Assembly: GCA_902541245.1 (NCBI GenBank)
Contig: CACBPT010000003.1
Location: forward strand, 2,762 to 66,761
Length of the DNA: 64,000 nucleotides
DNA from: an uncultured SAR86 cluster bacterium
GTDB lineage: Bacteria; Pseudomonadota; Gammaproteobacteria; Magnimaribacterales; D2472
Direction: 5' to 3'
Shown here: piece after piece, positions 1 through 64,000 of the stretch
Numbering within the stretch: position 1 is the stretch's first letter
Layout of the letters: every line of letters starts with the position of its first letter
The notes under the pieces: generated by a model
Databases searched by the model: none
What the model was told of the DNA's origin: nothing
What the model saw: only the letters and a program-made list of their open reading frames with translations
Made by a program: the position numbers and the translations under genes

Positions 1-414
1 TCCACTTCCAGCTATGTCCCTAAAACCAATAGCAACCTGAGGCAATAACTCAGATTCCTTTAAAATTCTAAATTTTGCATCAAAACTTTTATCTTTATAA
101 GTTTGGTTTCCACTGAAAGACTCAACATTACTGTATAAAGCATTGTTTACATCCGTGTATTGGTAAGAAGCTTCAAACCATGAAAATGGATAAGCTATAA
201 GCGAACCACGAAGATAAGGATCATTGTTAGACCATGAAAATCCTAGTGTTCCCTCTTCATGCATTCTAGCTGATGGCATCTGAAGCAATCCAAGAGTTCC
301 ATAGTTAGAATAACTAGGATTACTGAAAGGGTATATGTAATCATTAATGTCTGACTGAGCAACTTGTGCGAAAATTACTAAGAAAAGCAGGAGTTTTTTT
401 CTTGCCCCGAACAT
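1..414 (-). CDS. YjbH/GfcD-family outer-membrane polysaccharide export protein, N-terminal 138 codons only (gene continues past the window start)
   Basis: Not in the ORF track because it is open-ended. My translation of the minus strand from the ATG at 412-414 gives MFGARKKLLLFLVIFAQVAQSDINDYIYPFSNPSYSNYGTLGLLQMPSARMHEEGTLGFSWSNNDPYLRGSLIAYPFSWFEASYQYTD...SGNQTYKDKSFDAKFRILKESELLPQVAIGFRDIAGSG with no stop. It has a signal peptide and the GL.QMPSARM..EG, YKDK.FD.K and PQV..G.RDI.G.G motifs I recall for the YjbH family. Confidence 0.7.
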   Translation of the reverse strand, partial: MFGARKKLLLFLVIFAQVAQSDINDYIYPFSNPSYSNYGTLGLLQMPSARMHEEGTLGFSWSNNDPYLRGSLIAYPFSWFEASYQYTDVNNALYSNVESFSGNQTYKDKSFDAKFRILKESELLPQVAIGFRDIAGSG

Positions 415-480
415 TAGTTTTATATCATAAACATAAGTTAGCATTTATGTATCATTTGATTCAAAGCAAAAACTTTCCTT

Positions 481-2298
481 CTAGTTATTATTTATTGAAT
501 TCAATGATGCTAATGAAATAGCCAAACTACTTAAGATAGGAGCAAATGTTGCTGCAAATTTTAGCCCTTCAATTCTCCCAATATCTCTTGAAGCATAAAC
601 AACAGTGCCTGGAAAAATTTGAATGTTTTTTTGAAAAGGCCTAAAGAATGATAATTTATAAAGACGTGTTTTTCCATCGGGATCAATAATAACTAAATGT
701 TTAGTTGAGGTATCCTTTAAACCACCCGCATTATTGATGTATTGATGAAGAGTAAGCTCAGATTTGAATTGTGTAGATCCTGGCTGATTAAATTCACCAA
801 AAAGATAAACTTGATTAAGCAAAGGGGGAACTTTAATTATATCTCCGTCTTCTACCACTGCATCTAAGGAAACATTATTTTCAATTCGACTAAGTTCAAA
901 TTCAGCAACCACTCTTCCCTTTGGTCTATAATTTTTTAACTCTTCTAATAGTAGTGAAAGTGAGCCTGAAGTTGCACCAACTTCTTGCGGATTAGAAACA
1001 ATAAAATTTAAAGTATCCCTGTAAATTCTCTCATTAAAATTAGACTCAAGATCCTTTGCAGATTCTCGGAATAGAGAACTGCCATAGGGGTAGGCCGATC
1101 GCTTATAACCTCCGGCCCTTTTAATAATTGATGAAAGTCTCTCTCCATCAGAGATATTAAATGTTCCAGGATTTGCAACCATCCCAATAATTTGAACTGT
1201 TTTTACAGGTTCTTGATAAGAACTATAAAAAGGAAGTGTAATTGAATCTCTAGCTTTTAAATTAGTTTTAGCTGCATCCCTGATACTAATTTTTTGCTCT
1301 ATGATTTGGCCATCAACAAATCTACTGAGCAAAAATTCCTCGCCTATGAAATATGGAGAAATGTCTCCAGCAAATTTTATAGCATCATAAACAGTCTCTT
1401 TTGGGAGCAATTCATATAATGCTTGTCGAGATACGCCACCCGAAACGGGGACCTCAAAACTCTTTGGTTTAACAAAAATAATATCTCCGGATCTTAATTG
1501 AGAATCAAACGGCTTCTGACCAAAAGCCATAACATTGTATAGATCTAGTGTTGATAGAACTTGATCATCTCTTTTGTGTTGAATTTTTCTAAATGATCCA
1601 TTCTTAGAAATTCCTCCCGCAACATTCAACGCATGCAATATATTAGATGCACCACTTAAAGTATACAAACCTGGACTGGAAACCTCGCCAAGCAGAAAAA
1701 CTTGTATATCTCTTAATCCAGAGAGAGTTGTTGATGTTTTAACACCGATAGCAGTATTATTCATAGCTGCTTGTATGGCCTCCGCAGCCTTATCTAAACG
1801 CAGTCCTCTGACGTATACTTTAGTTAACTTATTGACCAACACAGAACCATCACGCTGTACCATTGAGACACTCTCAACATTTATTGATCCTGTTGCAAGA
1901 ATTGTTAACTGATCTCCGTAATCAAGCACATAATCATCTGAAATATTTGGAAGATTAATTGGTGAAAATGATGACTGAATAGAGCTAAAAAAATCTTCTC
2001 CAAATCTTGGTAACTCAATATTTCCAGATTTACCCTCTATTGCAAGCTTAAGACTATCAACTTGATTTTGAATTTTTCTCAATATGGCTTTATTGGCCTC
2101 TATGGAAGTATTTCCACGAAATAAGACTTCAACATCTTCTTGATCTTGCAAGTCTTTTTCTAATTTTTTTGCAACATCATCAGGAAGTGAATCAAGAAAT
2201 GATTGGTCTAATTCCTGAGAATTAACATCAACTGCACTGATTGAAAATAAAATTAAGGCTAAAATAAATTTGATATTTCTCAACATGACTAATTCCAT
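481..2298 (-). CDS. Polysaccharide export protein, Wza/KpsD family with several SLBB-type repeats
   Basis: 605 aa with an N-terminal signal peptide (alternative start at MLRNIKF, 2286). Repeated GEV..PG.Y and G.V..PG motifs are typical of polysaccharide export/SLBB domains. No Cys lipobox follows the signal peptide. It lies next to the YjbH-like gene. Confidence 0.8.
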   Translation of the reverse strand: MELVMLRNIKFILALILFSISAVDVNSQELDQSFLDSLPDDVAKKLEKDLQDQEDVEVLFRGNTSIEANKAILRKIQNQVDSLKLAIEGKSGNIELPRFGEDFFSSIQSSFSPINLPNISDDYVLDYGDQLTILATGSINVESVSMVQRDGSVLVNKLTKVYVRGLRLDKAAEAIQAAMNNTAIGVKTSTTLSGLRDIQVFLLGEVSSPGLYTLSGASNILHALNVAGGISKNGSFRKIQHKRDDQVLSTLDLYNVMAFGQKPFDSQLRSGDIIFVKPKSFEVPVSGGVSRQALYELLPKETVYDAIKFAGDISPYFIGEEFLLSRFVDGQIIEQKISIRDAAKTNLKARDSITLPFYSSYQEPVKTVQIIGMVANPGTFNISDGERLSSIIKRAGGYKRSAYPYGSSLFRESAKDLESNFNERIYRDTLNFIVSNPQEVGATSGSLSLLLEELKNYRPKGRVVAEFELSRIENNVSLDAVVEDGDIIKVPPLLNQVYLFGEFNQPGSTQFKSELTLHQYINNAGGLKDTSTKHLVIIDPDGKTRLYKLSFFRPFQKNIQIFPGTVVYASRDIGRIEGLKFAATFAPILSSLAISLASLNSINNN

Positions 2299-2364
2299 TG
2301 TGAAAATGCAATTATATCTTAATTAAGATGTCAAAATACAGCTAGGGCCAAATGAATTCTTACT

Positions 2365-3519
2365 TTAATTGTTCAAAGCCTCAAGCTTTGATCTCCATAG
2401 TAACTCTGTTTGCTTTGCAATTTCTTCTTGAGAAAAATGTTTTATGACTAATTTTCTGCCTTCGTTACCCATACTATATCGAAGAGAGTTATTCAATAAA
2501 AGTTGCTTGATGGCATCAGACAAACCAATAATATTTTTAAACTCAACCAAAAAGCCATTTACTTTATCAATTACGACTTCTCTGCAACCGGGAACATCAT
2601 AAGCAACAATTGGTTTTCCACAACTTGCTGCCTCCAATAAAGCTTTAGGCAAGCCTTCTCGAAATGATGGAAGGCAAACTATAGATGCTTTTTGAAAAGC
2701 CCCAACCATATCGTCAATGTGACCCCATAACTCAATAAGATTAGATTCCCTCCATTTGTTAAGAGAAGCTTTATCTATTGCCTCTGGGTTACTTGGATCT
2801 TCTCTACCAGCAATAACAAAACGTGCATTGAATCCGTCTTCTTTTAAAATAATTGCAGACTTAACAAAGTCCTCTATTCCCTTATCTCTCAACAATCTTG
2901 CAGGTAAAAGCACAATTGGAGGTTGAGTTATATTTTTTGACAATGAAAATAACTTAAGATCGACCCCTGCACCTCTAATAATGCTAATTTGTGATTTAAG
3001 AACTATATTTTGTTGTAAAAAAATATTTTGGTCGTCTGTATTTTGCATAATAAGTGTAGAATACTTATTATTGAGCAAAAACTTCATCATTATAATTATA
3101 ATCGGTCTTATAACCCTTGCTAATAATTGTGATGAACTAAAAACATAACCAAGTCCAGCAAATGCAAATATCCTAACTGGAATTTTGCATATTTTTGCAC
3201 AAATAGCTCCATATAAAATTGGTTTTAAGCCAACTGAGTGAATAATATCTGGTTTCAGGTTTTTAATAACATTCAACAAGGTAAATATGGATTTTGACTC
3301 AGAAAAAATATTTGCAGATCTTCTTCTTATTGGCCAATCAACTAAATGAATGCCATATGATGCAATTTCATTTTTGTGAATTGTCACTTTTGTAATCAAT
3401 GAAACTTCGTATCCTTGAGATATCGCATATTTAGCTAAAAAAAGCCTATGAGACATAAAATACCAGTCTTCTGAAATCACAAAGAGTATTCTTTTTGCTT
3501 GAGTGATATTTGATTGCAT
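2365..3519 (-). CDS. Glycosyltransferase, GT4 (GT-B fold) family
   Basis: 384 aa. The C-terminal segment PSFREGLPKALLEAASCGKPIVAYDVPGCREVV matches the E(x7)E retaining GT4 signature. The start is ATG. Confidence 0.8.
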   Translation of the reverse strand: MQSNITQAKRILFVISEDWYFMSHRLFLAKYAISQGYEVSLITKVTIHKNEIASYGIHLVDWPIRRRSANIFSESKSIFTLLNVIKNLKPDIIHSVGLKPILYGAICAKICKIPVRIFAFAGLGYVFSSSQLLARVIRPIIIIMMKFLLNNKYSTLIMQNTDDQNIFLQQNIVLKSQISIIRGAGVDLKLFSLSKNITQPPIVLLPARLLRDKGIEDFVKSAIILKEDGFNARFVIAGREDPSNPEAIDKASLNKWRESNLIELWGHIDDMVGAFQKASIVCLPSFREGLPKALLEAASCGKPIVAYDVPGCREVVIDKVNGFLVEFKNIIGLSDAIKQLLLNNSLRYSMGNEGRKLVIKHFSQEEIAKQTELLWRSKLEALNN

Positions 3520-3536
3520 AAGGGTTGTTATATCAA

Positions 3537-5504
3537 TTATTTATTAAAAAGGTCTCGATGCCATGACTGAAACATCAAGATAGTCCATAGTTGATTTTGC
3601 CAATTTCTGTCACCTTTTTTATGCTCCTTCCAAAATTTTTGAACAGTATTTGGACAAAAATACCCTTCTGCCTTAATTATGTCAGTATTCAATAAGTCCT
3701 CTGTCCATTCTAAAAGAGGTCCTTTAATCCACTCGCCAACTGGAACTCCAAAACCCATTTTTGGCCTTTCAAGCAAACTTCTATCAACATATTTATATAG
3801 GATATTTTTTAAAATTCTCTTACTATTTCCAGATTTTAATTTATATGATAAAGGGAGAGACCAAGCAAAATTAAAAACCTCATGATCAAGAAAAGGCGCA
3901 CGAGTCTCAAGGGAAACAGACATAGCAGCCCTGTCAACCTTAACCAAAATGTCATCCGTTAGATATCCCAGAGTATCAAAAAGCATAGCTTTTTCTATAT
4001 TGTTTAATGACTTGCTAAGTTGATTCATTTTTATCAAGCCTTCATCCAGTTTATCTGAAATAAATATATTATCTGAGCTAGTCCATAAATTTTGAGAATT
4101 TACATATAAAGAATTAAAGGATGAATTATTTAATAATTTTAAACCTTTTTTCAGTTTATCAGCTGGTCTGGAAAATCTTAAAAGAGTTGGAACAATTTTA
4201 GAGAGCATATTTAAATAGATGTTTAGTTGCTCTAAGGACATTTTTTCAACTTTATTAGAAATTAAGCCAACAAAAGATGAAGGTAAAAATTTAACTATGT
4301 TCCATAATTTTTGATTTATTTGATATCTATCATATCCACAAAAAATTTCGTCTCCAGCATCTCCAGTAAGGGCAACTACTACATCTTTTTTAGCTGATCT
4401 TGACACAACATGCGTAGGTATTTGAGAAGCATCAGCAAATGGCTCTGAATAAATTTCACTTAATCTAGGAATTATTGAAATAGCTTCATTGAAAGTTACT
4501 CTTTCTTCGGAATGATTAGTTCCTATTGCCTTAGCAACATCAGCGGCATGAGTAGATTCATCCCACTCTGCCTCATCAAAACCTATAGTAAATGTTTGGA
4601 TTGGTTGACTTGAAACGGATTGCATTATTGCTGTGACTAATGACGAATCTATTCCTCCTGACAAAAATGATCCTAGCGGAACATCAGAAATCATTTGATT
4701 TGTAACTTTCTTTTTTAAAATTGATTCAAGCTCATCGCTAGCCTCTTGAAAGCTTCCATGAAATTTCTCTTGATGAGATTTCATTGCCTCTACGCTAGCA
4801 TCCCAATAGATAAATTCTTTAATTTCCATATTATTTGGATCAATCGATATAAATGTTCCAGGCTTAACTTTAGATACTCCTGAAAAAATACATTTTGATC
4901 TAGGTACATATCCTAATTGAATATATTGATTTAATGCATCTCGATCGATTACTGGATTAAATTTTGGATGTTCGTTGAGCGCTGAAAGCTCAGATCCAAA
5001 AATAAAAAAGCCCTCATGGTTAGATGGATGTGAGATATAAACTGGCTTTTCACCAAAACGATCTCTGCAAATAAATAATTTTTTTTCTACCTCATCCCAA
5101 ATTGCAAATGCAAACATTCCCTGTAATTTTGATAATGTCTTTTTTAAACCATAATGCTCAACTAAAACTAAAAGAGTTTCAGTATCTGAAGAACCATTCC
5201 ATGAATTAAATTGAAAATCATTTTTTAAGGATGATCTCAACTCTAAATGATTATATATTTCTCCGTTATAAGTAACACAATATCTCGATGTGAATGATTT
5301 CATAGGCTGATGGCCTGTTTTGGTTAGATCTAAGATTGCTAATCTTTGATGTGCAAAAAAAATTTTATGCTCTGCATTCGTCCATGTACCACAACTATCT
5401 GGTCCACGAAATGCAATAGCGCTTCCCATTTTTTTTAAAATGCTAATAGATACGTCTTTTTTAAAATGATTCCTCTGATCAAGAAATCCTGCTATTCCGC
5501 ACAT
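3537..5504 (-). CDS. Asparagine synthetase B-family glutamine amidotransferase (WbpS-like, copy 1)
   Basis: 655 aa. It has the N-terminal MCGIAG Ntn-amidotransferase nucleophile and the SGGIDSS PP-loop (ISDVPLGSFLSGGIDSSLVTAIMQ). It lies inside the glycan cluster. Confidence 0.85.
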   Translation of the reverse strand: MCGIAGFLDQRNHFKKDVSISILKKMGSAIAFRGPDSCGTWTNAEHKIFFAHQRLAILDLTKTGHQPMKSFTSRYCVTYNGEIYNHLELRSSLKNDFQFNSWNGSSDTETLLVLVEHYGLKKTLSKLQGMFAFAIWDEVEKKLFICRDRFGEKPVYISHPSNHEGFFIFGSELSALNEHPKFNPVIDRDALNQYIQLGYVPRSKCIFSGVSKVKPGTFISIDPNNMEIKEFIYWDASVEAMKSHQEKFHGSFQEASDELESILKKKVTNQMISDVPLGSFLSGGIDSSLVTAIMQSVSSQPIQTFTIGFDEAEWDESTHAADVAKAIGTNHSEERVTFNEAISIIPRLSEIYSEPFADASQIPTHVVSRSAKKDVVVALTGDAGDEIFCGYDRYQINQKLWNIVKFLPSSFVGLISNKVEKMSLEQLNIYLNMLSKIVPTLLRFSRPADKLKKGLKLLNNSSFNSLYVNSQNLWTSSDNIFISDKLDEGLIKMNQLSKSLNNIEKAMLFDTLGYLTDDILVKVDRAAMSVSLETRAPFLDHEVFNFAWSLPLSYKLKSGNSKRILKNILYKYVDRSLLERPKMGFGVPVGEWIKGPLLEWTEDLLNTDIIKAEGYFCPNTVQKFWKEHKKGDRNWQNQLWTILMFQSWHRDLFNK

Positions 5505-5513
5505 TTATAATCC

Positions 5514-6386
5514 CTAATCAAGAAAGGTTTGAAGATATTCCCCATAAAGAGTTTTGGGAAATTTCTTAGCTTGATCTTTTATTTGATCTTTTGAGATCCA
5601 ATTATTTTGCAAAGCAACCTCTTCTAAGCAGCCAATTTGTGTTCCCTGTCTAAGTTGAAGAGATCTTATAAAATTTGCTGATTCCAAGAGATTTTCATGT
5701 GTTCCCGTATCTAGCCAAGCGAAGCCTCTACCTAATTTCTCTAAATTGAGCTGATTGTTATGCATATAAAGCTCTAATAATGAAGTGATTTCCAATTCTC
5801 CTCGCTTGGAAGGCTCAATTGTTTTTGCTTTACTTGGAGCAGAACTATCTAAAAAATATAATCCAGTCACAGCATAATTAGACGCTGGCTGAGTTGGCTT
5901 TTCCTCAATTGACAGAACATTGCCATTTGAATCAAAATCAGCAACTCCATATGATGATGGATCAGAAACTCTATAACCAAATATTGTTGCTATTTCTCTA
6001 CTTGAAGCTTTCTCTAGAATTTCTCTTAAGTAATATCCATAGAAAAAATTATCTCCTAAAATCATAGCTGATGGATGTCCATTTAAAAATTCTTCTGCAA
6101 GAATATATGCTTGAGCAAGTCCATCTGGACTGGGTTGAAATATATAGGAAATAGAAATACCAAATTGAGATCCATCTCCCAATAAATCGTAAAAATTTTT
6201 GTAATCTTCCTCCCTTATAATTACTGCAATTTCTTTAATCTTTGCCGACATTAGGACTGATAATGGATAAAAAATCATAGGCTTATCATAAATTGGTAGC
6301 AGTTGCTTAGAGATGCTAAGTGTAGCTGGGTACAATCTACTGCCCGTGCCTCCAGCTAAGATAATCCCCTTTCTATTTTTTTTCAT
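5514..6386 (-). CDS. rfbA: Glucose-1-phosphate thymidylyltransferase
   Basis: 290 aa with GIILAGGTGSRLYPATLSISKQLLPIYDKPMIFYPLS, the canonical RmlA N-terminus. It overlaps rfbD by 14 nt. Confidence 0.95.
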   Translation of the reverse strand: MKKNRKGIILAGGTGSRLYPATLSISKQLLPIYDKPMIFYPLSVLMSAKIKEIAVIIREEDYKNFYDLLGDGSQFGISISYIFQPSPDGLAQAYILAEEFLNGHPSAMILGDNFFYGYYLREILEKASSREIATIFGYRVSDPSSYGVADFDSNGNVLSIEEKPTQPASNYAVTGLYFLDSSAPSKAKTIEPSKRGELEITSLLELYMHNNQLNLEKLGRGFAWLDTGTHENLLESANFIRSLQLRQGTQIGCLEEVALQNNWISKDQIKDQAKKFPKTLYGEYLQTFLD

Positions 6387-7242
6387 TTCTTTTTAAAGCC
6401 TCTATTACATTGACTAAGTCATTCTCCCAAGAAGGCTGTTTTATATTATATGTTGAAAAAAGAGAGTCACAATCTAATCTTGAGTTTTTTGGTCTAGTTG
6501 CAAGTACTTCAAATTCCAATGAAGTTATCTCATTAATGTGAGTTGTGTAATTCATTTTTAATAAAATAGCTTTTGCAAAGTCTGCCCAGCTTACATAAGG
6601 GAAGCCAGAAAAATGAAATATTCCAGATACAAATCGCTCGTTAGAATATGCTTCTATTAACCTATAGCAAGCTTTTGCAATAGATTCTGCAGATGTTGGT
6701 CCACCAATTTGATCAGCAATAATAGAAATTTCATTTTTCTTATTGGCTAGATTGATTACTGATTTAAGGAAATTTTTATTGTGCTCAGAAAAAACCCATG
6801 ATGTTCTTAAGATGCAATATTTTCCATTTACATTAGAAATACGTTTTTCTCCATCACATTTTGATTTACCATAAACATTTATTGGATTAACTTTGTCCTC
6901 AGGTTTCCACGGCATCACTCCGGTTCCATCAAAAACATAATCAGTAGATATATGCAGAAGTGGTACATTAATTTTTTTTGCCTCAATCGCAATAATTTCT
7001 GGCGCATTAGCGTTAATATTGAAGGCTTCATCCTGGTTCAATTCAGCATTCTCAACATCAGTATAAGCAGCTGCATTAATAATAAAATCTGGTTTCAAAT
7101 TAAAAATGCAGCTGGCTATATCACTGGCATTCAGAAAATCAACCTCTGAACTATTTATTGATATTAAGTTAATTAATTTTGGTTTATGTTTTAAAAGTGT
7201 TAAACCAACTTGACTATTTTTTCCAAAGAGTAAAACTTTCAA
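6373..7242 (-). CDS. rfbD: dTDP-4-dehydrorhamnose reductase
   Basis: 289 aa, RmlD-like (short Rossmann N-terminus, STDYVFDG, YGKSK). It sits between rfbB and rfbA. Confidence 0.9.
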   Translation of the reverse strand: MKVLLFGKNSQVGLTLLKHKPKLINLISINSSEVDFLNASDIASCIFNLKPDFIINAAAYTDVENAELNQDEAFNINANAPEIIAIEAKKINVPLLHISTDYVFDGTGVMPWKPEDKVNPINVYGKSKCDGEKRISNVNGKYCILRTSWVFSEHNKNFLKSVINLANKKNEISIIADQIGGPTSAESIAKACYRLIEAYSNERFVSGIFHFSGFPYVSWADFAKAILLKMNYTTHINEITSLEFEVLATRPKNSRLDCDSLFSTYNIKQPSWENDLVNVIEALKRNEKK

Positions 7243-8279
7243 GAATTGTTACCAAGTCTTTTGCCTATGCCATCTCTAGACTTAAGATTCTCAAGCCACT
7301 CATTATTGTTTAAGTACCAAAGAACAGTCTCTTCCAAACCCTTATCAATATTGATTTTTGGTTGCCACCCTAAGTCATTACTAATTTTTGAAAAGTCAAT
7401 TGCATAACGCATATCATGCCCTGGGCGATCAGATACAAACTTTATTTGATTAGAATAAGGATCTTCTCTTGGTATCTTTTGATCAAGAATATTGCATAAT
7501 TTTTTTATAATCTGAATATTTTCAAGTTCATTGTTTCCACCGATATTGTAAGTTGATCCAATTTCTCCAAGTTCGAGAACTAAAATTAAAGCCTTTACAT
7601 GATCTGTAACATGAAGCCAGTCTCTTATATTTTTACCATCCCCGTAAATAGGAATATCTTTATTATTAATTGCATTCATGATAACAAGAGGTATAAGTTT
7701 CTCAGGAAATTGATAAGGTCCATAATTATTAGAACAATTTGTAACTAAGATTGGTAAATCATAAGTATCACCCCAAGCTCTAACAAGATGGTCAGATGAC
7801 GCTTTGGAGGCCGAATATGGACTTCTTGGGGAATATTTTGAATCCTCAGTAAAAAAACCATCTTTACCCAATGATCCAAAAACCTCATCTGTTGAAACGT
7901 GAAGAAATCTAAAATTAGATGGCCTTTTTTTCTTAACCCAAAATGAATAGGCTGCCTCTAGAAGGTTATAAGTTCCAAGAATATTAGTTTCAATAAAGTC
8001 AATAGGACTATCAATTGATCTGTCTACGTGAGTTTCAGCTGCTAAATGGATAATTGCATCAGGGCAAAATAACTCTACTAATTTATTTACAGACTTCCTA
8101 TCCTTAATGTCTATTTTCTTAAAGGAATAATTCTTATGGTTATCAACTGGGATCAAATTTGATAAACATGAAGCATAGGTTAGTGAATCTAAATTAAGAA
8201 TTTTGTGGCCTAATGGGATTGCCTCTCTAATAAATGCAGATCCAATAAAGCCAGCCCCGCCTGTTACAAGCAATTTCAA
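7239..8279 (-). CDS. rfbB: dTDP-glucose 4,6-dehydratase
   Basis: 346 aa with GGAGFIGS, STDEVFG and YSASKASSDHLV (YxxxK). Confidence 0.95.
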   Translation of the reverse strand: MKLLVTGGAGFIGSAFIREAIPLGHKILNLDSLTYASCLSNLIPVDNHKNYSFKKIDIKDRKSVNKLVELFCPDAIIHLAAETHVDRSIDSPIDFIETNILGTYNLLEAAYSFWVKKKRPSNFRFLHVSTDEVFGSLGKDGFFTEDSKYSPRSPYSASKASSDHLVRAWGDTYDLPILVTNCSNNYGPYQFPEKLIPLVIMNAINNKDIPIYGDGKNIRDWLHVTDHVKALILVLELGEIGSTYNIGGNNELENIQIIKKLCNILDQKIPREDPYSNQIKFVSDRPGHDMRYAIDFSKISNDLGWQPKINIDKGLEETVLWYLNNNEWLENLKSRDGIGKRLGNNS

Positions 8280-8366
8280 TTTATTATCCTAAGCATAAAA
8301 AAGTTATTTTAATTGTATCTATTAAAAGTAGAAAATTACAGAGAGTTATTTTATGATTTCAAAAAA

Positions 8367-10292
8367 TTATTTCTGTGATTTTAAGTAAGAAAAAAATCCA
8401 AGAATACGACCAGGAGCCTTCGTAACATCGATAATAGCTCCTAAGGCTCCAATTAATATCCACCTATGTGGCAATAAAAATGAAATACTGACTTTATGCA
8501 ATATTGGATTAATAAAGCCTCTAAAAATAAAGTAAGCAGCAAGAAAAGTTGACCAAAAGATTTTGTTAAGATTGGGAATAAAAAGTGGGTTATTAACATC
8601 CCATGTATCGCCAGAAACAATATGATTCCATCTATATAAAAATATAGCAAAAAAAATAAAAAATAATGCAACATAGAAAAACTTTTCTTTAATTAAAATA
8701 TTTACTTTCGAGTTTTCAATAGAATATCTAAGCCATTTTTTTATAGTCTTTTTAAGATTTATAGGTAATCCCGAGTAAGAAATTACGACTTTACTAACCC
8801 AGCTTGAGGACATTCTTTTATTAGTTCGTTTTATCCATTCCCAATCTTCACCAGCCCTTACATTGCTCAAAAAACCTGAATTTTTTTGAAAATTTTTATT
8901 CAAAACTATTGATCCTGGCAATGAACGCGCTGGAGTATTTCCAAAAGTGACTGCTTTCAAGTACTCCTTAAAAGATGAGTCAGCGGAACAAATCATTCTA
9001 GCTCCTACAAATTTTGTGTCATTTACTAGAGCTGTTCGTATCATTTCTTCCAGCCACTCAGGCGAAGGAGTAGTTCTTAGATCAAGAAAAGCCAACCACT
9101 TAGAGCTTGCATATCTAGCGCCGATATTTCTTGCTTTACCTGGATATGAGGCCTCAATAACTTTATAAAATATATTTAATTCTTTTTCGGACTCTATAAT
9201 TGATATAATTTTCTCATGGTTCGAAACCTGCGAAATTATAAAAATTATCTCTGTTGGAACGTAAGTCTGATTCTTAAGAGCTCTAATTAAATCCTCTAAA
9301 AAATCAGAACCACCAAATATAGGTATAATCACTGATGTTGTCTCAATTTTTGAGTCTATAATCTTGTTAGCTTTGTCAATTTCTAAAAAATAATCCTCTT
9401 GAGTCAAAATTTCTATTTTCTTGCTGTCAACTTGTTCCTTCAATACGTCTAAACATTTTTTGAAAAGTTGGAATTGTTTCTTTCCAGTTATAAAATTATG
9501 TGGATGAGACCAAAGGTTTATTGTGCCGTTATTTTTTGACGCATGATTTAGGGCATTTTTAAATCTCATAACCGATAGTGAAATTGGAATAAATCTTCTT
9601 AAGCCACTCCTCCAATTTAGGAAGAATCCACCTGGAATTGCAGTATAAGCTTCATAAAAATTGTAATGTTGAGACTTTGGATATAGATTGAGTTCACTGA
9701 TTAAAGCCTTTAATCTCGAGAATAAAGATAATGATGATATATATTTTGGTTGATCCCTATATGCATTGGCTTTTATTCTGCCTAAAAAATATCTACTGCC
9801 AACTTGATTCCTAGGAAAAATAAATGTCTTAGGCTTAATATTATTTGCTTCGTACCATTCTTGAATTCCTTTTGTTTCTAATTCTAATGATTCTGGAATA
9901 GCTGACTTCCATGCCAAATGAGTAAAGCCATGAGAACATATTTCGTGTTTTGTAGAAGAGCATGTAACTATATTCAATAACTCAGGACAAAACCAGCCTG
10001 ATAAATTATTTGATTCCACGTCATCGAAAAAGCGTTTAAGCCATTTACTATGATTTGGAGATCTTCTAAGTTCATCGCCCCACTTTTCAAGAAAAAACTT
10101 TGATTCCATTGTTAAGGCACTTACAAAGCCGAATGTAGCTGGCATATTATAGGTATCTAAAAGCCCAATTAATTCTTGATAAATGTTTTTCAGATTTTCC
10201 TCGGTAAGCATCTCATCATGGATTGCTGACAAATTGTCAGCCATGCCCCACTTACTTTCACAATCAAATGAAATAATACATTTTCCTGTCAT
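8367..10292 (-). CDS. Three-part fusion protein: N-terminal polysaccharide deacetylase (CE4/NodB-like), central GT2 glycosyltransferase, C-terminal multi-pass membrane segment
   Basis: 641 aa. Residues 1 to about 300 carry SFDCES, ATFGF, SHGFTH (H-x3-H), FIFPRNQ and LWSHPHNF. Residues from about 310 to 530 carry SVIIPIFGGSDFLEDLIRALKNQTY, AFLDLR and RAGEDWEW, all GT2-type motifs. Residues from about 540 to 641 are hydrophobic helices. Confidence 0.65.
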   Translation of the reverse strand: MTGKCIISFDCESKWGMADNLSAIHDEMLTEENLKNIYQELIGLLDTYNMPATFGFVSALTMESKFFLEKWGDELRRSPNHSKWLKRFFDDVESNNLSGWFCPELLNIVTCSSTKHEICSHGFTHLAWKSAIPESLELETKGIQEWYEANNIKPKTFIFPRNQVGSRYFLGRIKANAYRDQPKYISSLSLFSRLKALISELNLYPKSQHYNFYEAYTAIPGGFFLNWRSGLRRFIPISLSVMRFKNALNHASKNNGTINLWSHPHNFITGKKQFQLFKKCLDVLKEQVDSKKIEILTQEDYFLEIDKANKIIDSKIETTSVIIPIFGGSDFLEDLIRALKNQTYVPTEIIFIISQVSNHEKIISIIESEKELNIFYKVIEASYPGKARNIGARYASSKWLAFLDLRTTPSPEWLEEMIRTALVNDTKFVGARMICSADSSFKEYLKAVTFGNTPARSLPGSIVLNKNFQKNSGFLSNVRAGEDWEWIKRTNKRMSSSWVSKVVISYSGLPINLKKTIKKWLRYSIENSKVNILIKEKFFYVALFFIFFAIFLYRWNHIVSGDTWDVNNPLFIPNLNKIFWSTFLAAYFIFRGFINPILHKVSISFLLPHRWILIGALGAIIDVTKAPGRILGFFSYLKSQK

Positions 10293-10295
10293 GTC

Positions 10296-11333
10296 TTATC
10301 TTTGTTTATATGAAAACTCATCAAATCCATAATCTCCCAATAAATTCCAATGTTTGGTATGCACATTATCCTTACTTTTAGAACAAAAATATATATTGGG
10401 AGAGTCTTTTAATATTGAGAAATTACTTTGAGTGAGGCTTTTTTTTGCAAAATTACAGTCTGAAGTATTGAGAATAATTGGAAATCCCATGTTCTTTGAA
10501 AATTTACATGCCTCATTAACCAATATATCTGAGGACTGTTGAGTATGAAATGAACAATAGACAATTCTGCATATTGGTAAACTTTTTCTGATGCCAAATG
10601 AGAGACTAATAAAACTTTTTTTATCATGTAAAACCACTCTTGTTATCTTCGTTTGCTGATTAGAAAACAATCTCCATTTAAGAAATTTTTCAGTAACCCT
10701 ATAGCCATCGATACGATCAAAATCTTTTTGAATTAGAAAATCGAATAACTGATTACTTTCAAGCAATAAATAAATTTTTTGGCCCATATGATTTTTAATG
10801 TAATGATCTATATCTTTTTTTGAAACGGGGATTCCAAGCAGCCTTTTTAAAAAGTTAATTGGATTTGTGAAATGTATCCTTCTGTACCAAGTTGCACAGA
10901 CTTTGTAATGAGCGACTCTTTTATAAAAATTGTCCAACTCTCCTACAACTCCAGGCACAAAGAAAATAGGATCTCGAATTAAAGCGTCCGAGAGCAATAT
11001 ATATCCACACCCATAGTGATTTTTGTCAACCATTAGGTTATGTAACGCAGACACTTCTACAATTTCACCAGATTGAGAATGTACAAGCTTAACTCTTGTT
11101 CTATGCAAACAACCAATTACAGTATCAGGTGAATCATGACATCCAATGATAGACAAATCCTCATATCCTTTAGTATATGGCGATGCTTCATAAATATTCT
11201 TAAGAAAAGAAAAATTTTTCTGATATGCATTAAAGCCAAAATTTTTTTTTGAAAATAAAGAGTAATTTTTTTTATATTTTTCTGAAAATTTATCCAGAAA
11301 ATATCTATTTTTTTTATCTAATGAGTGACTCAA
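10296..11333 (-). CDS. Hypothetical protein, possibly a GNAT/FemAB-fold acyl- or aminoacyl-transferase
   Basis: 345 aa ORF with an apparent TTG start and no in-frame ATG for about 100 codons. The only hint of function is a GNAT-motif-A-like stretch, NHYGCGYILLSDAL. The context is 3 nt upstream of the deacetylase-GT2 fusion and 43 nt from the divergent carrier-protein gene. The function is not established. Confidence 0.35.
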   Translation of the reverse strand: MSHSLDKKNRYFLDKFSEKYKKNYSLFSKKNFGFNAYQKNFSFLKNIYEASPYTKGYEDLSIIGCHDSPDTVIGCLHRTRVKLVHSQSGEIVEVSALHNLMVDKNHYGCGYILLSDALIRDPIFFVPGVVGELDNFYKRVAHYKVCATWYRRIHFTNPINFLKRLLGIPVSKKDIDHYIKNHMGQKIYLLLESNQLFDFLIQKDFDRIDGYRVTEKFLKWRLFSNQQTKITRVVLHDKKSFISLSFGIRKSLPICRIVYCSFHTQQSSDILVNEACKFSKNMGFPIILNTSDCNFAKKSLTQSNFSILKDSPNIYFCSKSKDNVHTKHWNLLGDYGFDEFSYKQR

Positions 11334-11376
11334 TGTATCGTTTTACTATTAAAGACCTATGTAATATTATAGTGCG

Positions 11377-11604
11377 ATGATAGTGAATAAAGATATCTTC
11401 CTCGTAATTTTTGATATTAGCTCAGAAGAATTAGATAATCTAACTCCTGATGCCTCTCTTGTTGATGAGCTTGGTTGGGACTCAATGGCAAAAGTAATAT
11501 TAATATCAGAAATATCTGAAACCATGGATAAGGTTCTTGAGGCAGATGATTTAGAATCACTAGAAACAGCTGGAGATTTAGATCGTTTAATTTCATCTCA
11601 ATAA
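11377..11604 (+). CDS. Acyl (or aminoacyl) carrier protein
   Basis: 75 aa, acidic, with LGWDSMAKVILI, the DS(L/M) phosphopantetheine-attachment motif, at the expected position. The start is ATG. Confidence 0.75.
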   Translation: MIVNKDIFLVIFDISSEELDNLTPDASLVDELGWDSMAKVILISEISETMDKVLEADDLESLETAGDLDRLISSQ

Positions 11605-11615
11605 ATTTCTAAACA

Positions 11616-12533
11616 ATGTTTTTAATTCCTAGAATCTCAATATGTTTAGGTTCAAATATTGAAATGAATGAAGACCTTGAAAAGACTTTAGACTGGAAAC
11701 TTGGAAAAATAGAAGCAAAAACTGGCATAAGAAAACGATATCTCTCTGATCAATCCGAGACAACTGAAACATTGGCAATTGGTGCAGTTAAAAAGATTCC
11801 GGATATTGATTTGCTAGATGTTAATCTTATAATTAGTGTAACAAATACTCCATCTGTCTCATTTCCCACTCTTGCACATTTTATTCATTCAGAAATAAAG
11901 ACTGCTCAAGACACACATTGCCTTGGAATTAATTCTGGATGCAGTGGATTTGTTGATGCGCTTATAATCGCAAATAATTTTTTAAAATCAGATTGCTACA
12001 ATAAAGTATTAATAGTTACTTCAGATACTTATTCTAAATATATTGATCCTCTAGATTCATCTATTAGAACTTTATTTAGTGATGGGGCATCTGCAGTAAT
12101 TATAGAAAAAGATAAATCAGGTTTTTTTATTAAAAAAACAATTACAAATACTAAAAAGAATTCTGAAAAACACTTGTGTATGGAGCATGATGGTAAATCA
12201 ATTAAAGCTATTCAGATGAACGGCCCACAAGTTCTGACATTTGCAGTGGGAACTGTGCTACCTGGAATAAAAAAAATAATATCTAAGGAAGAAAGTTATG
12301 CAATGGTTCCACATCAAGCTGGAAAACTTGTTTTAGATACTTTTAAGAATAAAATCCCAAAAAATGTAAAGGTATATGAGAATTATCAAAATTTTGGAAA
12401 CCTAGTATCTACATCCATACCAAATCTTCTTAGTACAAAACCTAAAATATTAGCAAAAGAAAAAAATTTAATACTCGCGGGTTTTGGAGTTGGGCTTTCT
12501 CATACTTCAGTAAATTTATTTAAACCTAAATAA
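11616..12533 (+). CDS. 3-oxoacyl-ACP synthase III (FabH-like KAS III family) enzyme
   Basis: 305 aa with a Cys-His-Asn triad in the expected motifs: GINSGCSGFVDA, VPHQAG, NFGNLVSTSIP. It starts 11 nt after the carrier-protein gene. Confidence 0.8.
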   Translation: MFLIPRISICLGSNIEMNEDLEKTLDWKLGKIEAKTGIRKRYLSDQSETTETLAIGAVKKIPDIDLLDVNLIISVTNTPSVSFPTLAHFIHSEIKTAQDTHCLGINSGCSGFVDALIIANNFLKSDCYNKVLIVTSDTYSKYIDPLDSSIRTLFSDGASAVIIEKDKSGFFIKKTITNTKKNSEKHLCMEHDGKSIKAIQMNGPQVLTFAVGTVLPGIKKIISKEESYAMVPHQAGKLVLDTFKNKIPKNVKVYENYQNFGNLVSTSIPNLLSTKPKILAKEKNLILAGFGVGLSHTSVNLFKPK

Positions 12534-13086
12534 AATAATTACTTGCATCGTTAAGGCTAATTCCTTTTTTATCTTTATCTGATAGAAATAAATTTTCTAA
12601 ATCAAATTTCCAATCTATATTAAGAGAAGAATCATCATATCTCAATGTTACTTCATGTGATGGTTTATAAAATTCTGAGCATTTGTAGACTATCTCTGTA
12701 TTATCTTCAAGGGTAAGAAAACCATGTGCGAATCCCTCTGGGATAATAAGTTGATGTCTATTTTGAAAACTGATCACCTCAGTACCCCAAGTACCAAATG
12801 TTTCTGATCCAGGTCTTATATCAACAAATACATCAAGAAAGGCTCCTCGACCACAACGAACTAACTTAAGCTGACTATGTGGCGGTTTTTGAAAATGAAG
12901 TCCTCTTAAAGTTCCTTTCTTATATGAAAAAGAATGGTTTTCTTGAACAAATGTTAAATTTATACCATTTTTCGCTAGGGAATTCATATTCCAAGTTTCA
13001 GCAAAAAAACCTCTAGGGTCTTCAAATTTTGCCGGTTTGACAAGTTTAACATCTTTTATAGATGTGTTATTTATTTCAATGGTCAC
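12526..13086 (-). CDS. rfbC: dTDP-4-dehydrorhamnose 3,5-epimerase
   Basis: 186 aa with FEDPRGFFAETW, RGLHFQ and EGFAHGF, a typical RmlC cupin. It is separated from rfbBDA by about 4.2 kb. Confidence 0.95.
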   Translation of the reverse strand: MTIEINNTSIKDVKLVKPAKFEDPRGFFAETWNMNSLAKNGINLTFVQENHSFSYKKGTLRGLHFQKPPHSQLKLVRCGRGAFLDVFVDIRPGSETFGTWGTEVISFQNRHQLIIPEGFAHGFLTLEDNTEIVYKCSEFYKPSHEVTLRYDDSSLNIDWKFDLENLFLSDKDKKGISLNDASNYFI

Positions 13087-13114
13087 AGCTAATTATAATC
13101 TAAGCAATACAAAA

Positions 13115-14176
13115 TTAATAAAATGCATTGCCTTGTCTTAAAAATTTTATTTGATAAGGATCGTAACATCTATCAAAAAAGTATGAATTGGTACTCCAAA
13201 ATAAAAACATAAAAAAGAATGCGGCAAAACAAGAGATTACCAATAACTGTCTGTATCTTCCTTCAATATTTTGAATTCTTGCGAGAATTACCAGCGCAGG
13301 AATCCAAAGATAAAATCCTACTCGATCTGCTATAACAGTAGAGACAGGCAGGATAAAAAGAAAAAGTGAAATCATCCCAATTGCTCCAATCAAAACGAAT
13401 TGATAATCTCTAGGAAAATTTACCTCCCAATCAGCTCGCATGAAAATTATAAAATAAAGTCCAATAAGAAATAATATTGCAACTCTAAAATACGCTCCAA
13501 ATGCACTTAAATCTCCATCAACATATCTACTGATAGCTAAAGCTCCGTAGCTTGAGTTATAAATTAGTACTAATACAGGTAATGCTAGAATCCCCATAAA
13601 AAAAATATTCTTCATTGAGAATCTTAACCAAATAAATGGAGTCATTAAAAGAAAAATGATTGCGCTAGAATGAAACGATGCAGCTAAAACAATATAAATC
13701 AGAAATTTAAATGTCTTACGATCAATAAAACCAAGGAAAGAGAAGCATAAAAAACCAAAAGCTGCAGCTTGCCTTAAACCAGACATTGGTAATTGAATTA
13801 TTATAATTGGAAATGCTAGTGCAAGAAAAAATAAAGGATTTATGTTTCTTTGAGCAAGAGCATTTAGACCAGCAAAAAATATCAAAGAAATACAAACATT
13901 AAATGCTAAAAAACCAAATCCTAGATTCTTAAGGGCAATCATTAAAAGATTGTATCCCCATTCCAACGTTCCACCTGCTCTAAAAAAATAAACAGCATTA
14001 TCATATAAAAAAATCTCTTGATAGGTTAACCAGTCACAACCAACTTCATATCGATATGCGCAAAATATAAAAAGAGTAGAGATAAAAAATGTATACAAGA
14101 AACGCTCTATTTCGGGACCAAACTTTCTTAAATATGATGCAAAAATTAAACTAGAAAAGAGTAAGTAGTAGACCAT
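13115..14176 (-). CDS. EpsG-family / Wzy-like polysaccharide polymerase (integral membrane)
   Basis: 353 aa with about 10 hydrophobic helices and the N-terminal YRYEVGCDWLTYQEIF motif typical of the EpsG family. Confidence 0.65.
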   Translation of the reverse strand: MVYYLLFSSLIFASYLRKFGPEIERFLYTFFISTLFIFCAYRYEVGCDWLTYQEIFLYDNAVYFFRAGGTLEWGYNLLMIALKNLGFGFLAFNVCISLIFFAGLNALAQRNINPLFFLALAFPIIIIQLPMSGLRQAAAFGFLCFSFLGFIDRKTFKFLIYIVLAASFHSSAIIFLLMTPFIWLRFSMKNIFFMGILALPVLVLIYNSSYGALAISRYVDGDLSAFGAYFRVAILFLIGLYFIIFMRADWEVNFPRDYQFVLIGAIGMISLFLFILPVSTVIADRVGFYLWIPALVILARIQNIEGRYRQLLVISCFAAFFFMFLFWSTNSYFFDRCYDPYQIKFLRQGNAFY

Positions 14177-14211
14177 TTAAATAAAAGATTCCTTAAAGAT
14201 TAAGAGTGTAT

Positions 14212-16164
14212 TCAATTTGACCACTCTTCTAACCATAATTGAAACATTAAGATTGTCCATAGTTTATGTCCATGATTATATTGCTCTGATTGATGCTCAT
14301 TCCAAATAGAGATAACTGCACTTTCGTCAAGAAAACCATAGAACTGAATTTTAGAGGGGCTCAATAAATCTTCAGCCCAATCTTTTAAATCATTTCTCAA
14401 CCACCTATCAATAGGAATGGTGAAACCCTGTTTAGGTCTTTCAAATAATTTTTTTGGTAAGTACTTTAACAAAAGTTCCCTTAAAATATATTTGCCGTTT
14501 TTTTTATTAAAAAGATGTTGATCAGGCAAACTCCACGCAGCCTCAACTAATTTGTGATCAAGAAATGGAGCGCGTGTTTCTAATGCAGTACTCATTGACG
14601 CTCTATCTACTTTTACCAGTATATCACTTGGCAGATAAGCTTTGGTATCTGCAAACATCATTGAGCGAGCCAATGATAAATCTGAGTGGAGAATATTTGA
14701 GCTGTTATTACATTTATTTTGGTAATAGTGATTAAGTAAAACTTTTTTATTGCTGTGAAAAGTCCTGGTAAGGTTAAGAAATAAATCCTCAAAATTATTT
14801 GCTGATCCTAAAATATCTGCTAGAAGCTGAAATCTATCTAGGCTGGATTTTGGAAGCCCAGAACGGTTAACAATTGTTTGCATGAAATTATTTTGGTTAT
14901 TTCCAAAATAATGAGCTGCTCTCCCCAAAAACTTTATTTGCCTTCTAATCGAAGCAGGGAATTTTGAAGCAAAACTCCATATTTTGGGAGCAAAAATGTA
15001 TCTGTTATATCCTCCAAAAACCTCGTCTCCTCCGTCCCCCGTCAATGCAACAGTTACATGCTTCTTTGCTTCTCTCGATAACAGTAAGGTGGGAATCTGA
15101 GAATAATCTGCAAATGGCTCATCATAAATTTTAGCAAGCTGAGGAATAACATTTAAAGCCTGAGATTGGTTAAGATAAAAAGATTGATGCTCAGTCCCAA
15201 GATAAGATGCAACTTCCTCTGCAAAAACAGCCTCATTATATTCACTTTCCTCGAAACCTATTGAAAACGACTTTACCTTATTGATTGAAATTTTTTGCAT
15301 TATTGCTGTAACCAAAGATGAATCTATTCCTCCAGATAAAAATGATCCAAGAGGCACATCGCTGATCATTTGAGAAGATATAACTTCTTTTAAAAGTTCA
15401 TCAATATATTCAATATTTTTTTGAATTGGCTGATTCAAATTTTTTATTGAGTAAAATTCTCTTTCTTTTTTTAGAGACCAAAATGGATAAATTTTTGGTT
15501 TATCTAAACATGATGAAAATTCAACTATACTACCAGGCTGCACTTTTTGAACACAAGAATAGATTGAATCTGACTCATCGATATAACTGGTTTCAAAATA
15601 TCCACTTAAGGCAGTTTTATTGATTAGAAGCTTTTCATTTGAGAATTTTCTTATGGCTTTTATCTCAGAGGCAAAAACTATCTTATCTTCGTCCTGTAAA
15701 AAATATAATGGCTTTTCGCCAATCCTATCTCTAACAAAAAAGAGTTTTTTTTCTTGCTTGTCCCAAAGTGCAAATGCAAACATGCCTCTACACTTTAAGA
15801 TTGCTTCATTTAAACCCCAGCACTCTATTGCTGCAAGCAAAGTTTCAGTGTCAGAGGTGCCTATCCATTTTTTTTGAATTAGACCGGATTCAAGTATTTT
15901 TCTAATTTCCTTGTGGTTATAAATTTCTCCATTATATGTAAGAACATATCTCTTTGAATGAGATTGCATTGGTTGATGGCCTGCTGAGCTTAAATCTAAA
16001 ATTGATAATCGAACATGACCAAAACAAAGATTATCCTCATTACTTATGTAAGATCCATTGCTATCTGGCCCTCTATGACTGATAGCATCCATCATCCCTT
16101 CTAAAACTTCATTCGAATCAAAATGATATGATTTATTTAACCAAAATCCAGTTATTCCACACAT
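14212..16164 (-). CDS. Asparagine synthetase B-family glutamine amidotransferase (WbpS-like, copy 2)
   Basis: 650 aa with MCGITG and the same 24-residue ISDVPLGSFLSGGIDSSLVTAIMQ block as copy 1. The DNA differs at many synonymous sites, so this is an old paralog and not a recent duplication. Confidence 0.85.
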   Translation of the reverse strand: MCGITGFWLNKSYHFDSNEVLEGMMDAISHRGPDSNGSYISNEDNLCFGHVRLSILDLSSAGHQPMQSHSKRYVLTYNGEIYNHKEIRKILESGLIQKKWIGTSDTETLLAAIECWGLNEAILKCRGMFAFALWDKQEKKLFFVRDRIGEKPLYFLQDEDKIVFASEIKAIRKFSNEKLLINKTALSGYFETSYIDESDSIYSCVQKVQPGSIVEFSSCLDKPKIYPFWSLKKEREFYSIKNLNQPIQKNIEYIDELLKEVISSQMISDVPLGSFLSGGIDSSLVTAIMQKISINKVKSFSIGFEESEYNEAVFAEEVASYLGTEHQSFYLNQSQALNVIPQLAKIYDEPFADYSQIPTLLLSREAKKHVTVALTGDGGDEVFGGYNRYIFAPKIWSFASKFPASIRRQIKFLGRAAHYFGNNQNNFMQTIVNRSGLPKSSLDRFQLLADILGSANNFEDLFLNLTRTFHSNKKVLLNHYYQNKCNNSSNILHSDLSLARSMMFADTKAYLPSDILVKVDRASMSTALETRAPFLDHKLVEAAWSLPDQHLFNKKNGKYILRELLLKYLPKKLFERPKQGFTIPIDRWLRNDLKDWAEDLLSPSKIQFYGFLDESAVISIWNEHQSEQYNHGHKLWTILMFQLWLEEWSN

Positions 16165-16177
16165 AAAAATTTTTTAC

Positions 16178-17236
16178 TCATTTTGAGATTGAATTAAATA
16201 TAGATGTTACTCTCTTATGCTGAGACTCTAAAGAGTAAAAAGTTTGAATATTTTTCTTAGCGGCAACACCAATAGACTTCCTTAACTCAACATTCTTGAC
16301 TAATTTGATAATATAATTTTTCCAATCATCATTCGTACTAGCTAGAAAACCATTCTCATTATGCGAAATTAATTTTGAATTTACACCAACAGGCGAAGCA
16401 ACAACAGGTATGGAGGAAGCCATATATTGAATTATTTTATATCCACATTTTCCATTTGCCCATTTATCATTGGGAAGTGGCATTATACCAATATCTATTT
16501 CGCTAAGATCGCTGATTTCAGAATCCTCACTCCAATCACGAAAAGTAAAAGTTCCGCTATCAAGTGTTATGCCGGAACCAATTGCAAGAAATTTAAAATT
16601 ATATTCTTTAGTTAATTTTTCAATTAAATCAAGATAAGGTTCAACATAACACCATGTGGCAGGCGAGCCTATCCATCCTAAATTTATCAATGGAGATTCT
16701 TTTTTTATTATTTTTTCATAACGCTGACATGATACTACAGTAGGTATTATGATTGTATTTGAAGAGAGTCTCCTCGCCCAGGTTTCAATATATTCATTAC
16801 CGCAGATAACAAACTGCGCATTAGAAATAACAGTATCTAATTTTTTTCCAAGGATTTTCTTGATAAGAAAGTTGCCCCAATCATCGTATTTGTGAAAAAT
16901 TGCATCATCATAATCACAAACTATATGCTTATTAAATGATGGAAGAAGTTTCTCAGTAAATGCTGGAAGATATGGAAAAGATTCGTATTGGAGCCATACC
17001 CTATCGTATTTCCCAGCATAAAGGATAACAAAAAATCTTTTGATGTATGCAAAAATAACTACTAAAGGATTAATCTTCTGTCTAGAAAATAGCTTTTTTA
17101 AGTATGAATTAGAAAACAAAGGTTTGTGAACTAAAATAAAACCTTGCTCTTTCAAAGCATCCTCATAAAGCTGAAATCTCTGTCTTGCAGAAGCAGCTAA
17201 ATTATCATAACGCGAAAGAACCAATATTCTTTTCAT
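16178..17236 (-). CDS. Glycosyltransferase, GT4-like (GT-B fold)
   Basis: 352 aa. The C-terminal GKCGYKIIQYMASSIPVVASPVGVNSKLI...NGFL resembles the GT-B donor-binding region. Confidence 0.7.
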   Translation of the reverse strand: MKRILVLSRYDNLAASARQRFQLYEDALKEQGFILVHKPLFSNSYLKKLFSRQKINPLVVIFAYIKRFFVILYAGKYDRVWLQYESFPYLPAFTEKLLPSFNKHIVCDYDDAIFHKYDDWGNFLIKKILGKKLDTVISNAQFVICGNEYIETWARRLSSNTIIIPTVVSCQRYEKIIKKESPLINLGWIGSPATWCYVEPYLDLIEKLTKEYNFKFLAIGSGITLDSGTFTFRDWSEDSEISDLSEIDIGIMPLPNDKWANGKCGYKIIQYMASSIPVVASPVGVNSKLISHNENGFLASTNDDWKNYIIKLVKNVELRKSIGVAAKKNIQTFYSLESQHKRVTSIFNSISK

Positions 17237-17237
17237 A

Positions 17238-17975
17238 TTAGTTTAAATATGAGCTCAGTTTTGTATAAACTTTTTTAAAAAAATTTTGAATAATTATAGG
17301 AACTAGAGGCATATAGCTTCCATGTTGCAATCTATCAAAAAATTTTTCAGGAGAAATCCAGTCATCTAAATAAGCCAAATCGACGTCATTTTTCCATAAG
17401 CAATACACCAAACTTAATTGATCTCGAGGAATTTTATTCATGACGATATTCAACCATTCACTCATAGCATTATTTAATTTTGGATCATCATGCTTTCTCA
17501 GCAAAATATATCCAGCAACTAATTCAAGATTGGTGTCAAAACCCTCCTCTTTTATAGAATCTAAGAAAAACTTTCCTTCCTTTATCTCTGTGTCATTAAG
17601 TTTCTTTTGATTTATACATGCATCAAATTCTTCTTTAAGGTATCTTCTATTCGGATGCTTAAAAGCTGCAATTGATTTTTTAGTTGCCTCAAAGGACTTT
17701 AATAGATAGCCAGGATGACTTTTGAGTTTAATATTTCCATCAATATAAAGCGAATAATCATATTCTTCAAAAAATTTGAAAGGAAGTATCTTATAAAATC
17801 TATTTAATAAATTTGGCTTCTCAAAATTACTTTCTTCAATGGAGCGAACTTCCCAATTTTTATGCATTCCGGGTGAAATGGCATCAGAAAAGCAAATATA
17901 TTTTACATTTGAGAATTTTGGCTGATGAATCAAAGTATCATAAGATCCAGTTATACAAGTATAAACAACTATCAT
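17238..17975 (-). CDS. DUF616-type putative glycosyltransferase
   Basis: 245 aa. The N-terminal MIVVYTCITGSYDTL matches the ...Y(T/S).I.G.YD.L start I recall for DUF616 proteins. It starts 1 nt before the downstream GT. Confidence 0.55.
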   Translation of the reverse strand: MIVVYTCITGSYDTLIHQPKFSNVKYICFSDAISPGMHKNWEVRSIEESNFEKPNLLNRFYKILPFKFFEEYDYSLYIDGNIKLKSHPGYLLKSFEATKKSIAAFKHPNRRYLKEEFDACINQKKLNDTEIKEGKFFLDSIKEEGFDTNLELVAGYILLRKHDDPKLNNAMSEWLNIVMNKIPRDQLSLVYCLWKNDVDLAYLDDWISPEKFFDRLQHGSYMPLVPIIIQNFFKKVYTKLSSYLN

Positions 17976-18047
17976 ATTTGCTTATTATAAATCTAATAAC
18001 AAATTAATTTTCAATCGAAAGCATAAATTATTTTTTAGCCGTTAGAC

Positions 18048-18659
18048 TTAAATTTTCTTAGCAGTTACGTGAAGTTCATAACAACTAATAAAGTTTACAA
18101 AGGATTCTTCATAAATCTCTTGAAGGATGGGATGAAAATTAATGATCATTCCAAAAAATTTTCTTATCATATGCGAAATATAGTGAGGTCTATATGATCT
18201 AAATATTAAATTTACACTTTCTAACTTAATGCCCTCTATACGCTCATAAGATGGAACTTTTCTGGAAAAGATTTGATCATCAAAAAAATATGAAAATGTA
18301 TATAAACCAAAGAATTTTGTATGAGTTGGATCGCTATAAAAGAAAGAATTTGAAAAATGTGGGACCTTTATTTCAATCACACCATCAACCAATAAAACTC
18401 TCTTAAGCTCCTCAAGAACTATAGGGATATCTTCTAAATGCTCAAAAAGATGTGAGGAGTAAAATTTCTGAACTGAGCTCGAGGGGAACTGTTTTAAAAC
18501 TTCCATTAAATCGCCGACTATATCAACCGATGGATAATCTATGAGATCAATGCTAATACTATTTTCATAGTGTTTAGCTGGACCGCATCCTAACTCAACG
18601 ATAATATTTTTAAATGAATCTAATCTCTCAAGAGTATTATTTTTGTCTACAAAGCTCAT
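18048..18659 (-). CDS. Class I SAM-dependent methyltransferase
   Basis: It has the VELGCGPAK glycine-rich SAM motif. The track ORF begins at a GTG (18710) that would overlap the upstream gene by 41 nt. I prefer the ATG at 18657-18659 (MSFVDKNN), 10 nt past the upstream stop. Confidence 0.7.
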   Translation of the reverse strand: MSFVDKNNTLERLDSFKNIIVELGCGPAKHYENSISIDLIDYPSVDIVGDLMEVLKQFPSSSVQKFYSSHLFEHLEDIPIVLEELKRVLLVDGVIEIKVPHFSNSFFYSDPTHTKFFGLYTFSYFFDDQIFSRKVPSYERIEGIKLESVNLIFRSYRPHYISHMIRKFFGMIINFHPILQEIYEESFVNFISCYELHVTAKKI

Positions 18660-18669
18660 GTAACTATTT

Positions 18670-19617
18670 TTAGGGAATCTTTGATAACTGTGAGCAATAT
18701 CCTTGCCCACATACTTTGTTAAGATCTATTTTAAGACTATAAATCTCAGATATTTTGCTAACTAGGCGTTTCCACTCTTTCTTTGAAACTGGATCGTCAT
18801 GATTTGGCATCCAGCCGTCAAAAGTGTCCATTACTGACCATTCTTTTGCATGCTCAATAGAGATCTTATTATCTAAAAATAAATTAATTCCATAAACAGA
18901 ATTTGGAGACCTATTAATTAGATAGCGGAGATATTTTAAAAAATTAGTTTTATTATGAAGTAAGGTTAAAATTTTTAACTGAATGGGGAACACCAAGTCT
19001 ACAAACTTTTGAACAAAATTCATTTGAGATTCATAATTTTTTATTCTTGAAAAAAATGGTCTTATCATATAGACCCAAGGATTATAGTGCCGAATACTAT
19101 TTGAATAAATATCCACCAACAAAATACCGTTACCATTAAGATATTCACATAGGGTGTTAAGACAATCTTCGTTTCTTCCAGTATGTTGAATTACTCCATA
19201 GCATAAGACGATATCAAATGAATATTTTTTCAATGGCATGTCAAATACATCCGCCTGAATACAAATTAAATTATTAATGTTTGTATCTTGAAAGTGGTTC
19301 TCATAATTAGCATGGATTGCGGAAGAATAATCAACCGCAATTACATTTGCTTTGTATTTAAGGAGTATTTCAGTAAATCTTCCACAGCCAGCGCCCACCT
19401 CTAGAACATTTTTATTTTTTAAATCTTCAGGCTTAAGATAATTTTGAGTAAAAAATCTTTCTTCTGATTCATTTGAACCATTATATGAATCAAGCTGAAG
19501 CTTATTAAATTTATTCCATTGAAAACCAAAATTTTCATGATAGTCATCTTTGCAATGGTTAATTACAGATCTACTATCAGGCATTTTAACTGTCAAGATA
19601 TCCTGCAAAGCTGTCAT
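18670..19617 (-). CDS. Class I SAM-dependent methyltransferase
   Basis: 315 aa with the VLEVGAGCGRFTE SAM motif and an N-terminal FGFQWNKF segment. The start is ATG. Confidence 0.75.
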   Translation of the reverse strand: MTALQDILTVKMPDSRSVINHCKDDYHENFGFQWNKFNKLQLDSYNGSNESEERFFTQNYLKPEDLKNKNVLEVGAGCGRFTEILLKYKANVIAVDYSSAIHANYENHFQDTNINNLICIQADVFDMPLKKYSFDIVLCYGVIQHTGRNEDCLNTLCEYLNGNGILLVDIYSNSIRHYNPWVYMIRPFFSRIKNYESQMNFVQKFVDLVFPIQLKILTLLHNKTNFLKYLRYLINRSPNSVYGINLFLDNKISIEHAKEWSVMDTFDGWMPNHDDPVSKKEWKRLVSKISEIYSLKIDLNKVCGQGYCSQLSKIP

Positions 19618-19623
19618 GATAAA

Positions 19624-20565
19624 TTAGCTTGACTTTGAATCAGGAGAGGACTCGGAGCGATTTAGCTCCCAAAATAAAGCAATCATGCTAAAGAAAACTA
19701 ATGCGCCTAATGAATACCACATGAGCATCAATGCTCTTGAGGGTGAGTGCTTTTTTTCCTCAACAAAAGGAGATTCAATTGGTTTAAGTGCAAAATTTTT
19801 ACTCACATCAGCAAGCATTTTCTTTTCAAGCTGCTTTTGTATTAAAGATGATATTGAATTTCTGAGTTCAATTAAAAATGTTCCTGTAAGCTGAGATTCA
19901 AGAAAATCTAAAGCAGCATTTGCCTCTATAGATGATTTTTTTCTTAAGCTAAGATTAACCTCATCAACTATTAAATTTAGAAAATAATTAGCAAACTCAG
20001 GGGATATATGATCAAAAGAAATATAGATAAAATTATCTCCTTGATCTTGAAATACAGATAAAAGTTTTCTGTAGACTATGTAAGCTTGATGTACAGATGG
20101 AACTTCATTATTCCATTGTTTATTTTTAATTGAAAAAACACTTTCATCAAAGTCAATTTTTTTAGTTTCTTGATTATAGCTCTCTGCTGCGAGTAATGCG
20201 GGCAAGACATCATCAAATTTAATAAGATGCTCTAAAAATGTTTTAGATCTAATTGTTTCAACAATAATATCGCCTTTATTAGTTTTCCCTCCACCCAAAC
20301 TTACTCCAACCGCACCCGCTATAGAACTGAGCCCAGATTTTTGAACATGAGATGATGTCTCACCAGTACCAGCAACTTCATAAATGCCTGAAGACCTATA
20401 TACATTTGGTAAAGAGAACGCATAAATGAGTGTAATAGCCATAACTAAAACTAAACCTATTACAATGTTCGTTCTTTGGCGCAAAACTAACTCTAAAGCA
20501 TATGAAATGGTAATTTCATTCTCTTGGTAACCAGTTATTATTTTATTATTGCCAGAATCAGACAT
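19624..20565 (-). CDS. Wzz-like polysaccharide chain-length determinant (PCP-1 type, no kinase domain)
   Basis: 313 aa. An N-terminal Wzz-type segment (I.LVLVMAITLIYAFSLPNVYRS after a short cytoplasmic tail) and a second TM helix near the C-terminus give the two-TM periplasmic-loop topology. Confidence 0.7.
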   Translation of the reverse strand: MSDSGNNKIITGYQENEITISYALELVLRQRTNIVIGLVLVMAITLIYAFSLPNVYRSSGIYEVAGTGETSSHVQKSGLSSIAGAVGVSLGGGKTNKGDIIVETIRSKTFLEHLIKFDDVLPALLAAESYNQETKKIDFDESVFSIKNKQWNNEVPSVHQAYIVYRKLLSVFQDQGDNFIYISFDHISPEFANYFLNLIVDEVNLSLRKKSSIEANAALDFLESQLTGTFLIELRNSISSLIQKQLEKKMLADVSKNFALKPIESPFVEEKKHSPSRALMLMWYSLGALVFFSMIALFWELNRSESSPDSKSS

Positions 20566-20640
20566 ACTTAAGTTTTTATTAAATAAATATTTTACACTAA
20601 ATTCAAGAAACTATATCTAGATCAAAAGAACAAATTTTAT

Positions 20641-21552
20641 TCATGACTTGTTGCTTAATAGCATGCTTAGCTCTTTAGTTCTAATCTCTCTTCCCAAAAT
20701 ACTAGGATGATGAGATGCATCACAAATATATTCCATTTGACTTATTGAGGGCGATAAAAATAATTGAAATCCAGCATTTTGTATTAACAAATTAAGTTTA
20801 TCCAAAGTTTCTTTGTCGATACTTATCTCGTTAAAAACTGCAGGGATAACAAAAAATACTTTTGCGTTTGGAAAATTAGACTTTATGAAATCATTATAGG
20901 CATTGAATTCAACTTCAAATTCCTTTTGTATTTGAAGTTTATGTTTGTATCCGGAAATATGATCTTGTAAATTCTCATCAATCAATAATGGATCTGAAGC
21001 TGGACATCTAAAACTTTCTTCCAGAAAATCACCAGTATTTTGATCATGGAGAAACTTATGTGGATTAGATAAAAAAGTGTTTTTTAAATGCTGGCCTAAT
21101 GAAAGATTTAGACCATGCTTTATAGAATTTAATTTACCAGAAATATCCCTAGTAAAATCATCATATGGAGGAAGATCTAAGGGATGAATGGTAGACCATA
21201 TAATATAATCAATATTTATTTTCTGCTCTGTTGAAAGCACTGAATTAATATATTCAAAATAATTTAAATAATTAAACCCATTACTGGGTAATGAAAAATT
21301 ATAAAAATCTTGATCTGTGTCTATTGATAATTGCTCAGCTGATATCCCCCACATTGCATTTGAACCGCCAAAAATTAGGCCATTAATTATTTTATTTGAA
21401 GAGGCGAATCTTTCTTTTGATTTAATAATTCTATCTCTTATGCCGTGATCATCATAGAAATAACTATCTAAAGTCAATAAACATAGATATGCAATAAACA
21501 AGAATAAGAAGTTTTTAATGTTGAAAAAGTTACCTTTGGCCATAAGCTGCAT
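20641..21552 (-). CDS. DltD/AlgJ-like SGNH-type partner of the MBOAT protein (putative extracytoplasmic acyltransferase)
   Basis: 303 aa with one N-terminal TM anchor, a GGSNAMWG block (compare the GSSE / GDS block I) and a C-terminal DASHH (DxxH block V-like). Its start overlaps the end of the MBOAT gene by 14 or 23 nt. Confidence 0.45.
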   Translation of the reverse strand: MQLMAKGNFFNIKNFLFLFIAYLCLLTLDSYFYDDHGIRDRIIKSKERFASSNKIINGLIFGGSNAMWGISAEQLSIDTDQDFYNFSLPSNGFNYLNYFEYINSVLSTEQKINIDYIIWSTIHPLDLPPYDDFTRDISGKLNSIKHGLNLSLGQHLKNTFLSNPHKFLHDQNTGDFLEESFRCPASDPLLIDENLQDHISGYKHKLQIQKEFEVEFNAYNDFIKSNFPNAKVFFVIPAVFNEISIDKETLDKLNLLIQNAGFQLFLSPSISQMEYICDASHHPSILGREIRTKELSMLLSNKS

Positions 21553-22813
21553 AATCTATTCCAGTAGATGAACCTATCAGAAATATAAAAATTATTACCA
21601 TAACAAATTGGGGATATCTTAATCTAAAGAACTTATAATTCCTTTTTTTGAAATATCTTGTATCTTGAAAAAAGAATTCAGACATCACGATAGCTATTGC
21701 AAATGCCAAGGCAATAAATGAAGATAAGGGTGTAATACTTAGAAGCATATCTAATGTCTGCATTGGATCGCCTGTATTGGGAATAAATTTTTCAAATAGT
21801 CTTTTTGTATTTGAATCAGCAAATAAAACTCTTCCATAAATGATCGCAAAAAACATTAAAAATGTGGATGTTCTAATAAAATTAGATTTTAAAAGTTTTA
21901 TTGTGGAGATAAAACAAAGTGCATGAAATGCACCCCACATCAAAAAATTAACGGTCACACCATGCCATAAAGCAGAGCTAATATAGACTGCAAATAATGC
22001 AACTGGGGTAGAAAAATATTTTTTCGCAGGAAGGTAAAATAATACACGTAAAACTGAAGACAAGCTTCGATGCCAACCTCTCCAAAATTCAATAACATTC
22101 TTAGAAGAAAATGGTTGTTTAAAGTTCAACGGTATTTTCACTCCAAATATTCCAAAAATAGAATATATAATTAGAGATAATCCACAAAAATTAAAATAAA
22201 TAAATAATTCAAAAATTATTCCAAATATAAAAACTTCAATAGAAGAGGTTATATCAAGCATCCAGAAAAAGTTCGTTAACGGCACGCCCACTATTTTGAA
22301 AAAGAATAAACCTAACACGAAGAATGGAAGAAAATAGTTCAGCCTATTTACAAAAGCTTGATGAGTGAGTGATGAAAATATAACGGCAATTGGTCCTGTT
22401 AATAATAGTAATGGATTTGCAGCAATGTAGGCAGAGTAAAAGTTAATCTTCTTATTTATGATCTGAAATGCAAAATATGCTGTGTAAAAAGAAAGTCCGT
22501 ATATGTATGGATTAGTAGAAGTAGCATGAGAGCCAGTAAGAACTGAAGTTAAACCAAAGAAAGAGGCTATAGAAATACTAAAGAATAAGAAATACGCAAA
22601 AGCACTTTTCATTAACTGATGATTCTCTAAAGCTTTATATAGGCCAAGTATTAAAATAGACGCGAGTAAAGGAGATACGATTTTTATAAAAATTTCTAGA
22701 GTGCTGCTAGAGAAATTGTGATTTGGATCAGTTGATATTGACTGAAGAACTCCATATCCAAAGAAAAGGAAGCCAAACAGAAAAAGGGTAAGTTGAGATT
22801 TTTTTTTAATCAT
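21530..22813 (-). CDS. MBOAT-family membrane-bound O-acyltransferase (AlgI/DltB-like)
   Basis: 427 aa, polytopic, with FWRGWHRSLSSVLRVLFYLP and SSALWHGV, the MBOAT signature including the conserved His. Confidence 0.8.
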   Translation of the reverse strand: MIKKKSQLTLFLFGFLFFGYGVLQSISTDPNHNFSSSTLEIFIKIVSPLLASILILGLYKALENHQLMKSAFAYFLFFSISIASFFGLTSVLTGSHATSTNPYIYGLSFYTAYFAFQIINKKINFYSAYIAANPLLLLTGPIAVIFSSLTHQAFVNRLNYFLPFFVLGLFFFKIVGVPLTNFFWMLDITSSIEVFIFGIIFELFIYFNFCGLSLIIYSIFGIFGVKIPLNFKQPFSSKNVIEFWRGWHRSLSSVLRVLFYLPAKKYFSTPVALFAVYISSALWHGVTVNFLMWGAFHALCFISTIKLLKSNFIRTSTFLMFFAIIYGRVLFADSNTKRLFEKFIPNTGDPMQTLDMLLSITPLSSFIALAFAIAIVMSEFFFQDTRYFKKRNYKFFRLRYPQFVMVIIFIFLIGSSTGIDYAAYGQR

Positions 22814-22866
22814 GAAAAAAAAATTAATTTAGGCTGATTTCAAATTTCCTGATTCAATTTAACATA

Positions 22867-24627
22867 TTATGTTGACAATGATTCCATAATGTCTGAATTT
22901 TCTGAAGCATCTTTAAAGGTTCCAAAGAAATCGACTTCGCCATTATTTAGAATTAGAACTTTGTCAGTAATTTCTAGTAGTGCTAAATCATGACTTATGA
23001 GTACTATTAAAGAATTTTGTTTATCTTGTGTAATTTTATTAATAAATAATTCTCTATTTTGATTATCCAGTGCGCTAGTTGGTTCATCATAAAAAATAAT
23101 CTCATGATCTTTATATGCTGCTCGAGCAATTCCAAGTCGTTGAATTTGACCAGAGCTAAAATTTAGATTGGTTATTCTTTTATTCTTTGAGTCATCTTTT
23201 AGGCTCTTCAGATTAACCTGATCTAAAATTAGAGAAATCTTATCTTGATCAAGAGCTGAGGAATCTGAAAAATGTATATTTGATTCAATAGAACTATTTA
23301 TTAAATGAATTTTTGGAGGTAAGTATGAGATTTTTTCGAACCATTTCTTATTCTCATAAATATCTAATTCTAAATCATTAACTAAGACCATTCCGTTATC
23401 AGGTTTTATTAGGCCCATCAAAATATCAACAAAGGTCGATTTCCCAGAACCAGAATATCCAGTGATACCTATAATTTCTCCACTTTTGAAATCAAGATTA
23501 AGATCTTTCATTTTAAAATCTGTTCCTGGGTATTGATATGAAACATTTTTTAAGGAAATCTTAGAAAGTCTTGGAAATTCGAACTCATCATCAAACCAAT
23601 TTTGGGTATGATGCTCTCTTAATAAAGAAGATAAGTTATTCAGAGAGTAAATATTTCCAGTGATTGTAGAAATGAAAGAATATATCTGTTGAATGGCGGG
23701 TAATAATTTAAATGCACTAAAAATAAATATCGAAATACTTGGAATGTTTGCAGAGAAATTATCACTGGGATTATAAAAAAATATACCCACTCCAATTGCT
23801 ACGCATACCAAAATTAGTGTCTCAACCACATACCTTGGAAGTAATGAGATATTCATATTCCTCCTTAATGCATTACCCCAATTATCACTAGCAACTTTAA
23901 AGCCATCTTGGAAAAGACTCTTATTACCCCAAATTCTAATTTGTTTCATAGCTTCAAAAGTATCGTTCAGAAACTTATACCTATTTTCGTGAGCCTCGGT
24001 CAAGATTTTACTGTTTGAATTAAGAGATCTCCTAAGAATCAAAAAAAGCATAAAGTAGATTGCAGTAAGCAATAAGAATAAAGTGACAGCCACTTTCCAA
24101 CTAACCAAAAACAAAAATGAAACCAAAACAATGCTTAGAAATATACTTTTGTTTATCATAAGGATAGGTAAAAATATATTTTGTGTAACTCTAACTGTTT
24201 CTTGGTAAATTTCATTAATCATTTGCGACTTTTCAATAGTTAAATGATCACTCCAACTAATATCGAGATATTTTTGGAAGACTTGAGTACTTAAATTGAT
24301 GCCGCTCGATGTTGCAATTTTTGATAAATAAATTACCGAGAGAAATGACGAAAGTCCTCCAATAATTATAAATGATAGTGTTAATATGCTGAATATGATT
24401 AAAAACTGTTCATAACTAGTAAGATTTAAGAGCGAGAAAAAATAAATGAAAATATCATTTTGCATTGCTTGATCAGCATCTGAGGTAAAGTAAATTAAAG
24501 GGCCAATTAATGAAATTCCTCCCACTTCAAAAAAACTAGAAAAAAGAAATAAGAATTGAAGTGTTATAAATCTTTTTTTGATGTCTTTTGAGGATAAAAA
24601 AAGGGTCAGATTGCTAAGTTTAAACAT
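22867..24627 (-). CDS. Fused TMD-NBD ABC exporter (MsbA/PglK-like half transporter)
   Basis: 586 aa with an N-terminal 6-TM-type domain, Walker A GYSGSGKST, signature FSSGQIQRLGIARA, Walker B IIFYDEPTSALD and an H-loop ISHD. Confidence 0.85.
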   Translation of the reverse strand: MFKLSNLTLFLSSKDIKKRFITLQFLFLFSSFFEVGGISLIGPLIYFTSDADQAMQNDIFIYFFSLLNLTSYEQFLIIFSILTLSFIIIGGLSSFLSVIYLSKIATSSGINLSTQVFQKYLDISWSDHLTIEKSQMINEIYQETVRVTQNIFLPILMINKSIFLSIVLVSFLFLVSWKVAVTLFLLLTAIYFMLFLILRRSLNSNSKILTEAHENRYKFLNDTFEAMKQIRIWGNKSLFQDGFKVASDNWGNALRRNMNISLLPRYVVETLILVCVAIGVGIFFYNPSDNFSANIPSISIFIFSAFKLLPAIQQIYSFISTITGNIYSLNNLSSLLREHHTQNWFDDEFEFPRLSKISLKNVSYQYPGTDFKMKDLNLDFKSGEIIGITGYSGSGKSTFVDILMGLIKPDNGMVLVNDLELDIYENKKWFEKISYLPPKIHLINSSIESNIHFSDSSALDQDKISLILDQVNLKSLKDDSKNKRITNLNFSSGQIQRLGIARAAYKDHEIIFYDEPTSALDNQNRELFINKITQDKQNSLIVLISHDLALLEITDKVLILNNGEVDFFGTFKDASENSDIMESLST

Positions 24628-25644
24628 TTATTTAATTGGTAGCTTGACCTGGTAAAACTCATTATACCAATCCAAAAATTTAATAACCCCCTTTTCAACT
24701 TCAATTTTGGGGTTATAGTCGTAACTATTTTTGAGTTTGGAAGTATCACTAAATGTTTGTGGGACATCGCCTGTTTGCAATGGCAGCATCTCTTTCTTTA
24801 TTGTAATTCCATAATATTTCTCAATAATGCCTATAAAATCCATTAGCTGAACTTGTTGTCCTCTACCTATATTTAAAATTCGCCATGGACATGAACTAGA
24901 CGACGGAGAAATGTTTTCATTGAGATCTTCTTTTGGAGGTGAGGCTAAGACTTTCTCGATACCAGCAACTATATCATCAATAAATGTAAAGTCTCTTGCA
25001 TGATTTCCAAAATTATTTACCTGAATAGATTTGCCCAGATGAGCGGCTTTAGTAAATTTAAAAAGAGCCATGTCTGGCCTCCCCCAAGGTCCATATACTG
25101 TAAAAAACCTTAGTCCAGTAGTTGGTAGATTATGCATATAAGAATATACATGCGCCATTAGCTCATTACTTTTTTTTGAAGCGGCATACAAACTCAATGG
25201 ATGATCAACGTTATGATCCTCTGAAAATGGAATTTTTGAGTTCATTCCATAAACAGAACTAGATGAAGCATATACCAAATGCTCAATATTTAACTCTTTA
25301 GAAACTTCTAATATATTCAAGAAACCCAAGATGTTTGATTCAATGTATGCATGAGGATTTTGAATGGAATACTGAACACCAGCTTGAGCTGCCAAATGCA
25401 CTATTGAATTTATACTGTTTTTAGCAACTAGCTCTTTTAAGTTATTTAGGTCTGATATATCAATTTGCTTAAATTTATATGAACTTGATTCTAATAAGAT
25501 TTTATTCCTACTTTTTTTTAATGAAATGTCATAATAATTATTCATATTATCAATACCAAGAACATTAAACCCTTTATTAAGTAGTGATTTAGATAAATGG
25601 AATCCAATAAATCCGGCAGATCCAGTTACTAAAATTGTCTTCAT
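24628..25644 (-). CDS. NAD-dependent nucleotide-sugar epimerase, UDP-glucuronate 4-epimerase-like
   Basis: 338 aa with VTGSAGFIGFH, YAASKKSNE (YxxxK) and the GIDNMNNYYD segment typical of UDP-GlcA/GalA epimerases. There is no gap to the ABC gene. Confidence 0.75.
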   Translation of the reverse strand: MKTILVTGSAGFIGFHLSKSLLNKGFNVLGIDNMNNYYDISLKKSRNKILLESSSYKFKQIDISDLNNLKELVAKNSINSIVHLAAQAGVQYSIQNPHAYIESNILGFLNILEVSKELNIEHLVYASSSSVYGMNSKIPFSEDHNVDHPLSLYAASKKSNELMAHVYSYMHNLPTTGLRFFTVYGPWGRPDMALFKFTKAAHLGKSIQVNNFGNHARDFTFIDDIVAGIEKVLASPPKEDLNENISPSSSSCPWRILNIGRGQQVQLMDFIGIIEKYYGITIKKEMLPLQTGDVPQTFSDTSKLKNSYDYNPKIEVEKGVIKFLDWYNEFYQVKLPIK

Positions 25645-26927
25645 AATTGCATGTCACTCTTTGACGAAGGAAATAAAGATTTCAAGTCGTACAAAGTTGA
25701 TTTTGTTTTTAAAATATTTTTAATTGATTTATATCCAATTTTTTTAAATTGAGCATGTGGAACTGCAATAATAATAAAATCATATTTTTTTCTAAATACT
25801 TGTTCAAAAGATTTAAATATACTTCTTCTTTCAGAAAAAATTTTTAAATTTTTATGAAAATATGGATCATATGCTGTAAGTGATTTTATCTTAGGTTGAA
25901 ATAGATCAAATAAGTCTTCAACTTTTGAGTTTCTAAAATCTGGACAATTCTCTTTAAAAGTAGCGCCTAATATCAGTCCATCAACCTTAGAGAGATCTTT
26001 ATCTAATTTTTTAAGAGAAATTTTTATATTTTTAAAGATCTGTTTAGGCATCATTTCATTTGTAGATCTTCCTGCAAGAATCATTTTAGGATCAAAGCCT
26101 TCTTGTTTTGCCTTAAAAGTTAAATAATATGGATCTACTCCTATACAATGGCCACCAACAAGGCCAGGTTTAAAATTTAAAAAATTCCACTTTGTATTGG
26201 CTGCTTGAAGCACTTCACTAAAATCTATGTCTAATTTTGTAAATAACATTGATAGCTCATTCATCAATGCAATATTGATATCTCGCTGTGTATTCTCTAT
26301 AACCTTGGCAGCTTCAGCAGCTTTAATAGACTTTACTGGAAAAGTACCAGCCTTAATTATAGATTTATATAAATTGTCTATAATTTTAAGAGCCTTCGGG
26401 TTTGAGGCACTTGTAATTTTAACTATATCTGTAAGTCGCCTATCAGGATCTCCTGGGTTAATTCTTTCAGGGCTGTAACCAACAAAAAAATCTTTATTAA
26501 TTAAGAGTGAAGACTCATTTTCTAAAATTGGAATGCAGATTTCTTCAGTTAAACCAGGATAAACTGTTGACTCAAAAATTACATGGTTCCCTTTACTTAA
26601 ATATTTTCCAATAAGTTTACATGCTGATTTCAGTGATCTTATATCAGGATCTTTAGTCTTACTTATTGGAGTAGGCACTGTTACTATGTAAAAGTCTTGA
26701 TCTTGAAGGCAATCTGGAATAGAAAAGATAATATTTTTTAACCTTACAAGATCTTTCTTTTTTACTTCTAAAGTTTGATCATTGAGACTTTTCAGATCAT
26801 CAATTCTCTTTGAGTTTGTATCAAAACCAATTGCTTTATAGTTCTTAGCAAATTCACTAAGAAGCGGAAGCCCAACATAACCCAGTCCAATAATTGCAAT
26901 TTTTATTTTTTTATTTACTGACATCAT
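25641..26927 (-). CDS. UDP-N-acetyl-hexosamine 6-dehydrogenase (TviB/WbpO/CapL-like nucleotide-sugar dehydrogenase)
   Basis: 428 aa with IAIIGLGYVGLPL and the catalytic-Cys motif VGGHCIGVDPYYL that I associate with the TviB/WbpO subgroup. Confidence 0.75.
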   Translation of the reverse strand: MMSVNKKIKIAIIGLGYVGLPLLSEFAKNYKAIGFDTNSKRIDDLKSLNDQTLEVKKKDLVRLKNIIFSIPDCLQDQDFYIVTVPTPISKTKDPDIRSLKSACKLIGKYLSKGNHVIFESTVYPGLTEEICIPILENESSLLINKDFFVGYSPERINPGDPDRRLTDIVKITSASNPKALKIIDNLYKSIIKAGTFPVKSIKAAEAAKVIENTQRDINIALMNELSMLFTKLDIDFSEVLQAANTKWNFLNFKPGLVGGHCIGVDPYYLTFKAKQEGFDPKMILAGRSTNEMMPKQIFKNIKISLKKLDKDLSKVDGLILGATFKENCPDFRNSKVEDLFDLFQPKIKSLTAYDPYFHKNLKIFSERRSIFKSFEQVFRKKYDFIIIAVPHAQFKKIGYKSIKNILKTKSTLYDLKSLFPSSKSDMQL

Positions 26928-26949
26928 TAATGTTTATTCTAACTCTTTA

Positions 26950-28323
26950 TTACTTTGAGATGATAAAAAGGTCCTTGGTGATGAAATCTACATTGTGGTT
27001 GCCCCCAACAATGTCACTGGCAATCGCAGATTTTTTTATAATTTCACTTTTATCAAATCCAGGAAAATGTGATCTAAACATATCGATCTTTTTCTTCTTT
27101 GAAAATGAAATTAATCTAGAAAGCTCTTTGATACTGATAAGGTAGTAATGCATAAAAGCTTGAAGCCTAATTGACGATAGTTTTATCTTATTTTTTCTCT
27201 TTATCTTTAGACTTTCTGAAGTCAACATAGCAAGTTCTGAAATAGAGCTTTTATTTGATGTAAAATTGTTAATGAGCGAGGAGAGTTTATAATTTTCTTT
27301 TGAGTCTGGTTGTAAATTATCAAGATTATCAATTAAACTTTTTATATCTTCATAAGTCGAAGCAAAGTGCCCAATATCATTGGTTACATCCACATAGTTT
27401 TTGCTTTCCACAGGATAGTAACTAATAACTCTTTTGTTCATCATTTGAGCTTCTATAGATGTTGTACATCCATTCTGAATTAAAACCTTACATCCATTTA
27501 TCCATTCTGGGGCTGAGAAATCTTTTGATATCTTAATATTGTCAAAAGCTTTAAAAAATTCTTGATAAAATTCTATTGATTCGGTTGGGTGAGGCCTTAA
27601 TACAAATTTAGATTCAGGAAAATCAGACAACAGCTTAGTTAACATCTCTAAAAAAAAGCCCATGACTTTGAAAGAGGTGTTGTACCAATGCATTGATTCT
27701 AATCGTTGATCTAAGGATCTTGAGGGAGTATTTAATGGTTTAAACCATCCTAAGAAATCAAGATAATGATTCACAGCAGCAAAATTTGTATTAATTAAAA
27801 TATAATCTTTTTCCTGAACTTTGGTTGATTGACTAATTAGTTTCCTTAGGTTCATATCTTGCGCTAAATCAAATCTTGCAACTCCCACGTTATGGATACT
27901 GGCATCTGAATCTAAAGATTTATAAAAATTTGTTTGAAATGGGCCCCAACAGATGATTTTATCATCTTCATTTAAAATGGTTGCATCGATTTGTTTCATA
28001 CACATTCCCTTCCAATTTGACTCTTCGCCTACCCAGATACCGCCTTCTTCATGGTAATAAAGTAATGAAAAGTCATTTTCTTTGAGTGTCTGATAATAGT
28101 CCATTCTGGTGGGGAACCATTCAGGGAAAATATTCTTCCCCAGATAAACACCGCCATTAAAGTTTTTAATAAGTCTGTTTAAAAGGTTATGCTGACCAAC
28201 AAAACATACGGTATTTTCGTCAGCTATTTCCGTTGCGAGCATAATTTTATAGTCCAGCTCTCTTACCTCAGTCTCAATAGGTATAAAAACTATTTTTTTG
28301 TTTTGCAAAGACTTGTAGCTCAT
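26950..28323 (-). CDS. Hypothetical surface-carbohydrate biosynthesis protein (possibly a KpsS/TagF-like GT-B enzyme)
   Basis: 457 aa with no TM segment. The only cues are IPIETEVRELDYKIMLA near the N-terminus, a VLRPHPTE motif, and its position between two sugar dehydrogenase genes. The function is uncertain. Confidence 0.3.
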   Translation of the reverse strand: MSYKSLQNKKIVFIPIETEVRELDYKIMLATEIADENTVCFVGQHNLLNRLIKNFNGGVYLGKNIFPEWFPTRMDYYQTLKENDFSLLYYHEEGGIWVGEESNWKGMCMKQIDATILNEDDKIICWGPFQTNFYKSLDSDASIHNVGVARFDLAQDMNLRKLISQSTKVQEKDYILINTNFAAVNHYLDFLGWFKPLNTPSRSLDQRLESMHWYNTSFKVMGFFLEMLTKLLSDFPESKFVLRPHPTESIEFYQEFFKAFDNIKISKDFSAPEWINGCKVLIQNGCTTSIEAQMMNKRVISYYPVESKNYVDVTNDIGHFASTYEDIKSLIDNLDNLQPDSKENYKLSSLINNFTSNKSSISELAMLTSESLKIKRKNKIKLSSIRLQAFMHYYLISIKELSRLISFSKKKKIDMFRSHFPGFDKSEIIKKSAIASDIVGGNHNVDFITKDLFIISK

Positions 28324-28337
28324 CTTTTTAAGGTAAT

Positions 28338-29642
28338 TTAAGTTCCGATACCTTTATATATGAAATTATTTTTTTCAACATCTTGTCGGTTCAGTATATT
28401 TCTTCCATCTAGAATAATTCTCTCTTTTAAAAAAGATAATTTTTTGTAATCTGGATTCCAAAACTCTTTCCATTCAGTACAAATTACTAAACCGGCACAA
28501 TTTGAAATTTGATTATATTTGTTTTTAACAAAAGCAACATTAGTAAAATCATGAAAAAATTCTCTAGTATTTTTACTTGCCTCTGGATCATAGACATATA
28601 TTTTTTTAAATTTTTTTGAAAGACTTTTTATAACTTCTATAGCAAGTGATTCTCTAATGTCATCCGTATCTGGTTTAAATGATGAGCCCCAAACTAATAA
28701 AGAAGTAGCCTTAGGTTCTTTAAAGCTTAAATTTATCTTTTTGACAAAAGACGAAACATTATGATGATTCCTTTCCTGGGTTGCTAAAATGATTGACGAC
28801 TTAAGACCGTTAACTTTTTGGAAATAAGAGAGGGCTTTTAAATCTTTAGGAAAACATGACCCGCCATAGCCCAAGCCAGCATATAAGAAATCTTTTCCAA
28901 TTCTAGAGTCCGATCCTATTCCTTTTCGAACCTCATGCATATCCGCGCCAACTAATTCTGCAATTTCAGCTATCTCATTTACAAAACTTATTTTAGTCGC
29001 AAGAAATGCATTAGCTGAGTATTTAGTCAACTCAGCAGAATTTGTTGACATATAGATTATTTTATCTGACTTTCTACATAACGGTTTATAAATTGATTTA
29101 AGTATATCCCTTGCCTTAACTGAATCAGTTCCAATTATAATTCTCTCTGGTCTCATAAAATCATTAACAGCCGAACCTTCTCTTAAAAATTCTGGGTTAG
29201 ATACTACTGTAATTTTTAATTTTTTCTTACTTATTTTTTTTACAAGTCTTTTATGTACTTCTTGGTTTGTGCCTAAGGGCACAGTAGACTTAAGAACCAC
29301 AACAGAATCCTTTTTTATAATGTCACCTAAACTAGAAATAACAGAAAAAAGATTTTTTAAGTCAGGTCTATTTTGATTGTTGTTTGGTGTATCAACGCAA
29401 ATAAAAAAAATAGTTTGTTCAGTGATGCTTGTATAAGTATGAGTAAAATTTAAATTTTTATTTTTAATATTTTTCAAAACTAGATTTTCTAGTTGGGGCT
29501 CAAAAATAGGAAGAATTCCTTTCTTGAGATTTATAATTCTCTTTTTATTTATGTCCATACAAGTTACTGAATGGCCAATTTCTGCTAAGCATGCCCCAGT
29601 AACTAACCCTACATAACCTGATCCAATGATGCTAATTTTCAA
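28338..29642 (-). CDS. ugd: UDP-glucose 6-dehydrogenase
   Basis: 434 aa with IIGSGYVGLVTGACLAEIGH and the catalytic GGSCFPKD. Confidence 0.9.
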   Translation of the reverse strand: MKISIIGSGYVGLVTGACLAEIGHSVTCMDINKKRIINLKKGILPIFEPQLENLVLKNIKNKNLNFTHTYTSITEQTIFFICVDTPNNNQNRPDLKNLFSVISSLGDIIKKDSVVVLKSTVPLGTNQEVHKRLVKKISKKKLKITVVSNPEFLREGSAVNDFMRPERIIIGTDSVKARDILKSIYKPLCRKSDKIIYMSTNSAELTKYSANAFLATKISFVNEIAEIAELVGADMHEVRKGIGSDSRIGKDFLYAGLGYGGSCFPKDLKALSYFQKVNGLKSSIILATQERNHHNVSSFVKKINLSFKEPKATSLLVWGSSFKPDTDDIRESLAIEVIKSLSKKFKKIYVYDPEASKNTREFFHDFTNVAFVKNKYNQISNCAGLVICTEWKEFWNPDYKKLSFLKERIILDGRNILNRQDVEKNNFIYKGIGT

Positions 29643-29677
29643 TTTTGCTTACCCCATTAAAAAATTAAAGATTTTAT

Positions 29678-29751
29678 TGGAGGCTGAAGCCGGAATCGAA
29701 CCGGCGTAAACGGCTTTGCAGGCCGCTGCATGACCACTCTGCCATCCAGCC
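29678..29751 (-). tRNA. tRNA-Cys (GCA)
   Basis: The reverse complement is GGCTGGATGGCAGAGTGGTCATGCAGCGGCCTGCAAAGCCGTTTACGCCGGTTCGATTCCGGCTTCAGCCTCCA. It folds as a cloverleaf with a 7-bp acceptor stem, anticodon loop CTGCAAA, T-arm GCCGG-TTCGATT-CCGGC and an encoded CCA. Confidence 0.9.
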
Positions 29752-29801
29752 AAAAAAAAGTAAGTATATTCTATTTTTACCACAATTTTTTTAATGAGTA
29801 T

Positions 29802-30572
29802 CTAACCTTTATAGTAATAAAGTCTTTCAATATCATCATCATTGGTCTCTTCACCATACTGGATCTCAATAATTCGACATTCTTCAGGATAGGGATTTGT
29901 GATTTGGTGCCATTGATTTAAATAAACATCAAATCTATTGCCTTGTTTAAGGGTTATTGTCTTAACTGCAGTTGGGTCAGATTCGCTAAAATTTACATCA
30001 CATTTTCCAGCTGATATTAACCAAGACTCACTTCTTTTAAAATGTCGCTGAAAACTCATCCCCTGATTTGGTAAAACAACAAGCTCTTTCACCCTCACAA
30101 AATTATCTTGAAAAAGATCATAGAAGTTTCCCCAACGCCTAGTTGTTGAGGGTGTCGTCCATTCCTTCAGAATCCAGCTACTAGAATTCTTTTTTTTGTC
30201 TCCACCTGTGCCAAAATAAAACTCTATATCGCTCACTTTCATTTCAGGTATATTTTTTTCAGTTCTATCGCCTCCATTACAAAAAAGAATCTTTTTGCCA
30301 GGAAACATTTCTTTTACTTTTATAAGTCCATTAGAAGCTGAACCGAACTCATCATCATCAAAACTTATTACATTATCAACAGCCTTTATGTTTTCTAAGA
30401 TAAGTTTTCGTTCATGAAATGGTAGGAAAAATCTTTTTTTCTTTTTAATTAACCAATCATCACTGTTTAAACAAACAACCAATTTATCTGCTAGCATAGC
30501 TGCAGAATTAATGTACTCAAGATGACCAGAGTGAATAGGATCAAAACCCCCACTTACAACAGCAATTTTCAT
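29802..30572 (-). CDS. Fusion protein: cytidylyl/adenylyltransferase-like domain plus type II phosphomannose-isomerase-type cupin domain
   Basis: 256 aa. The N-terminus VVSGGFDPIHSGHLEYI is the HxGH nucleotidyltransferase motif (RfaE domain II / TagD-like). The C-terminal RRWGNFYDL...VKELVVLPNQGMSFQRHFKRSESWLISAGK...WHQITNP...IIEIQYGEE..DDDIERL matches the GMP/PMI cupin pattern. Confidence 0.65.
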   Translation of the reverse strand: MKIAVVSGGFDPIHSGHLEYINSAAMLADKLVVCLNSDDWLIKKKKRFFLPFHERKLILENIKAVDNVISFDDDEFGSASNGLIKVKEMFPGKKILFCNGGDRTEKNIPEMKVSDIEFYFGTGGDKKKNSSSWILKEWTTPSTTRRWGNFYDLFQDNFVRVKELVVLPNQGMSFQRHFKRSESWLISAGKCDVNFSESDPTAVKTITLKQGNRFDVYLNQWHQITNPYPEECRIIEIQYGEETNDDDIERLYYYKG

Positions 30573-30634
30573 TAAGACATTATATATTATTGTTAACTAA
30601 GACTTGAGTTGAACTAATGATGAAATTAAAGATT

Positions 30635-31171
30635 CTATTTGTTAAATGAATCAACTGAATATTGGACCGCAGATTTAAGTGAAAGAACTAGACTTAAAAA
30701 CAATACAAAATTTCCTATAAACTGAATTAGCTCATTTCCATTATAAAAGGAGAATAAATAAATAAAAATTGCAAAAAATTGAGAGGATGTCTTTAGCTTA
30801 GCTAAAAATGTGACTTTTGTAGCAACTGTATTCATATTTCTAGAATTAAAATCTCTTAATGCTGAGACCCAAAACTCTCTTGCAATGAGAATGCAACACA
30901 TAAAAGTTACCAAAGTTGATTGAGTGACAACGGAAATTATAATAAGCAAAAAAACCAGCAATACTTTATCGGCAATTGGATCAAGAATTTCGCCAAGCTC
31001 AGAGGTTAGGTTATATCTTCTAGCTAAAAAACCATCAAGGAAATCTGAAATACTTGCTAAAAAAAATAAAATTAAAGCTAGACCATGTTGATCTAAATAT
31101 AAAATTAATATAAATATAATTGGTCCTACAATCAGTCTAAAGTATGTTAAAAACTGTATCAATGAGTTCAT
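30635..31171 (-). CDS. pgsA: CDP-diacylglycerol--glycerol-3-phosphate 3-phosphatidyltransferase
   Basis: 178 aa with DFLDGFLARRYNLTSELGEILDPIADK, the CDP-alcohol phosphatidyltransferase motif. It shows uvrC-pgsA synteny and an ATGA overlap with uvrC. Confidence 0.9.
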   Translation of the reverse strand: MNSLIQFLTYFRLIVGPIIFILILYLDQHGLALILFFLASISDFLDGFLARRYNLTSELGEILDPIADKVLLVFLLIIISVVTQSTLVTFMCCILIAREFWVSALRDFNSRNMNTVATKVTFLAKLKTSSQFFAIFIYLFSFYNGNELIQFIGNFVLFLSLVLSLKSAVQYSVDSFNK

Positions 31172-32952
31172 TCGTTGAAAGCCTCCTTAATATTTAATGC
31201 AAGTTTATTACTTATACCATCAACCATACATAAATCATTGATATTTGCTGATTTTATTCTGCCAAGAGATTTAAAGTGCTTAAGCAAATTTCTTTTTTTA
31301 ATTGGTCCCAAACCTGAAATTTTATCAAGTGTTGAATATTTAACACTCTTTACTTTTTTGCGTCTATTGCTTTCAATAGCAAATCTATGAGACTCATCAC
31401 GAATTTGTTGAAGAAGTAAAAATCCTGAGCTGTCTTTTGACATTTCAACAATTCCATTTTTAGAAAGAATTGTTTCGGTTGATCTCATCCTTTTAGATCC
31501 CTTTACAATACTAAGGATCATAGGTTGCTTTTTAAGCAGAGCACAAAAAGTACTGCATGCAGCTTCCAACTGTAGCTTGCCACCATCAATTAAAATAATT
31601 TCCGGTAATGGATTTGAATTCGCTTTTCTAATTCTCCTCTCAAGAATATGTTTCATTGAACCTATGTCATTTCCAGATAATTCTTTTGGTATGTTAAAAA
31701 GCCTATACCTTTTTTTATCAGGCCCATTAGAAGAAAATCTTACTGCTGAGGCTACTGCATTATGGCCACTATGATGACTTACATCATAACCCTCAATTGT
31801 AATATTTGTATTATTTAATCCTAAATTTAAGGCTAAATCCTTTATGGCAAATGTATATTTATCATCTTGATTAATTCGATTTTCAATAACTTGATTAGCA
31901 TTTAATTTACATAATTTAGCAACTTTTCTAGTATTTGAGTTAATGCTTGTTGAAATTAAAATTGTTTTGCCAAATTTAAGCTCAACAGCCTGTTTTATTA
32001 AAGAAAGGTTTTTAGGCTTAGAATTTAAAATTATCTTCTTAGGTAAAGAAAAGCTATGTTGATAATAAGAAAATATTAAGCTTTGAAATAAACTATCAAT
32101 ATCATTCAATTGATTGCCTTTTAGAAAATGGGTTTTTGTGCCTCTAATCTTTCCATCTCTTACTGACAAAATACATACTCCAGTTCTGTCAAGCTTAGAA
32201 ACACAAGTAAAGAAATCAATGCTTGTTAGAGAACTATTGAATGATTGCTCTTGGTGCATAAGATCTAGACTTTTTATTCTTTTTTTTATCTCATTAGCTC
32301 TCTCAAACTCATGTTTTTCTGCTAGCTTATGCATCTGTGAAATCATTAAGGTTTTTGTTTCCTTTCCTGAAGACGATAGATAGTGTTGAGAGGATGAGAT
32401 ATCTGATTGATATCTAAATTCAGAAATTAAGTCTACGCATGGGGCAGAACATCTTTGCATTTGATGCTCAATGCACGGTCTGGACCTATTACTAAAAGTC
32501 GTATCACTGCAATTTCGAATTTGATAAATCTTCTGCAAATCTTTAATAGTTGATTTTACGGCTTGAACACTGATAAAAGGACCAAAAAAGTTTTTAGAAA
32601 CAGCATGTTTTGATCTCTTCATGCTAATACTTGGGTATTTATGATCCATTGAAAAATGCACATATGGATATGTTTTATCATCTCGCAAAAGAATATTAAA
32701 TCGAGGCAAATTTTCTTTAATTAAGGATTGCTCCAGAAGAAGTGCTTCAGCCTCATTAGTTGTGGAAAAAGTTTCAATTTTATCCGTGAGACTTTTTATC
32801 TGTTGTGTTTTTCTATCCTTAAAAGATTTTCCAAAGTATGAGGATACCCTTTTTTTTAAATTTTTTGCCTTACCTATATATATAATCTTGTTTTTAGAGA
32901 AAAACTTGTATATCCCTGGTGTATTAGGAACTTGTTTTAAATTCAGAGCCAT
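31168..32952 (-). CDS. uvrC: Excinuclease ABC subunit C
   Basis: It has the GIY-YIG N-terminus PGIYKFF...IYIGKAKNLKKRVSSYF and a C-terminal HhH region. The track ORF runs to 33057, but the first 35 codons lie inside pgi and look non-native. I place the start at the ATG at 32950-32952 (MALNLKQVP). Confidence 0.9.
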   Translation of the reverse strand: MALNLKQVPNTPGIYKFFSKNKIIYIGKAKNLKKRVSSYFGKSFKDRKTQQIKSLTDKIETFSTTNEAEALLLEQSLIKENLPRFNILLRDDKTYPYVHFSMDHKYPSISMKRSKHAVSKNFFGPFISVQAVKSTIKDLQKIYQIRNCSDTTFSNRSRPCIEHQMQRCSAPCVDLISEFRYQSDISSSQHYLSSSGKETKTLMISQMHKLAEKHEFERANEIKKRIKSLDLMHQEQSFNSSLTSIDFFTCVSKLDRTGVCILSVRDGKIRGTKTHFLKGNQLNDIDSLFQSLIFSYYQHSFSLPKKIILNSKPKNLSLIKQAVELKFGKTILISTSINSNTRKVAKLCKLNANQVIENRINQDDKYTFAIKDLALNLGLNNTNITIEGYDVSHHSGHNAVASAVRFSSNGPDKKRYRLFNIPKELSGNDIGSMKHILERRIRKANSNPLPEIILIDGGKLQLEAACSTFCALLKKQPMILSIVKGSKRMRSTETILSKNGIVEMSKDSSGFLLLQQIRDESHRFAIESNRRKKVKSVKYSTLDKISGLGPIKKRNLLKHFKSLGRIKSANINDLCMVDGISNKLALNIKEAFNE

Positions 32953-34319
32953 TGAGTAAGGAACTTTTTTGCAGCAAGCTTTCCTGCAATAACTCCATGT
33001 TGATCGAAGGGATTTATTTCTAACATGCAAGCAGTAATAAAAACTCGATGCTCCCATGTTGCAATTAAAAAGCCTAGATTTTCAAGAGATAGCTTATTTA
33101 AATGAAATATATTTACTGGTGAATTGCTGTTTGTTTTTTCAAGCAAATTAGTTGATCGATTTAAATGAGAAGAAAGTAAAGAGGCCTGTCCTTTCGCTTG
33201 AGCAGATAACAAAGGGCTAATTTTTGAAGTTGAATAAATTATGTCAGTGCAAAAATCTGCTGTACCTTGATGCAGTAATTGAAAGTAAGAGTGTTGAGCA
33301 GTGGAGCCATAGCCTCCAAATATTGATTGACCCGTTTCTTTAAATGAAGATTCAGGGTTAGAATGCTTTCCAAGTGACTCCATTTCAAGCTGTTGAATAT
33401 AATTAGTTAGTGATCGCAATCTCCAATTATATGAAAGCACAATTCTGTTCTTTTTATTTTTAAAATTGCTGAACCACAAATCTGAAAATACTAATATTTT
33501 AACAAATTTTTGATATTGCTTATCTTCCCTTGAAGTACCTAAAATCATTTTATCTGCAACTGACCCTCCTTTTAAAAATTTAGAAAAGTTATTTTCTAAT
33601 CCTACACTTAGAGATACTGGTGACCAGATTGAATACCTTCCCCCAACAGATTCTGGAAATGGAACGATACAATTCTCCGAGAAACCCATTTCAATTGCTT
33701 TTTTTGGATTTGCAGTTATAACTATTGAATTCTGTGAGTTTCTTTTTCGCCCTAACCACTTCAAACATAAAAGAGTTTCATCTGTTGATAATGATTTAGA
33801 TGAAAAAATATAAAAATTCTTTTGTCCACTTAATGGTTTTAATGTCGAATTAAATTCATCCTTATCTGGCCCAGAGATAAAAAAATAATTAAATTTTGAT
33901 AAGTAATTATCTGTATATTCTTGTAGCAATTTTGGCCCTTCATTTGACCCACCTATTCCAAAAGTAATAATATTCTCAAACTCTTCTTTTTTAATCTTCT
34001 TGATTAAGGGTTCCGTTATTTTTTTAAAATTAAAGTTTTCTGATTGTTTGTTAATTCGATATTTGTGATGTAAAGCAGGGCAATTTTCTGTCTTATTTAC
34101 AATCTTTCCATCAAAAAGATTTGCTATCGAGTTCTGAACTTCTAATTGATCAGCAAGGTCATCAAAGATTTTAAAATGTTGAGATGAAAAATCTCTTAAA
34201 AATGGCTGATAATTTAAATATTTTGAATTAAATTTAAATGATATCTTCTTTTTTGCGGTATCGTTTTTAGACAACTGTTTAAGGTTTGAAAAGGCTTGTT
34301 GAACAGATCTTTTATTCAT
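32943..34319 (-). CDS. pgi: Glucose-6-phosphate isomerase (short form)
   Basis: 458 aa with FGIGGSNEGPKLL, SKSLSTDET and GGRYSIWS, all PGI family motifs. Confidence 0.85.
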   Translation of the reverse strand: MNKRSVQQAFSNLKQLSKNDTAKKKISFKFNSKYLNYQPFLRDFSSQHFKIFDDLADQLEVQNSIANLFDGKIVNKTENCPALHHKYRINKQSENFNFKKITEPLIKKIKKEEFENIITFGIGGSNEGPKLLQEYTDNYLSKFNYFFISGPDKDEFNSTLKPLSGQKNFYIFSSKSLSTDETLLCLKWLGRKRNSQNSIVITANPKKAIEMGFSENCIVPFPESVGGRYSIWSPVSLSVGLENNFSKFLKGGSVADKMILGTSREDKQYQKFVKILVFSDLWFSNFKNKKNRIVLSYNWRLRSLTNYIQQLEMESLGKHSNPESSFKETGQSIFGGYGSTAQHSYFQLLHQGTADFCTDIIYSTSKISPLLSAQAKGQASLLSSHLNRSTNLLEKTNSNSPVNIFHLNKLSLENLGFLIATWEHRVFITACMLEINPFDQHGVIAGKLAAKKFLTQWL

Positions 34320-34995
34320 AGGTTAAATCATGAAAAGTTTTTAAGGCTAATGAAATATCTTTTGCTTGGGTAATAGGCCTGCCAATAACGAGAAAAGTAG
34401 CGCCCTTTTTAATTGCATCTTTTGCGCTCATGGTTCTCACCTGATCATCGTCAGCTTCAACTTCTCTTATACCTGGTGCAACTTTAATGCAGGATGGGCC
34501 TAGCACTGTGTTTGAAATTTCTATCTCATGAGGTGAGCAAACAATGCCATCTATATTGGTTTTTTTAGCTAACTTAAATAAATTAACTATTTGATTATTA
34601 AGATTATTATTAAATACAGTTAATGAGTCTGATTCATTCAAACTCGTAAGAATACTCACTCCTATAACTTTGGTTCTGATCGTTTTAGCTGCTTGCATAG
34701 CTTTCTTAAGCATCTCTTCACCACCAGATAAATGAACAGTCAACATTTCAATATAACTATCGCTAAAACCAAGTATTGTTTCATGCACAGTATTTGGTAT
34801 GTCGTGCAATTTTAAGTCTAAAAAAATTTTAAACCCTCTCTGAAATACCTCATTAAGAAATGGTTTACCTAATGCATTAAATACTATGCTACCTATTTTA
34901 ATTTTACATAGGTCTGGATCAAGCTGACTTAAAATGGCATTAGCTTCTTTAAGATCAAATGTATCAATGGCTACAATTATTTTTGGATCAGTCAT
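34312..34995 (-). CDS. pyrF: Orotidine 5'-phosphate decarboxylase
   Basis: 227 aa with IVAID, FLDLKLHDIPNT and LVIGRPI. Confidence 0.9.
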   Translation of the reverse strand: MTDPKIIVAIDTFDLKEANAILSQLDPDLCKIKIGSIVFNALGKPFLNEVFQRGFKIFLDLKLHDIPNTVHETILGFSDSYIEMLTVHLSGGEEMLKKAMQAAKTIRTKVIGVSILTSLNESDSLTVFNNNLNNQIVNLFKLAKKTNIDGIVCSPHEIEISNTVLGPSCIKVAPGIREVEADDDQVRTMSAKDAIKKGATFLVIGRPITQAKDISLALKTFHDLTYE

Positions 34996-35284
34996 TAGTT
35001 TTCAAAAGTTTCTTGGAAGCTTTAAAATGCATTATAGATGTCTCCCCTAAATAAGATTCTTTCTTTGTTTTAGGATTTACAAATTTTCTTGGTCTGATAG
35101 TTTTTTTTGAGAATACTCCGAAGCCTCTTATTTCAACCCTATTATCCAATGCAACAGCATTGATAATTTCTTGCAAGATCAAATCTATAACTTCATAAAT
35201 TATTTCATCATTTAAAGAAGGAAATTTTCTAGATAACTTTATCGTCAAATCAGACTTATTGAAATTTTGCAACTGCTTTTTCAT
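34988..35284 (-). CDS. ihfB: Integration host factor beta subunit
   Basis: 98 aa, HU/IHF fold. VEIRGFGVFS matches the IhfB-type IEIRGFGSF, and the arm region is NPKTKKE. Confidence 0.75.
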   Translation of the reverse strand: MKKQLQNFNKSDLTIKLSRKFPSLNDEIIYEVIDLILQEIINAVALDNRVEIRGFGVFSKKTIRPRKFVNPKTKKESYLGETSIMHFKASKKLLKTND

Positions 35285-35286
35285 CT

Positions 35287-35565
35287 TTAATTCAAAAAGT
35301 GCTTGGCTTTTGAAGTAGGGCTAAAGCGAACTTTGCTTTGAGATGAGATTTTAAAATTTTCCATAGTCTTTGGATTTCTGCCTATTCTTTCTTTTGTTGT
35401 AAATGTTTCAAACGAGCCAAATCCAGAAAGCTTAAGATTCTTTTGAGATCGTAGAGTTGTTTTTATAACCTGGAAAAATTCGTCTACCAAAGAATCAGAG
35501 ATATCTACCGACAGTTTTAATTCTTTTTTTAATATTGCACTTAGATCCTTTTTGGTTAAATTCAT
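35287..35565 (-). CDS. ihfA: Integration host factor alpha subunit
   Basis: 92 aa with LTKKDLS...LKLSGFGSFE...GRNPKT. It lies directly downstream of pheT, as in the conserved pheST-ihfA arrangement. Confidence 0.8.
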   Translation of the reverse strand: MNLTKKDLSAILKKELKLSVDISDSLVDEFFQVIKTTLRSQKNLKLSGFGSFETFTTKERIGRNPKTMENFKISSQSKVRFSPTSKAKHFLN

Positions 35566-37577
35566 GACCTTATTTTAGCATTCAATCTTTTTTCTAAAAG
35601 CTTCAAAATTTTTTGCATTGAGTTATTAATATCGTTCTCTAATAAAGACTTAGCATTACTCTGAAAAACAAATCTTAATGTCATGCTAACAGAGCCTTTT
35701 GGTATATCCTTTCCCTCAAATGTATTAATAAGACTATGTAAGCCTAAAAACTTAATTTTTCCTCTATGAATTAATTCATCAATCTCTTTGTACGAAACAG
35801 ATTTATCGATCACAATATTAATATCTCGTGTGGAAAAAGGAAATTTACTAATTTCTTTAATTTTTGGATTACTTAGATCTAATAATATGTTTTCAGGATA
35901 CATTTCAAATCCTAAGGCTGGTTTTTTAATAAGTTTCTCTGTAACAGAGAGCTCAATTTCACCAATAACTGCAATTTTTTGGTTGTCAACATAAATTTCT
36001 AACATGTTTTCATTGAATGGCATTAAAGAGCTTCCTTTTTTAAACTCAATATTTTGCATACCAAGGGTTTGTAATAGTTTTAAGATTTCTGCCTTTAGCG
36101 AAAAAAAATTATATTCTAATGTTCTGTGGCTCCAGGTTTGTTGAGGTTCGTGATGATAAATTAGTCCTGATACTTGCAATAATTGGCTGAAGCCAGTTTT
36201 TTCTTTTTTAAAAACGTTGCCTGCTTCAAAAACTTTTATAGATGTATATCCTTTTTTTACATTCTTATTTACTGCTGCAAATAAAGACCTAAAAAGGCTC
36301 CCTCTCAGCAAGGGTTCGTTATCATTGATTGGATTCTTTAATTCAGCAGCAATCCAGCCATTTGAATTTAATTGCTGAAAGGACTCTCTAGAGACAAATG
36401 GCATATGCATGAGCTCCTTGAAGCCAGAATGAATTAAGCCAAGTCTAAGATTGTCCAAAACATTGCCTTGGGTATTTTTTATTATAGGCCCTGCCTTTGG
36501 CTTAGATATAGGAATATTGTCGTACCCGTAAGATCTTAATAATTCCTCGTACAAATCTTCTTCAAGAGAAATATCAAATCTGTGGCTGGGAACCTTGAAT
36601 GTCAGATTATTTTTGCTTTTAGTAAGAACGTTGAAACCCAAATTTTTTAATATTGAAATCGATTTACTTGCGTTGAAGCTCAAGCCAGAAAATTTATTAA
36701 ATCTTGCTATATTAAATTTAACATTCTTCTTATTAGCCTTAATGGATTCAGAATAATATAGTTCAACTGACTCATGCGCTGATATTTGATTTAATAAAAA
36801 TAAGAATCTTTCTAAGGCTAGTTGTTGTATCTCAGGATCTACTCCTCTCTCAAAGCGGTGAGATGCATCAGTAGCAAGTCCATACTTTCTTGCTTGATTC
36901 ACAATAATCTCAGGTCTAAAAAATGCGGCTTCGACAGCTATATTTCTAGTATTTGGTGTTACTGAAGACTCCTCACTACCAATTATGCCAGCAATTGCTT
37001 GGACACCAGACTGATCTTGAATTGTTAATGATGAGGGCTGAATATCTTTAACATCACCCCCGATGACTGTTACACAGGTATTTTTGGCTTTTGGAAATTG
37101 AACATTAATTGGAAGAGTGAGCTTAGCCAAATCAAATACATGCATTGGTGCACCAATTTCTAACATCACATAATTACCCAAATCAACTAAAGGGTTGATT
37201 AATGGAATACCAGCTGACTCTATAAAGCTTCGTTTTTTAGCATCTAGATTTTTTATTTTTTTCAAGCCCTTTACCAGCATTAAATGATAATTGCCACAAC
37301 CATAATCATCAATTTGATTAATAATTTTTTTATCCTTATTGAGTTTTAATTTCGCGGTTTCTAATTTATGGGAGGTTTTTGTTGATTGATATGCGATAAA
37401 TTCTCTTTCAAGACCCCTGAGGGACAAGGCATCACCTCTATTGGGCGTAATATCAAATTCTATTAGCCCTCCGTTTATTTCGCACTCAAAACCAACTTGA
37501 GTAAATAAATCACAGAGTTTTTTTTGGCTTAGCTTTGTATTAAGAAAACTCTTTAAATAAGAATATTGAATTTTCAT
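35562..37577 (-). CDS. pheT: Phenylalanine--tRNA ligase beta subunit (short form)
   Basis: 671 aa with the N-terminal MKIQYSYLKSFL...GFECE, then directly IEFDITPNRGDALSLRG. B3/4, B5 and FDX-ACB-like C-terminal regions are present. It overlaps pheS by 4 nt. Confidence 0.9.
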   Translation of the reverse strand: MKIQYSYLKSFLNTKLSQKKLCDLFTQVGFECEINGGLIEFDITPNRGDALSLRGLEREFIAYQSTKTSHKLETAKLKLNKDKKIINQIDDYGCGNYHLMLVKGLKKIKNLDAKKRSFIESAGIPLINPLVDLGNYVMLEIGAPMHVFDLAKLTLPINVQFPKAKNTCVTVIGGDVKDIQPSSLTIQDQSGVQAIAGIIGSEESSVTPNTRNIAVEAAFFRPEIIVNQARKYGLATDASHRFERGVDPEIQQLALERFLFLLNQISAHESVELYYSESIKANKKNVKFNIARFNKFSGLSFNASKSISILKNLGFNVLTKSKNNLTFKVPSHRFDISLEEDLYEELLRSYGYDNIPISKPKAGPIIKNTQGNVLDNLRLGLIHSGFKELMHMPFVSRESFQQLNSNGWIAAELKNPINDNEPLLRGSLFRSLFAAVNKNVKKGYTSIKVFEAGNVFKKEKTGFSQLLQVSGLIYHHEPQQTWSHRTLEYNFFSLKAEILKLLQTLGMQNIEFKKGSSLMPFNENMLEIYVDNQKIAVIGEIELSVTEKLIKKPALGFEMYPENILLDLSNPKIKEISKFPFSTRDINIVIDKSVSYKEIDELIHRGKIKFLGLHSLINTFEGKDIPKGSVSMTLRFVFQSNAKSLLENDINNSMQKILKLLEKRLNAKIRS

Positions 37578-38557
37578 GAAGGAAATTGATTTAAAAAGTC
37601 TAAATTGGAAGAATAAAATTCCCTAATATCTGTTACTCCATAGTAAAGCATAGCTAATCGCTCAACTCCCATACCGAAGGCAAAGCCTCGAAATTTTTTT
37701 GTTTCAATGTTGCAGCCATTTAATACATTAGGGTGGACCATGCCACATCCTAAAATTTCTAACCATCCCTGCTTACCAAATTTTACATCTACTTCAGCTG
37801 AAGGCTCAGTGAATGGAAAATATGATGGTCTAAATCTGACTTCCATCTTTTCATTAAAAAAATCCTCCAAGAAATCTATTAAAACTCCTTTTAAATCACC
37901 AAAGGTTACATCATCATCAACAACTAGACCCTCAATCTGAGTAAACATTGGTAGATGGGTTGTATCAGAGTCACATCTAAATACTCTGCCAGGAGAAAGA
38001 ATATATAAAGGTAAATCTTCATTAAGCATTGCATGCACTTGAGTATTTGATGTATGTGTTCTTAATAAATATTCTAACTTGCTATTAGAATTAAGATAAA
38101 AAGTGTCATGCATTTGTCTTGCAGGATGATTTTCTGGAAAATTTAATGCTTCAAAATTATAAAAATCTGTTTCTATCTCATTTCCAGAAAAAATTTGATA
38201 ATTTAAGAGAGAGAAATAGTTGATAATTCTTTGTGAAATTTTAGTTATTGGATGCTCAGAACCAACCAAAAATGGATCAGCTGGAAGGGTAACATCTAAT
38301 TTTTCATGATTATTTTTCCCTTCTACGTCTTCAATAAAGGTCTCAAATAGGTTAATTAAGTTATTCTTAAGTAAATTTAACTCTTTCGCAGCATTTACTT
38401 TCTCATCCGATTGAAGTTTCTTAAGCTTTGAAAATGCAGTGACAACAAAAGACTTTTTACCAAGATATTTAGCTCTTAGTTGAAAGAATTCAGCCTCTGA
38501 TTTAACGAATTTTAATTTGAGAGCGGCTGTTTCAATTAAATCCTGCGGGATTTGCAT
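37574..38557 (-). CDS. pheS: Phenylalanine--tRNA ligase alpha subunit
   Basis: 327 aa with HPARQMHDTFY, FRCDSDTTHLPMFTQIEG and GFAFGMGVERLAML, the class II aaRS motifs. Confidence 0.95.
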   Translation of the reverse strand: MQIPQDLIETAALKLKFVKSEAEFFQLRAKYLGKKSFVVTAFSKLKKLQSDEKVNAAKELNLLKNNLINLFETFIEDVEGKNNHEKLDVTLPADPFLVGSEHPITKISQRIINYFSLLNYQIFSGNEIETDFYNFEALNFPENHPARQMHDTFYLNSNSKLEYLLRTHTSNTQVHAMLNEDLPLYILSPGRVFRCDSDTTHLPMFTQIEGLVVDDDVTFGDLKGVLIDFLEDFFNEKMEVRFRPSYFPFTEPSAEVDVKFGKQGWLEILGCGMVHPNVLNGCNIETKKFRGFAFGMGVERLAMLYYGVTDIREFYSSNLDFLNQFPS

Positions 38558-38564
38558 GAGTAAA

Positions 38565-38912
38565 TTATACCCTGACTTTTTCTACGATTTTCTTAAAAGT
38601 ATCGGGATCAGAAAACGCAATTCCAGCTAAAGATTTTCTGTCTAATTTTATGTTTGCCTTATAGAGCTGATTGATGAATCTACTATAAGAAATTTCTAAA
38701 GGAATTAATGCCGAAGAAATTCTTGAAATCCATAAAGATCGGAAAGTTCTCTTCTTATTTCTTCTATCTCTAAAAGCATACTGAAGAGCTTTTATATTAG
38801 ATTGTTTTGCGGTTTTAAATAGTCTGCTTCTAGCACCATAATGTCCTTTGGTCGCTTTTAAAACTTTCTTATGTTTCGCTTTTGCGGCTAATGCTTTAGT
38901 TACTCTAGGCAT
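38565..38912 (-). CDS. rplT: 50S ribosomal protein L20
   Basis: 115 aa with MPRV...HKKVLK..KG..GARSRL...A. Confidence 0.95.
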   Translation of the reverse strand: MPRVTKALAAKAKHKKVLKATKGHYGARSRLFKTAKQSNIKALQYAFRDRRNKKRTFRSLWISRISSALIPLEISYSRFINQLYKANIKLDRKSLAGIAFSDPDTFKKIVEKVRV

Positions 38913-38917
38913 GGTAT

Positions 38918-39115
38918 TTAAATGTTATATAAAAGTCTTTGAGCTATTTTTTTTGTCTCATTAGCCATCTTAATCATTCCACGATTGTGACGTTTTCTTT
39001 TTGTGGTTTGCTTAGTCAAGATATGAGCACGAGATGCACTTCTTCTTTTTAGACCATTGCCAGTAGTCTTGAAACGCTTTTTTGCACTTGAATGTGTTTT
39101 TAACTTATAACCCAT
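38918..39115 (-). CDS. rpmI: 50S ribosomal protein L35
   Basis: 65 aa with [15 protein letters not shown]...R.A...H. Confidence 0.95.
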
Positions 39116-39117
39116 AA

Positions 39118-39639
39118 TTATTTCTTTCTTATTTGCGAGAGAACCATTAATAGCTGCCTACCTTCAAGAGATGGCTCTTGATCAACTTGAGCAATTTCAT
39201 GTAGGTCCTCCCTCAGACGATTTAAGAGATCGAGGCCTAAATTACTATTTAATATTTCTCTTCCTCTAAATCGAACGCTGATTTTAGTCTTATCTCCGTC
39301 ATTAATAAAGCTTTTTATTTTTTTTAATTTAATATTGTAATCACCTACATCAGTGGTCGGACGAAATTTAATTTCTTTTAAAGATTGTTTTTTTGGTTTT
39401 TTAGTTCCGCCGGTGCTTTTTTTCTTTGCAAATTGAAATTTACCAAAATCTAAAATCTTGCAGACAACTGGCTGAGCATCAGACGAAGAAACTTGAACTA
39501 AGTCAAGATTTTTTTTCTGCGCTACATCTAAAGCTTCATCAATTGCAAATAATCCTATTTTCTCTCCGTCAGAACCAATTAACATTACCTCTTTTGCAAA
39601 GATTTTATTATTTATTGGAGTCGTGGATTTTTTCTTCAA
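39118..39639 (-). CDS. infC: Translation initiation factor IF-3
   Basis: 173 aa aligning to the IF-3 N- and C-domains ([21 protein letters not shown]...DLVQV...[12 protein letters not shown]). The codon at 39637-39639 is TTG, so the start is non-AUG. Confidence 0.9.
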
Positions 39640-39736
39640 AACAATAACTAAAGACCTTAAATGATGAGAGAGATATTAATCAAAATAAATTTGATCAAAG
39701 AAATGGATTGTTAAGCGATTTAACATTGAAATGGAT

Positions 39737-39745
39737 TTTATAGCA
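39737..39745 (-). promoter_or_regulatory. Candidate extended -10 element (TGCTATAAA) upstream of infC
   Basis: On the minus strand the infC-pdxH gap contains TGcTATAAA (TGn plus a 5/6 match to TATAAT) about 100 nt upstream of the infC start. I found no clear -35. This rests on the motif only. Confidence 0.25.
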
Positions 39746-39768
39746 TTATTCACGAAAAGAAAACTATC

Positions 39769-40368
39769 TTATGGTTGAAGTAAACATTCAACCCATCCAT
39801 CATCTTGTTGTTCAAAAACATATCTTTTATTTAACCTGTTTTTATGTCCCTTCCAAAATTCAAAATAATAGGGTGTAAATGAGAAGCCTCCCCAAAAATC
39901 AGGTCTAACTGTATCAGAAGTCATCCTATTTAAAGTTTGATAGAAATTCTTTTCAACTTCGTCAAATGAATCAATAGTCTGGGACTGATTTGAGCTGATA
40001 GCCAATGCATTCTTTTCCTTGGTTCTACCTTTAAAATGCTCATCAGAAAATTGCATGGATGTTTTAGAAATTAAAGCTTTTATTCTAATTTGAGTGTTAA
40101 TGCTTGACCAAAAAATTAAAACAGAAACTTGGCTATGAGATTTAAACTGTTTGGCTTTAGGAGAATTATAATTTGAAAAAAATATCCATTCATTGTTATG
40201 AATATACTTAAGATTCACATACCTTGCTTCAACTTCGCTCATTTCTTGGCTATATGATGAGACAGATATTGCCTCAATGCCTTTTTGTTGATTTTCAAGA
40301 GCTTCCTGATACAGAGATTGAAAATGAATATATGGTTTTTCAGTACTCGGATTAATAAATTTAATCAT
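39769..40368 (-). CDS. pdxH: Pyridoxamine 5'-phosphate oxidase
   Basis: 199 aa with the C-terminal RPDFWGGFSFTPYYFEFWKGHKNRLNKRYVF, characteristic of PdxH. Confidence 0.9.
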   Translation of the reverse strand: MIKFINPSTEKPYIHFQSLYQEALENQQKGIEAISVSSYSQEMSEVEARYVNLKYIHNNEWIFFSNYNSPKAKQFKSHSQVSVLIFWSSINTQIRIKALISKTSMQFSDEHFKGRTKEKNALAISSNQSQTIDSFDEVEKNFYQTLNRMTSDTVRPDFWGGFSFTPYYFEFWKGHKNRLNKRYVFEQQDDGWVECLLQP

Positions 40369-40384
40369 CAGTGTTTAAATGAGT

Positions 40385-40471
40385 TGGTGCCCAGAGCCGG
40401 ACTTGAACCGGCACGAAGTTGCCTTCGAGGGATTTTAAGTCCCTTGTGTCTACCAATTCCACCACCTGGGC
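40385..40471 (-). tRNA. tRNA-Leu (UAA)
   Basis: The reverse complement is GCCCAGGTGGTGGAATTGGTAGACACAAGGGACTTAAAATCCCTCGAAGGCAACTTCGTGCCGGTTCAAGTCCGGCTCTGGGCACCA. It has anticodon loop CTTAAAA, a long variable arm, T-arm GCCGG-TTCAAGT-CCGGC and an encoded CCA. Confidence 0.9.
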
Positions 40472-40516
40472 AATTAGTTTTTTCAATGTTTATATTAATT
40501 TAAATAAGTTGAAAAA

Positions 40517-41824
40517 TTAGGCACTAAGTTTAAGTGATATTCTTTCTCTTTCGGCATCAATCCCAAAAATAATACAAGATAGCTTATCACCCTTCTTAAA
40601 ATTTTCCATTGCTTTAGCAGGATTTTCCTCTTCAGTAATATCAGAGAGATGAATAAGACCATCAATATCGCCCTCCAAGCCAACAAAAATACCAAAGTCA
40701 GTTACAGATTTTATGTTGCCTTCAACAGCATCGCCCAATCCATACTTATTGGCAAACTCTGTCCAAGGATTTACCTTTGTTTGTTTTAAACCGAGAGAAA
40801 TTCTTCTCTTATCATGATCAATCTCCAAAACCATAACCTTGATTTTTTCATCTAAATTTACAACCTTTGATGGATGTATATTTTTATTAGTCCAATCTAA
40901 CTCTGATAAATGTATTAAGCCTTCAACACCTTGTTCAAGCTCTGCAAAACATCCATAATCTGTTAAATTTGAAACTGTAGCTTCATAAACACCGCCGACA
41001 GAATATTTGCCTTCAATTTTTTCCCAAGGATCGTTCTGAATCTGCTTTAATCCTAATGAAACTCGAAGTTTTTCTTTATCAAAGCTTAATATTTTTACAT
41101 CAATTTCTTGACCAAGACTTAAAATCTCAGATGGATTCGTAACCCTTGACCATGAAATATCTGTTATGTGCAAAAGGCCATCTAGTCCACCAAGATCGAC
41201 AAAAGCACCATAGTCAGTTAGATTTTTGACTATCCCTTTTACAATTTGCCCTTCATCAAGATTTTTTAATAACTCAATTTTTTCAGCTGAATTAATTTTC
41301 TCTAAAACAGCTTTTCTTGAGAGCACTACATTATTTCTTTTATAGTCAAGCTTTATAACTTTAAATTCTTGCACAGTATTCTCAAGCTCTGGGGCCTCCT
41401 TAACAGGTCTAATATCGACGAGTGATCCAGGCAAAAATGCTTTGACAACATCGACTTCAACAGAAAAACCACCCTTGACTCTTGTTAAAACCTTGCCCTC
41501 AACAAATTCACCAGTTTCTAAGGCCTCTTCAAGTTTTTTCCATGTGCCAATTTTTCTTGCCTTTTCTCGAGAAATTCTTGTTTCTCCGTAGCCATCTTCA
41601 ACTGCCTCAAGAGCAACCTGAACCTCATCCCCAGATTCAATCTCAACGGAACCATCATTATTCCTAAACTCATCCAACGAAATTACTCCCTCTGACTTCA
41701 ATCCAACATGGACTGTCACCCATTCTTTATCAACATCTAGAACTACTCCTGTGACAATCGAGCCAGGTTGCATTTCAAGTGTGCTTAAACTCTCATCTAA
41801 TAGTGCAGCAAAACTTTCTGACAT
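40517..41824 (-). CDS. rpsA: 30S ribosomal protein S1 (five S1 domains)
   Basis: 435 aa with [13 protein letters not shown]...GSIVTGVV. I count five S1/OB repeats by eye, and the protein ends right after the fifth. Confidence 0.9.
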
Positions 41825-41829
41825 ATTTT

Positions 41830-42498
41830 TTATACTTCCTTCGTTTTCTCTTTATAAATTTTTAAAACTATTTTCAATACTTCTTGAGGAGTTAGATTCG
41901 ATGAATTCAATTCAATTGAATCATCTGCAGGCATTAAAGGAGATATTTCTCTATCCTTATCCGCCTCGTCTCGCAATCTAATATCATCAATTAGATCGCG
42001 CATATTAACTTCTTGACCAGCATTCTGCAACTCTAAAAACCTTCTCTTGGCCCTTACTTCAACATCAGCCACTAAAAAAATCTTGGTCCCTGCATCTGGA
42101 AACACAACAGTACCCATATCCCTGCCATCTGCAACCAAACCATGATCACTAGCCAGATCTCTTTGAAAGCTAATTAAATTCTCTCTAGTTTCTTTTAGAC
42201 TGCTAAGCTCAGATGCAGATTTAGCTACATCTTCATTTCGAAGGATAGAAGTAATATCTTTTTCATTCTTAAAAACATGCATCTCATGATCAATGCTCTT
42301 TATATTCAAATTAGAAAAAAGATCTGCGGCAAGAGAATGATTTTGACTATGATCGAAACAGAATGAATATGCTCGGTAGAGCAAACCGCTATCAAGCAAA
42401 ATAAAGTTAAGCTCTTTTGCTAATGCTTTTGCTAGCGAACCTTTACCGGAAGCAGATGGGCCGTCAATTGTAATAATTTTGTTATTTTTTAAGCTCAT
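41830..42498 (-). CDS. cmk: Cytidylate kinase
   Basis: 222 aa with the [14 protein letters not shown]-loop, in cmk-rpsA synteny. Confidence 0.9.
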
Positions 42499-43798
42499 AT
42501 CCAGTAGAAGAAATTAGCTCAATGAAATTAGGAAATGATGTAAAAATATTTTGACAATCCCTCACAGTTATTGGTTTTGAGCATTTAAGGCCAGCAATAA
42601 GGAAACTCATAGCAATTCTATGATCATCATAGGACTCTATTGAAATTGAATGGTCTATTAGAAGTGTATTTGGTGCTCCTTGAATATTCATGCCATCCTC
42701 AAAATTTTCGTGCTTGATGCCAAGTGCACTAAAACCTTCTGAAACTGCTTGAAGCCTGTCCGATTCCTTCACTCTAAGCTCTGCAGCATCTTTAATTACG
42801 GTCTCGCCATCCGCAAATGCAGCGGCGATAGAAATAATGGGTATTTCATCGATTATGTTTGGGATGATTTTTCCTGAAAGCTCTACTCCCTTTAATTTAG
42901 ATTTTTTAACTATAATATCTGCGCAGGGCTCTCCTGACTCTAATCTTTGATTTTTAACTTCGATATTTGCACCCATCTTCTGCAATACTTTTAGTACTCC
43001 AGTTCTTGAAGAATTCATTCCAACATTGGTAATTTCTAGTCCAGGAGAATTACTTATTAAAGCACCAACTATTAAAAAGGCAGCTGAAGAAATGTCGCCC
43101 ACGACGGAATAATTTTTTGCATGCAGATTATTAGTTGATGCAAGTTTGATAATATTTTTACCATCCAAAGAAGTTGTTTCTATATTTGCTCCGAAGTTTT
43201 TAAGCATTCTTTCGGTATGATCCCTAGTCTGAATAGGTTCAATAATTTCAATCGCTGTACCTGCAGCCAAGCCAGCTAATAAGATACATGACTTTACCTG
43301 CGCACTAGCTATCGGTAGTTCATATGTATATTGCAAGTTAAATGTTGATGGTGATATTGAAATTGGTAACTTACCCCTCGATGACTCAATGTTAGCACCC
43401 ATCTCAGCTAGTGGATTAATTACTCGCTCCATTGGCCGAGAGGATAAGGATTCGTCGCCAACAAAAGAAGCTTTTAAACCCATGCCTGAAATTAATCCAA
43501 GCATGAGACGCAAGCCAGTTCCAGAATTGCCAAGATTAAGTACATTATCAACATTATGAAAACTTTGATTTCTTTTTTGTAAGTGAACTCTGTCATCTTC
43601 ATCAACTAGAATACCTGCGCCAATTTGATTGAGTGCATTCATGGTTGAAAGTGGATCTTCTCCATGTAAAAAACCATCAATAACCATATCTTGATTCATA
43701 AAAGCACCAAGTATTAAGACTCTTTGTGATATAGATTTATCGCCTGGACACTGAACTTTTCCAAGAATGTGACCATCAGTTGAAGTTGTTAAATTCAA
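42482..43798 (-). CDS. aroA: 3-phosphoshikimate 1-carboxyvinyltransferase (EPSP synthase)
   Basis: 438 aa with PGDKSISQR, LGNSGTGLRLM, KESDRL and DHRIAMSF. Confidence 0.9.
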   Translation of the reverse strand: MNLTTSTDGHILGKVQCPGDKSISQRVLILGAFMNQDMVIDGFLHGEDPLSTMNALNQIGAGILVDEDDRVHLQKRNQSFHNVDNVLNLGNSGTGLRLMLGLISGMGLKASFVGDESLSSRPMERVINPLAEMGANIESSRGKLPISISPSTFNLQYTYELPIASAQVKSCILLAGLAAGTAIEIIEPIQTRDHTERMLKNFGANIETTSLDGKNIIKLASTNNLHAKNYSVVGDISSAAFLIVGALISNSPGLEITNVGMNSSRTGVLKVLQKMGANIEVKNQRLESGEPCADIIVKKSKLKGVELSGKIIPNIIDEIPIISIAAAFADGETVIKDAAELRVKESDRLQAVSEGFSALGIKHENFEDGMNIQGAPNTLLIDHSISIESYDDHRIAMSFLIAGLKCSKPITVRDCQNIFTSFPNFIELISSTGYELKK

Positions 43799-44637
43799 TA
43801 GTTTGATTCCTTAAAATCCTTAAGCTCAATTAAAAGATCCCTTAGAATCTGAGGCTCATTTGCAATCTGACCCTTTAATAAATTGAGATTTTTAATTAAT
43901 TCTTCTATCGCAAAAGATATGTTCTTCTCATTCATTGAAAAAATATCTGTCCACATTTCTGGAGATGATGATACTAATCTAAGAAACTCTCCAAGACCAC
44001 CACCCGAAAAAATCGCAAGATCATCTTTATCAAGTCCCTTAAGAGTATTTAATAATGCATAAGCAACAACATGAGGTAGATGACTTGTATATGCAAATAT
44101 CTGATCATGTAACTCAGCATCCAAAACTGTTACTTTAGATCCAAGCAACTCCCAGAAACTTGTTACTCGATTTATATGCATTAATTCCGCAGAATCATGA
44201 TAAGACAAAACAGTTGATTTTCCCTCGAAGAGACCAGAAACAGAATTTATTTCACCTGAAAGGTGAGACCCTGCTACAGGGTGCGAAAAAATAATATTTT
44301 TTGGAAAATTTAATTTTTGTAGAGATTTGTTCAATGGATTTTTAGTGCTTGTTGTATCCGTAATAGTAACTGAGGAATTAAATAAAAAATGCAAGGATTG
44401 AAGAACTTCAATGCTTACATTTGGGGGGGTAGAAATGATTATTAGCGAATCTTTAAATTCAGCATTTCCTAAATCATCAAGAGCATTCAGTGATCCCGAA
44501 ATTGATTTGTTGTCTATTGCATTTCTTATGCTTGATTTATCAATATCAAATGCCAGAATTTCATGATTGTTTGAACTTGATAGACTTTTAGCTATTGACC
44601 CACCAATTAAACCTAAGCCGAAAATAATTATTTTCAT
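43795..44637 (-). CDS. tyrA: Prephenate/arogenate dehydrogenase
   Basis: 280 aa with the IFGLGLIGGSIA Rossmann motif and HPVAGS. It lies between hisC and aroA, with 4-nt overlaps on both sides. Confidence 0.8.
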   Translation of the reverse strand: MKIIIFGLGLIGGSIAKSLSSSNNHEILAFDIDKSSIRNAIDNKSISGSLNALDDLGNAEFKDSLIIISTPPNVSIEVLQSLHFLFNSSVTITDTTSTKNPLNKSLQKLNFPKNIIFSHPVAGSHLSGEINSVSGLFEGKSTVLSYHDSAELMHINRVTSFWELLGSKVTVLDAELHDQIFAYTSHLPHVVAYALLNTLKGLDKDDLAIFSGGGLGEFLRLVSSSPEMWTDIFSMNEKNISFAIEELIKNLNLLKGQIANEPQILRDLLIELKDFKESNY

Positions 44638-45731
44638 AAAAGTTCTTCAATTGCACTAAGAAATTTTAAATTTTCATCTTTGATTCCAATTGTCACTCTA
44701 ATGAAATCTTTCATGTCATATAAGTCTAATGGCCTTACAATAACTCCTTTTTCCATCAAACCATAAAATAATTCTTTACCAACAAAGTCTCCTCTAAAGG
44801 TTATAAAGTTTCCAACTGATGGAATGCACTCTAGCCCAAGTTTAGATAATTTATTAAATAAGAATTCATATTGTTGTGAATTAAGTTTGATGCTTTGCTC
44901 TATATGTTCTTTATCATTAATCGCTATGGAAGCCATAGCTTGGGCTATAGCATTTACATTGAAAGGTTGTCTAATTCGATTGAGAACTTCTATAAGAGAG
45001 GGATTAGCAATGCCATACCCAACTCTAATGCTGGCTAAGCCATGAATTTTTGAGAATGATTTAGTAATTAATAAATTGTCAAATTCGCTTAATAAATCAA
45101 TTGGTCTTACATAATCTGCTTTGGTTACATACTCAAAGTAAGCACAATCTAGAACAACCAAAACAGAAGAAGGGACTTTTTTTAGTAAGGTATGCACTTC
45201 ATGGTGACTGTTGTATGTTCCAGTTGGATTATTTGGATTAGCAATAAATATTACTTTGGTGCTTTGTTCTATGTGGTTTATAAATAAACCTAAATCATGG
45301 CTCCAATTAGATGTGGGAATTTCAATAAGTGATGCCCCAGCAGATTGAGTAACAATTTTGTAAACTGCAAAAGCATGTTTTGAAGCGATGGAGGAAGTAT
45401 TAGAATTAAGAAAAGCCCTTGCAGCAAGTTCTAAAATCTCATTGGAACCATTTCCAATAATAATATTATCAATGGCAACATTCTCATGACTAGCGATCTC
45501 CTTTTTAAGTTTTGTTCCATTTCCATCTGGATATAAATGCAAATCATTCTTAAGCTCTTTCAAGACTGAAAGAGCCTTAGGAGAAGCTCCGAGAGGATTT
45601 TCATTGCTTGCTAGTTTAACTACCTCATCAAGATCGAACTCATCAATAACTTCATCAACAGAGCGGCCTGGCTCATATGGATAAAGATCGGTAATTCCAG
45701 GATTTAGATTTTTGAGAATATCTGAACTCAT
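44634..45731 (-). CDS. hisC: Histidinol-phosphate (aromatic) aminotransferase
   Basis: 365 aa with LASNENPLG and KSFSKIHGLASIRVGY (PLP lysine). Confidence 0.85.
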   Translation of the reverse strand: MSSDILKNLNPGITDLYPYEPGRSVDEVIDEFDLDEVVKLASNENPLGASPKALSVLKELKNDLHLYPDGNGTKLKKEIASHENVAIDNIIIGNGSNEILELAARAFLNSNTSSIASKHAFAVYKIVTQSAGASLIEIPTSNWSHDLGLFINHIEQSTKVIFIANPNNPTGTYNSHHEVHTLLKKVPSSVLVVLDCAYFEYVTKADYVRPIDLLSEFDNLLITKSFSKIHGLASIRVGYGIANPSLIEVLNRIRQPFNVNAIAQAMASIAINDKEHIEQSIKLNSQQYEFLFNKLSKLGLECIPSVGNFITFRGDFVGKELFYGLMEKGVIVRPLDLYDMKDFIRVTIGIKDENLKFLSAIEELL

Positions 45732-46810
45732 GAGCTTGATGGATATGAGCCAAGAATACGAACCGATGCACCTAATTTCTCAAGACTATCAATAACTTGT
45801 TTAAGGTTCGCGTCTTTATAATGACCACTACTATCTATGAAGAAATTATGAGCATTTAATGATTCTCTAGACGGTCGTGTTTCAATTCTCTCTAAATTAA
45901 TTTTTCTTTTATTAAATGGTTCAAGGATCTTTAAAAGTGCTCCTGGTTGATTATCTGTTTGAATTAAAAATGAAGTTTTATCTTTATTTGTTTGCTCGAT
46001 ATCAATATTCCCAATAATCAAGAATCTAGTATTATTGCCAGAGAAATCCTCAATATCTTTTTGATAAGAATGGAGCTTATATTTATTTATTGCCATTGAA
46101 CTCACTATACATAAAGTTTTTTGCTGACTTTTTGAAAGCTTAGCTGCTTCTGCAGTGCTTGATGTCATCTCTCTTTTTACATTAGGTAGATTGGCATCGA
46201 GCCACCTGCTGCATTGGCCAAGAGCTTGGGAATGTGATGCAACAACTTTAGCATCAGCCAGTTTAAATTTTCTGGCAGAGGCAAGTTGATGGTGAATCGG
46301 AAGATAGCTTTCACCACAAATTTTAATTTCTTCATCTGCAAGGGAATTCAAAGTTGCGTTTACCACACCTTCGGAGGAATTTTCTACCGGCACAACACCA
46401 AAATTTACCGAGCCAGTTCTTACTTGATGAAATACATCCTCAATAGTTCCTCTCGGTAATCTGGTTGGCGAGGACCCAAAATGTTGGATCACGGCCCCTT
46501 CAGAGTGGGTTCCCTCAGGACCAAGATATGCAATAGTCAATTCCTCCTCTAAAGAAAGGCAAGAAGAAATAATTTCTTTAAAAATATATTGTATTTTTTT
46601 TTCTGAAATTGGTCCCTCATTTAGTTTTGAGATATTTCTGATGATCTCTGCCTCTCTATTTGGTTTGTAAAAGGAAGCATTTGAGTTCATTAGACTTTTC
46701 AACCTACCAATCTTTTGAGCTAATGAGCCTCTTTTTTGAATAAGTTTAAGAATTTGATTATCTATTGAATCAATTTTTTGTCTAACTGGTTTAATTTTAT
46801 TTTTACTCAC
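45728..46810 (-). CDS. pheA: Bifunctional chorismate mutase / prephenate dehydratase
   Basis: 360 aa with an N-terminal CM domain (RQKIDSIDNQILKLIQKR), a PDT domain with NNTRFLIIG, and an ACT domain with IETRPS. Confidence 0.9.
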   Translation of the reverse strand: MSKNKIKPVRQKIDSIDNQILKLIQKRGSLAQKIGRLKSLMNSNASFYKPNREAEIIRNISKLNEGPISEKKIQYIFKEIISSCLSLEEELTIAYLGPEGTHSEGAVIQHFGSSPTRLPRGTIEDVFHQVRTGSVNFGVVPVENSSEGVVNATLNSLADEEIKICGESYLPIHHQLASARKFKLADAKVVASHSQALGQCSRWLDANLPNVKREMTSSTAEAAKLSKSQQKTLCIVSSMAINKYKLHSYQKDIEDFSGNNTRFLIIGNIDIEQTNKDKTSFLIQTDNQPGALLKILEPFNKRKINLERIETRPSRESLNAHNFFIDSSGHYKDANLKQVIDSLEKLGASVRILGSYPSSS

Positions 46811-46814
46811 AACT

Positions 46815-47888
46815 TTATCCGTACTTAGATTGAAAATCTCCCATGAAATTTATCAATGCATCAATCGCCTCAATTGGAATAGCATTATAAATACTAGCTC
46901 GCATCCCGCCAACCGATCTGTGTCCTTTTAAGTTAAGAAGGCCTGCATTTTCTGCTTTAAATAAGAATTCAGTATCTAAATCAGGCTTCTTTAAAATAAA
47001 AGGTACATTCATAATAGATCGATTCTCTTTATTAACAGGATTTGAATAAAAATCTGAATTATCTATAAAATCATATAATTTTTTAGCCTTGAGCTTATTA
47101 ATTTCTCCAATTGAATCTAAGCCTCCTTTATTTTTTAACCAGGCAAAAACTTTGCCAGAAAGATACCACGCAAAGGTGGGTGGTGTATTAAACATAGAAT
47201 CTGCTTCTGCATGTTTAACATATTGAAGCATTCCTGGTAACTCAACTGAAGCCGTTTTTAAAAAGTCATTTTTGATAATGCAAATAGTTAACCCTGCTGG
47301 ACCAATGTTTTTCTGTGCACCTGCATAAATCAATGAAAATCTTGATATATCAATTGGCTCACTCAAAATTACTGATGACATATCGGATATTAGTGGTGCG
47401 TTTGTTTTAGGAGGAATGTGTAATGCATTTCCTTGAATTGTTTCATTAGCAACGTAATGTAAATAAGATGCATTTTCTGAGCAGTTCCAACTAGTCTCTT
47501 TTGGCACATTGTTAAAATTAGATGGCTCAGAGGTACAAACAACATTAGTATCAACTATTTTAGAAGCCTCATTGATAGCCTTTTTTGACCAACTTCCAGA
47601 TAAAACATAATCAGCTACTCCTTGTACCCCAAAATTCATAGGGACCATAGAGAACTGCAAAGTTGCTCCTCCCTGAAGAAAAAGAACTTGATAATCATTA
47701 GGAATTTTTAATAAATCAATTAAATCTTGCCTAGCTTTATTTGCTATATCTGTATATTCAGAGGACCTATGGCTCATTTCCATAACTGACATACCTGAGT
47801 CTTTCCATTGGAGCATTTCAGACTGAGCTTCTTGTAAGACCTCCTCAGGAATAGCGGCTGGTCCTGCCGAAAAATTCCATTTTCTCAT
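46815..47888 (-). CDS. serC: Phosphoserine aminotransferase
   Basis: 357 aa with NFSAGPAAIPEEVL and GAQKNIGPAGLT. Confidence 0.9.
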   Translation of the reverse strand: MRKWNFSAGPAAIPEEVLQEAQSEMLQWKDSGMSVMEMSHRSSEYTDIANKARQDLIDLLKIPNDYQVLFLQGGATLQFSMVPMNFGVQGVADYVLSGSWSKKAINEASKIVDTNVVCTSEPSNFNNVPKETSWNCSENASYLHYVANETIQGNALHIPPKTNAPLISDMSSVILSEPIDISRFSLIYAGAQKNIGPAGLTICIIKNDFLKTASVELPGMLQYVKHAEADSMFNTPPTFAWYLSGKVFAWLKNKGGLDSIGEINKLKAKKLYDFIDNSDFYSNPVNKENRSIMNVPFILKKPDLDTEFLFKAENAGLLNLKGHRSVGGMRASIYNAIPIEAIDALINFMGDFQSKYG

Positions 47889-50425
47889 TATTCCTCTTCT
47901 TCTTCTGGAGGAATTCTTACGCCTTCGATTAATTTCTCCCCATCTTTTGGTGATATCACTTTAACTCCTTGAGTATTTCTGCCTAATGTAGGGATTTGAC
48001 TGATAGCCGTTCTAATTAAGGTACCTTTATCACTGATTAACATTATCCCATCATTTTCATCTACAGCTACAGCAGAAACCATATTGCCATTTCTATCACT
48101 TGTCTTTAAAGCAATTACGCCTTGACCACCTCTATTATATGATGGAAAGTCTTCAAGCTTTGTTCTCTTTCCAAATCCATTTTCAGATAAACATAAAATA
48201 GTTTTAGATGGATCTCCAATCATTAAAGAAATAACTTTCATGTCATCTTTCAATGTAATACCTTTAACGCCTCTTGCTGTCCTGCCCATAGGACGAACTT
48301 TCGATTCATGAAACCTTATTAATTTTCCAGAATATGAAGAAAGTAAAATATCGCTATCTCCATCTGTTATTACTGTACCAACTAATTTATCATCATCATC
48401 GAGTCGGATCGCTTTAATTCCAGATTTATATTTTTTATGAAATAAATTTAAATTTGTTTTCTTTACAACTCCATTTCGAGTTGCCATAAAAATAAATTTA
48501 TCCTCTGAAAATTCATCTACTGGCAAAATTTGAGTAACTGTTTCGTCGTCATCTAATTTCAGCATATTTACTAACGGCCTGCCTTTAGAGGTTCTGCTAG
48601 CAACTGGTATTTCGTATACTTTTAGCCAAAAAACTTTTCCTTTAGTAGTAAAACAAAGAAGCTGACTGTGGGAGCTCAATACATAAAGATTTTGAATAAG
48701 GTCTTCTTCTTTTACAGATGCTCCAGCTTTACCAACCCCGCCCCTTCGTTGCTCTCTATACTCATCAAGTGGCTGAGTTTTTGCATAACCACTTCTTGAT
48801 AAAGTTAATACTCGTGTCTCCTCTGGAATTAAGTCTTCATTAGAAATGTCATGACGGGTATCGTTAATATCTGTTTTTCTATCATCTCCAAAGTTTTCTC
48901 TGACCTCTGTTAATTCATCTTTAATTAATTGGAGAAGTGTTTCTTTGTCATCAAGGATCTTTTGAAGCTCTAAAATTGCTTCTAAAATTTCATTAAATTC
49001 ATTAGAAAGATTATCTTGCTCTAGACCTGTTAATCTTCCAAGTCTCAGTTCAAGAATAGACTTAGCTTGATCTGGTGATAATTTATAATTCTTACCTTTC
49101 AAACCATATTCAGATGATAGTCCTTTTGGACGACAAGCATCTTTACCAGCTTTTTTTAGAATTGCCTCGATGGGGCCTGCTTTCCAGGACTTCTTGCATA
49201 GATCTATTGCTGCGATCTTAGTATCTTTAGATTTCTTAATTATTTTGATAATTTCATCAATGTTTGCAATAGCAACCATCAAACCTTCGACAATATGGCC
49301 TCTTTCTTTAGCTTTTTTAAGATCAAACTTTGTTCTTTTGATAACAACATCTTTTCGGTGTTTAATAAATTCTTGAAGGATCTGCTTAATGTTCAATACT
49401 CGTGGCTGGCCATCTACAAGAACCGTAAAATTTATTCCAAATGATTGCTCTAGTTGTGACTGAGAAAATAAATTATTTTCTAAAACTTCAACCGATTCTC
49501 CACGTTTAACTTCAATGACAACCCTAAGACCATCTTTATCAGACTCATCTCTGATCTCACTGATGCCATCAATTTTCTTCTCTTTAACTAACTCAGCAAT
49601 TCTTTCAAGCATCTTTGCTTTATTCACCATATAAGGAATTTCATTAATTATTAATGAGCTCTTTCCAGATTTATCTTCTTCTACAGAGGTTTTAGCACGA
49701 ACATGGATAATACCCCTTCCAGTTTTGTAGCCCTCGTAAATACCAATTTTTCCGTCAATTGTTCCGCCTGTTGGAAAATCTGGGCCCGAAATAATTTGAA
49801 TAATTTCATCAATACTTGCTTTAGGTTTGTCTAATAAAAGCAAGCAGCCATTTAAGACCTCAGTTAAATTATGAGGAGGTACATTCGTTGCCATCCCAAC
49901 TGCAATACCTGAAGAGCCATTCACAAGCAATGCCGGAATTCGTGTAGGCATAACATCTGGGATTTGCTCAGTTCCATCATAATTAGGAGAATAACTAACT
50001 GTATCTTTCTCAATATCATTGAGAATCATATCAGTAATTTTTGCCATTCTAACTTCCGTATAACGCATGGCGGCTGGAGAATCTCCATCTATCGAACCAA
50101 AATTACCCTGACCTTCAACTAATGTATATCTCATAGAGAAGTCTTGAGCCATCCTTACCATTGCTTCGTATACAGCTGAATCACCGTGGGGATGATACTT
50201 ACCTATTACATCTCCAACCACTCGCGCTGATTTTTTGTAAGGTTGTCGATATGTATTCCTTAAAATATGCTGTGCATATAAAATCCTTCTGTGAACTGGT
50301 TTTAGGCCATCTCTTACATCTGGAAGTGCTCTTCCATGGATAACACTCATAGCATAGCTTAAATAAGAAGTTTTTAGCTCATCTTCAATATTTATCGGTA
50401 AGATTTGTTTTGCAAAATCAGTCAT
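47888..50425 (-). CDS. gyrA: DNA gyrase subunit A
   Basis: It has [10 protein letters not shown] (active-site Tyr), a QRDR-like [17 protein letters not shown], and a C-terminal beta-pinwheel ending in an acidic tail. The track start at 50437 is TTG. I prefer the ATG at 50423-50425 ([18 protein letters not shown]), which aligns with the usual GyrA N-terminus. Confidence 0.95.
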
Positions 50426-50508
50426 TTTATTGCTCAAAAAAGTGGTTTTTTGCGACTATAGAAAATTCCCTTGTTTAAGGGTAAATTTTACCATACTTCA
50501 GGGGCTTT

Positions 50509-51900
50509 TTAGTCTTTAAATTCAGCAACAACTTGGCCAATTGACTCCTTTGCGTCGCCAAATAACATTCTGGTATTTTCTCTAAAAAATAAAGGGTTTT
50601 GCACACCAGCAAAGCCAGATGACATTGATCTTTTAAGTACAAATACTGTCTTAGCATTATGTACTTCTATAATTGGCATTCCATATATTGGACTGCCTTC
50701 TTCCTCAGTTGCTGAAGGATTAACAACGTCATTGGCGCCAATAACTATTGCAACATCTATTGTATCCATTGAAGGGTTTACGTCCTCTGGTTCAGCAAGC
50801 AAATCATATGAAACATTTGCTTCTGCAAGAAGAACGTTCATGTGACCTGGCATTCGTCCAGCAACAGGATGAATACCATATTTTACCTCTGTACCATTTT
50901 CCTCCAAAAGTTCTCCCATTTCCCTTACAACATGTTGTGCCTGTGCTACTGCCATGCCATATCCGGGCACCACTAAGACACTGGAAGCATTTTCAAGAAT
51001 TAGATATGCATCATCAGAAGTAATTGGTTTAACCTCACCCTGCTCTTCAGAGGAAGCAGCATGACCTGAAGATGCATATCCAACGAAGAGAATATTGGTA
51101 ATTGTTCTATTCATGGCCTTAGCCATGATGATAGTTAGAATTAATCCACTTGCCCCAACCAATGACCCTGCAACTATTAGCACGTTATTTAGCAGCAAAA
51201 GGCCAGCAAAAGCTGCGGCAATACCCGAAAGTGAATTGAGCAAAGAGATGACAACTGGCATATCTCCTCCTCCTATAGGCATCACAAAACCAATGCCAGC
51301 CATAAGGGTTAAAACCAAAAAGATTACAAAATAAGATGGTACTTGGGGAACTAATCCAGCTAGAGAAGGCTCTATCATAACATATATTAATGCTGGCATG
51401 CTGAGATAAAAGAAAGATATAAAAACATTGGTAATCATGGAGCCTTTCCCAAGCTTTAACTTTTCAGAGAGCTTGCCATAAGCAATTAAAGAACCAGAAA
51501 AAGTTATGCCTCCAATGTATATAGTCAGCATTACCAAAACATGCTGAAACATAGAATTATCAGGTTCGTTGAATTGCGACCAAGCTATCAAAAATGTTGC
51601 CAAACCGCCAAAACCATTAAATAACGCCACCATTTCTGGAATAGCTGTCATTTTTACTTTTACAGCAATTAAAGAACCTATCAGACCGCCTAATAAAACT
51701 CCTGTAAGTATTATTTTTATGTCTATCTCAAGACTCAAACAAGTTATTGCAACAGCAAAAAACATTGCAAGAGCTGATAAATAATTCCCTTTGACCGCTG
51801 TAGCTTCTTTTCCAAGCATTTTTATTCCAAGGATAAACATCACAGAAGATATGATGTAAATCATGTTCTGGATAACTTGGATATTGGCTAAATTTTCCAT
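50509..51900 (-). CDS. pntB: NAD(P) transhydrogenase subunit beta
   Basis: 463 aa with an N-terminal membrane domain and the dIII domain (VPGYGMAVAQAQ, HPVAGRMPGHMNVLLAEA). Confidence 0.9.
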   Translation of the reverse strand: MENLANIQVIQNMIYIISSVMFILGIKMLGKEATAVKGNYLSALAMFFAVAITCLSLEIDIKIILTGVLLGGLIGSLIAVKVKMTAIPEMVALFNGFGGLATFLIAWSQFNEPDNSMFQHVLVMLTIYIGGITFSGSLIAYGKLSEKLKLGKGSMITNVFISFFYLSMPALIYVMIEPSLAGLVPQVPSYFVIFLVLTLMAGIGFVMPIGGGDMPVVISLLNSLSGIAAAFAGLLLLNNVLIVAGSLVGASGLILTIIMAKAMNRTITNILFVGYASSGHAASSEEQGEVKPITSDDAYLILENASSVLVVPGYGMAVAQAQHVVREMGELLEENGTEVKYGIHPVAGRMPGHMNVLLAEANVSYDLLAEPEDVNPSMDTIDVAIVIGANDVVNPSATEEEGSPIYGMPIIEVHNAKTVFVLKRSMSSGFAGVQNPLFFRENTRMLFGDAKESIGQVVAEFKD

Positions 51901-51903
51901 AAT

Positions 51904-52176
51904 TTATTTCTTTTTGAACATGCTCAACATTCTGTTTGTAACAAGATAACCACCAAATACATTTATAGAAGCAAACAAAATTGCACCAAAGGCTAATATA
52001 TCTTGCATCTGACCAGCACTTGAAAGCATCAATGCCCCCACTAAAGCAATTCCAGAAATAGCATTAGCTCCGGACATTAAAGGTGTATGAAGTGTACTTG
52101 GAACTTTTGATATAAGCTCAAGACCCAAAAAAATAGATAAAAGTAAAACGAAACCCAACAAAACATACATTTCCAT
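51904..52176 (-). CDS. pntAB: NAD(P) transhydrogenase alpha subunit, membrane part 2
   Basis: 90 aa with three hydrophobic helices, lying between pntAA and pntB. Confidence 0.85.
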   Translation of the reverse strand: MEMYVLLGFVLLLSIFLGLELISKVPSTLHTPLMSGANAISGIALVGALMLSSAGQMQDILAFGAILFASINVFGGYLVTNRMLSMFKKK

Positions 52177-53297
52177 TATGCAAACCTCTCATTCATTATT
52201 TTTCCATCATAAGCAAGCACGCTACTTTGAATCACCTCATCCTCAAAATCAAAATTTATTTGAGAGTTTTCTTCATCATAAAAATCGGTTAGCCAGTTAA
52301 TAATATTATTTGATAGCGCAAAAGAAGCATGACTTGAGACTCTGGAAGCTAAGTAAGATACTCCTACTACTTTAACACCATTGATATCAACTACTTCATC
52401 GACTATTGATCCTTCAACGTTACCACCAGTTTCGACAGCCATATCAAGAACGACACTTCCAGGCTTCATTTTTTTTATTGTGCTCTTATCGATTATTTTG
52501 GGAGCTGGTCTTCCAAAAATTTGAGCAGTGGTAATAACTATATCTGATCGCTCACATACTTGGCTTTGAAGATCCTTTTGTTTTGCGATTTGTTCTTGGG
52601 TTAGCTCTTTAGCATAGCCTTGATCGGTTTGACCGGTGTCGCCTAAATCAATTTTTACAAATTTTGCACCAAGAGATTTAACTTGCTCCTCAACAACATC
52701 ACGAGTATCAAATGCCTCAACTCTTGCGCCTAATCTTTTTGCAGTTGCGATTGCTTGCAATCCTGCAACACCCACACCAATCACAAAAACCTTAGCAGGT
52801 CTAAGTGTTCCGGCAGCAGTCATCATCATTGGTAATGCAGATGATAAATATTTAGAAGCTTCAAGAACAGCTGCATAACCAGCAAGGTTTGCTTGAGAGC
52901 TTAAGACATCCATTTTTTGAGCTCTTGTTATCCTTGGTATGAATTCCATGCTGACTGCATTTATTCTTGATTGATTCAGCGCCTTTAGCTCTTCGCCTGC
53001 ATAAAAGGGATTAATCATTCCAAGAACAGTCGATCCAGATTTTAATTTTGATGATTCATCTATTGACAATGAAGTAGGAGTAATAATTAAATCTCCTTTA
53101 GACAAACATTCATCTCTTGAAATTGCTTCTAAGCCAAGATCATTGAAGGTCTGATCTGAAACATTTATGCCATCACCAATCCCTGATTCAAATGAAATAG
53201 AGGCTCCTTTAAGAGCGGTAATCTTCTCTACTGTTTCTGGATGTAGAACTGATCGGTGATCTCTTGAATCTGGAGATTTCAAAGCAACTATATGCAT
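52176..53297 (-). CDS. pntAA: NAD(P) transhydrogenase alpha subunit, part 1 (dI)
   Basis: 373 aa, alanine-dehydrogenase/PNT-like, with VFVIGVGVAGLQAIATAKRLGA. Confidence 0.9.
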   Translation of the reverse strand: MHIVALKSPDSRDHRSVLHPETVEKITALKGASISFESGIGDGINVSDQTFNDLGLEAISRDECLSKGDLIITPTSLSIDESSKLKSGSTVLGMINPFYAGEELKALNQSRINAVSMEFIPRITRAQKMDVLSSQANLAGYAAVLEASKYLSSALPMMMTAAGTLRPAKVFVIGVGVAGLQAIATAKRLGARVEAFDTRDVVEEQVKSLGAKFVKIDLGDTGQTDQGYAKELTQEQIAKQKDLQSQVCERSDIVITTAQIFGRPAPKIIDKSTIKKMKPGSVVLDMAVETGGNVEGSIVDEVVDINGVKVVGVSYLASRVSSHASFALSNNIINWLTDFYDEENSQINFDFEDEVIQSSVLAYDGKIMNERFA

Positions 53298-53325
53298 AAA
53301 ATTTTAAAAAGTACGTTTGTAGTAC

Positions 53326-53354
53326 ATTGCAAATTATTTAAAGGTTATTGTCAA
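53326..53354 (-). promoter_or_regulatory. Candidate sigma70-type promoter for pntAA-pntAB-pntB
   Basis: The minus strand reads TTGACA (53354-53349), a 17-nt spacer, then TGCAAT (53331-53326), about 28 nt upstream of the pntAA ATG. This rests on the motif only. Confidence 0.35.
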
Positions 53355-53390
53355 TATGTTTAAAAACCTTTCAAAATATGCATTTAAATC

Positions 53391-53416
53391 AAAAAAGTTA
53401 TGTAGCTATGCTACAT
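53391..53416 (-). terminator. Candidate intrinsic terminator after the SDR gene
   Basis: The minus strand reads ATGTAGC-ATA-GCTACAT (7-bp stem, 3-nt loop) followed by AACTTTTTT. It begins 13 nt after the stop at 53430. The stem is short and AT-rich. Confidence 0.4.
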
Positions 53417-53429
53417 AAAGAAAAAATTT

Positions 53430-54194
53430 TTATAAATTTAGACTTGCTCCACCATCCACTGTAATAAGTTGGCCAGTCATTAACTCACTTGCTTCAATTA
53501 TACTAAATATAACTTCAGCAATAGATTCAGGCGTGCAAGTCTTTTTTAATGGAGTGGTGGTTTGAACATGCGATTTTACAGCTTCATACATTTCCGTGCC
53601 CATGCCTTTTTCGAGCCACTCTCCCTCAATAAATCCGGGACATATAGCATTAACTCTGATGGGCCCTAGATTTCTTGCCATAGATAAAGTCATCGTATTT
53701 AAAGCTCCTTTTGATGCAGCGTAGGCAATAGAGCTTCCTATCCCTTTAATTCCTGCAATAGAAGATACATTTACAATGCAAGGATTATTACTTTTTTGCA
53801 AATGATCTTTTGCAGCTTTAACCATTTGAAAAGGCCCAATTACATTAACACCATAAATTTTTTGAAAGTCCTTGGCATCAAGCCCATTTAAATCAGAGTG
53901 ATCCCAAACAAACTTAGTAGTTGCTGCATTATTTACTAAGGCATCAATTCTTTTCCATTTTTCAATTGCTTTATCAATCGTTGCTATACAGTCTTGCTCA
54001 TTTGCAACATCAGCTTGAAATGCAAAGACCTCAGTTGCTTTATTAGAACAATTTGCTGCTACTAACTTGGCATCTTCAATAGAAGAGGAGCAAGTGATAA
54101 TAACATTCCATCCATTTTCAGAGAGGATTTTTGCAGTCGCAGCTCCGACTCCTCTGCTCCCTCCGGTAACAATAGCAACAGGATTATCTGACAT
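53430..54194 (-). CDS. SDR-family oxidoreductase (3-oxoacyl-ACP reductase-like)
   Basis: 254 aa with VTGGSRGVG, NNAA and YAASKGALNT. Confidence 0.8.
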   Translation of the reverse strand: MSDNPVAIVTGGSRGVGAATAKILSENGWNVIITCSSSIEDAKLVAANCSNKATEVFAFQADVANEQDCIATIDKAIEKWKRIDALVNNAATTKFVWDHSDLNGLDAKDFQKIYGVNVIGPFQMVKAAKDHLQKSNNPCIVNVSSIAGIKGIGSSIAYAASKGALNTMTLSMARNLGPIRVNAICPGFIEGEWLEKGMGTEMYEAVKSHVQTTTPLKKTCTPESIAEVIFSIIEASELMTGQLITVDGGASLNL

Positions 54195-54229
54195 ATTTTG
54201 TTAGCTTCCTTATGTAAAAAATAATAAAC

Positions 54230-54258
54230 TTGTCTATTCTTGCATGCAATGATTTAAT
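54230..54258 (+). promoter_or_regulatory. Candidate sigma70-type promoter for ubiG
   Basis: TTGTCT (54230-54235), a 17-nt spacer, then TTTAAT (54253-54258), about 25 nt upstream of the ATG at 54284. This rests on the motif only. Confidence 0.3.
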
Positions 54259-54283
54259 CTGCCACTTTAAAGAAGTAGTTTTT

Positions 54284-54985
54284 ATGACTCAAAATATTGA
54301 TCAAAATGAAGTAAATAAATTTGCTGATATCGCTGAAAAATGGTGGGATCCAACCGGTGATTTCAAACCTCTTCACGTGATTAACCCACTGAGAGCAAAC
54401 TATATTAATAATAAATCTCCTGTTGATGGCTTAAAAGTACTTGATGTAGGTTGCGGAGGGGGCTTGTTAGCAGAGGCTCTAGATTCTAAAGGAGCAGAAG
54501 TAACTGCAATTGATGTCACAGAAGCAAATATAGAAGTTGCCAAACTTCATGCACAAAAAATGCAAGTTAAAATAGACTATAAATTGGTTACAGCTGAGGA
54601 GTTAGCACAAAAAGAAAATCAATCTTTTGATGTCGTGTCTTGTTTGGAAGTTATTGAACATGTCCCTGATCCAGGTCAGTTGATAAAGGCATGTTCTGAC
54701 CTTTTAAAGCCAGATGGTCAAATGTTTTTGTCTACTTTAAATAGAAACCCTAGATCATTTATAACGGCAATTGTAGGTGCAGAGTATATTTTTAATATTT
54801 TACCCAAAGGCACTCATGAGTGGGCTAAATTTATCAAACCATCAGAATTAGAGGAGTTTATGAGAGATGCGGGTATAAAATTAATTGAAAGTAAGGGTAT
54901 GTTTTACAACCCTATTTTTCATACTGCCAATCTAAATAATGATCTTGGAGTAAATTACATGATGCATGGATCTAAAAATGCCTAA
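54284..54985 (+). CDS. ubiG: Bifunctional 3-demethylubiquinol 3-O-methyltransferase / 2-polyprenyl-6-hydroxyphenol methylase
   Basis: It has EVNKFADIAEKWWDP and VLDVGCGGGLLAE. The track start at 54230 is a TTG that adds 18 non-conserved residues. I prefer the ATG at 54284 (MTQNIDQNE). Confidence 0.9.
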   Translation: MTQNIDQNEVNKFADIAEKWWDPTGDFKPLHVINPLRANYINNKSPVDGLKVLDVGCGGGLLAEALDSKGAEVTAIDVTEANIEVAKLHAQKMQVKIDYKLVTAEELAQKENQSFDVVSCLEVIEHVPDPGQLIKACSDLLKPDGQMFLSTLNRNPRSFITAIVGAEYIFNILPKGTHEWAKFIKPSELEEFMRDAGIKLIESKGMFYNPIFHTANLNNDLGVNYMMHGSKNA

Positions 54986-55628
54986 AGGTGTTTTATTTGA
55001 TCTTGATGGCACTCTCTTAGATTCAGCTCCAGACTTTATTGCTAGTCTCGATAATTTGCTTACAAAACATAACCAACCAAAACTTGATCCTGAAATAATT
55101 AGAAGCCATGTTTCTGATGGAAGTTGGAAGCTTACAAGCTTAGGCTTTAAGATAGATACTTCCGATCATAAGTGTTCTGTACTCAGAGAGGAACTTCTTG
55201 ATGAATATGAAACAAATCTTCTAAAATATGGAAGAACATTTGATGGGATCAAAGAAATGCTATTTTCTTTAGATCAGGACAACATTCCTTATGGGATAGT
55301 TACAAACAAACCCTTGCGTTTTGCCAAACGAATATTAATGAATGAAGCTGCATTTAAAAATTGCAAAACACTTATATGTCCTGAACATTTGGGTTCCATT
55401 AAGCCAGATCCAGAAGGTATTTTACGTGGCTGTAAAGACTTAGGTATTCAGCCTGCTGATTGCATTTATATTGGTGATCATATAAAAGACCTCGAAGCAG
55501 GAATTAATGCGGGGACAAATGTTATTGCTTGTTACTTTGGATATTCAATCAAGCCAAGTGATCATAAAAAAGATATTCTCGGAGCCAATCATCCAAACGA
55601 ATTGTATGGGTTAATCTCTAAAATATAA
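54966..55628 (+). CDS. HAD-superfamily phosphatase (phosphoglycolate phosphatase Gph / MupP-like)
   Basis: 220 aa with FDLDGTLLDS (DxDxT), VTNK and GDHIKD. It lies directly after ubiG, as in pseudomonads. An alternative start exists at 54978. Confidence 0.8.
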   Translation: MDLKMPKGVLFDLDGTLLDSAPDFIASLDNLLTKHNQPKLDPEIIRSHVSDGSWKLTSLGFKIDTSDHKCSVLREELLDEYETNLLKYGRTFDGIKEMLFSLDQDNIPYGIVTNKPLRFAKRILMNEAAFKNCKTLICPEHLGSIKPDPEGILRGCKDLGIQPADCIYIGDHIKDLEAGINAGTNVIACYFGYSIKPSDHKKDILGANHPNELYGLISKI

Positions 55629-56375
55629 ATGGATCTAACTAATAAGACTATACTAATTACTGGCGCAACTGATGGGATTGGCAAGGTATTAGCTGAAGAG
55701 TTTTCAAAACTTGGTTCAAACATAATTCTTTTAGGAAAGAATTCATCAAAGCTTGATAAGGTATATGATCAGCTTGAAAATTCTTTTGATTCTCAAAAAC
55801 ACTTAATTTTAGAGGCTGATCTTTCTCTTTTAAATAATGAATCAGCTCACGAAATCTTAAGAGCAATCTCTAATGAATATGATGCTTTAGATGGGATCAT
55901 CCATAACGCTGCAATTTTAGGAACTATGACTCCATTAGAAGATTATGAATTATCAAAATGGGATGAAGTTTTAAACATCAATTTAAGAGCGCCTTTTCTT
56001 TTGACAAAAACACTGAAATCAATTGTTGAAAATTCAACCATGCCAAGAATTATTTTTACATCTTCTGGGGTTGCTAATACGGGTAGAGCTTTTTGGGGCG
56101 CATACTCGGTCTCAAAATTTGGTCTAAAGGGTCTTGCAGAAATTTTTACCAATGAGCTTGAAACTACTTCTTCCATAAAAGTATTTAACTTTGATCCAGG
56201 AGCTACTCAGACAAAAATGAGGGCATCTGCAAGACCAGCAGAAGATCCCAGCTCATTAAAAACACCCCATGAGCTCGTTAACTGTTACTTATGGTTTTTT
56301 AGCAGGGAAAGTTGTGATTCAAAAGTAAATTATTTTGAATATGATGATCTAGCTAAGAAAGTGACTTCCACATAA
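55629..56375 (+). CDS. YciK-like SDR-family oxidoreductase
   Basis: 248 aa with ITGATDGIGK, HNAA and YSVSKFGLKGL. The order ubiG-HAD-SDR is conserved. Confidence 0.75.
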   Translation: MDLTNKTILITGATDGIGKVLAEEFSKLGSNIILLGKNSSKLDKVYDQLENSFDSQKHLILEADLSLLNNESAHEILRAISNEYDALDGIIHNAAILGTMTPLEDYELSKWDEVLNINLRAPFLLTKTLKSIVENSTMPRIIFTSSGVANTGRAFWGAYSVSKFGLKGLAEIFTNELETTSSIKVFNFDPGATQTKMRASARPAEDPSSLKTPHELVNCYLWFFSRESCDSKVNYFEYDDLAKKVTST

Positions 56376-56937
56376 ATAAGCTCAAGTAGGTTCTATAGGG
56401 TTTAAAAGGTTCATAGAACTTCTCATCCAACTCATGCTCAGGAAAAAATTTTTTATGTGCATACTTAATACCTAGATCATTTATCGGCATAACATCAGCA
56501 TCTCCCAAATAAAACATTCTAGCTATATTGACTGACCATGGTCCAATTCCTTTATTTTCGATTAACATTTTTTCGACTTCAATGCTGGATTTTTTTAGTA
56601 AATCTGCTCTTTGCAAAGATGATAAATAAGAATTACCGATCAAACCAATTACATAATTTGCTTTTGATTTTGATAGACCTACCTCACGCAGTTTGATTTC
56701 TAAATTTTCGTAATCATTATGATTCTTGACAATTGGGTGCACTCTTGACCAAATAGTCTTGGCTGCCTTTGTTGAAAGTTGTTGACTAACAACTACTGAG
56801 GCAAGGTATTCCACTAAAGGCAGTGATGATAATTTAATCTCAATTAACTTTGATTCTTGAAGATATTTCTCAAGCTTGTTAAATTTTTTTTCTTTTGAAA
56901 CTTTAATTAGTGATCTATAAGCTTTTTCACTTTCCAT
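56353..56937 (-). CDS. HhH-GPD DNA glycosylase (DNA-3-methyladenine glycosylase II / AlkA-like)
   Basis: 194 aa with VVSQQLSTKAAKTIW and KGIGPWSVNIARMFYLGDADVMPINDLGI (helix-hairpin-helix plus catalytic Asp). Confidence 0.7.
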   Translation of the reverse strand: MESEKAYRSLIKVSKEKKFNKLEKYLQESKLIEIKLSSLPLVEYLASVVVSQQLSTKAAKTIWSRVHPIVKNHNDYENLEIKLREVGLSKSKANYVIGLIGNSYLSSLQRADLLKKSSIEVEKMLIENKGIGPWSVNIARMFYLGDADVMPINDLGIKYAHKKFFPEHELDEKFYEPFKPYRTYLSLFMWKSLS

Positions 56938-57649
56938 AATTTTGGAGTTCTTTTATTTGAGCTTCAGTTAAATTGATGCAAGAACCTTCTTTTAATGTTG
57001 AGGGCAAAAAAATTGGACCAATCCTTACCCTTTTTAGTCTGCTAACTTCTAAATCTTGAGATTCAAAAAGTTTTCTGACTTCACGATTTTTACCTGTGAG
57101 CATACATACTGAAAACCATTGATTAGAGCTTTGTTTTTCACTGGGCACAATATCTGAAAACTGATAAATTTCATCTTCTATTTCTACACCTGACAACATA
57201 TTTTTTTTCTTTTGCTCATTAAAATTGCCTCTCGCTCTAACAAGATACTCTCGGTCAATTTCAAATGAAGGATGCATCAACTGATGAGCCAATGTCCCAT
57301 CATTGGTAAATAACATTAGTCCAGAAGTATTTATATCCAGCCTTCCAACTGCTATCCAATCGGGTTCATTGAAGACCTTTGGTAGAAAATCAAATACGAG
57401 CTTAATCTTCTTATCATCTTTTGTTGATGAGAGAACACCTCTCGGTTTATTGAGCATTATAACTTTTAAATCTGCAGCTTTTGGAAGCACTCTGTTGCCA
57501 TCAAAAATAACTTCGTCATTTTCAGATACTTTTGTTCCTAAGGCTGCAACTTTTCCATTCACGGAAACTCTTTTGTCTTTTATAAACTTTTCACATGAGC
57601 GCCGTGAACCCAAACCAGCTTGAGCTAAGAATTTCTGCAATCGCAGCAT
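56927..57649 (-). CDS. rluB: 23S rRNA pseudouridine synthase B-type (RsuA/RluB family)
   Basis: 240 aa with an S4 domain (LQKFLAQAGLGSRRSCEKFI) and GRLDINTSGLMLFTNDG. It follows scpB, as in many gammaproteobacteria. Confidence 0.8.
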   Translation of the reverse strand: MLRLQKFLAQAGLGSRRSCEKFIKDKRVSVNGKVAALGTKVSENDEVIFDGNRVLPKAADLKVIMLNKPRGVLSSTKDDKKIKLVFDFLPKVFNEPDWIAVGRLDINTSGLMLFTNDGTLAHQLMHPSFEIDREYLVRARGNFNEQKKKNMLSGVEIEDEIYQFSDIVPSEKQSSNQWFSVCMLTGKNREVRKLFESQDLEVSRLKRVRIGPIFLPSTLKEGSCINLTEAQIKELQNYGK

Positions 57650-57653
57650 AATG

Positions 57654-58217
57654 CTAACCAGCTTCTAATTTATCCAGGCTATCTTCTGCAGGTATAGCCT
57701 CGGGTAATTGAGGCAAATTATTTATTGATTTGAGATTTAAGTCATTTAAAAAAGTTTTGGTGGTTTCATATAAAGCTGGCCTTCCAGGAACATCACGATA
57801 GCCATTAACTTTTATCCATTCTCTATCAAGCAAAGATCTGATAATTTGAGTACTAACAGTAACGCCTCTTATATCTTCAATATCACCCCTAGTAACAGGT
57901 TGTTTATAAGCAATGATTGAGATGGTTTCCATTAAAGCTTTAGAAAGTCGGCTCGAAGTATCGTTCCACAAAGGATACAAGCAGTCTCCATAGCTTTCTT
58001 TTATCTGCATTCTAAAGCCTGATGCTACCTCTTTAATTTCAATGGAACTGTCAGCATATCTTTCCTCTAGAGAATTTAAAGCGATCTTAATACTTGGCAA
58101 ATCTACATCTATATTTTGAGATCCCATTAGAGATTTAATCTCAGATAAACGCACTGGCCTGCCAGCACCAAAGAGAATAGATTCAACGAGGTTAGGAAGA
58201 TTCTCAAAATTATTCAT
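57654..58217 (-). CDS. scpB: Segregation and condensation protein B
   Basis: 187 aa with VESILFGAGRPV, AYKQPVTRGDIEDIRGV and GRPALYETT. Confidence 0.9.
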   Translation of the reverse strand: MNNFENLPNLVESILFGAGRPVRLSEIKSLMGSQNIDVDLPSIKIALNSLEERYADSSIEIKEVASGFRMQIKESYGDCLYPLWNDTSSRLSKALMETISIIAYKQPVTRGDIEDIRGVTVSTQIIRSLLDREWIKVNGYRDVPGRPALYETTKTFLNDLNLKSINNLPQLPEAIPAEDSLDKLEAG

Positions 58218-59012
58218 CTAATGAACTCCGCGATTTGTTAATTTAAGATATAGTTGATTTGAATCTTTATTCTGAATGAGTTCAACATATCCATCTTTAG
58301 CTAAATCCAATGAAGCCAATAGTGCAACAACAACGCCTTGTTTACCCTCATTTTTTTGATAAGTTTGAAAAAACTGAATTACATTTCTTTTGTTGAGAAT
58401 CGAAAGGATTAATGTGATCCTTTCCTGTGTAGATAGTTCTTCAAAGTGAATTTCATGATGAGCAGAGAATTTAGGCCGTGTTGAAACTTCATGAAAAATC
58501 GATGCAATCTCATTAGAGGATACATCGATGGGCACAACACGATCTTTAAACTTTGGCAAAGAAGTTGATGCAAGAAAAAAATCCCTGTCTAATCTCGGCA
58601 AATTTGAGATGGATTCTGATGCACTTTTATACCTTTGATATTCCTGAAGCCTCTTAATAAGCTCTGAGCGAGGATCATGCTCTTCCTCTTCTTCCTCAGA
58701 CTGAGGAATTAACATTCTAGATTTAATATGAGCAAGGGTGGCAGCCATTACCAAATAATCAGCTGCAAGCTCTATCTTTAAGGCATCCATTAACTCTATA
58801 TATTGGACATATTGATCGGTAATTTCTGATACATCTAAATCTAATATATCAATATCTTTCTTTTGGATGAGATAAAGCAACACATCCATTGGGCCAGAAA
58901 AATCTTCTAGGTAGATTTCTAAAGCTTCAGGCGGAATAAATAAATCGTCAGGAAGTTGCTTTAAAGCCTCACCTTTAAATTGGGGAAATGCTAACTGGGC
59001 TTGAGACTTCAT
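58218..59012 (-). CDS. scpA: Segregation and condensation protein A
   Basis: 264 aa with FSGPMDVLLYLIQKKDIDILD and AADYLVMAATL. There is no gap to scpB. Confidence 0.9.
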   Translation of the reverse strand: MKSQAQLAFPQFKGEALKQLPDDLFIPPEALEIYLEDFSGPMDVLLYLIQKKDIDILDLDVSEITDQYVQYIELMDALKIELAADYLVMAATLAHIKSRMLIPQSEEEEEEHDPRSELIKRLQEYQRYKSASESISNLPRLDRDFFLASTSLPKFKDRVVPIDVSSNEIASIFHEVSTRPKFSAHHEIHFEELSTQERITLILSILNKRNVIQFFQTYQKNEGKQGVVVALLASLDLAKDGYVELIQNKDSNQLYLKLTNRGVH

Positions 59013-59177
59013 AAGTTCAATTTATACAACATATGTAATTATAAGCCTTTTTTAACACAACATCTTGTGATTTTGCATAAAAATGTTGATTTACTAGGTT
59101 TTAACTAGAGATTAAAAAGAATTAATAAGATTGGTTAAAGCCTATTTTTTTAATTTAATTGCATTAATATTTGATGC

Positions 59178-60230
59178 ATGGAATCTATTTATCACACAGA
59201 CAACACTAGAATTGTTGAAAAGTTCGATCTTATTACGCCCAATAATGTAATTTCAGAGTATCCTCTAACTGATGAAATTTCAAAATTAGTCTATGGAACT
59301 CGAAATGAAGCTAGTCAAATTCTTCATGGTAAAGATGATAGAGTGCTAGTTGTTTGTGGACCATGCTCGATACATGATCCAGTATCCGCAATGGAATATG
59401 CGCAGCTTCTGAAAGAAGCTAGAGATTCCTTAAGCTCTGATTTGCTAATAATAATGAGAGTATATTTCGAGAAACCTAGAACAACAGTGGGATGGAAAGG
59501 TTTAATAAATGATCCAGATATTAATGAGAGTTATGATGCAAATAAAGGCTTAATGCTTGCAAGAAAAATTCTAAGAGATATCACAGAAATGGGTCTTCCA
59601 ATCGGAACAGAATTCTTAGATCCTATTTCTCCTCAATATGTAGCAGATCTTGTGTCTTGGGGTGCCATAGGTGCTAGGACAGCTGAAAGTCAATCTCATA
59701 GGGAATTAGCTTCTGGACTTTCATGTCCAATTGGGATTAAAAATGGCACAACTGGAGCCTTAAAACCTGCAATTGATGGAATCCAAGCAGCGAATCATCC
59801 TCATGTATTTTTTTCAAATACAAAAGATGGTCGCGTATCAATTTATAAAACATCTGGAAATTCAGACGCACACATTATATTGCGTGGTGGAAAAGAACCA
59901 AATTTTAATCCAGAAGCAATTCAACAAACATTAACAGCATTGACTGAAGCAGATGTAAATGAATCTATAATGGTTGATGCCAGCCATGGAAATAGTCAAA
60001 AACAATTTAAAAAACAAATTGATGTAGTTGAAAACTTAGCTGAACAAATTTCTGGTGGTAATAATAGTCTTAGGGGTTTAATGCTAGAAAGTCATCTTGT
60101 TGAAGGTAATCAAAACATTACAGATAACCTTGTATATGGCCAAAGTATTACCGATGCATGCATGAATTGGGATGATACACTAAACTGCCTTCAACTTATC
60201 AGCGAAGCTGTTCAAAAGAGGCGAGGATAA
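59178..60230 (+). CDS. Class I (AroF/G/H-type) 3-deoxy-7-phosphoheptulonate (DAHP) synthase
   Basis: 350 aa with VVCGPCSIHD, KPRTTVGWKGL and IGARTAESQ.HRE. I cannot tell the feedback specificity by eye. Confidence 0.9.
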   Translation: MESIYHTDNTRIVEKFDLITPNNVISEYPLTDEISKLVYGTRNEASQILHGKDDRVLVVCGPCSIHDPVSAMEYAQLLKEARDSLSSDLLIIMRVYFEKPRTTVGWKGLINDPDINESYDANKGLMLARKILRDITEMGLPIGTEFLDPISPQYVADLVSWGAIGARTAESQSHRELASGLSCPIGIKNGTTGALKPAIDGIQAANHPHVFFSNTKDGRVSIYKTSGNSDAHIILRGGKEPNFNPEAIQQTLTALTEADVNESIMVDASHGNSQKQFKKQIDVVENLAEQISGGNNSLRGLMLESHLVEGNQNITDNLVYGQSITDACMNWDDTLNCLQLISEAVQKRRG

Positions 60231-61049
60231 TTGGATAAAGACTTATTCACTTTCTCAATTCAAGAAGCAGAAACATTGGGAATAGAATGTGCCATCGTTC
60301 TTGCTGCCACAAAAGATCTAAAAATCGCCTCATCTACAAACGATGAAATACTAGTCTTGCTAAAAGAAAAAATTCCATTTCTACAGAAGCAAGAAATACT
60401 TGATCATCTTGAAAGATTGATTAATTTGAAATTAATATCTACAGAAATTAAATCCAATAAAGCTAAGCCATCAAGTAAAAGAAATTTATATAAATTAAAG
60501 CTTCCGAGTGACAATCAGAATGCTGGTAAAACAAAGCTTAATGTCAAATGGGTCCCATCAATACAAGCTTTTGAGGTACTTGGAATGGGCGGCATAAATA
60601 AAGAATTCATAGAAAGTAAGATCAGTGAATTTAAATTATATTGGCTAGAAAAAAATCAGATGAGAGATAACTGGAATGTTTTATTTGTTGAGTTTATTAG
60701 AAGAGAGTGGGTTAAAGAAAACTCTGAAAATAAAGGCTTGCCCATTTGCATTGATGAGAGCTGGTCGCCCTCTTCTGATGCATTTGATATTCTAGGATTA
60801 GCAAATGTTTCAAGAAATGATGCATTAAAACACTTGAAGGAGTTTATACTTTACTGGAAAGAAAATGGAACTGCTTTAAAATCATGGAACTCAAAATTTG
60901 TAGATTTTGTTAAAAGAAAAGAATTTATTGGTTCCTACGAAGATAGAGATGGTAAAAAAAATTACAGACATAATGAACCAGGAGAGTTTTCTCAAAAGTT
61001 CAAAGAACGAACAAAAGATGACTCATGGGCAGAAAATCTCGAACTTTGA
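60231..61049 (+). CDS. Protein with two tandem DnaT-like (primosomal protein DnaT C-terminal type) domains
   Basis: 272 aa. The TTG start directly abuts the TAA of the DAHP synthase gene, and there is no in-frame ATG for about 120 codons. Two internal repeats share a pattern: KWVPSIQAFEVLGMGGINKEFIESKISEFKLYWLEKNQMRDNWNVLFVEFIRREW and SWSPSSDAFDILGLANVSRNDALKHLKEFILYWKENGTALKSWNSKFVDFVKRKE. Both fit the W.P......L...G......L..F..YW...G....W...F pattern of the E. coli DnaT C-terminal region as I remember it. Confidence 0.55.
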   Translation: MDKDLFTFSIQEAETLGIECAIVLAATKDLKIASSTNDEILVLLKEKIPFLQKQEILDHLERLINLKLISTEIKSNKAKPSSKRNLYKLKLPSDNQNAGKTKLNVKWVPSIQAFEVLGMGGINKEFIESKISEFKLYWLEKNQMRDNWNVLFVEFIRREWVKENSENKGLPICIDESWSPSSDAFDILGLANVSRNDALKHLKEFILYWKENGTALKSWNSKFVDFVKRKEFIGSYEDRDGKKNYRHNEPGEFSQKFKERTKDDSWAENLEL

Positions 61050-61596
61050 TCGAAAAAGCTTTATTGCTGCTATAGATAATCTTTTTTTAAAGCTTGAGCT
61101 ATCCTACCATTACCAATTTTACAAGGTATTTGGAACAGATGATAAGCTTACTGAAGCAAAAAAACTGTGGGCGGAAAGTTTAAAAAAATATCCCTCAGAT
61201 TGTATAGGCTCTGCAGTTGAAATGGTTATTCAATCTAATGATTACCTTCCAACACTTACAGAATTCCTCAAAGCGTGTTCGGAATCAATGGGTTCAATTA
61301 ATATTCCAACCCCTCAAGAAGCTTTTGTTGAAGCTCAAAAATCCTCTTCTCCCAGAGATAGCTATCCTTGGACGCATCCAATAATTTACTGGGCAGGCAA
61401 GGAAACTGGCTGGGAGTTTATAAACTCTTCAAAAGATACAAATGCTTTTCAAGCATTTACTAAAACATATATGCGCCTTGCAAAGGAAATAAAAGCAGGA
61501 AAAAACTTTGAGATAGTCTCAAAGAGTAACAACGAAATTATTGAGCCCTTAGATATTGAGCTTTTTGAGAGTTTACGAAAAAAACATGGTCTATAA
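61018..61596 (+). CDS. Lambda replication protein P-like protein (putative DnaB-helicase loader family)
   Basis: The track ORF starts at 60907, inside the upstream gene. I prefer the ATG at 61018 (MTHGQK), which leaves a 32-nt overlap. The motifs YLPTLTEFLKAC, IPTPQEAF and DSYPWTHPIIYW parallel FLPSPGQFVAWC, LPNVSEL and ESYPWKSNAHYW of phage lambda P, recalled from memory. An HMM search is needed to confirm this. Confidence 0.5.
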   Translation: MTHGQKISNFDRKSFIAAIDNLFLKLELSYHYQFYKVFGTDDKLTEAKKLWAESLKKYPSDCIGSAVEMVIQSNDYLPTLTEFLKACSESMGSINIPTPQEAFVEAQKSSSPRDSYPWTHPIIYWAGKETGWEFINSSKDTNAFQAFTKTYMRLAKEIKAGKNFEIVSKSNNEIIEPLDIELFESLRKKHGL

Positions 61597-61599
61597 TTA

Positions 61600-61635
61600 T
61601 GTAAAGTGTACTTTACAAAAGGCTTGAACTATAAT
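61600..61635 (+). promoter_or_regulatory. Perfect 18-bp palindrome TGTAAAGTGTACTTTACA (TyrR-box consensus TGTAAA-N6-TTTACA) next to a perfect TATAAT -10 hexamer, upstream of the RND operon
   Basis: The palindrome is at 61600-61617 and starts 4 nt after the stop at 61594-61596. TATAAT is at 61630-61635, so the palindrome covers the expected -35 position. The MFP gene's ATG is at 61698. Confidence 0.4.
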
Positions 61636-61697
61636 CATTTTCCCCTATCTAATGATAAACAGTGAAAAACATTAAAAAATATTATTCTAAATAAGAA

Positions 61698-62579
61698 ATG
61701 TCTAAAAATGTAAGAATATCACTCTACATTCTTATCCCTATAATTGGGTGGGTAATTTCTGGTCAATTCATTGATGAGGAAGTGATTGAAAAAAAATCTT
61801 CTCAAGAATTAACTTCAGTAATAATAGAAAAAAGTGATGCGCAATTCTTTTCTCCCAAGGTAACCCTAAATGCCGCAGCAACATCTGAAAAAAGAGTCAG
61901 AGTTATTGCTAAAACCTCAGGTGAAGTAATGCCCAATAGTGTGAAACAAGGTCAATGGGTTAATAAAGATCAGGTTTTATGCAGGTTAGGTGTGGTTGAA
62001 TTAAATAGAACAGAAGTAAAAGCTCCTTTTAGAGGATACGTAGAAAAAATAATTAAGCCAGGAAACTTCGTCAATAGGGGTGAAGTTTGCGCTGTAATTA
62101 TTGAATTAGACCCTGTTACTTTCGTTGCTGAAGTACCAGAAGCAGAAATCAAAAATATCGTAAAGGGTCAGAATGTGTCCATAATGCTTGTGACTGGTGA
62201 AGTGATTTCTAGTAAATTAAGTTTTGTTTCAAAAAGTGCTACTACTTCAACTAGGAGTTTTAGAGTAGAAGCAGAGGTTAGAAATCCAAAAGGATTAATT
62301 AGGGATGGAATAACTGGAACTCTTGAAATTAGTACAAATAAGATACTTGCTAATAAAATTTCTCCTTCAATACTTCTTCTATCCGACTCTGGAACTCTAG
62401 GCATTAGAATTGTAAATAATGATGGGATAGTTGAATTCTTTCCAGTAAAAATATTAGAAGATACCCAAGATGGCCTTTGGGTTGAAGGAATTCCCAATGA
62501 TTCCAACCTGATAGTTCGTGGGCAAGGTTTTGTAGAGAATGGCCAAAAAGTGATTGCAATTCCAATAACTGAATCATGA
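61698..62579 (+). CDS. RND efflux periplasmic adaptor (membrane fusion protein)
   Basis: 293 aa with an N-terminal TM anchor plus lipoyl/beta-barrel type motifs (VKAPFRGYVEKI, FRVEAEVRNP). Its ATGA overlap with the RND permease gene indicates coupling. Confidence 0.8.
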   Translation: MSKNVRISLYILIPIIGWVISGQFIDEEVIEKKSSQELTSVIIEKSDAQFFSPKVTLNAAATSEKRVRVIAKTSGEVMPNSVKQGQWVNKDQVLCRLGVVELNRTEVKAPFRGYVEKIIKPGNFVNRGEVCAVIIELDPVTFVAEVPEAEIKNIVKGQNVSIMLVTGEVISSKLSFVSKSATTSTRSFRVEAEVRNPKGLIRDGITGTLEISTNKILANKISPSILLLSDSGTLGIRIVNNDGIVEFFPVKILEDTQDGLWVEGIPNDSNLIVRGQGFVENGQKVIAIPITES

Positions 62580-64000
62580 TCAAAATAGTAGATTTTGCCT
62601 TGTCTAAAGCAAGAACTACTCTTGCCTTGGCATTGGTTGTCATTATTGCAGGCGCATATGCTAGGACAACTTTAACAGTTGCCTCTGAACCTAATATTTC
62701 ACTCCCCCTTGTTAGTGTTTCCGTTTTTCTAGACGGCGCCTCTCCTGAGGACGCGTCAAGATTAATTGCAAGACCTCTAGAGACAAGATTAAGAAGTGTT
62801 CCAGGCATAAAAGAGCTTTCATCATCTTCAAGATTAAGCTATGCCAGGATAGTGGGCGAGTTTGAAGTTGGCTATGACATCGATACTGCATTAAGAGATA
62901 TCAAGCAAGCTGTTGAAGAAGTAAAGTTTGAACTTCCCATAGAGGCTGAGGATCCTCAGATTAGGGAGTACTCATTTGCAATGTTCCCTGTCATGAATCT
63001 CAGTCTTGTTGGAGCTGCTTCAATGAGAACAAAAGTATTTTATGCGAGAGAATTACAAGACAAATTAGAGTCAATAAGTGAGGTGCTCGCAGCTGATTTA
63101 GAGGGAGCTCCTGAGGAAGTACTTGAGGGAGTTATTGATAAATCAAAAATGGAAACTTACGGGATAACCTTAAGTCAATTATACAGCGCAATTGCAAACA
63201 ATAATTTAATAATTCCAGGCGGTGCGCAAGATACTGGTTCTGGAAAGTTTAATATTGAAGTACCTAGTATTTTTGAGACTGCCGAGGATGTATACAATAT
63301 TCCAATTAAAGTTACTCCTGATGCAGTGGTAACACTCAGTGATATTGGTCAAATTAAAAGAACCTTCAAAGACTTTTCTTCATATGCAAAGGTAAACGGA
63401 GAGGATGCAGTAACTCTCGAGATAAGAATGAGAGTTGGTGCAAACGCAATAGAAGCTAAAAAGAAAATTATTAAATTAAAAGAAGATTTTGAGCAAGATC
63501 TTCCTAAGAACCTTTCAATAATTAGAACAAATGATGATACTGTCTGGGCAGAAGTGATGATTTCTGAGCTTGAAGGCAATATCATCACTGCAATATTTCT
63601 GGTAATGATTTTAGTTATAGCTAGCATGGGAGTCAGAGTTGGCATGCTTGTGGGTCTTTCTATACCTTTTTGCTTTCTTTTAACATTTATTATCCTCAAA
63701 GCTCTATCAATAGAATTTAATTTTCTTGTAATGATGGGTCTCTTGCTTGGACTTGGAATGCTGATTGATGGCTCAATAGTGGTTACTGAATATGCAGACA
63801 GAAAAATATCTGAGGGCTTGAATCGTAAAGAAGCTTATAGATTGGCCTCAAAAAGGATGTTTTATCCAATTATATCCTCTACCGCTACGACGATTGCTGC
63901 ATTTACCCCTTTAATATTTTGGCCAGGTTTTACGGGTCAGTTTATGAGGTTTCTTCCGATTACAGTTTTTATAGTCCTTAGTTCCTCATTAGTATATGCC
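62576..64000 (+). CDS. RND efflux permease, AcrB/AcrD/AcrF family (N-terminal 475 codons; continues past the window end)
   Basis: Not in the ORF track because it is open-ended. My translation from the ATG at 62576 gives MIKIVDFALSKARTTLALALVVIIAGAYARTTLTVASEPNISLPLVSVSVFLDGASPEDASRLIARPLE...MMGLLLGLGMLIDGSIVVTEYADRK... with no stop up to 64000. Confidence 0.9.
   Translation, partial: MIKIVDFALSKARTTLALALVVIIAGAYARTTLTVASEPNISLPLVSVSVFLDGASPEDASRLIARPLETRLRSVPGIKELSSSSRLSYARIVGEFEVGYDIDTALRDIKQAVEEVKFELPIEAEDPQIREYSFAMFPVMNLSLVGAASMRTKVFYARELQDKLESISEVLAADLEGAPEEVLEGVIDKSKMETYGITLSQLYSAIANNNLIIPGGAQDTGSGKFNIEVPSIFETAEDVYNIPIKVTPDAVVTLSDIGQIKRTFKDFSSYAKVNGEDAVTLEIRMRVGANAIEAKKKIIKLKEDFEQDLPKNLSIIRTNDDTVWAEVMISELEGNIITAIFLVMILVIASMGVRVGMLVGLSIPFCFLLTFIILKALSIEFNFLVMMGLLLGLGMLIDGSIVVTEYADRKISEGLNRKEAYRLASKRMFYPIISSTATTIAAFTPLIFWPGFTGQFMRFLPITVFIVLSSSLVYA

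Follow-up and report, generated by a model that had tools for sequence, protein, structure and literature searches.

Four open reading frames (ORFs) flanked by rmlC and rmlBDA make up the module described here, which lies in a surface-polysaccharide gene island of a marine bacterium; the whole stretch of DNA analyzed, hereafter the window, spans 64,000 nucleotides. On the reverse strand, a 641-aa fusion protein (8367-10292) combines a CE4-like (NodB-homology) deacetylase domain (9387..10292; residues 1-302), a GT2 glycosyltransferase domain (8733..9344; about residues 317-520), and a C-terminal membrane region identified by hydropathy scan (8367..8732, including the stop codon). The fusion gene starts 3 nt from the stop codon of an orphan gene on the same strand, which encodes 345 aa from a TTG start (10296-11333). 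Divergently, beyond a 43-nt intergenic region (11334-11376), the forward strand carries genes for a 75-aa acyl carrier protein (ACP; 11377-11604) and a 305-aa FabH-like KAS III (11616-12533). The intergenic region presumably holds overlapping promoters; shuffled sequence gave promoter-like matches at least as often as the 43 nt did. The KAS III gene is convergent with rmlC (dTDP-4-dehydrorhamnose 3,5-epimerase; 12526-13086, reverse strand), their 3' ends overlapping by 8 nt, and the left flank (5514..8279) consists of rmlB (7239-8279), rmlD (6373-7242), and rmlA (5514-6386), all on the reverse strand. The rml assignments were based on phmmer mapping to orthologous loci carrying Pfam calls; in locus L001 these were PF00908 for rmlC and Epimerase/GDP_Man_Dehyd, RmlD_sub_bind, and NTP_transferase for rmlB, rmlD, and rmlA, respectively. 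A first-pass annotation had given the same ORFs, coordinates, flanks, and divergent gap, all of which were verified on the sequence.

Fused ORFs of 641-651 aa also occur on independent metagenome contigs (L001-L003, L011-L014), so the fusion is not an assembly artifact. As reported in the first-pass annotation, no DegT/WecE-type aminotransferase was found among the Pfam-scanned ORFs of the island between 1 and 29.6 kb, which leaves deacetylation as the only visible route to a sugar amine; this absence applies to that interval only, because the island runs past the left end of the window. The same island encodes an MBOAT (21530-22813) with a 303-aa partner, and the MBOAT-adjacent protein has a single TM segment and a GGSNAMWG motif.

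Domain composition of the four proteins

In the fusion protein, Polysacc_deac_1 (Pfam) scored just 19.9 bits, below its 23.1-bit cut-off. Residues 1-302 fall into a strongly conserved CE4-like family whose members are mostly stand-alone proteins of ~310 aa (E 1e-80 to 1e-93 against 305-330-aa proteins), and the domain has weak NCBIfam matches to XrtA deacetylase, NodB, and HfsH. Invariant motifs of the family are SFDCE(G/S)KWG, HE..SHGFTH, FPRN, and LWSHPHNF. When the family profile was aligned with PdaA, the second and third fell on that enzyme's His-His metal motif and Arg motif, respectively. The CE4 catalytic residues were recovered in part: motif 1 (SFDCE) also keeps its first Asp but has an invariant Cys where the second, metal-binding Asp would stand, and catalysis may therefore not follow the classical CE4 course. 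PF00535 identified the GT2 domain at residues 320-447 (57 bits, E 2.9e-15). Alignments to 5hea and 2z86, and to relatives, revealed non-canonical GT2 motifs (ISQVSN for DDxSxD and DLR for DxD), with the ED motif retained. Hydrophobic helices were confined to about residues 530-621 (about 530-559 and 603-621). In the hydropathy scan, neither an N-terminal signal peptide nor a TM segment separating CE4 from GT2 was detected, which places the CE4 domain in the cytoplasm, where acyl-ACP is available. The architecture first proposed, a deacetylase fused to a GT2 and a membrane domain, is upheld by the family membership, the PF00535 match, and the C-terminal helices. The membrane region is also conserved in stand-alone GT2-TM proteins of four loci (L008, L017, L019, and L020) in which CE4 and GT2 are encoded separately and the orphan, ACP, and KAS III are missing.

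The carrier protein matched PF00550 (PP-binding) at 24.3 bits, above the 20.8-bit cut-off, and carries the previously noted DSM phosphopantetheine site at Ser36. The KAS III matched ACP_syn_III and ACP_syn_III_C (Pfam), and alignment to solved FabH structures confirmed the intact catalytic triad (Cys109-His233-Asn262), which is kept in all cassette-linked KAS III. Reductases and other tailoring enzymes, present in many relatives, are missing from the cassette in the window.

No Pfam or NCBIfam model matched the orphan. Its family comprises about 158 sequence clusters (158 representatives), 28 of 58 members match the GNAT model Acetyltransf_9, and the GNAT beta4-alpha3 motif (HNLMVD..H.G.G) is conserved. 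An AF2 model from a deep alignment gave a tandem GNAT (pLDDT 93.1, pTM 0.90) for which Foldseek returned N-myristoyltransferases as the closest structures (probability 1.0, E 2e-12). At TM 0.55-0.61 and 11-15% identity, this likeness probably reflects a common tandem-GNAT architecture. The orphan, which had been annotated as transferase-like, does have a transferase fold, and it is predicted to be an acyltransferase with an acyl-ACP donor. Enzymes of the GNAT superfamily that use acyl-ACP include LuxI-type synthases, HlyC, and OlsB.

Co-occurrence of the genes across lineages

The orphan was found near a stand-alone homolog of the CE4 domain in 49 of 90 related loci, usually directly upstream of it. 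Among non-redundant clusters with enough upstream sequence, this proximity, again usually direct adjacency, held in 27 of 45. Where the two genes are adjacent, stop and start codons often overlap. Such loci span Alpha-, Beta-, and Gammaproteobacteria and Planctomycetes, with examples in Polaromonas, an alphaproteobacterial MAG, and a gammaproteobacterial MAG, plus one further locus with a CE4 protein labeled Planctomycetes. When long-flank, non-redundant loci were compared, an ACP or an ACP-loading enzyme lay within 6 kb in 12 of 14 orphan-positive and 0 of 9 orphan-negative CE4 loci (Fisher p = 7e-5, a statistic that ignores phylogeny). The two orphan-positive loci without an ACP system (L055 and L067) have marginal orphan matches (E about 1e-5). 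Searches seeded with the orphan likewise recovered CE4 genes and ACP systems, and in other phyla, too, orphan genes have ACPs alongside.

Three non-homologous kinds of ACP-charging enzyme occur beside the core, namely KAS III (alone or paired with an SDR reductase), an AMP-ligase plus SDR, and an FkbH-like protein; a TauD-like hydroxylase and methyltransferases are further partners in some lineages. The conserved unit is the orphan, CE4, ACP, and a variable acyl-ACP-forming enzyme, and a core paired with such varied acyl-building enzymes seems to serve as a general platform by which diverse acyl groups are installed. Of the four-gene unit originally suggested, the orphan, CE4-like gene, and ACP are found together across phyla, whereas KAS III is replaced elsewhere and the GT2 fusion is specific to the present marine lineage. 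In each of the 9 orphan-negative loci with long flanks, the nearest marine relatives L008 and L017 among them, the CE4-like gene stands without orphan or ACP, implying that the deacetylase has a role independent of re-acylation.

The first-pass annotation had named four findings that would speak against its proposal: an orphan without a transferase fold, a fusion domain lacking CE4 metal and catalytic residues, genes that do not co-occur, and an ACP/KAS III pair of ordinary fatty-acid synthesis. None of the four was obtained.

A proposed route of N-acyl editing and its alternatives

Judged from gene context, the module most likely exchanges a sugar N-acetyl for a custom acyl group, with donor, acceptor, and regiochemistry read from that context. 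We favor, at somewhat better than even confidence, cytoplasmic N-acyl editing of a surface polysaccharide, in which deacetylation would be followed by acyl-ACP-dependent re-acylation. Given their domains, KAS III and the dedicated ACP would build a short acyl thioester, most likely acetoacetyl-ACP from acetyl-CoA and malonyl-ACP, which a housekeeping reductase may turn into 3-hydroxybutyryl-ACP; malonylation of this dedicated ACP would need a FabD encoded elsewhere. The CE4 domain would N-deacetylate an N-acetyl-hexosamine or N-acetyl-hexosaminuronic acid residue, probably one that belongs to a nucleotide sugar or to an undecaprenyl-linked repeat-unit intermediate at the cytoplasmic membrane face. 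Backed by its fold and gene linkage, the orphan is proposed to transfer the acyl group from ACP to the freed amine, its N-terminal GNAT binding the phosphopantetheine arm and its second domain forming the acceptor site, as in N-myristoyltransferase. The fused GT2 may add a sugar before or after acyl transfer; as the domain is encoded within the rml operon, this sugar could be L-rhamnose, or else the hexosamine. The earlier proposal of an ACP-derived acyl group on a hexosamine gains partial support from fold and linkage, while it is still inferred which sugar accepts the acyl group, which acyl group this is, and that the linkage is N- rather than O-acyl.

The orphan and CE4 could instead have separate targets, whether distinct positions or distinct substrates, with CE4 exposing a charge-adding amine and the orphan O-acylating, or N-acylating an amine of other origin. 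A charge role for free amines is known from PNAG and holdfast, the CE4-like family works without orphan or ACP in many loci, and CE4 is fused here to GT2 rather than to the orphan. We consider this unlikely given the orphan-CE4 proximity described above, the presence of a CE4 gene nearby in every orphan-seeded look-up, the lack of an aminotransferase in the scanned part of the island, and the fact that GNAT enzymes are overwhelmingly N-acyltransferases. Rather unlikely, too, is glycan lipidation, with KAS III priming the ACP, housekeeping fatty-acid synthesis elongating, and the orphan N-acylating the deacetylated sugar with a long chain. Consistent with lipidation, N-myristoyltransferases bind a C14 acyl chain, the KAS III of the cassette in the window is of priming type and has no tailoring enzymes beside it, and LpxC/LpxD are the textbook precedent in which N-acylation from acyl-ACP follows deacetylation; if true, it would yield a lipid-anchored or amphiphilic polysaccharide by LpxC/LpxD-like logic. 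However, the structural match is probably architectural, an elongating KAS I/II was in none of the cassettes seen, and the partners in other lineages (FkbH-like proteins of glyceryl-ACP type, short AMP-ligases, SDR, TauD-like hydroxylases, and methyltransferases) suggest short, polar acyl groups.

An orphan independent of the ACP, drawing on acyl-CoA or, FemX-like, on aminoacyl-tRNA while ACP and KAS III supply something else, is quite unlikely. CoA thioesters are the donors of most GNATs, and Fem-family tandem GNATs use aminoacyl-tRNA, but ACP systems show a strong and specific association with orphan-positive loci, three unrelated ACP-loading enzymes are involved, and FemAB models matched no member of the orphan family. 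It is highly improbable that ACP and KAS III serve the MBOAT and its 303-aa partner in a DltC/DltB/DltD-like extracytoplasmic O-acylation. The MBOAT and the single-TM GGSNAMWG protein share the island, and DltB-type MBOATs work with a carrier protein; yet the MBOAT and 303-aa pair is retained in L017 and L020, both lacking ACP, KAS III, and orphan, ACP follows the orphan rather than the MBOAT across phyla, and 9 kb separate the genes, the ACP being divergently coupled to the orphan. The MBOAT is independent of the carrier protein. There is similarly very little chance that ACP and KAS III are an ordinary fatty-acid-synthesis paralog in a coincidental neighborhood. Although the triad is fully canonical and the best PDB matches are FabH enzymes, the KAS III fell below NCBI FabH cut-offs (174.5 < 249 and 143.6 < 292 bits) and the carrier protein below every NCBIfam AcpP cut-off. 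Furthermore, KAS III, ACP, and orphan occur or are missing together as a three-gene block when otherwise syntenic islands are compared. Cassette-linked KAS III genes recur beside orphan/CE4 genes in unrelated loci, and relatives of the KAS III have such neighbors in polysaccharide loci.

Relation to known systems

The gene combination and fusion had not been recognized in the first-pass annotation as a described system, but their parts have precedents: a CE4-GT2 fusion in MatB (PMC5972031), and deacetylase/double-GNAT pairs in HfsH/HfsK (PMC5362036) and at XrtA loci (PMC3684757). FemX, the closest solved homolog of HfsK (PMC5362036), would favor an ACP-independent orphan. In F. psychrophilum, a set of ACP, KAS, and reductase is predicted to supply N-acylation of an O-antigen sugar (PMC6519341). 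The resemblance to Nod-factor chemistry drawn in the first-pass annotation holds as a functional parallel only, the orphan having no similarity to NodA. The ketosynthase here is a KAS III, whereas NodE is a KAS I/II type enzyme. Deacetylation followed by acylation is already known from LpxC/LpxD, Nod factor, and HfsH/HfsK, and the route proposed for the present module would be a variation on that logic.

Architecture of the module and the surrounding polysaccharide island

The four ORFs that the first-pass annotation had placed between rmlC and rmlBDA were recovered at exactly the same coordinates. On the minus strand, a 641-aa fusion protein (8367-10292), comprising CE4-like residues 1-302, a GT2 domain, and C-terminal membrane helices, is encoded next to a 345-aa orphan protein (10296-11333), the orphan stop codon and the fusion start being 3 nt apart. 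On the plus strand, the gene for a 75-aa acyl carrier protein (ACP; 11377-11604) is followed after 11 nt by that for a 305-aa FabH-like KAS III (11616-12533). The orphan and ACP starts lie on opposite strands, separated by 43 nt. The 3' ends of the KAS III gene and the minus-strand rmlC are convergent and overlap by 8 nt (12526-12533), and a terminator would find no space between the two genes. Over positions 8000-13500, scans for promoters and terminators returned nothing that exceeded shuffled background.

The module sits in a single long polysaccharide island that spans from the left window end to a tRNA-Cys and is carried almost entirely on the minus strand; the G+C content of the window is ~31%. 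As assigned by Pfam and orthology, and read from right to left, the island encodes a UDP-glucose dehydrogenase, a 457-aa protein (26950-28323, minus strand) that no Pfam model matches, a second UDP-sugar dehydrogenase, an epimerase, and an ABC exporter, followed by an MBOAT protein with a 303-aa single-TM protein, a Wzz-like protein, two methyltransferases, a TOD1/MUCI70-like protein, a GT4 glycosyltransferase, an AsnB-type amidotransferase, EpsG, and RmlC. Left of the four module genes are rmlB, rmlD, and rmlA, and genes for a second AsnB, a GT4, and a Wza-like exporter. The 313-aa protein resembling Wzz-type chain-length regulators (19624-20565, minus strand) has hydrophobic segments at its termini. 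The gene at 17238-17975 (minus strand), encoding a 245-aa protein with a TOD1/MUCI70 glycosyltransferase-like domain (PF04765), is kept in the syntenic marine loci L001, L004, and L008. The tRNA-Cys(GCA) (29678-29751, minus strand) marks the right boundary of the island, between ugd and the housekeeping genes, which beyond it include a cytidylyltransferase-like gene, pgsA, and uvrC; the 30-64 kb portion of the window is occupied by housekeeping genes (uvrC, pgsA, pgi, pheST, rpsA, aroA, gyrA, pntAB, and aroG). An Rfam scan of the window found two tRNAs and no other match; neither exosortase nor PEP-CTERM genes were observed along it.

The two AsnB-type glutamine amidotransferases (3537-5504 and 14212-16164) and two UDP-sugar dehydrogenases (25641-26927 and 28338-29642), all encoded on the minus strand, suggest that the polymer contains amidated (N-acetyl)hexuronic acids. 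AsnB and GT4 genes also adjoin CE4-family genes in seven unrelated loci (L041, L047, L051, L080, L081, L084, and L092). At 20641-22813 (minus strand), the gene for the 427-aa MBOAT protein, a weak match to PF03062, overlaps that for the 303-aa protein, which has one N-terminal TM helix, a GGSNAMWG motif, and no Pfam match; together they look like an O-acylation pair of the AlgI/AlgJ or DltB/DltD type.

Family assignment of the module proteins

The orphan matched no Pfam or NCBIfam model, and a word-indexed database held only nine close homologues, all in syntenic clusters. Exhaustive HMM searching extended the family to 158 representative clusters of 320-360 aa. Acetyltransf_9 was matched by 28 of 58 members and Acetyltransf_1 by 16 of the 58, and the family profile gave a weak match to the GNAT structure 1wwz. 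AlphaFold modelling from an 8-sequence alignment of close homologues reached a pLDDT of 41.7, compared with 93.1 (pTM 0.90) from the 58-sequence alignment obtained by HMM search. This AF2 model consists of two beta-alpha-alpha-beta3-alpha-beta-alpha-beta units, that is, two GNAT units in tandem, which places the orphan among the tandem-GNAT proteins. The conserved motif HNLMVD..H.G.G maps to the modelled beta4-alpha3 loop, which in GNAT enzymes binds pantetheine-pyrophosphate. In Foldseek comparison with the PDB, N-myristoyltransferases (NMTs) ranked top (E ~2e-12, probability 1.0, TM 0.55-0.61) at 11-15% identity. The orphan does not fall into the NMT family itself (PF01233/PF02799), an NMT Pfam model being matched by 1 of 58 members at E 0.044. 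None of the 58 matched FemAB, Acetyltransf_6, or TIGR03019 at E <= 1, and neither they nor the window orphan matched the NodA model. The orphan homologue of locus L006 (9989-11015), in an alphaproteobacterial MAG, is broken up into two overlapping ORFs of 206 and 159 aa, reflecting either a frameshift pseudogene or an assembly error.

The carrier protein belongs to the PP-binding family (PF00550; 24.3 bits against a cut-off of 20.8 bits), with Ser36 in its DSM motif, and falls well below the models for housekeeping AcpP, scoring 31.1 against 72 bits for the best NCBIfam ACP equivalog and 15.4 against 70.45 bits for TIGR00517. Likewise, the KAS III protein matched the N- and C-terminal ACP_syn_III domains (73.8 and 36.8 bits, both over cut-offs), and its C109-H233-N262 aligned to the catalytic residues of solved FabHs; scores for housekeeping FabH were again sub-threshold (174.5 versus 249 bits for NF006829 and 143.6 versus 292.1 bits for TIGR00747). 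It is slightly closer to KAS III proteins linked to related cassettes (123-142 bits) than to any solved FabH (<=115 bits), and the Cys-His-Asn triad is kept in every cassette-linked KAS III.

Against PF01522 the fusion scored 19.9 bits, under the gathering cut-off of 23.1, whereas the stand-alone homologue in L006 scored 25.6 bits and many family members have a precomputed PF01522 match. Fusion residues 1-302 match stand-alone proteins of 305-330 aa from many sources (E 1e-80 to 1e-93), and four motifs, SFDCE(G/S)KWG, HE..SHGFTH, FPRN, and LWSHPHNF, are invariant in an alignment of 23 sequences. In a profile comparison, the family's His-x3-His and Arg motifs fall on the metal site of the CE4 enzyme PdaA from Bacillus subtilis. 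For motif 2, the invariant H121 and H125 of SHGFTH aligned to HSFHH of PdaA in a profile search, and for motif 3 (classically R-P-P-x), the invariant P160, R161, and N162 of F-P-R-N aligned to the PdaA RPP region. Motif 5 (L-x-H, with the catalytic acid His) may have a counterpart at the expected place in LWSHPHN, where H263 is invariant and H265 near-invariant, in a region outside the profile alignment. Motif 1 (classically T-F-D-D), in which the catalytic base Asp is followed by a metal-binding Asp, here reads as an invariant S-F-D-C-E that lies outside the profile-search alignment to solved CE4 enzymes; D10 is kept, the second Asp is replaced by an invariant Cys11, and Glu12 follows. This Cys, in SFDCE (fusion residues 9-13; 10260-10268, minus strand), could contribute to a Cys-His-His metal site or act as a nucleophile.

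Matches of the 23 CE4 proteins to NCBIfam were all weak and far under model cut-offs, comprising the XrtA-system deacetylase TIGR03006 (18 of 23, best E 8e-5), NodB (15 of 23, best E 1.3e-4), and HfsH (3 of 23). Given the conserved stand-alone family, its invariant motifs, the alignment to the PdaA metal site, and these weak NCBIfam matches, we regard the proteins, from their sequences, as a distinct CE4 subfamily with no model of its own, whose sole oddity is the Cys in place of the motif 1 metal-binding Asp. No N-terminal extension or signal peptide is present in any member of the 23-sequence alignment, and hydrophobic helices in the fusion are confined to the region past residue ~530; hence the deacetylase domain is predicted to be cytoplasmic, like HfsH and unlike the deacetylase domains of PgaB, IcaB, and MatB.

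The GT2 domain is a clear match to PF00535 (57 bits against a 23.3-bit cut-off, residues 320-447), and sequence comparison with the PDB retrieved GalT1 (5hea) and chondroitin synthase. It lacks the canonical DxD and the N-terminal D(D)xS Asp, and retains an ED motif; FLDLRT aligns with FVDSDD and ILDCDM, and FIISQVSN with INDGSTDN. The substitutions, ISQVSN for DDxSxD and D-[LI]-R for DxD (8733-9344, minus strand), are kept in marine relatives (L008, L017, L019, and L020), among which the domain remains conserved (~50% identity) despite loss of the Asp motifs, whereas more distant GT2s retain DDxSTD and LDADD. Conservation of the substituted motifs suggests a functional but atypical transferase, and the domain may represent a GT-A enzyme that needs no metal or departs from the norm in some other way. 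The ArnC/ArnD-like scheme, in which a polyprenyl-phosphate GT2 operates with a CE4 deformylase, was considered, and no ArnC/GtrB-type similarity appeared in NCBIfam or PDB sequence comparison. The CE4 and GT2 domains are fused in the window lineage (L001-L003 and L011-L014) and encoded by separate genes in L008, L017, L019, and L020. Their pairing is a separate, lineage-specific association that lies apart from the conserved unit.

Gene context of the orphan and CE4 families in related loci

Searching species-representative genomes with a 13-sequence subset of the orphan alignment recovered one locus each from Polaromonas (L005) and from an alphaproteobacterial and a gammaproteobacterial MAG. 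In all three, the orphan is directly followed by a stand-alone homologue of fusion residues 1-302, and in the Polaromonas and alphaproteobacterial loci the upstream genes encode an ACP, an SDR, and a short AMP-binding ligase. Elsewhere, the orphan occurs with a divergent ACP and an FkbH-like (HAD phosphatase-type) loader (L009), and it adjoins CE4 in a locus with a CE4 protein annotated as Planctomycetes. In L008, a marine island syntenic with the window, rmlC, CE4 (312 aa), GT2-TM (332 aa), and rmlBDA follow one another in that order, and the orphan, ACP, and KAS III are absent; the latter three are present or absent as a block between otherwise syntenic marine islands.

The better-conserved CE4 alignment was then used to scan metagenomes, yielding 80 further loci, and ORFs were called in all 90 loci, with each component sought by profile or iterated searches. 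The orphan was found near the CE4 gene, mostly directly upstream, in 49 of 90 loci, and in 27 of 45 CE4 clusters (70% identity clustering; at least 1.1 kb of upstream sequence). An ACP or ACP-charging enzyme lay within 6 kb in 12 of 14 orphan-positive loci and 0 of 9 orphan-negative loci of the nonredundant, long-flank set (Fisher p = 7e-5, uncorrected for phylogeny). The two orphan-positive exceptions, L055 and L067, have marginal orphan matches (E ~1e-5). Seeding from the orphan side, a profile word-index search with the orphan alignment returned 18 proteins and gene context on three contigs, two of which (L091 and L092) carry a CE4 gene supported by Pfam and, next to genes for acyl-building enzymes, an ORF of ACP size; on the third (P0242), an unannotated 308-aa gene is adjacent, and a 103-aa ORF is also present.

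Charging partners across the loci are of three kinds, unrelated to one another. KAS III, in some cases with an SDR, was found in L025, L027, L043, L047, L048, L051, L056, L064, L075, and L092. The ACP-SDR-AMP-ligase arrangement occurs in L005, L006, L033, L071, and L091, with L053 and L084 having the SDR and AMP-ligase and no detected ACP, while an FkbH-like protein accompanies the ACP in L009 and L062. In other lineages, TauD/TfdA-family dioxygenases, SAM methyltransferases, and an MBL-fold protein are encoded next to cassette ACP/KAS III genes (L047, 8353-9285; L048, 12157-13056; L064, 12145-13026; L051, 5291-6043; L092, 1697-2326), suggesting that the acyl group on the ACP is hydroxylated, methylated, or released.

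A candidate route for N-acyl editing and its described parallels

The unit that is conserved combines a tandem-GNAT transferase with a cytoplasmic CE4 deacetylase, a dedicated ACP, and a way of charging that ACP. The best case for the GNAT protein drawing its acyl group from the ACP is made by the attachment of three nonhomologous charging systems to one two-gene core, and the near-constant adjacency of CE4 points to an amine exposed by deacetylation as the acceptor. The latter argument is reinforced by the island's gene content, with no sugar aminotransferase among its Pfam-scanned ORFs (1-29.6 kb; the island continues past the left window end). In the proposed scheme, CE4 would remove an acetyl group, freeing a sugar amine, which the tandem-GNAT protein would re-acylate from the dedicated ACP; we consider this mechanism somewhat better than an even prospect. 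From its genomic associations, the orphan would thus act as an acyl-ACP-dependent glycan N-acyltransferase. In the window, the acyl group would most likely be acetoacetyl, or 3-hydroxybutyryl after the action of a housekeeping reductase, given that the triad for decarboxylative condensation is intact and that many relatives have an SDR alongside KAS III. The acceptors are probably N-acetyl-hexosamines or uronic/uronamide forms of them; among the genes of the island are those for the two UDP-sugar dehydrogenases, an epimerase, and the two AsnB-type amidotransferases. The first-pass annotation's observation of the four genes is confirmed. Its "deacetylate then re-acylate" reading is supported in part, its core logic having survived every computational test it proposed; the unit itself needs redefinition, with the GT2 domain left outside, and novelty should be claimed more cautiously.

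Among alternative readings, independent roles for the orphan and CE4 have some support, since CE4 works without the orphan in many loci, but the adjacency statistics of the two genes speak against this reading. Long-chain lipidation of the glycan, in the manner of LpxC/LpxD, is less likely because the tailoring enzymes in related cassettes are of a polar, short-chain type. The specific association of ACP systems with the orphan also disfavours an acyl-CoA or aminoacyl-tRNA as its donor. Use of the ACP by the MBOAT protein in a DltB-like manner was rejected, as the MBOAT and 303-aa pair is retained in L017 and L020, both of which have no ACP. Nor do we favour the ACP/KAS III pair as an ordinary fatty-acid-synthesis paralogue, which was rejected on the sub-threshold FabH and AcpP scores, the presence or absence of the genes as a block, and the existence of cassette-linked KAS III relatives.

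Beyond the window, and more tentatively than the re-acylation mechanism itself, the orphan may be the founder of an unannotated, widespread family of ACP-fed tandem-GNAT N-acyltransferases that, with the Cys-motif cytoplasmic CE4, would form a modular platform for editing N-acetyl to N-acyl groups, into which KAS III, AMP-ligase, or FkbH-like systems, hydroxylases, and methyltransferases plug. The family spans ~158 clusters at 50% identity, with loci or homologues from several proteobacterial classes and Planctomycetes. If real, such a platform would account for some of the variety of exotic N-acyl groups in the polysaccharides of bacteria, for which explanations are so far poor. O-antigens and capsules carry many unusual N-acyl groups, including 3-hydroxybutyryl, glyceroyl, and hydroxylated or methylated acyls, that set the serotype, govern recognition by phages and the immune system, and determine how the polymer behaves physically. 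To our knowledge, the transferase for most of these groups is either unknown or presumed to be a CoA-dependent enzyme of the hexapeptide-repeat type, with the product of an aminotransferase as its substrate. Our data point to a second, apparently undescribed route, combining a cytoplasmic CE4, a tandem-GNAT protein, and a dedicated ACP with swappable acyl-building enzymes. Confirmation would provide functional annotation for two protein families now lacking a specific model, make it possible to predict the acyl chemistry of glycans from the sequences of abundant but uncultured marine bacteria, give glycoengineering a modular toolkit, and supply a testable mechanism for the "deacetylate then acylate" proposals of the HfsH/HfsK type.

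The chemical logic, acetyl off and an ACP-borne acyl group on, is analogous to that of textbook lipid A synthesis, where LpxC, a metal-dependent cytoplasmic deacetylase, acts on a GlcNAc derivative and the amine is re-acylated from acyl-ACP by LpxD. LpxC has its own fold rather than that of CE4, and LpxD is a left-handed beta-helix protein, not a GNAT, that takes long 3-hydroxyacyl chains from the housekeeping ACP, the substrate being UDP-3-O-acyl-GlcNAc. Nod factor synthesis (NodC/NodB/NodA with NodF/NodE) likewise combines a GT2, a CE4 deacetylase, an N-acyltransferase that a dedicated ACP supplies, and a ketosynthase. However, the orphan has no detectable similarity to NodA, the ketosynthase is a KAS III and not of the KAS I/II type of NodE, the window GT2 lacks DxD and is not of the NodC/chitin-synthase type, and the genes reside in a Wza/EpsG-type polysaccharide island instead of a lipochitooligosaccharide locus. 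Eukaryotic NMTs, the best structural match of the orphan, share its tandem GNAT domains, the N-terminal one binding the acyl donor, but use myristoyl-CoA and a protein N terminus as donor and acceptor.

In the literature covered by full-text searches, no described polysaccharide module combining CE4, GNAT, and ACP was found. The O-antigen genes wfpC-wfpG of Flavobacterium psychrophilum encode an ACP, two KAS, a ketoreductase, and a PglD-like acyltransferase, and thus resemble the window in placing a dedicated ACP and ketosynthases in an O-polysaccharide locus, with a short hydroxy-acyl group predicted to be N-linked to an amino sugar (PMC6519341). There, however, the transferase is a PglD-like hexapeptide-repeat protein, and the amine arises via the aminotransferase PglE, not by deacetylation (PMC6519341). 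The CE4-GT2 fusion has a counterpart in Streptomyces MatB, a bifunctional CE4 deacetylase/GT2 PNAG synthase in one membrane protein, whose deacetylase is described as extracellular and GT2 as intracellular (PMC5972031); in the window fusion, both domains are predicted to be cytoplasmic, upstream of the TM helices, and the GT2 motifs are noncanonical. The nearest described parallels are two pairings of a deacetylase with a tandem-GNAT protein. In XrtA/PEP-CTERM loci, the gene for the deacetylase TIGR03006 adjoins that for the FemAB-related TIGR03019, together with GT4, AsnB-type amidotransferase, MBOAT, and Wza genes (gene table in PMC3684757), although the orphan does not match TIGR03019 and the gene order is reversed. 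In the Caulobacter holdfast system, the cytoplasmic CE4 HfsH acts on polysaccharide precursors and the two-GNAT HfsK is proposed to acylate the exposed amines, acylation there being just a proposal (PMC5362036). HfsK is FemX-like and c-di-GMP-controlled, with no ACP partner known, whereas the orphan family matches no FemAB-type model, is structurally closest to NMT, and is genetically linked to an ACP and acyl-building enzymes.

Follow-up and report, generated by a model that had tools for sequence, protein, structure and literature searches.

The gene pairs closest to the locus analyzed here are the dopC-dopE pairs named by Brezellec et al. (2017, Genome Biol Evol, PMC5509034), in which dopC encodes a protein with a lambda-O-like N-terminus and a DnaT domain, the latter replacing the C-terminal domain of lambda O, and dopE a lambda-P-like protein. 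DopCE was proposed there as a third type of helicase loader, replacing DciA in Cellvibrionales and some Oceanospirillales, which lack dciA; in these clades, no gene other than dopE has a distribution that mirrors the lack of both dciA and dnaC. The same work likened the pair to E. coli DnaT/DnaC and to lambda O/P, and related the N-terminal helix-turn-helix of DopC to lambda O (HTH_36 by HHpred). For lambda P, the domains have been defined and domain IV has been assigned the role of a C-terminal lasso helix binding DnaB (PMC12661323). We found no experimental work on any DopC or DopE in the searchable literature, and our literature search returned no papers joining SAR86 and a helicase loader. 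SAR86, placed by NCBI in Gammaproteobacteria incertae sedis, is absent from the genome table of the 2016 paper and from the strains listed in PMC5509034.

The DNA analyzed here (below, the window) is a stretch of 64 kb from a SAR86-clade bacterium. An earlier sequence-only reading of it had placed two reading frames behind a DAHP synthase gene, and both are present at its coordinates. They are the SAR86 orthologue of the published dopC-dopE pair, captured from a lambda-like phage, and we consider it likely that they form a helicase-loading module. The suggestion of that reading that the pair is a further, poorly described variant has thus to be given up, since dopC-dopE was already described in PMC5509034; what is new here is the SAR86 lineage and the anatomical detail, not a new system. 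The features of the locus are as follows.

59178–60230, + strand: aroG-type class-I DAHP synthase gene (Pfam DAHP_synth_1, E 6.2e-91), the first gene of an apparent aroG-dopC-dopE unit
60222–60233, + strand: GAGGA Shine-Dalgarno-like motif, aroG TAA and dopC TTG start with zero spacer, read directly from the sequence
60231–61049, + strand: dopC, 272 aa, with an N-terminal domain, a linker, two DnaT-type ssDNA-binding repeats (Pfam DnaT twice) and a conserved C-terminal tail
60231–60440, + strand: DopC N-terminal domain, approximately aa 1-70, four helices (AF2 pLDDT ~80)
60537–60731, + strand: DnaT repeat 1, aa 103-167, the best PF17948 stretch (AF2 pLDDT 83-89)
60747–60938, + strand: DnaT repeat 2, approximately aa 173-236, the second Pfam DnaT stretch
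60949–61596, + strand: dopE, lambda-P-like helicase loader gene (PF06992, PHROG 109), 215 aa from the ATG at 60949 or 192 aa from 61018
60949–61049, + strand: 101-nt stretch coding in two conserved frames, one for the tail of DopC and the other for the N-terminal helix of DopE
60975–61046, + strand: conserved C-terminal tail of DopC (EPGEFSQKFKERTKDDSWAENLEL), which contains the D-x-S-W-A motif
61549–61593, + strand: DopE C-terminal helix (hhalign to lambda P residues ~215-229; AF2 helix)

The GAGGA motif occupies positions 60222–60226 and the aroG TAA positions 60228–60230, and the TTG follows directly, just as the sequence-only reading had it. This start codon is TTG in 38 of the 40 SAR86 loci analyzed, and in 34 of the 40 a TTG start lies 0-6 nt past the aroG stop. 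Two tandem domains resembling the C-terminal domain of DnaT had been read from the letters, and Pfam confirms them: dopC contains two stretches of PF17948 (E 9.8e-32; 108.9 bits at a cut-off of 25), and no Pfam domains other than DnaT were found in it. The search for relatives provided 111 DopC homologues. Phmmer searches of PDB sequences with DopC and DopE singly gave no useful match, the DopC profile matched the C-terminal domain of E. coli DnaT (4ou7/4ou6/2ru8) with an E-value of only ~0.2, and the DopE profile reached G39P of phage SPP1 (1no1, E 0.014) and not lambda P. Because these direct searches yielded so little, fold search and hhalign were needed. The best Foldseek matches of the DopC model are the ssDNA-binding domains of DnaT (4ou6 and 6aeq, probability 0.99), and PHROG 1032, a replication initiation protein family, matches DopC aa 176-236.

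The N-terminal domain of DopC may be winged-helix-like. Of the earlier proposal of a possible winged helix, the fold comparison retains something, the model having weak, low-probability Foldseek matches to winged helices of the Fur family, while hmmscan with the N-terminal 80 aa gave no Pfam match. By hhalign this domain aligns with the N-terminal domain of Cellvibrionales DopC, which in its turn matches the N-terminal domain of a replication initiator on a viral contig (L099, iE 3.3e-14), where it is combined with one DnaT repeat. At the other end of the protein, W266 of the tail is invariant and P250, G251, F257, R260, D263 and A267 are nearly so. DopC of Cellvibrionales terminates in the same D-x-S-W-A motif, and similar C-terminal ends are found in lambda O (DLTNTDWI) and in the O-like protein of phage PAJU2 (DANDTSWAVG). 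Hhalign of DopC with lambda O and the PAJU2 protein aligned just 8-10 C-terminal residues, a match too short for significance, and no significant similarity of DopC to lambda O was detected. The tail is a candidate docking peptide for DopE.

As for dopE, its assignment to the lambda P family, which the sequence-only reading had made from sequence motifs, withstands profile searches: the gene scores 38.7-38.8 bits with Pfam Phage_lambda_P (PF06992; cut-off 26, E ~1e-9) and matches PHROG 109, "P-like helicase loader", with E 1.4e-18. In hhalign the DopE profile aligns with lambda P residues 30-229 over 187 columns (probability 91.4, E 9e-7), that is, across domains II-IV including the C-terminal helix. 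The AF2 model of DopE (pLDDT 80.8), in which this helix comprises residues 180-190 in the 192-aa numbering, is closest by Foldseek, among PDB entries, to lambda P as bound to E. coli DnaB (9oa1 and 9oa2, probability 1.0). [quoted passage not shown] The length of the protein depends on the choice of start. The ATG at 61018, on which the earlier estimate of a ~32-nt overlap with dopC was based, is not conserved, being replaced by GTG, Lys or Thr codons in relatives, while each of the 22 SAR86 loci inspected retains the upstream ATG at 60949 (MVKKITDIMNQ...). dopE therefore probably starts at 60949, so that its product has 215 aa and the overlap with dopC measures 101 nt; within this overlap the dopE frame contains the conserved ATG and N-terminal peptide, and the dopC frame the conserved tail. 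Overlaps of 89-92 nt are seen in Cellvibrionales loci.

The orthology with the published pair is supported by several lines of comparison. The nearest relatives after SAR86 itself are Cellvibrio, Congregibacter, Spongiibacter, Oleispira, Halieaceae and Porticoccaceae, all from the published clades, and the DopC profiles of SAR86 and of Cellvibrionales/Oceanospirillales align end to end (hhalign probability 100, E 8.5e-43). SAR86 DopE is 30-34% identical to DopE of the published clades and 15-23% to phage P proteins. In a neighbour-joining tree with six phage P sequences only, the cellular DopE proteins form one clade with 98% bootstrap support. A DopC homologue was detected by tblastn directly upstream of dopE in 33 of the 37 non-SAR86 loci; among the other four, two have a short DopC ORF at this place and two have no upstream DNA, so that DopC lies directly 5' of dopE in at least 35 of the 37. 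PMC5509034 mentions an ORF of 253 residues, which matches the short, 260-aa DopC of Congregibacter.

In SAR86 the pair, with dopC directly upstream, was present in all 45 loci fetched, and wherever the SAR86 sequence extends far enough, the gene directly 5' of dopC is aroG. The order rluB-scpB-scpA, aroG-dopC-dopE-RND is identical in the 38 loci with enough flanking DNA, and extends to SAR86 relatives whose DopC is just 38-47% identical. The sequence-only reading had regarded the neighbours as core genes, had seen no integrase, repressor or terminase genes around the pair and had concluded that it is domesticated and not prophage-borne, and our analysis agrees with it in all these respects; the conserved synteny and the purifying selection described below support the last point. 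Pfam identifies the neighbouring genes as scpA, scpB, rluB, class-I DAHP synthase and an RND pump, and Pfam scans of all ORFs of at least 150 aa revealed no integrase, terminase or repressor, and no phage genes at all, in the 64-kb window. Both genes are under purifying selection (dN/dS 0.25 for dopC and 0.096 for dopE; 0.04-0.25 for the neighbouring genes), and nearly all loci retain the two frames unbroken; in one, L022, the dopC ORF is shortened. Seawater metatranscriptome contigs, which may include residual DNA, are identical to parts of dopC and dopE; one (60193–60324) spans the aroG stop and the dopC start, and another, identical to 60994–61144, crosses the dopC stop.

These observations bear on the supposition that the pair is a prophage leftover, either neutral or kept for some non-replicative benefit, e.g., superinfection exclusion by titration of DnaB away from infecting phages. 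Its phage ancestry is clear, an O-like gene precedes a P-like gene in PAJU2 and lambda, on two viral contigs (L095 and L096) an initiator with a DnaT-like domain is followed by a P-like gene, and an anti-phage side benefit of the pair was suggested in PMC5509034. However, the absence of phage genes from the window, the identical position in every flanked SAR86 locus, purifying selection as strong as that on the neighbouring core genes and the near-universal integrity of the frames all speak against it, and neutral DNA would hardly persist through a whole clade of small genomes. We regard a leftover of this kind as improbable.

The best-supported function of DopCE is that of a non-DnaC helicase loader or restart module, for which homology speaks, together with reports that the other dopE-bearing clades lack dciA and dnaC. 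No AAA+ or IstB match, the mark of loaders of the DnaC/DnaI type, was obtained for DopC or DopE, and neither PF05258 (DciA) nor IstB was matched among the scanned ORFs of the window. The window contains gyrA and aromatic amino acid genes, not the lpxC-secA region; in other gammaproteobacteria dciA is located between lpxC and secA. The SAR86 sequence examined consists of the 64-kb window and loci of up to ~17 kb. A narrower role is conceivable, in which the pair would return DnaB to stalled or collapsed forks only and another factor encoded elsewhere, e.g., DciA, would load it at the origin. The DnaT domain is known from a protein of the restart primosome (the E. coli PriA primosome), and fork reactivation was raised as a possible role of DopC in PMC5509034 itself. 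Nevertheless, SAR86 DopE falls inside the published DopE clade, whose gene alone follows the loss of dciA and dnaC, lambda P is itself an origin loader of DnaB, and the maintenance of two loader systems would be less economical in a streamlined genome. A module restricted to restart thus appears to us rather unlikely, though less so than a prophage leftover.

One more possibility is that DopC still acts as an initiator, as lambda O does for ori-lambda, and that it serves a secondary or even the main chromosomal origin, located within or beside dopC. In lambda, the origin is contained in gene O, and in the window both the gene orientation and the sign of the GC skew change at about 54-59 kb, a short way upstream of the operon. 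The skew sign, however, follows the coding strand gene by gene; the window contains 21 DnaA-box-like sites at 20.3 expected, none of them in 52-63 kb; in 59.0-61.75 kb no repeat family exceeds two copies; and the skew minimum is at gidA-dnaA, not at dopC, in the 13 genomes considered in PMC5509034. With DnaA boxes at the chance level, iterons absent and the skew tracking the coding strand, we reject an origin beside the operon and give hardly any credence to DopC as its initiator.

Returning to the loader function, the SAR86 pair is, in our reading, a captured phage replication module, now a resident chromosomal operon fused behind aroG. DopE would act in the manner of lambda P. The C-terminal helix of DopE would enter the DH-LH junction where neighbouring DnaB subunits meet, and the globular domains, the counterparts of domains II and III in lambda P, would attach to the C-terminal tier of DnaB and keep the ring open for placement on single-stranded DNA. 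Since DopE has no AAA+ domain, this loading would proceed without ATP. DopC would serve as an adaptor, whose two three-helix repeats of the DnaT type would bind ssDNA at the origin opened by DnaA, at stalled forks or both, and whose acidic-Trp tail, similar to that of O, would bring in the complex of DopE with DnaB. Binding of DnaB and of ssDNA, docking of the DopC tail on DopE and the status of DopCE as the only loader are all inferred. A bolder, tentative reading, which we put forward as possible and well short of probable, is that SAR86 has no DciA, DnaC or DnaI and initiates each round of its replication by means of a loader derived from lambda and independent of ATP; that DopC is recruited to DopE via an acidic-Trp peptide inherited from phage initiators of the O type and encoded in the 101-nt two-frame stretch; and that the winged helix plus DnaT architecture was born in phages, in which case the cellular proteins with a DnaT domain, E. 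coli DnaT beside dnaC perhaps among them, would have been captured together with their loaders.

SAR86 bacteria are very abundant in the surface ocean and are not in routine laboratory culture. If DopCE is the loader, the proposed third helicase-loading route would operate in them too, besides Cellvibrionales and some Oceanospirillales, and a lineage would be added to a known loader type. The SAR86 version is trimmed, DopC having two DnaT repeats and DopE a short N-terminus, and could be a compact construct for biochemistry, and the conserved tail motif offers a concrete, mutable candidate for a contact of the O-P type. As to annotation, P-like and DnaT-like genes in SAR86 genomes can be flagged as core replication genes, not as prophage remnants.

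Comparison with phage systems shows both the kinship of the pair and its distance from them. The gene order of lambda, O type before P type, recurs in SAR86, and DopC ends in a tail similar to that of lambda O; DopE is only 15% identical to lambda P, aligns with it over domains II-IV and has a model resembling DnaB-bound P. In contrast, lambda O has no DnaT domain and DopC no Phage_rep_O domain, the O and P genes overlap by 4 nt against the 101 nt of dopC and dopE, and the SAR86 pair resides in a cellular chromosome and has no origin inside its gene. Phage initiators of PHROGs 1032, 1408 and 2509 combine a winged-helix N-terminal domain with a DnaT-like C-terminal domain and thus share the architecture of DopC; the phage DnaT-like initiators, however, occur in the context of Ant, HNH and RusA genes, have a single DnaT repeat and are 29-37% identical to DopC, and a tblastn search of 50,697 phage records with the DopC of the window gave no match. 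G39P of SPP1, a helicase loader and inhibitor, was considered as a family for DopE, in view of the weak profile match to 1no1, Pfam Inhibitor_G39P (E 0.018) and a Foldseek target-normalised TM-score of 0.75 over 69 residues, but the match covers one small helical sub-domain below the family thresholds, and we take it as a distant structural relation.

The dnaT-dnaC operon of E. coli also encodes a DnaT-type ssDNA-binding protein directly upstream of a phage-derived DnaB loader, and the parallel drawn in the sequence-only reading, with a P-type protein in the place of DnaC, holds: the DnaT domain is common to DopC and E. coli DnaT by sequence and fold, and DopE, unlike the DnaC/IstB-like loader, is of the P type and has no ATPase domain. 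Nevertheless, DopC is not an orthologue of DnaT, because it has two tandem DnaT domains and an unrelated N-terminal domain, whereas E. coli DnaT, which acts with PriA and PriB, has its own N-terminal domain and a single C-terminal DnaT domain, the only part that the two share. The closest agreement is with DopCE of Cellvibrionales and Oceanospirillales, which have the same gene order, overlapping frames and a PF06992 DopE, a chromosomal, non-prophage context and neither iterons nor DnaA boxes, and, in Cellvibrionales DopC, a homologous N-terminal domain, DnaT repeats and the D-x-S-W-A tail. Against this common background, SAR86 differs in the size of DopC (272 aa with two DnaT repeats; 360-436 aa with three in other clades, and one repeat in Congregibacter), in the dopC TTG abutting the aroG stop, and in aroG upstream and the RND pump downstream, which accompany the pair in SAR86 only and in none of the non-SAR86 loci.

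The two open reading frames lie where a sequence-only reading had placed them, behind a gene that Pfam assigns to the class-I DAHP synthases (aroG, E 6.2e-91), and its assignment of their products to the DnaT and lambda P families proved correct, far beyond chance. In the first product, DopC, the DnaT DNA-binding domain PF17948 is matched twice (E 9.8e-32; 108.9 bits, Pfam cut-off 25), and the second, DopE, matches Phage_lambda_P, PF06992 (38.7 bits, cut-off 26; E 1.1e-9), as well as PHROG 109, "P-like helicase loader" (E 1.4e-18). Neither is represented by an NCBIfam model. The proposed TTG start abutting the DAHP synthase stop was also seen, and a GAGGA motif can be read 4 nt upstream of it:

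60228-60230, plus strand, stop codon TAA of aroG
60231-61049, plus strand, dopC (ORF1), 272 aa, TTG start adjoining the aroG stop with zero spacer

This start is TTG in 38 of the 40 SAR86 loci analysed and lies 0-6 nt past the aroG stop in 34 of the 40, a pattern suggestive of translation coupled to aroG and of expression kept deliberately low. As for dopE (ORF2), the 32-nt overlap originally described does not hold: it rests on an ATG at 61018, used by many gene callers too, which is not conserved in the SAR86 loci, whereas all 22 SAR86 loci inspected have an ATG further upstream (position 60949 in the window) that leads into M-[KV]-K-K-[IV]-..-I-[LM]-N-Q-E. The dopE product is therefore probably 215 aa long and the overlap with dopC 101 nt, and many of the metagenome gene calls of 192 aa probably start dopE too late. 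The overlap is 89-92 nt in Cellvibrionales loci. In the window it is the following stretch:

60949-61049, plus strand, two-frame stretch with the conserved tail of DopC in one frame and the N-terminal helix of DopE in the other

The pair is almost certainly the SAR86 orthologue of dopC-dopE (dopCE), a "domesticated" lambda-like gene pair of Cellvibrionales and Oceanospirillales without dciA (Brezellec et al., 2017, PMC5509034). [quoted passage not shown] Orthology is argued for by adjacency, the DopC alignment, the repeat number, the DopE tree and the identities. According to tblastn, a DopC homologue is located directly upstream of dopE in 33 of 37 non-SAR86 loci; two others have a short DopC ORF there, and two come without upstream DNA. 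The SAR86 DopC profile aligns end to end with a ten-protein DopC profile from other clades (probability 100, E 8.5e-43), N-domain to N-domain and tail to tail, the SAR86 DnaT repeats falling on repeats 2 and 3. In a neighbour-joining tree, all cellular DopE proteins separate as one clade (98% bootstrap) from the phage set, made up of lambda P plus the five best phage matches, with SAR86 monophyletic (100%), and the window DopE shares 30-34% identity with DopE of other clades against 15-23% with P of phages. The number of DnaT repeats varies by lineage: most Cellvibrionales have three and SAR86 two, the DopC of other dopCE clades being 360-436 aa long with three repeats in contrast to the shorter SAR86 protein, and Congregibacter has a 260-aa form with one (L059; L076, Congregibacter brevis, 5196-5978), in agreement with the 253-residue ORF mentioned for Congregibacter litoralis (PMC5509034).

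A scan of one genome per species with a DopE alignment as the query returned 43 SAR86-cluster species as the nearest (47-55% identity), followed at 31-37% by Porticoccaceae, Halieaceae, Spongiibacteraceae, Cellvibrionaceae, Pseudohongiella, OM182, and Oleispira; the scan pattern mismatched the window's own sequence (SYHYQF), which is probably why the closest species are absent from the matches. NCBI taxonomy lists SAR86 as "Gammaproteobacteria incertae sedis". Marine metagenomes contain more than 1000 homologues of DopE and 111 of DopC. The initial helicase-loading guess was sound in substance; the pair is not the further, poorly described variant it was taken for, as the system had been published as dopC-dopE (PMC5509034). 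The system itself being known, what is new here is the SAR86 lineage, not among the dopCE lineages named in the papers searched, and the anatomy of its own form.

In all SAR86 loci with enough flanking DNA, rluB-scpB-scpA occupy one strand and aroG-dopC-dopE and the gene of an RND membrane-fusion protein the other, even in relatives with DopC identity of 38-47%, so that both the pair and its context are conserved across these SAR86 loci. A Pfam scan of all window ORFs of at least 150 aa found no integrase, terminase or repressor, in line with the phage-gene-free flanks of core genes reported initially. The scan also found no DciA, DnaC/IstB or Pri protein among these ORFs of the 64-kb window. 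Both frames are intact in nearly all loci, the dopC ORF being shortened in one (L022), and in a comparison with L085, a relative sharing about 90% protein identity, dopC has a dN/dS of 0.25 and dopE one of 0.096 (nine neighbouring genes: 0.04-0.25). Identical context, purifying selection and mostly intact frames uphold the view of the pair as domesticated and resident; that these lambda-type genes are a phage remnant retained for another benefit is, in our opinion, improbable. Seawater metatranscriptome contigs identical to the window cover dopC at 60427-60636, 60508-60658, 60673-60823, and 60815-60965; one more (60994-61144) crosses the dopC stop, and a contig of a related strain crosses the aroG stop and dopC start. 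These contigs are consistent with co-transcription of aroG-dopC-dopE, in libraries that may hold residual DNA. Within aroG, contigs of two runs "skip" 75-82 nt at 59521-59607, and very deep 31-nt contigs occur at 59454-59483; the probable explanation is that the contigs are chimeric or cross-species ones, lying across a conserved motif of aroG.

The window (G+C about 32%) begins with a polysaccharide cluster, after which the core genes pgsA, uvrC, pgi, pyrF, pheST, infC, rpsA, cmk, aroA, tyrA, pheA, serC, gyrA, pntAB, rluB, and scpAB follow:

481-30572 (about 0.5-30.6 kb), surface-polysaccharide gene cluster, G+C lower, about 0.30

This cluster, which looks like a strain-variable island, contains rmlABCD-type genes, two asparagine-synthase-like amidotransferases, several glycosyltransferases, an EpsG-like polymerase, an MBOAT acyltransferase, an ABC exporter, two UDP-glucose dehydrogenase paralogues, and five ORFs without a Pfam match (10296-11333, 18048-18710, 19624-20565, 20641-21552, and 26950-28323). 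Further downstream, an HhH-GPD-like ORF (56353-56937, 194 aa) shares 23 nt with a short-chain dehydrogenase gene on one side and 11 nt with rluB on the other; its dN/dS of 0.25 is the highest among the neighbouring genes tested.

Gene orientation, almost all minus strand at 0.5-54.2 kb and then mostly plus, flips together with the sign of GC skew near 54-59 kb (54195-54229 and 59013-59177). DnaA-box-like 9-mers are at chance level (21 versus 20.3 expected), with none in 52-63 kb, repeat families within 59.0-61.75 kb have at most two copies, and the sign of the skew follows the coding strand. In the absence of a DnaA-box cluster, the switch thus reflects the coding strand, and an origin beside aroG-dopC-dopE was rejected, as had already been concluded for dopC loci elsewhere (PMC5509034). 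The idea that the pair marks a DopC-dependent origin, to which such a switch might point, is accordingly highly implausible.

In lambda, PAJU2, and PHB09, the O-like proteins carry a Phage_rep_O or HTH_36 N-domain and no DnaT domain, and the window DopC has no match in deposited phage genomes. In IMG/VR viral contigs L095 (4449-6147) and L096, the C-terminal part of a replication initiator matches the DnaT repeat of DopC; a P-like or helicase-loader-like gene follows, with Ant and HNH genes nearby. A protein of viral contig L099 (4407-5282) combines a DopC-type N-domain (iE 3.3e-14) with a DnaT repeat and is followed by RusA. The DnaT repeat is also matched by three PHROGs annotated "replication initiation protein" (1032, 1408, and 2509). 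The design "winged helix plus DnaT domain" is therefore present in phages. Gain of the DnaT domain after capture, implied by the 2017 paper (PMC5509034), is unnecessary if the module was captured already with it, as may be the case; the DopC architecture seems older than its capture by cells.

The AF2 model of DopC (mean pLDDT 71.7; about 80-89 in domains, below 50 in linkers) starts with a four-helix N-domain over aa 1-70; a disordered linker separates it from a pair of three-helix DnaT-type domains, and a tail ends the chain. In the PDB, the model is matched best by the ssDNA-binding domains of DnaT from E. coli and Salmonella (4ou6, 6aeq; probability 0.99) and then, weakly, by Fur-family winged helices. 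Few parts of the family are as conserved as the tail, EPG..F..R..D.SWA; the C-terminal ends read ...LTDTSWAE in Cellvibrionales DopC, ...DLTNTDWIYGVDL in lambda O and ...DANDTSWAVG... in the O-like protein of PAJU2. An acidic-Ser/Thr-Trp motif, D-x-[SD]-W-[AI], stands at the extreme C-terminus of phage and cellular proteins encoded directly upstream of P-type loaders:

61032-61046, plus strand, tail motif of the window DopC
187-1086 of the lambda locus L086, lambda O
2105-2914 of the PAJU2 locus L084, O-like protein

In lambda, the P-interacting region lies in the C-terminal part of O. Since lambda O shares the motif and contacts P through this part, the DopC tail could be a DopE-docking peptide, a role that stays hypothetical because the match is too short for significance.

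Among PDB entries, the DopE model (pLDDT 80.8) comes closest to lambda P as bound to E. coli DnaB in 9oa1 and 9oa2 (probability 1.0, E 4.7e-4). The hhalign alignment of DopE to lambda P takes in residues 30-229 of the phage protein (probability 91.4, E 9e-7) and spans domains II, III, and IV; the last is the C-terminal lasso helix, which inserts at the DnaB DH-LH junction (PMC12661323) and whose counterpart is the C-terminal helix LDIELFESLRKKHGL of DopE. Besides what was observed directly for the pair (domain identity, orthology, residency, selection and transcripts), we find the loader mechanism stated for DopCE reasonably likely. DopE would bind the C-terminal tier of DnaB through its C-terminal helix and domains II-III and, like lambda P, hold the ring open for placement on ssDNA without ATP; DopC would bind ssDNA via its DnaT repeats and bring in DopE-DnaB through the tail, whether at the origin opened by DnaA, at stalled forks, or in both places. 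Action in restart only would presuppose another loader encoded elsewhere, an alternative that we consider rather doubtful. No experimental work on DopC or DopE was found in the literature searched, where later papers go no further than citing the 2017 proposal (PMC5509034). As a whole, the feature is real and well supported: it extends to SAR86 the known dopCE system, which its authors likened to lambda O/P and to DnaT/DnaC of E. coli (PMC5509034).
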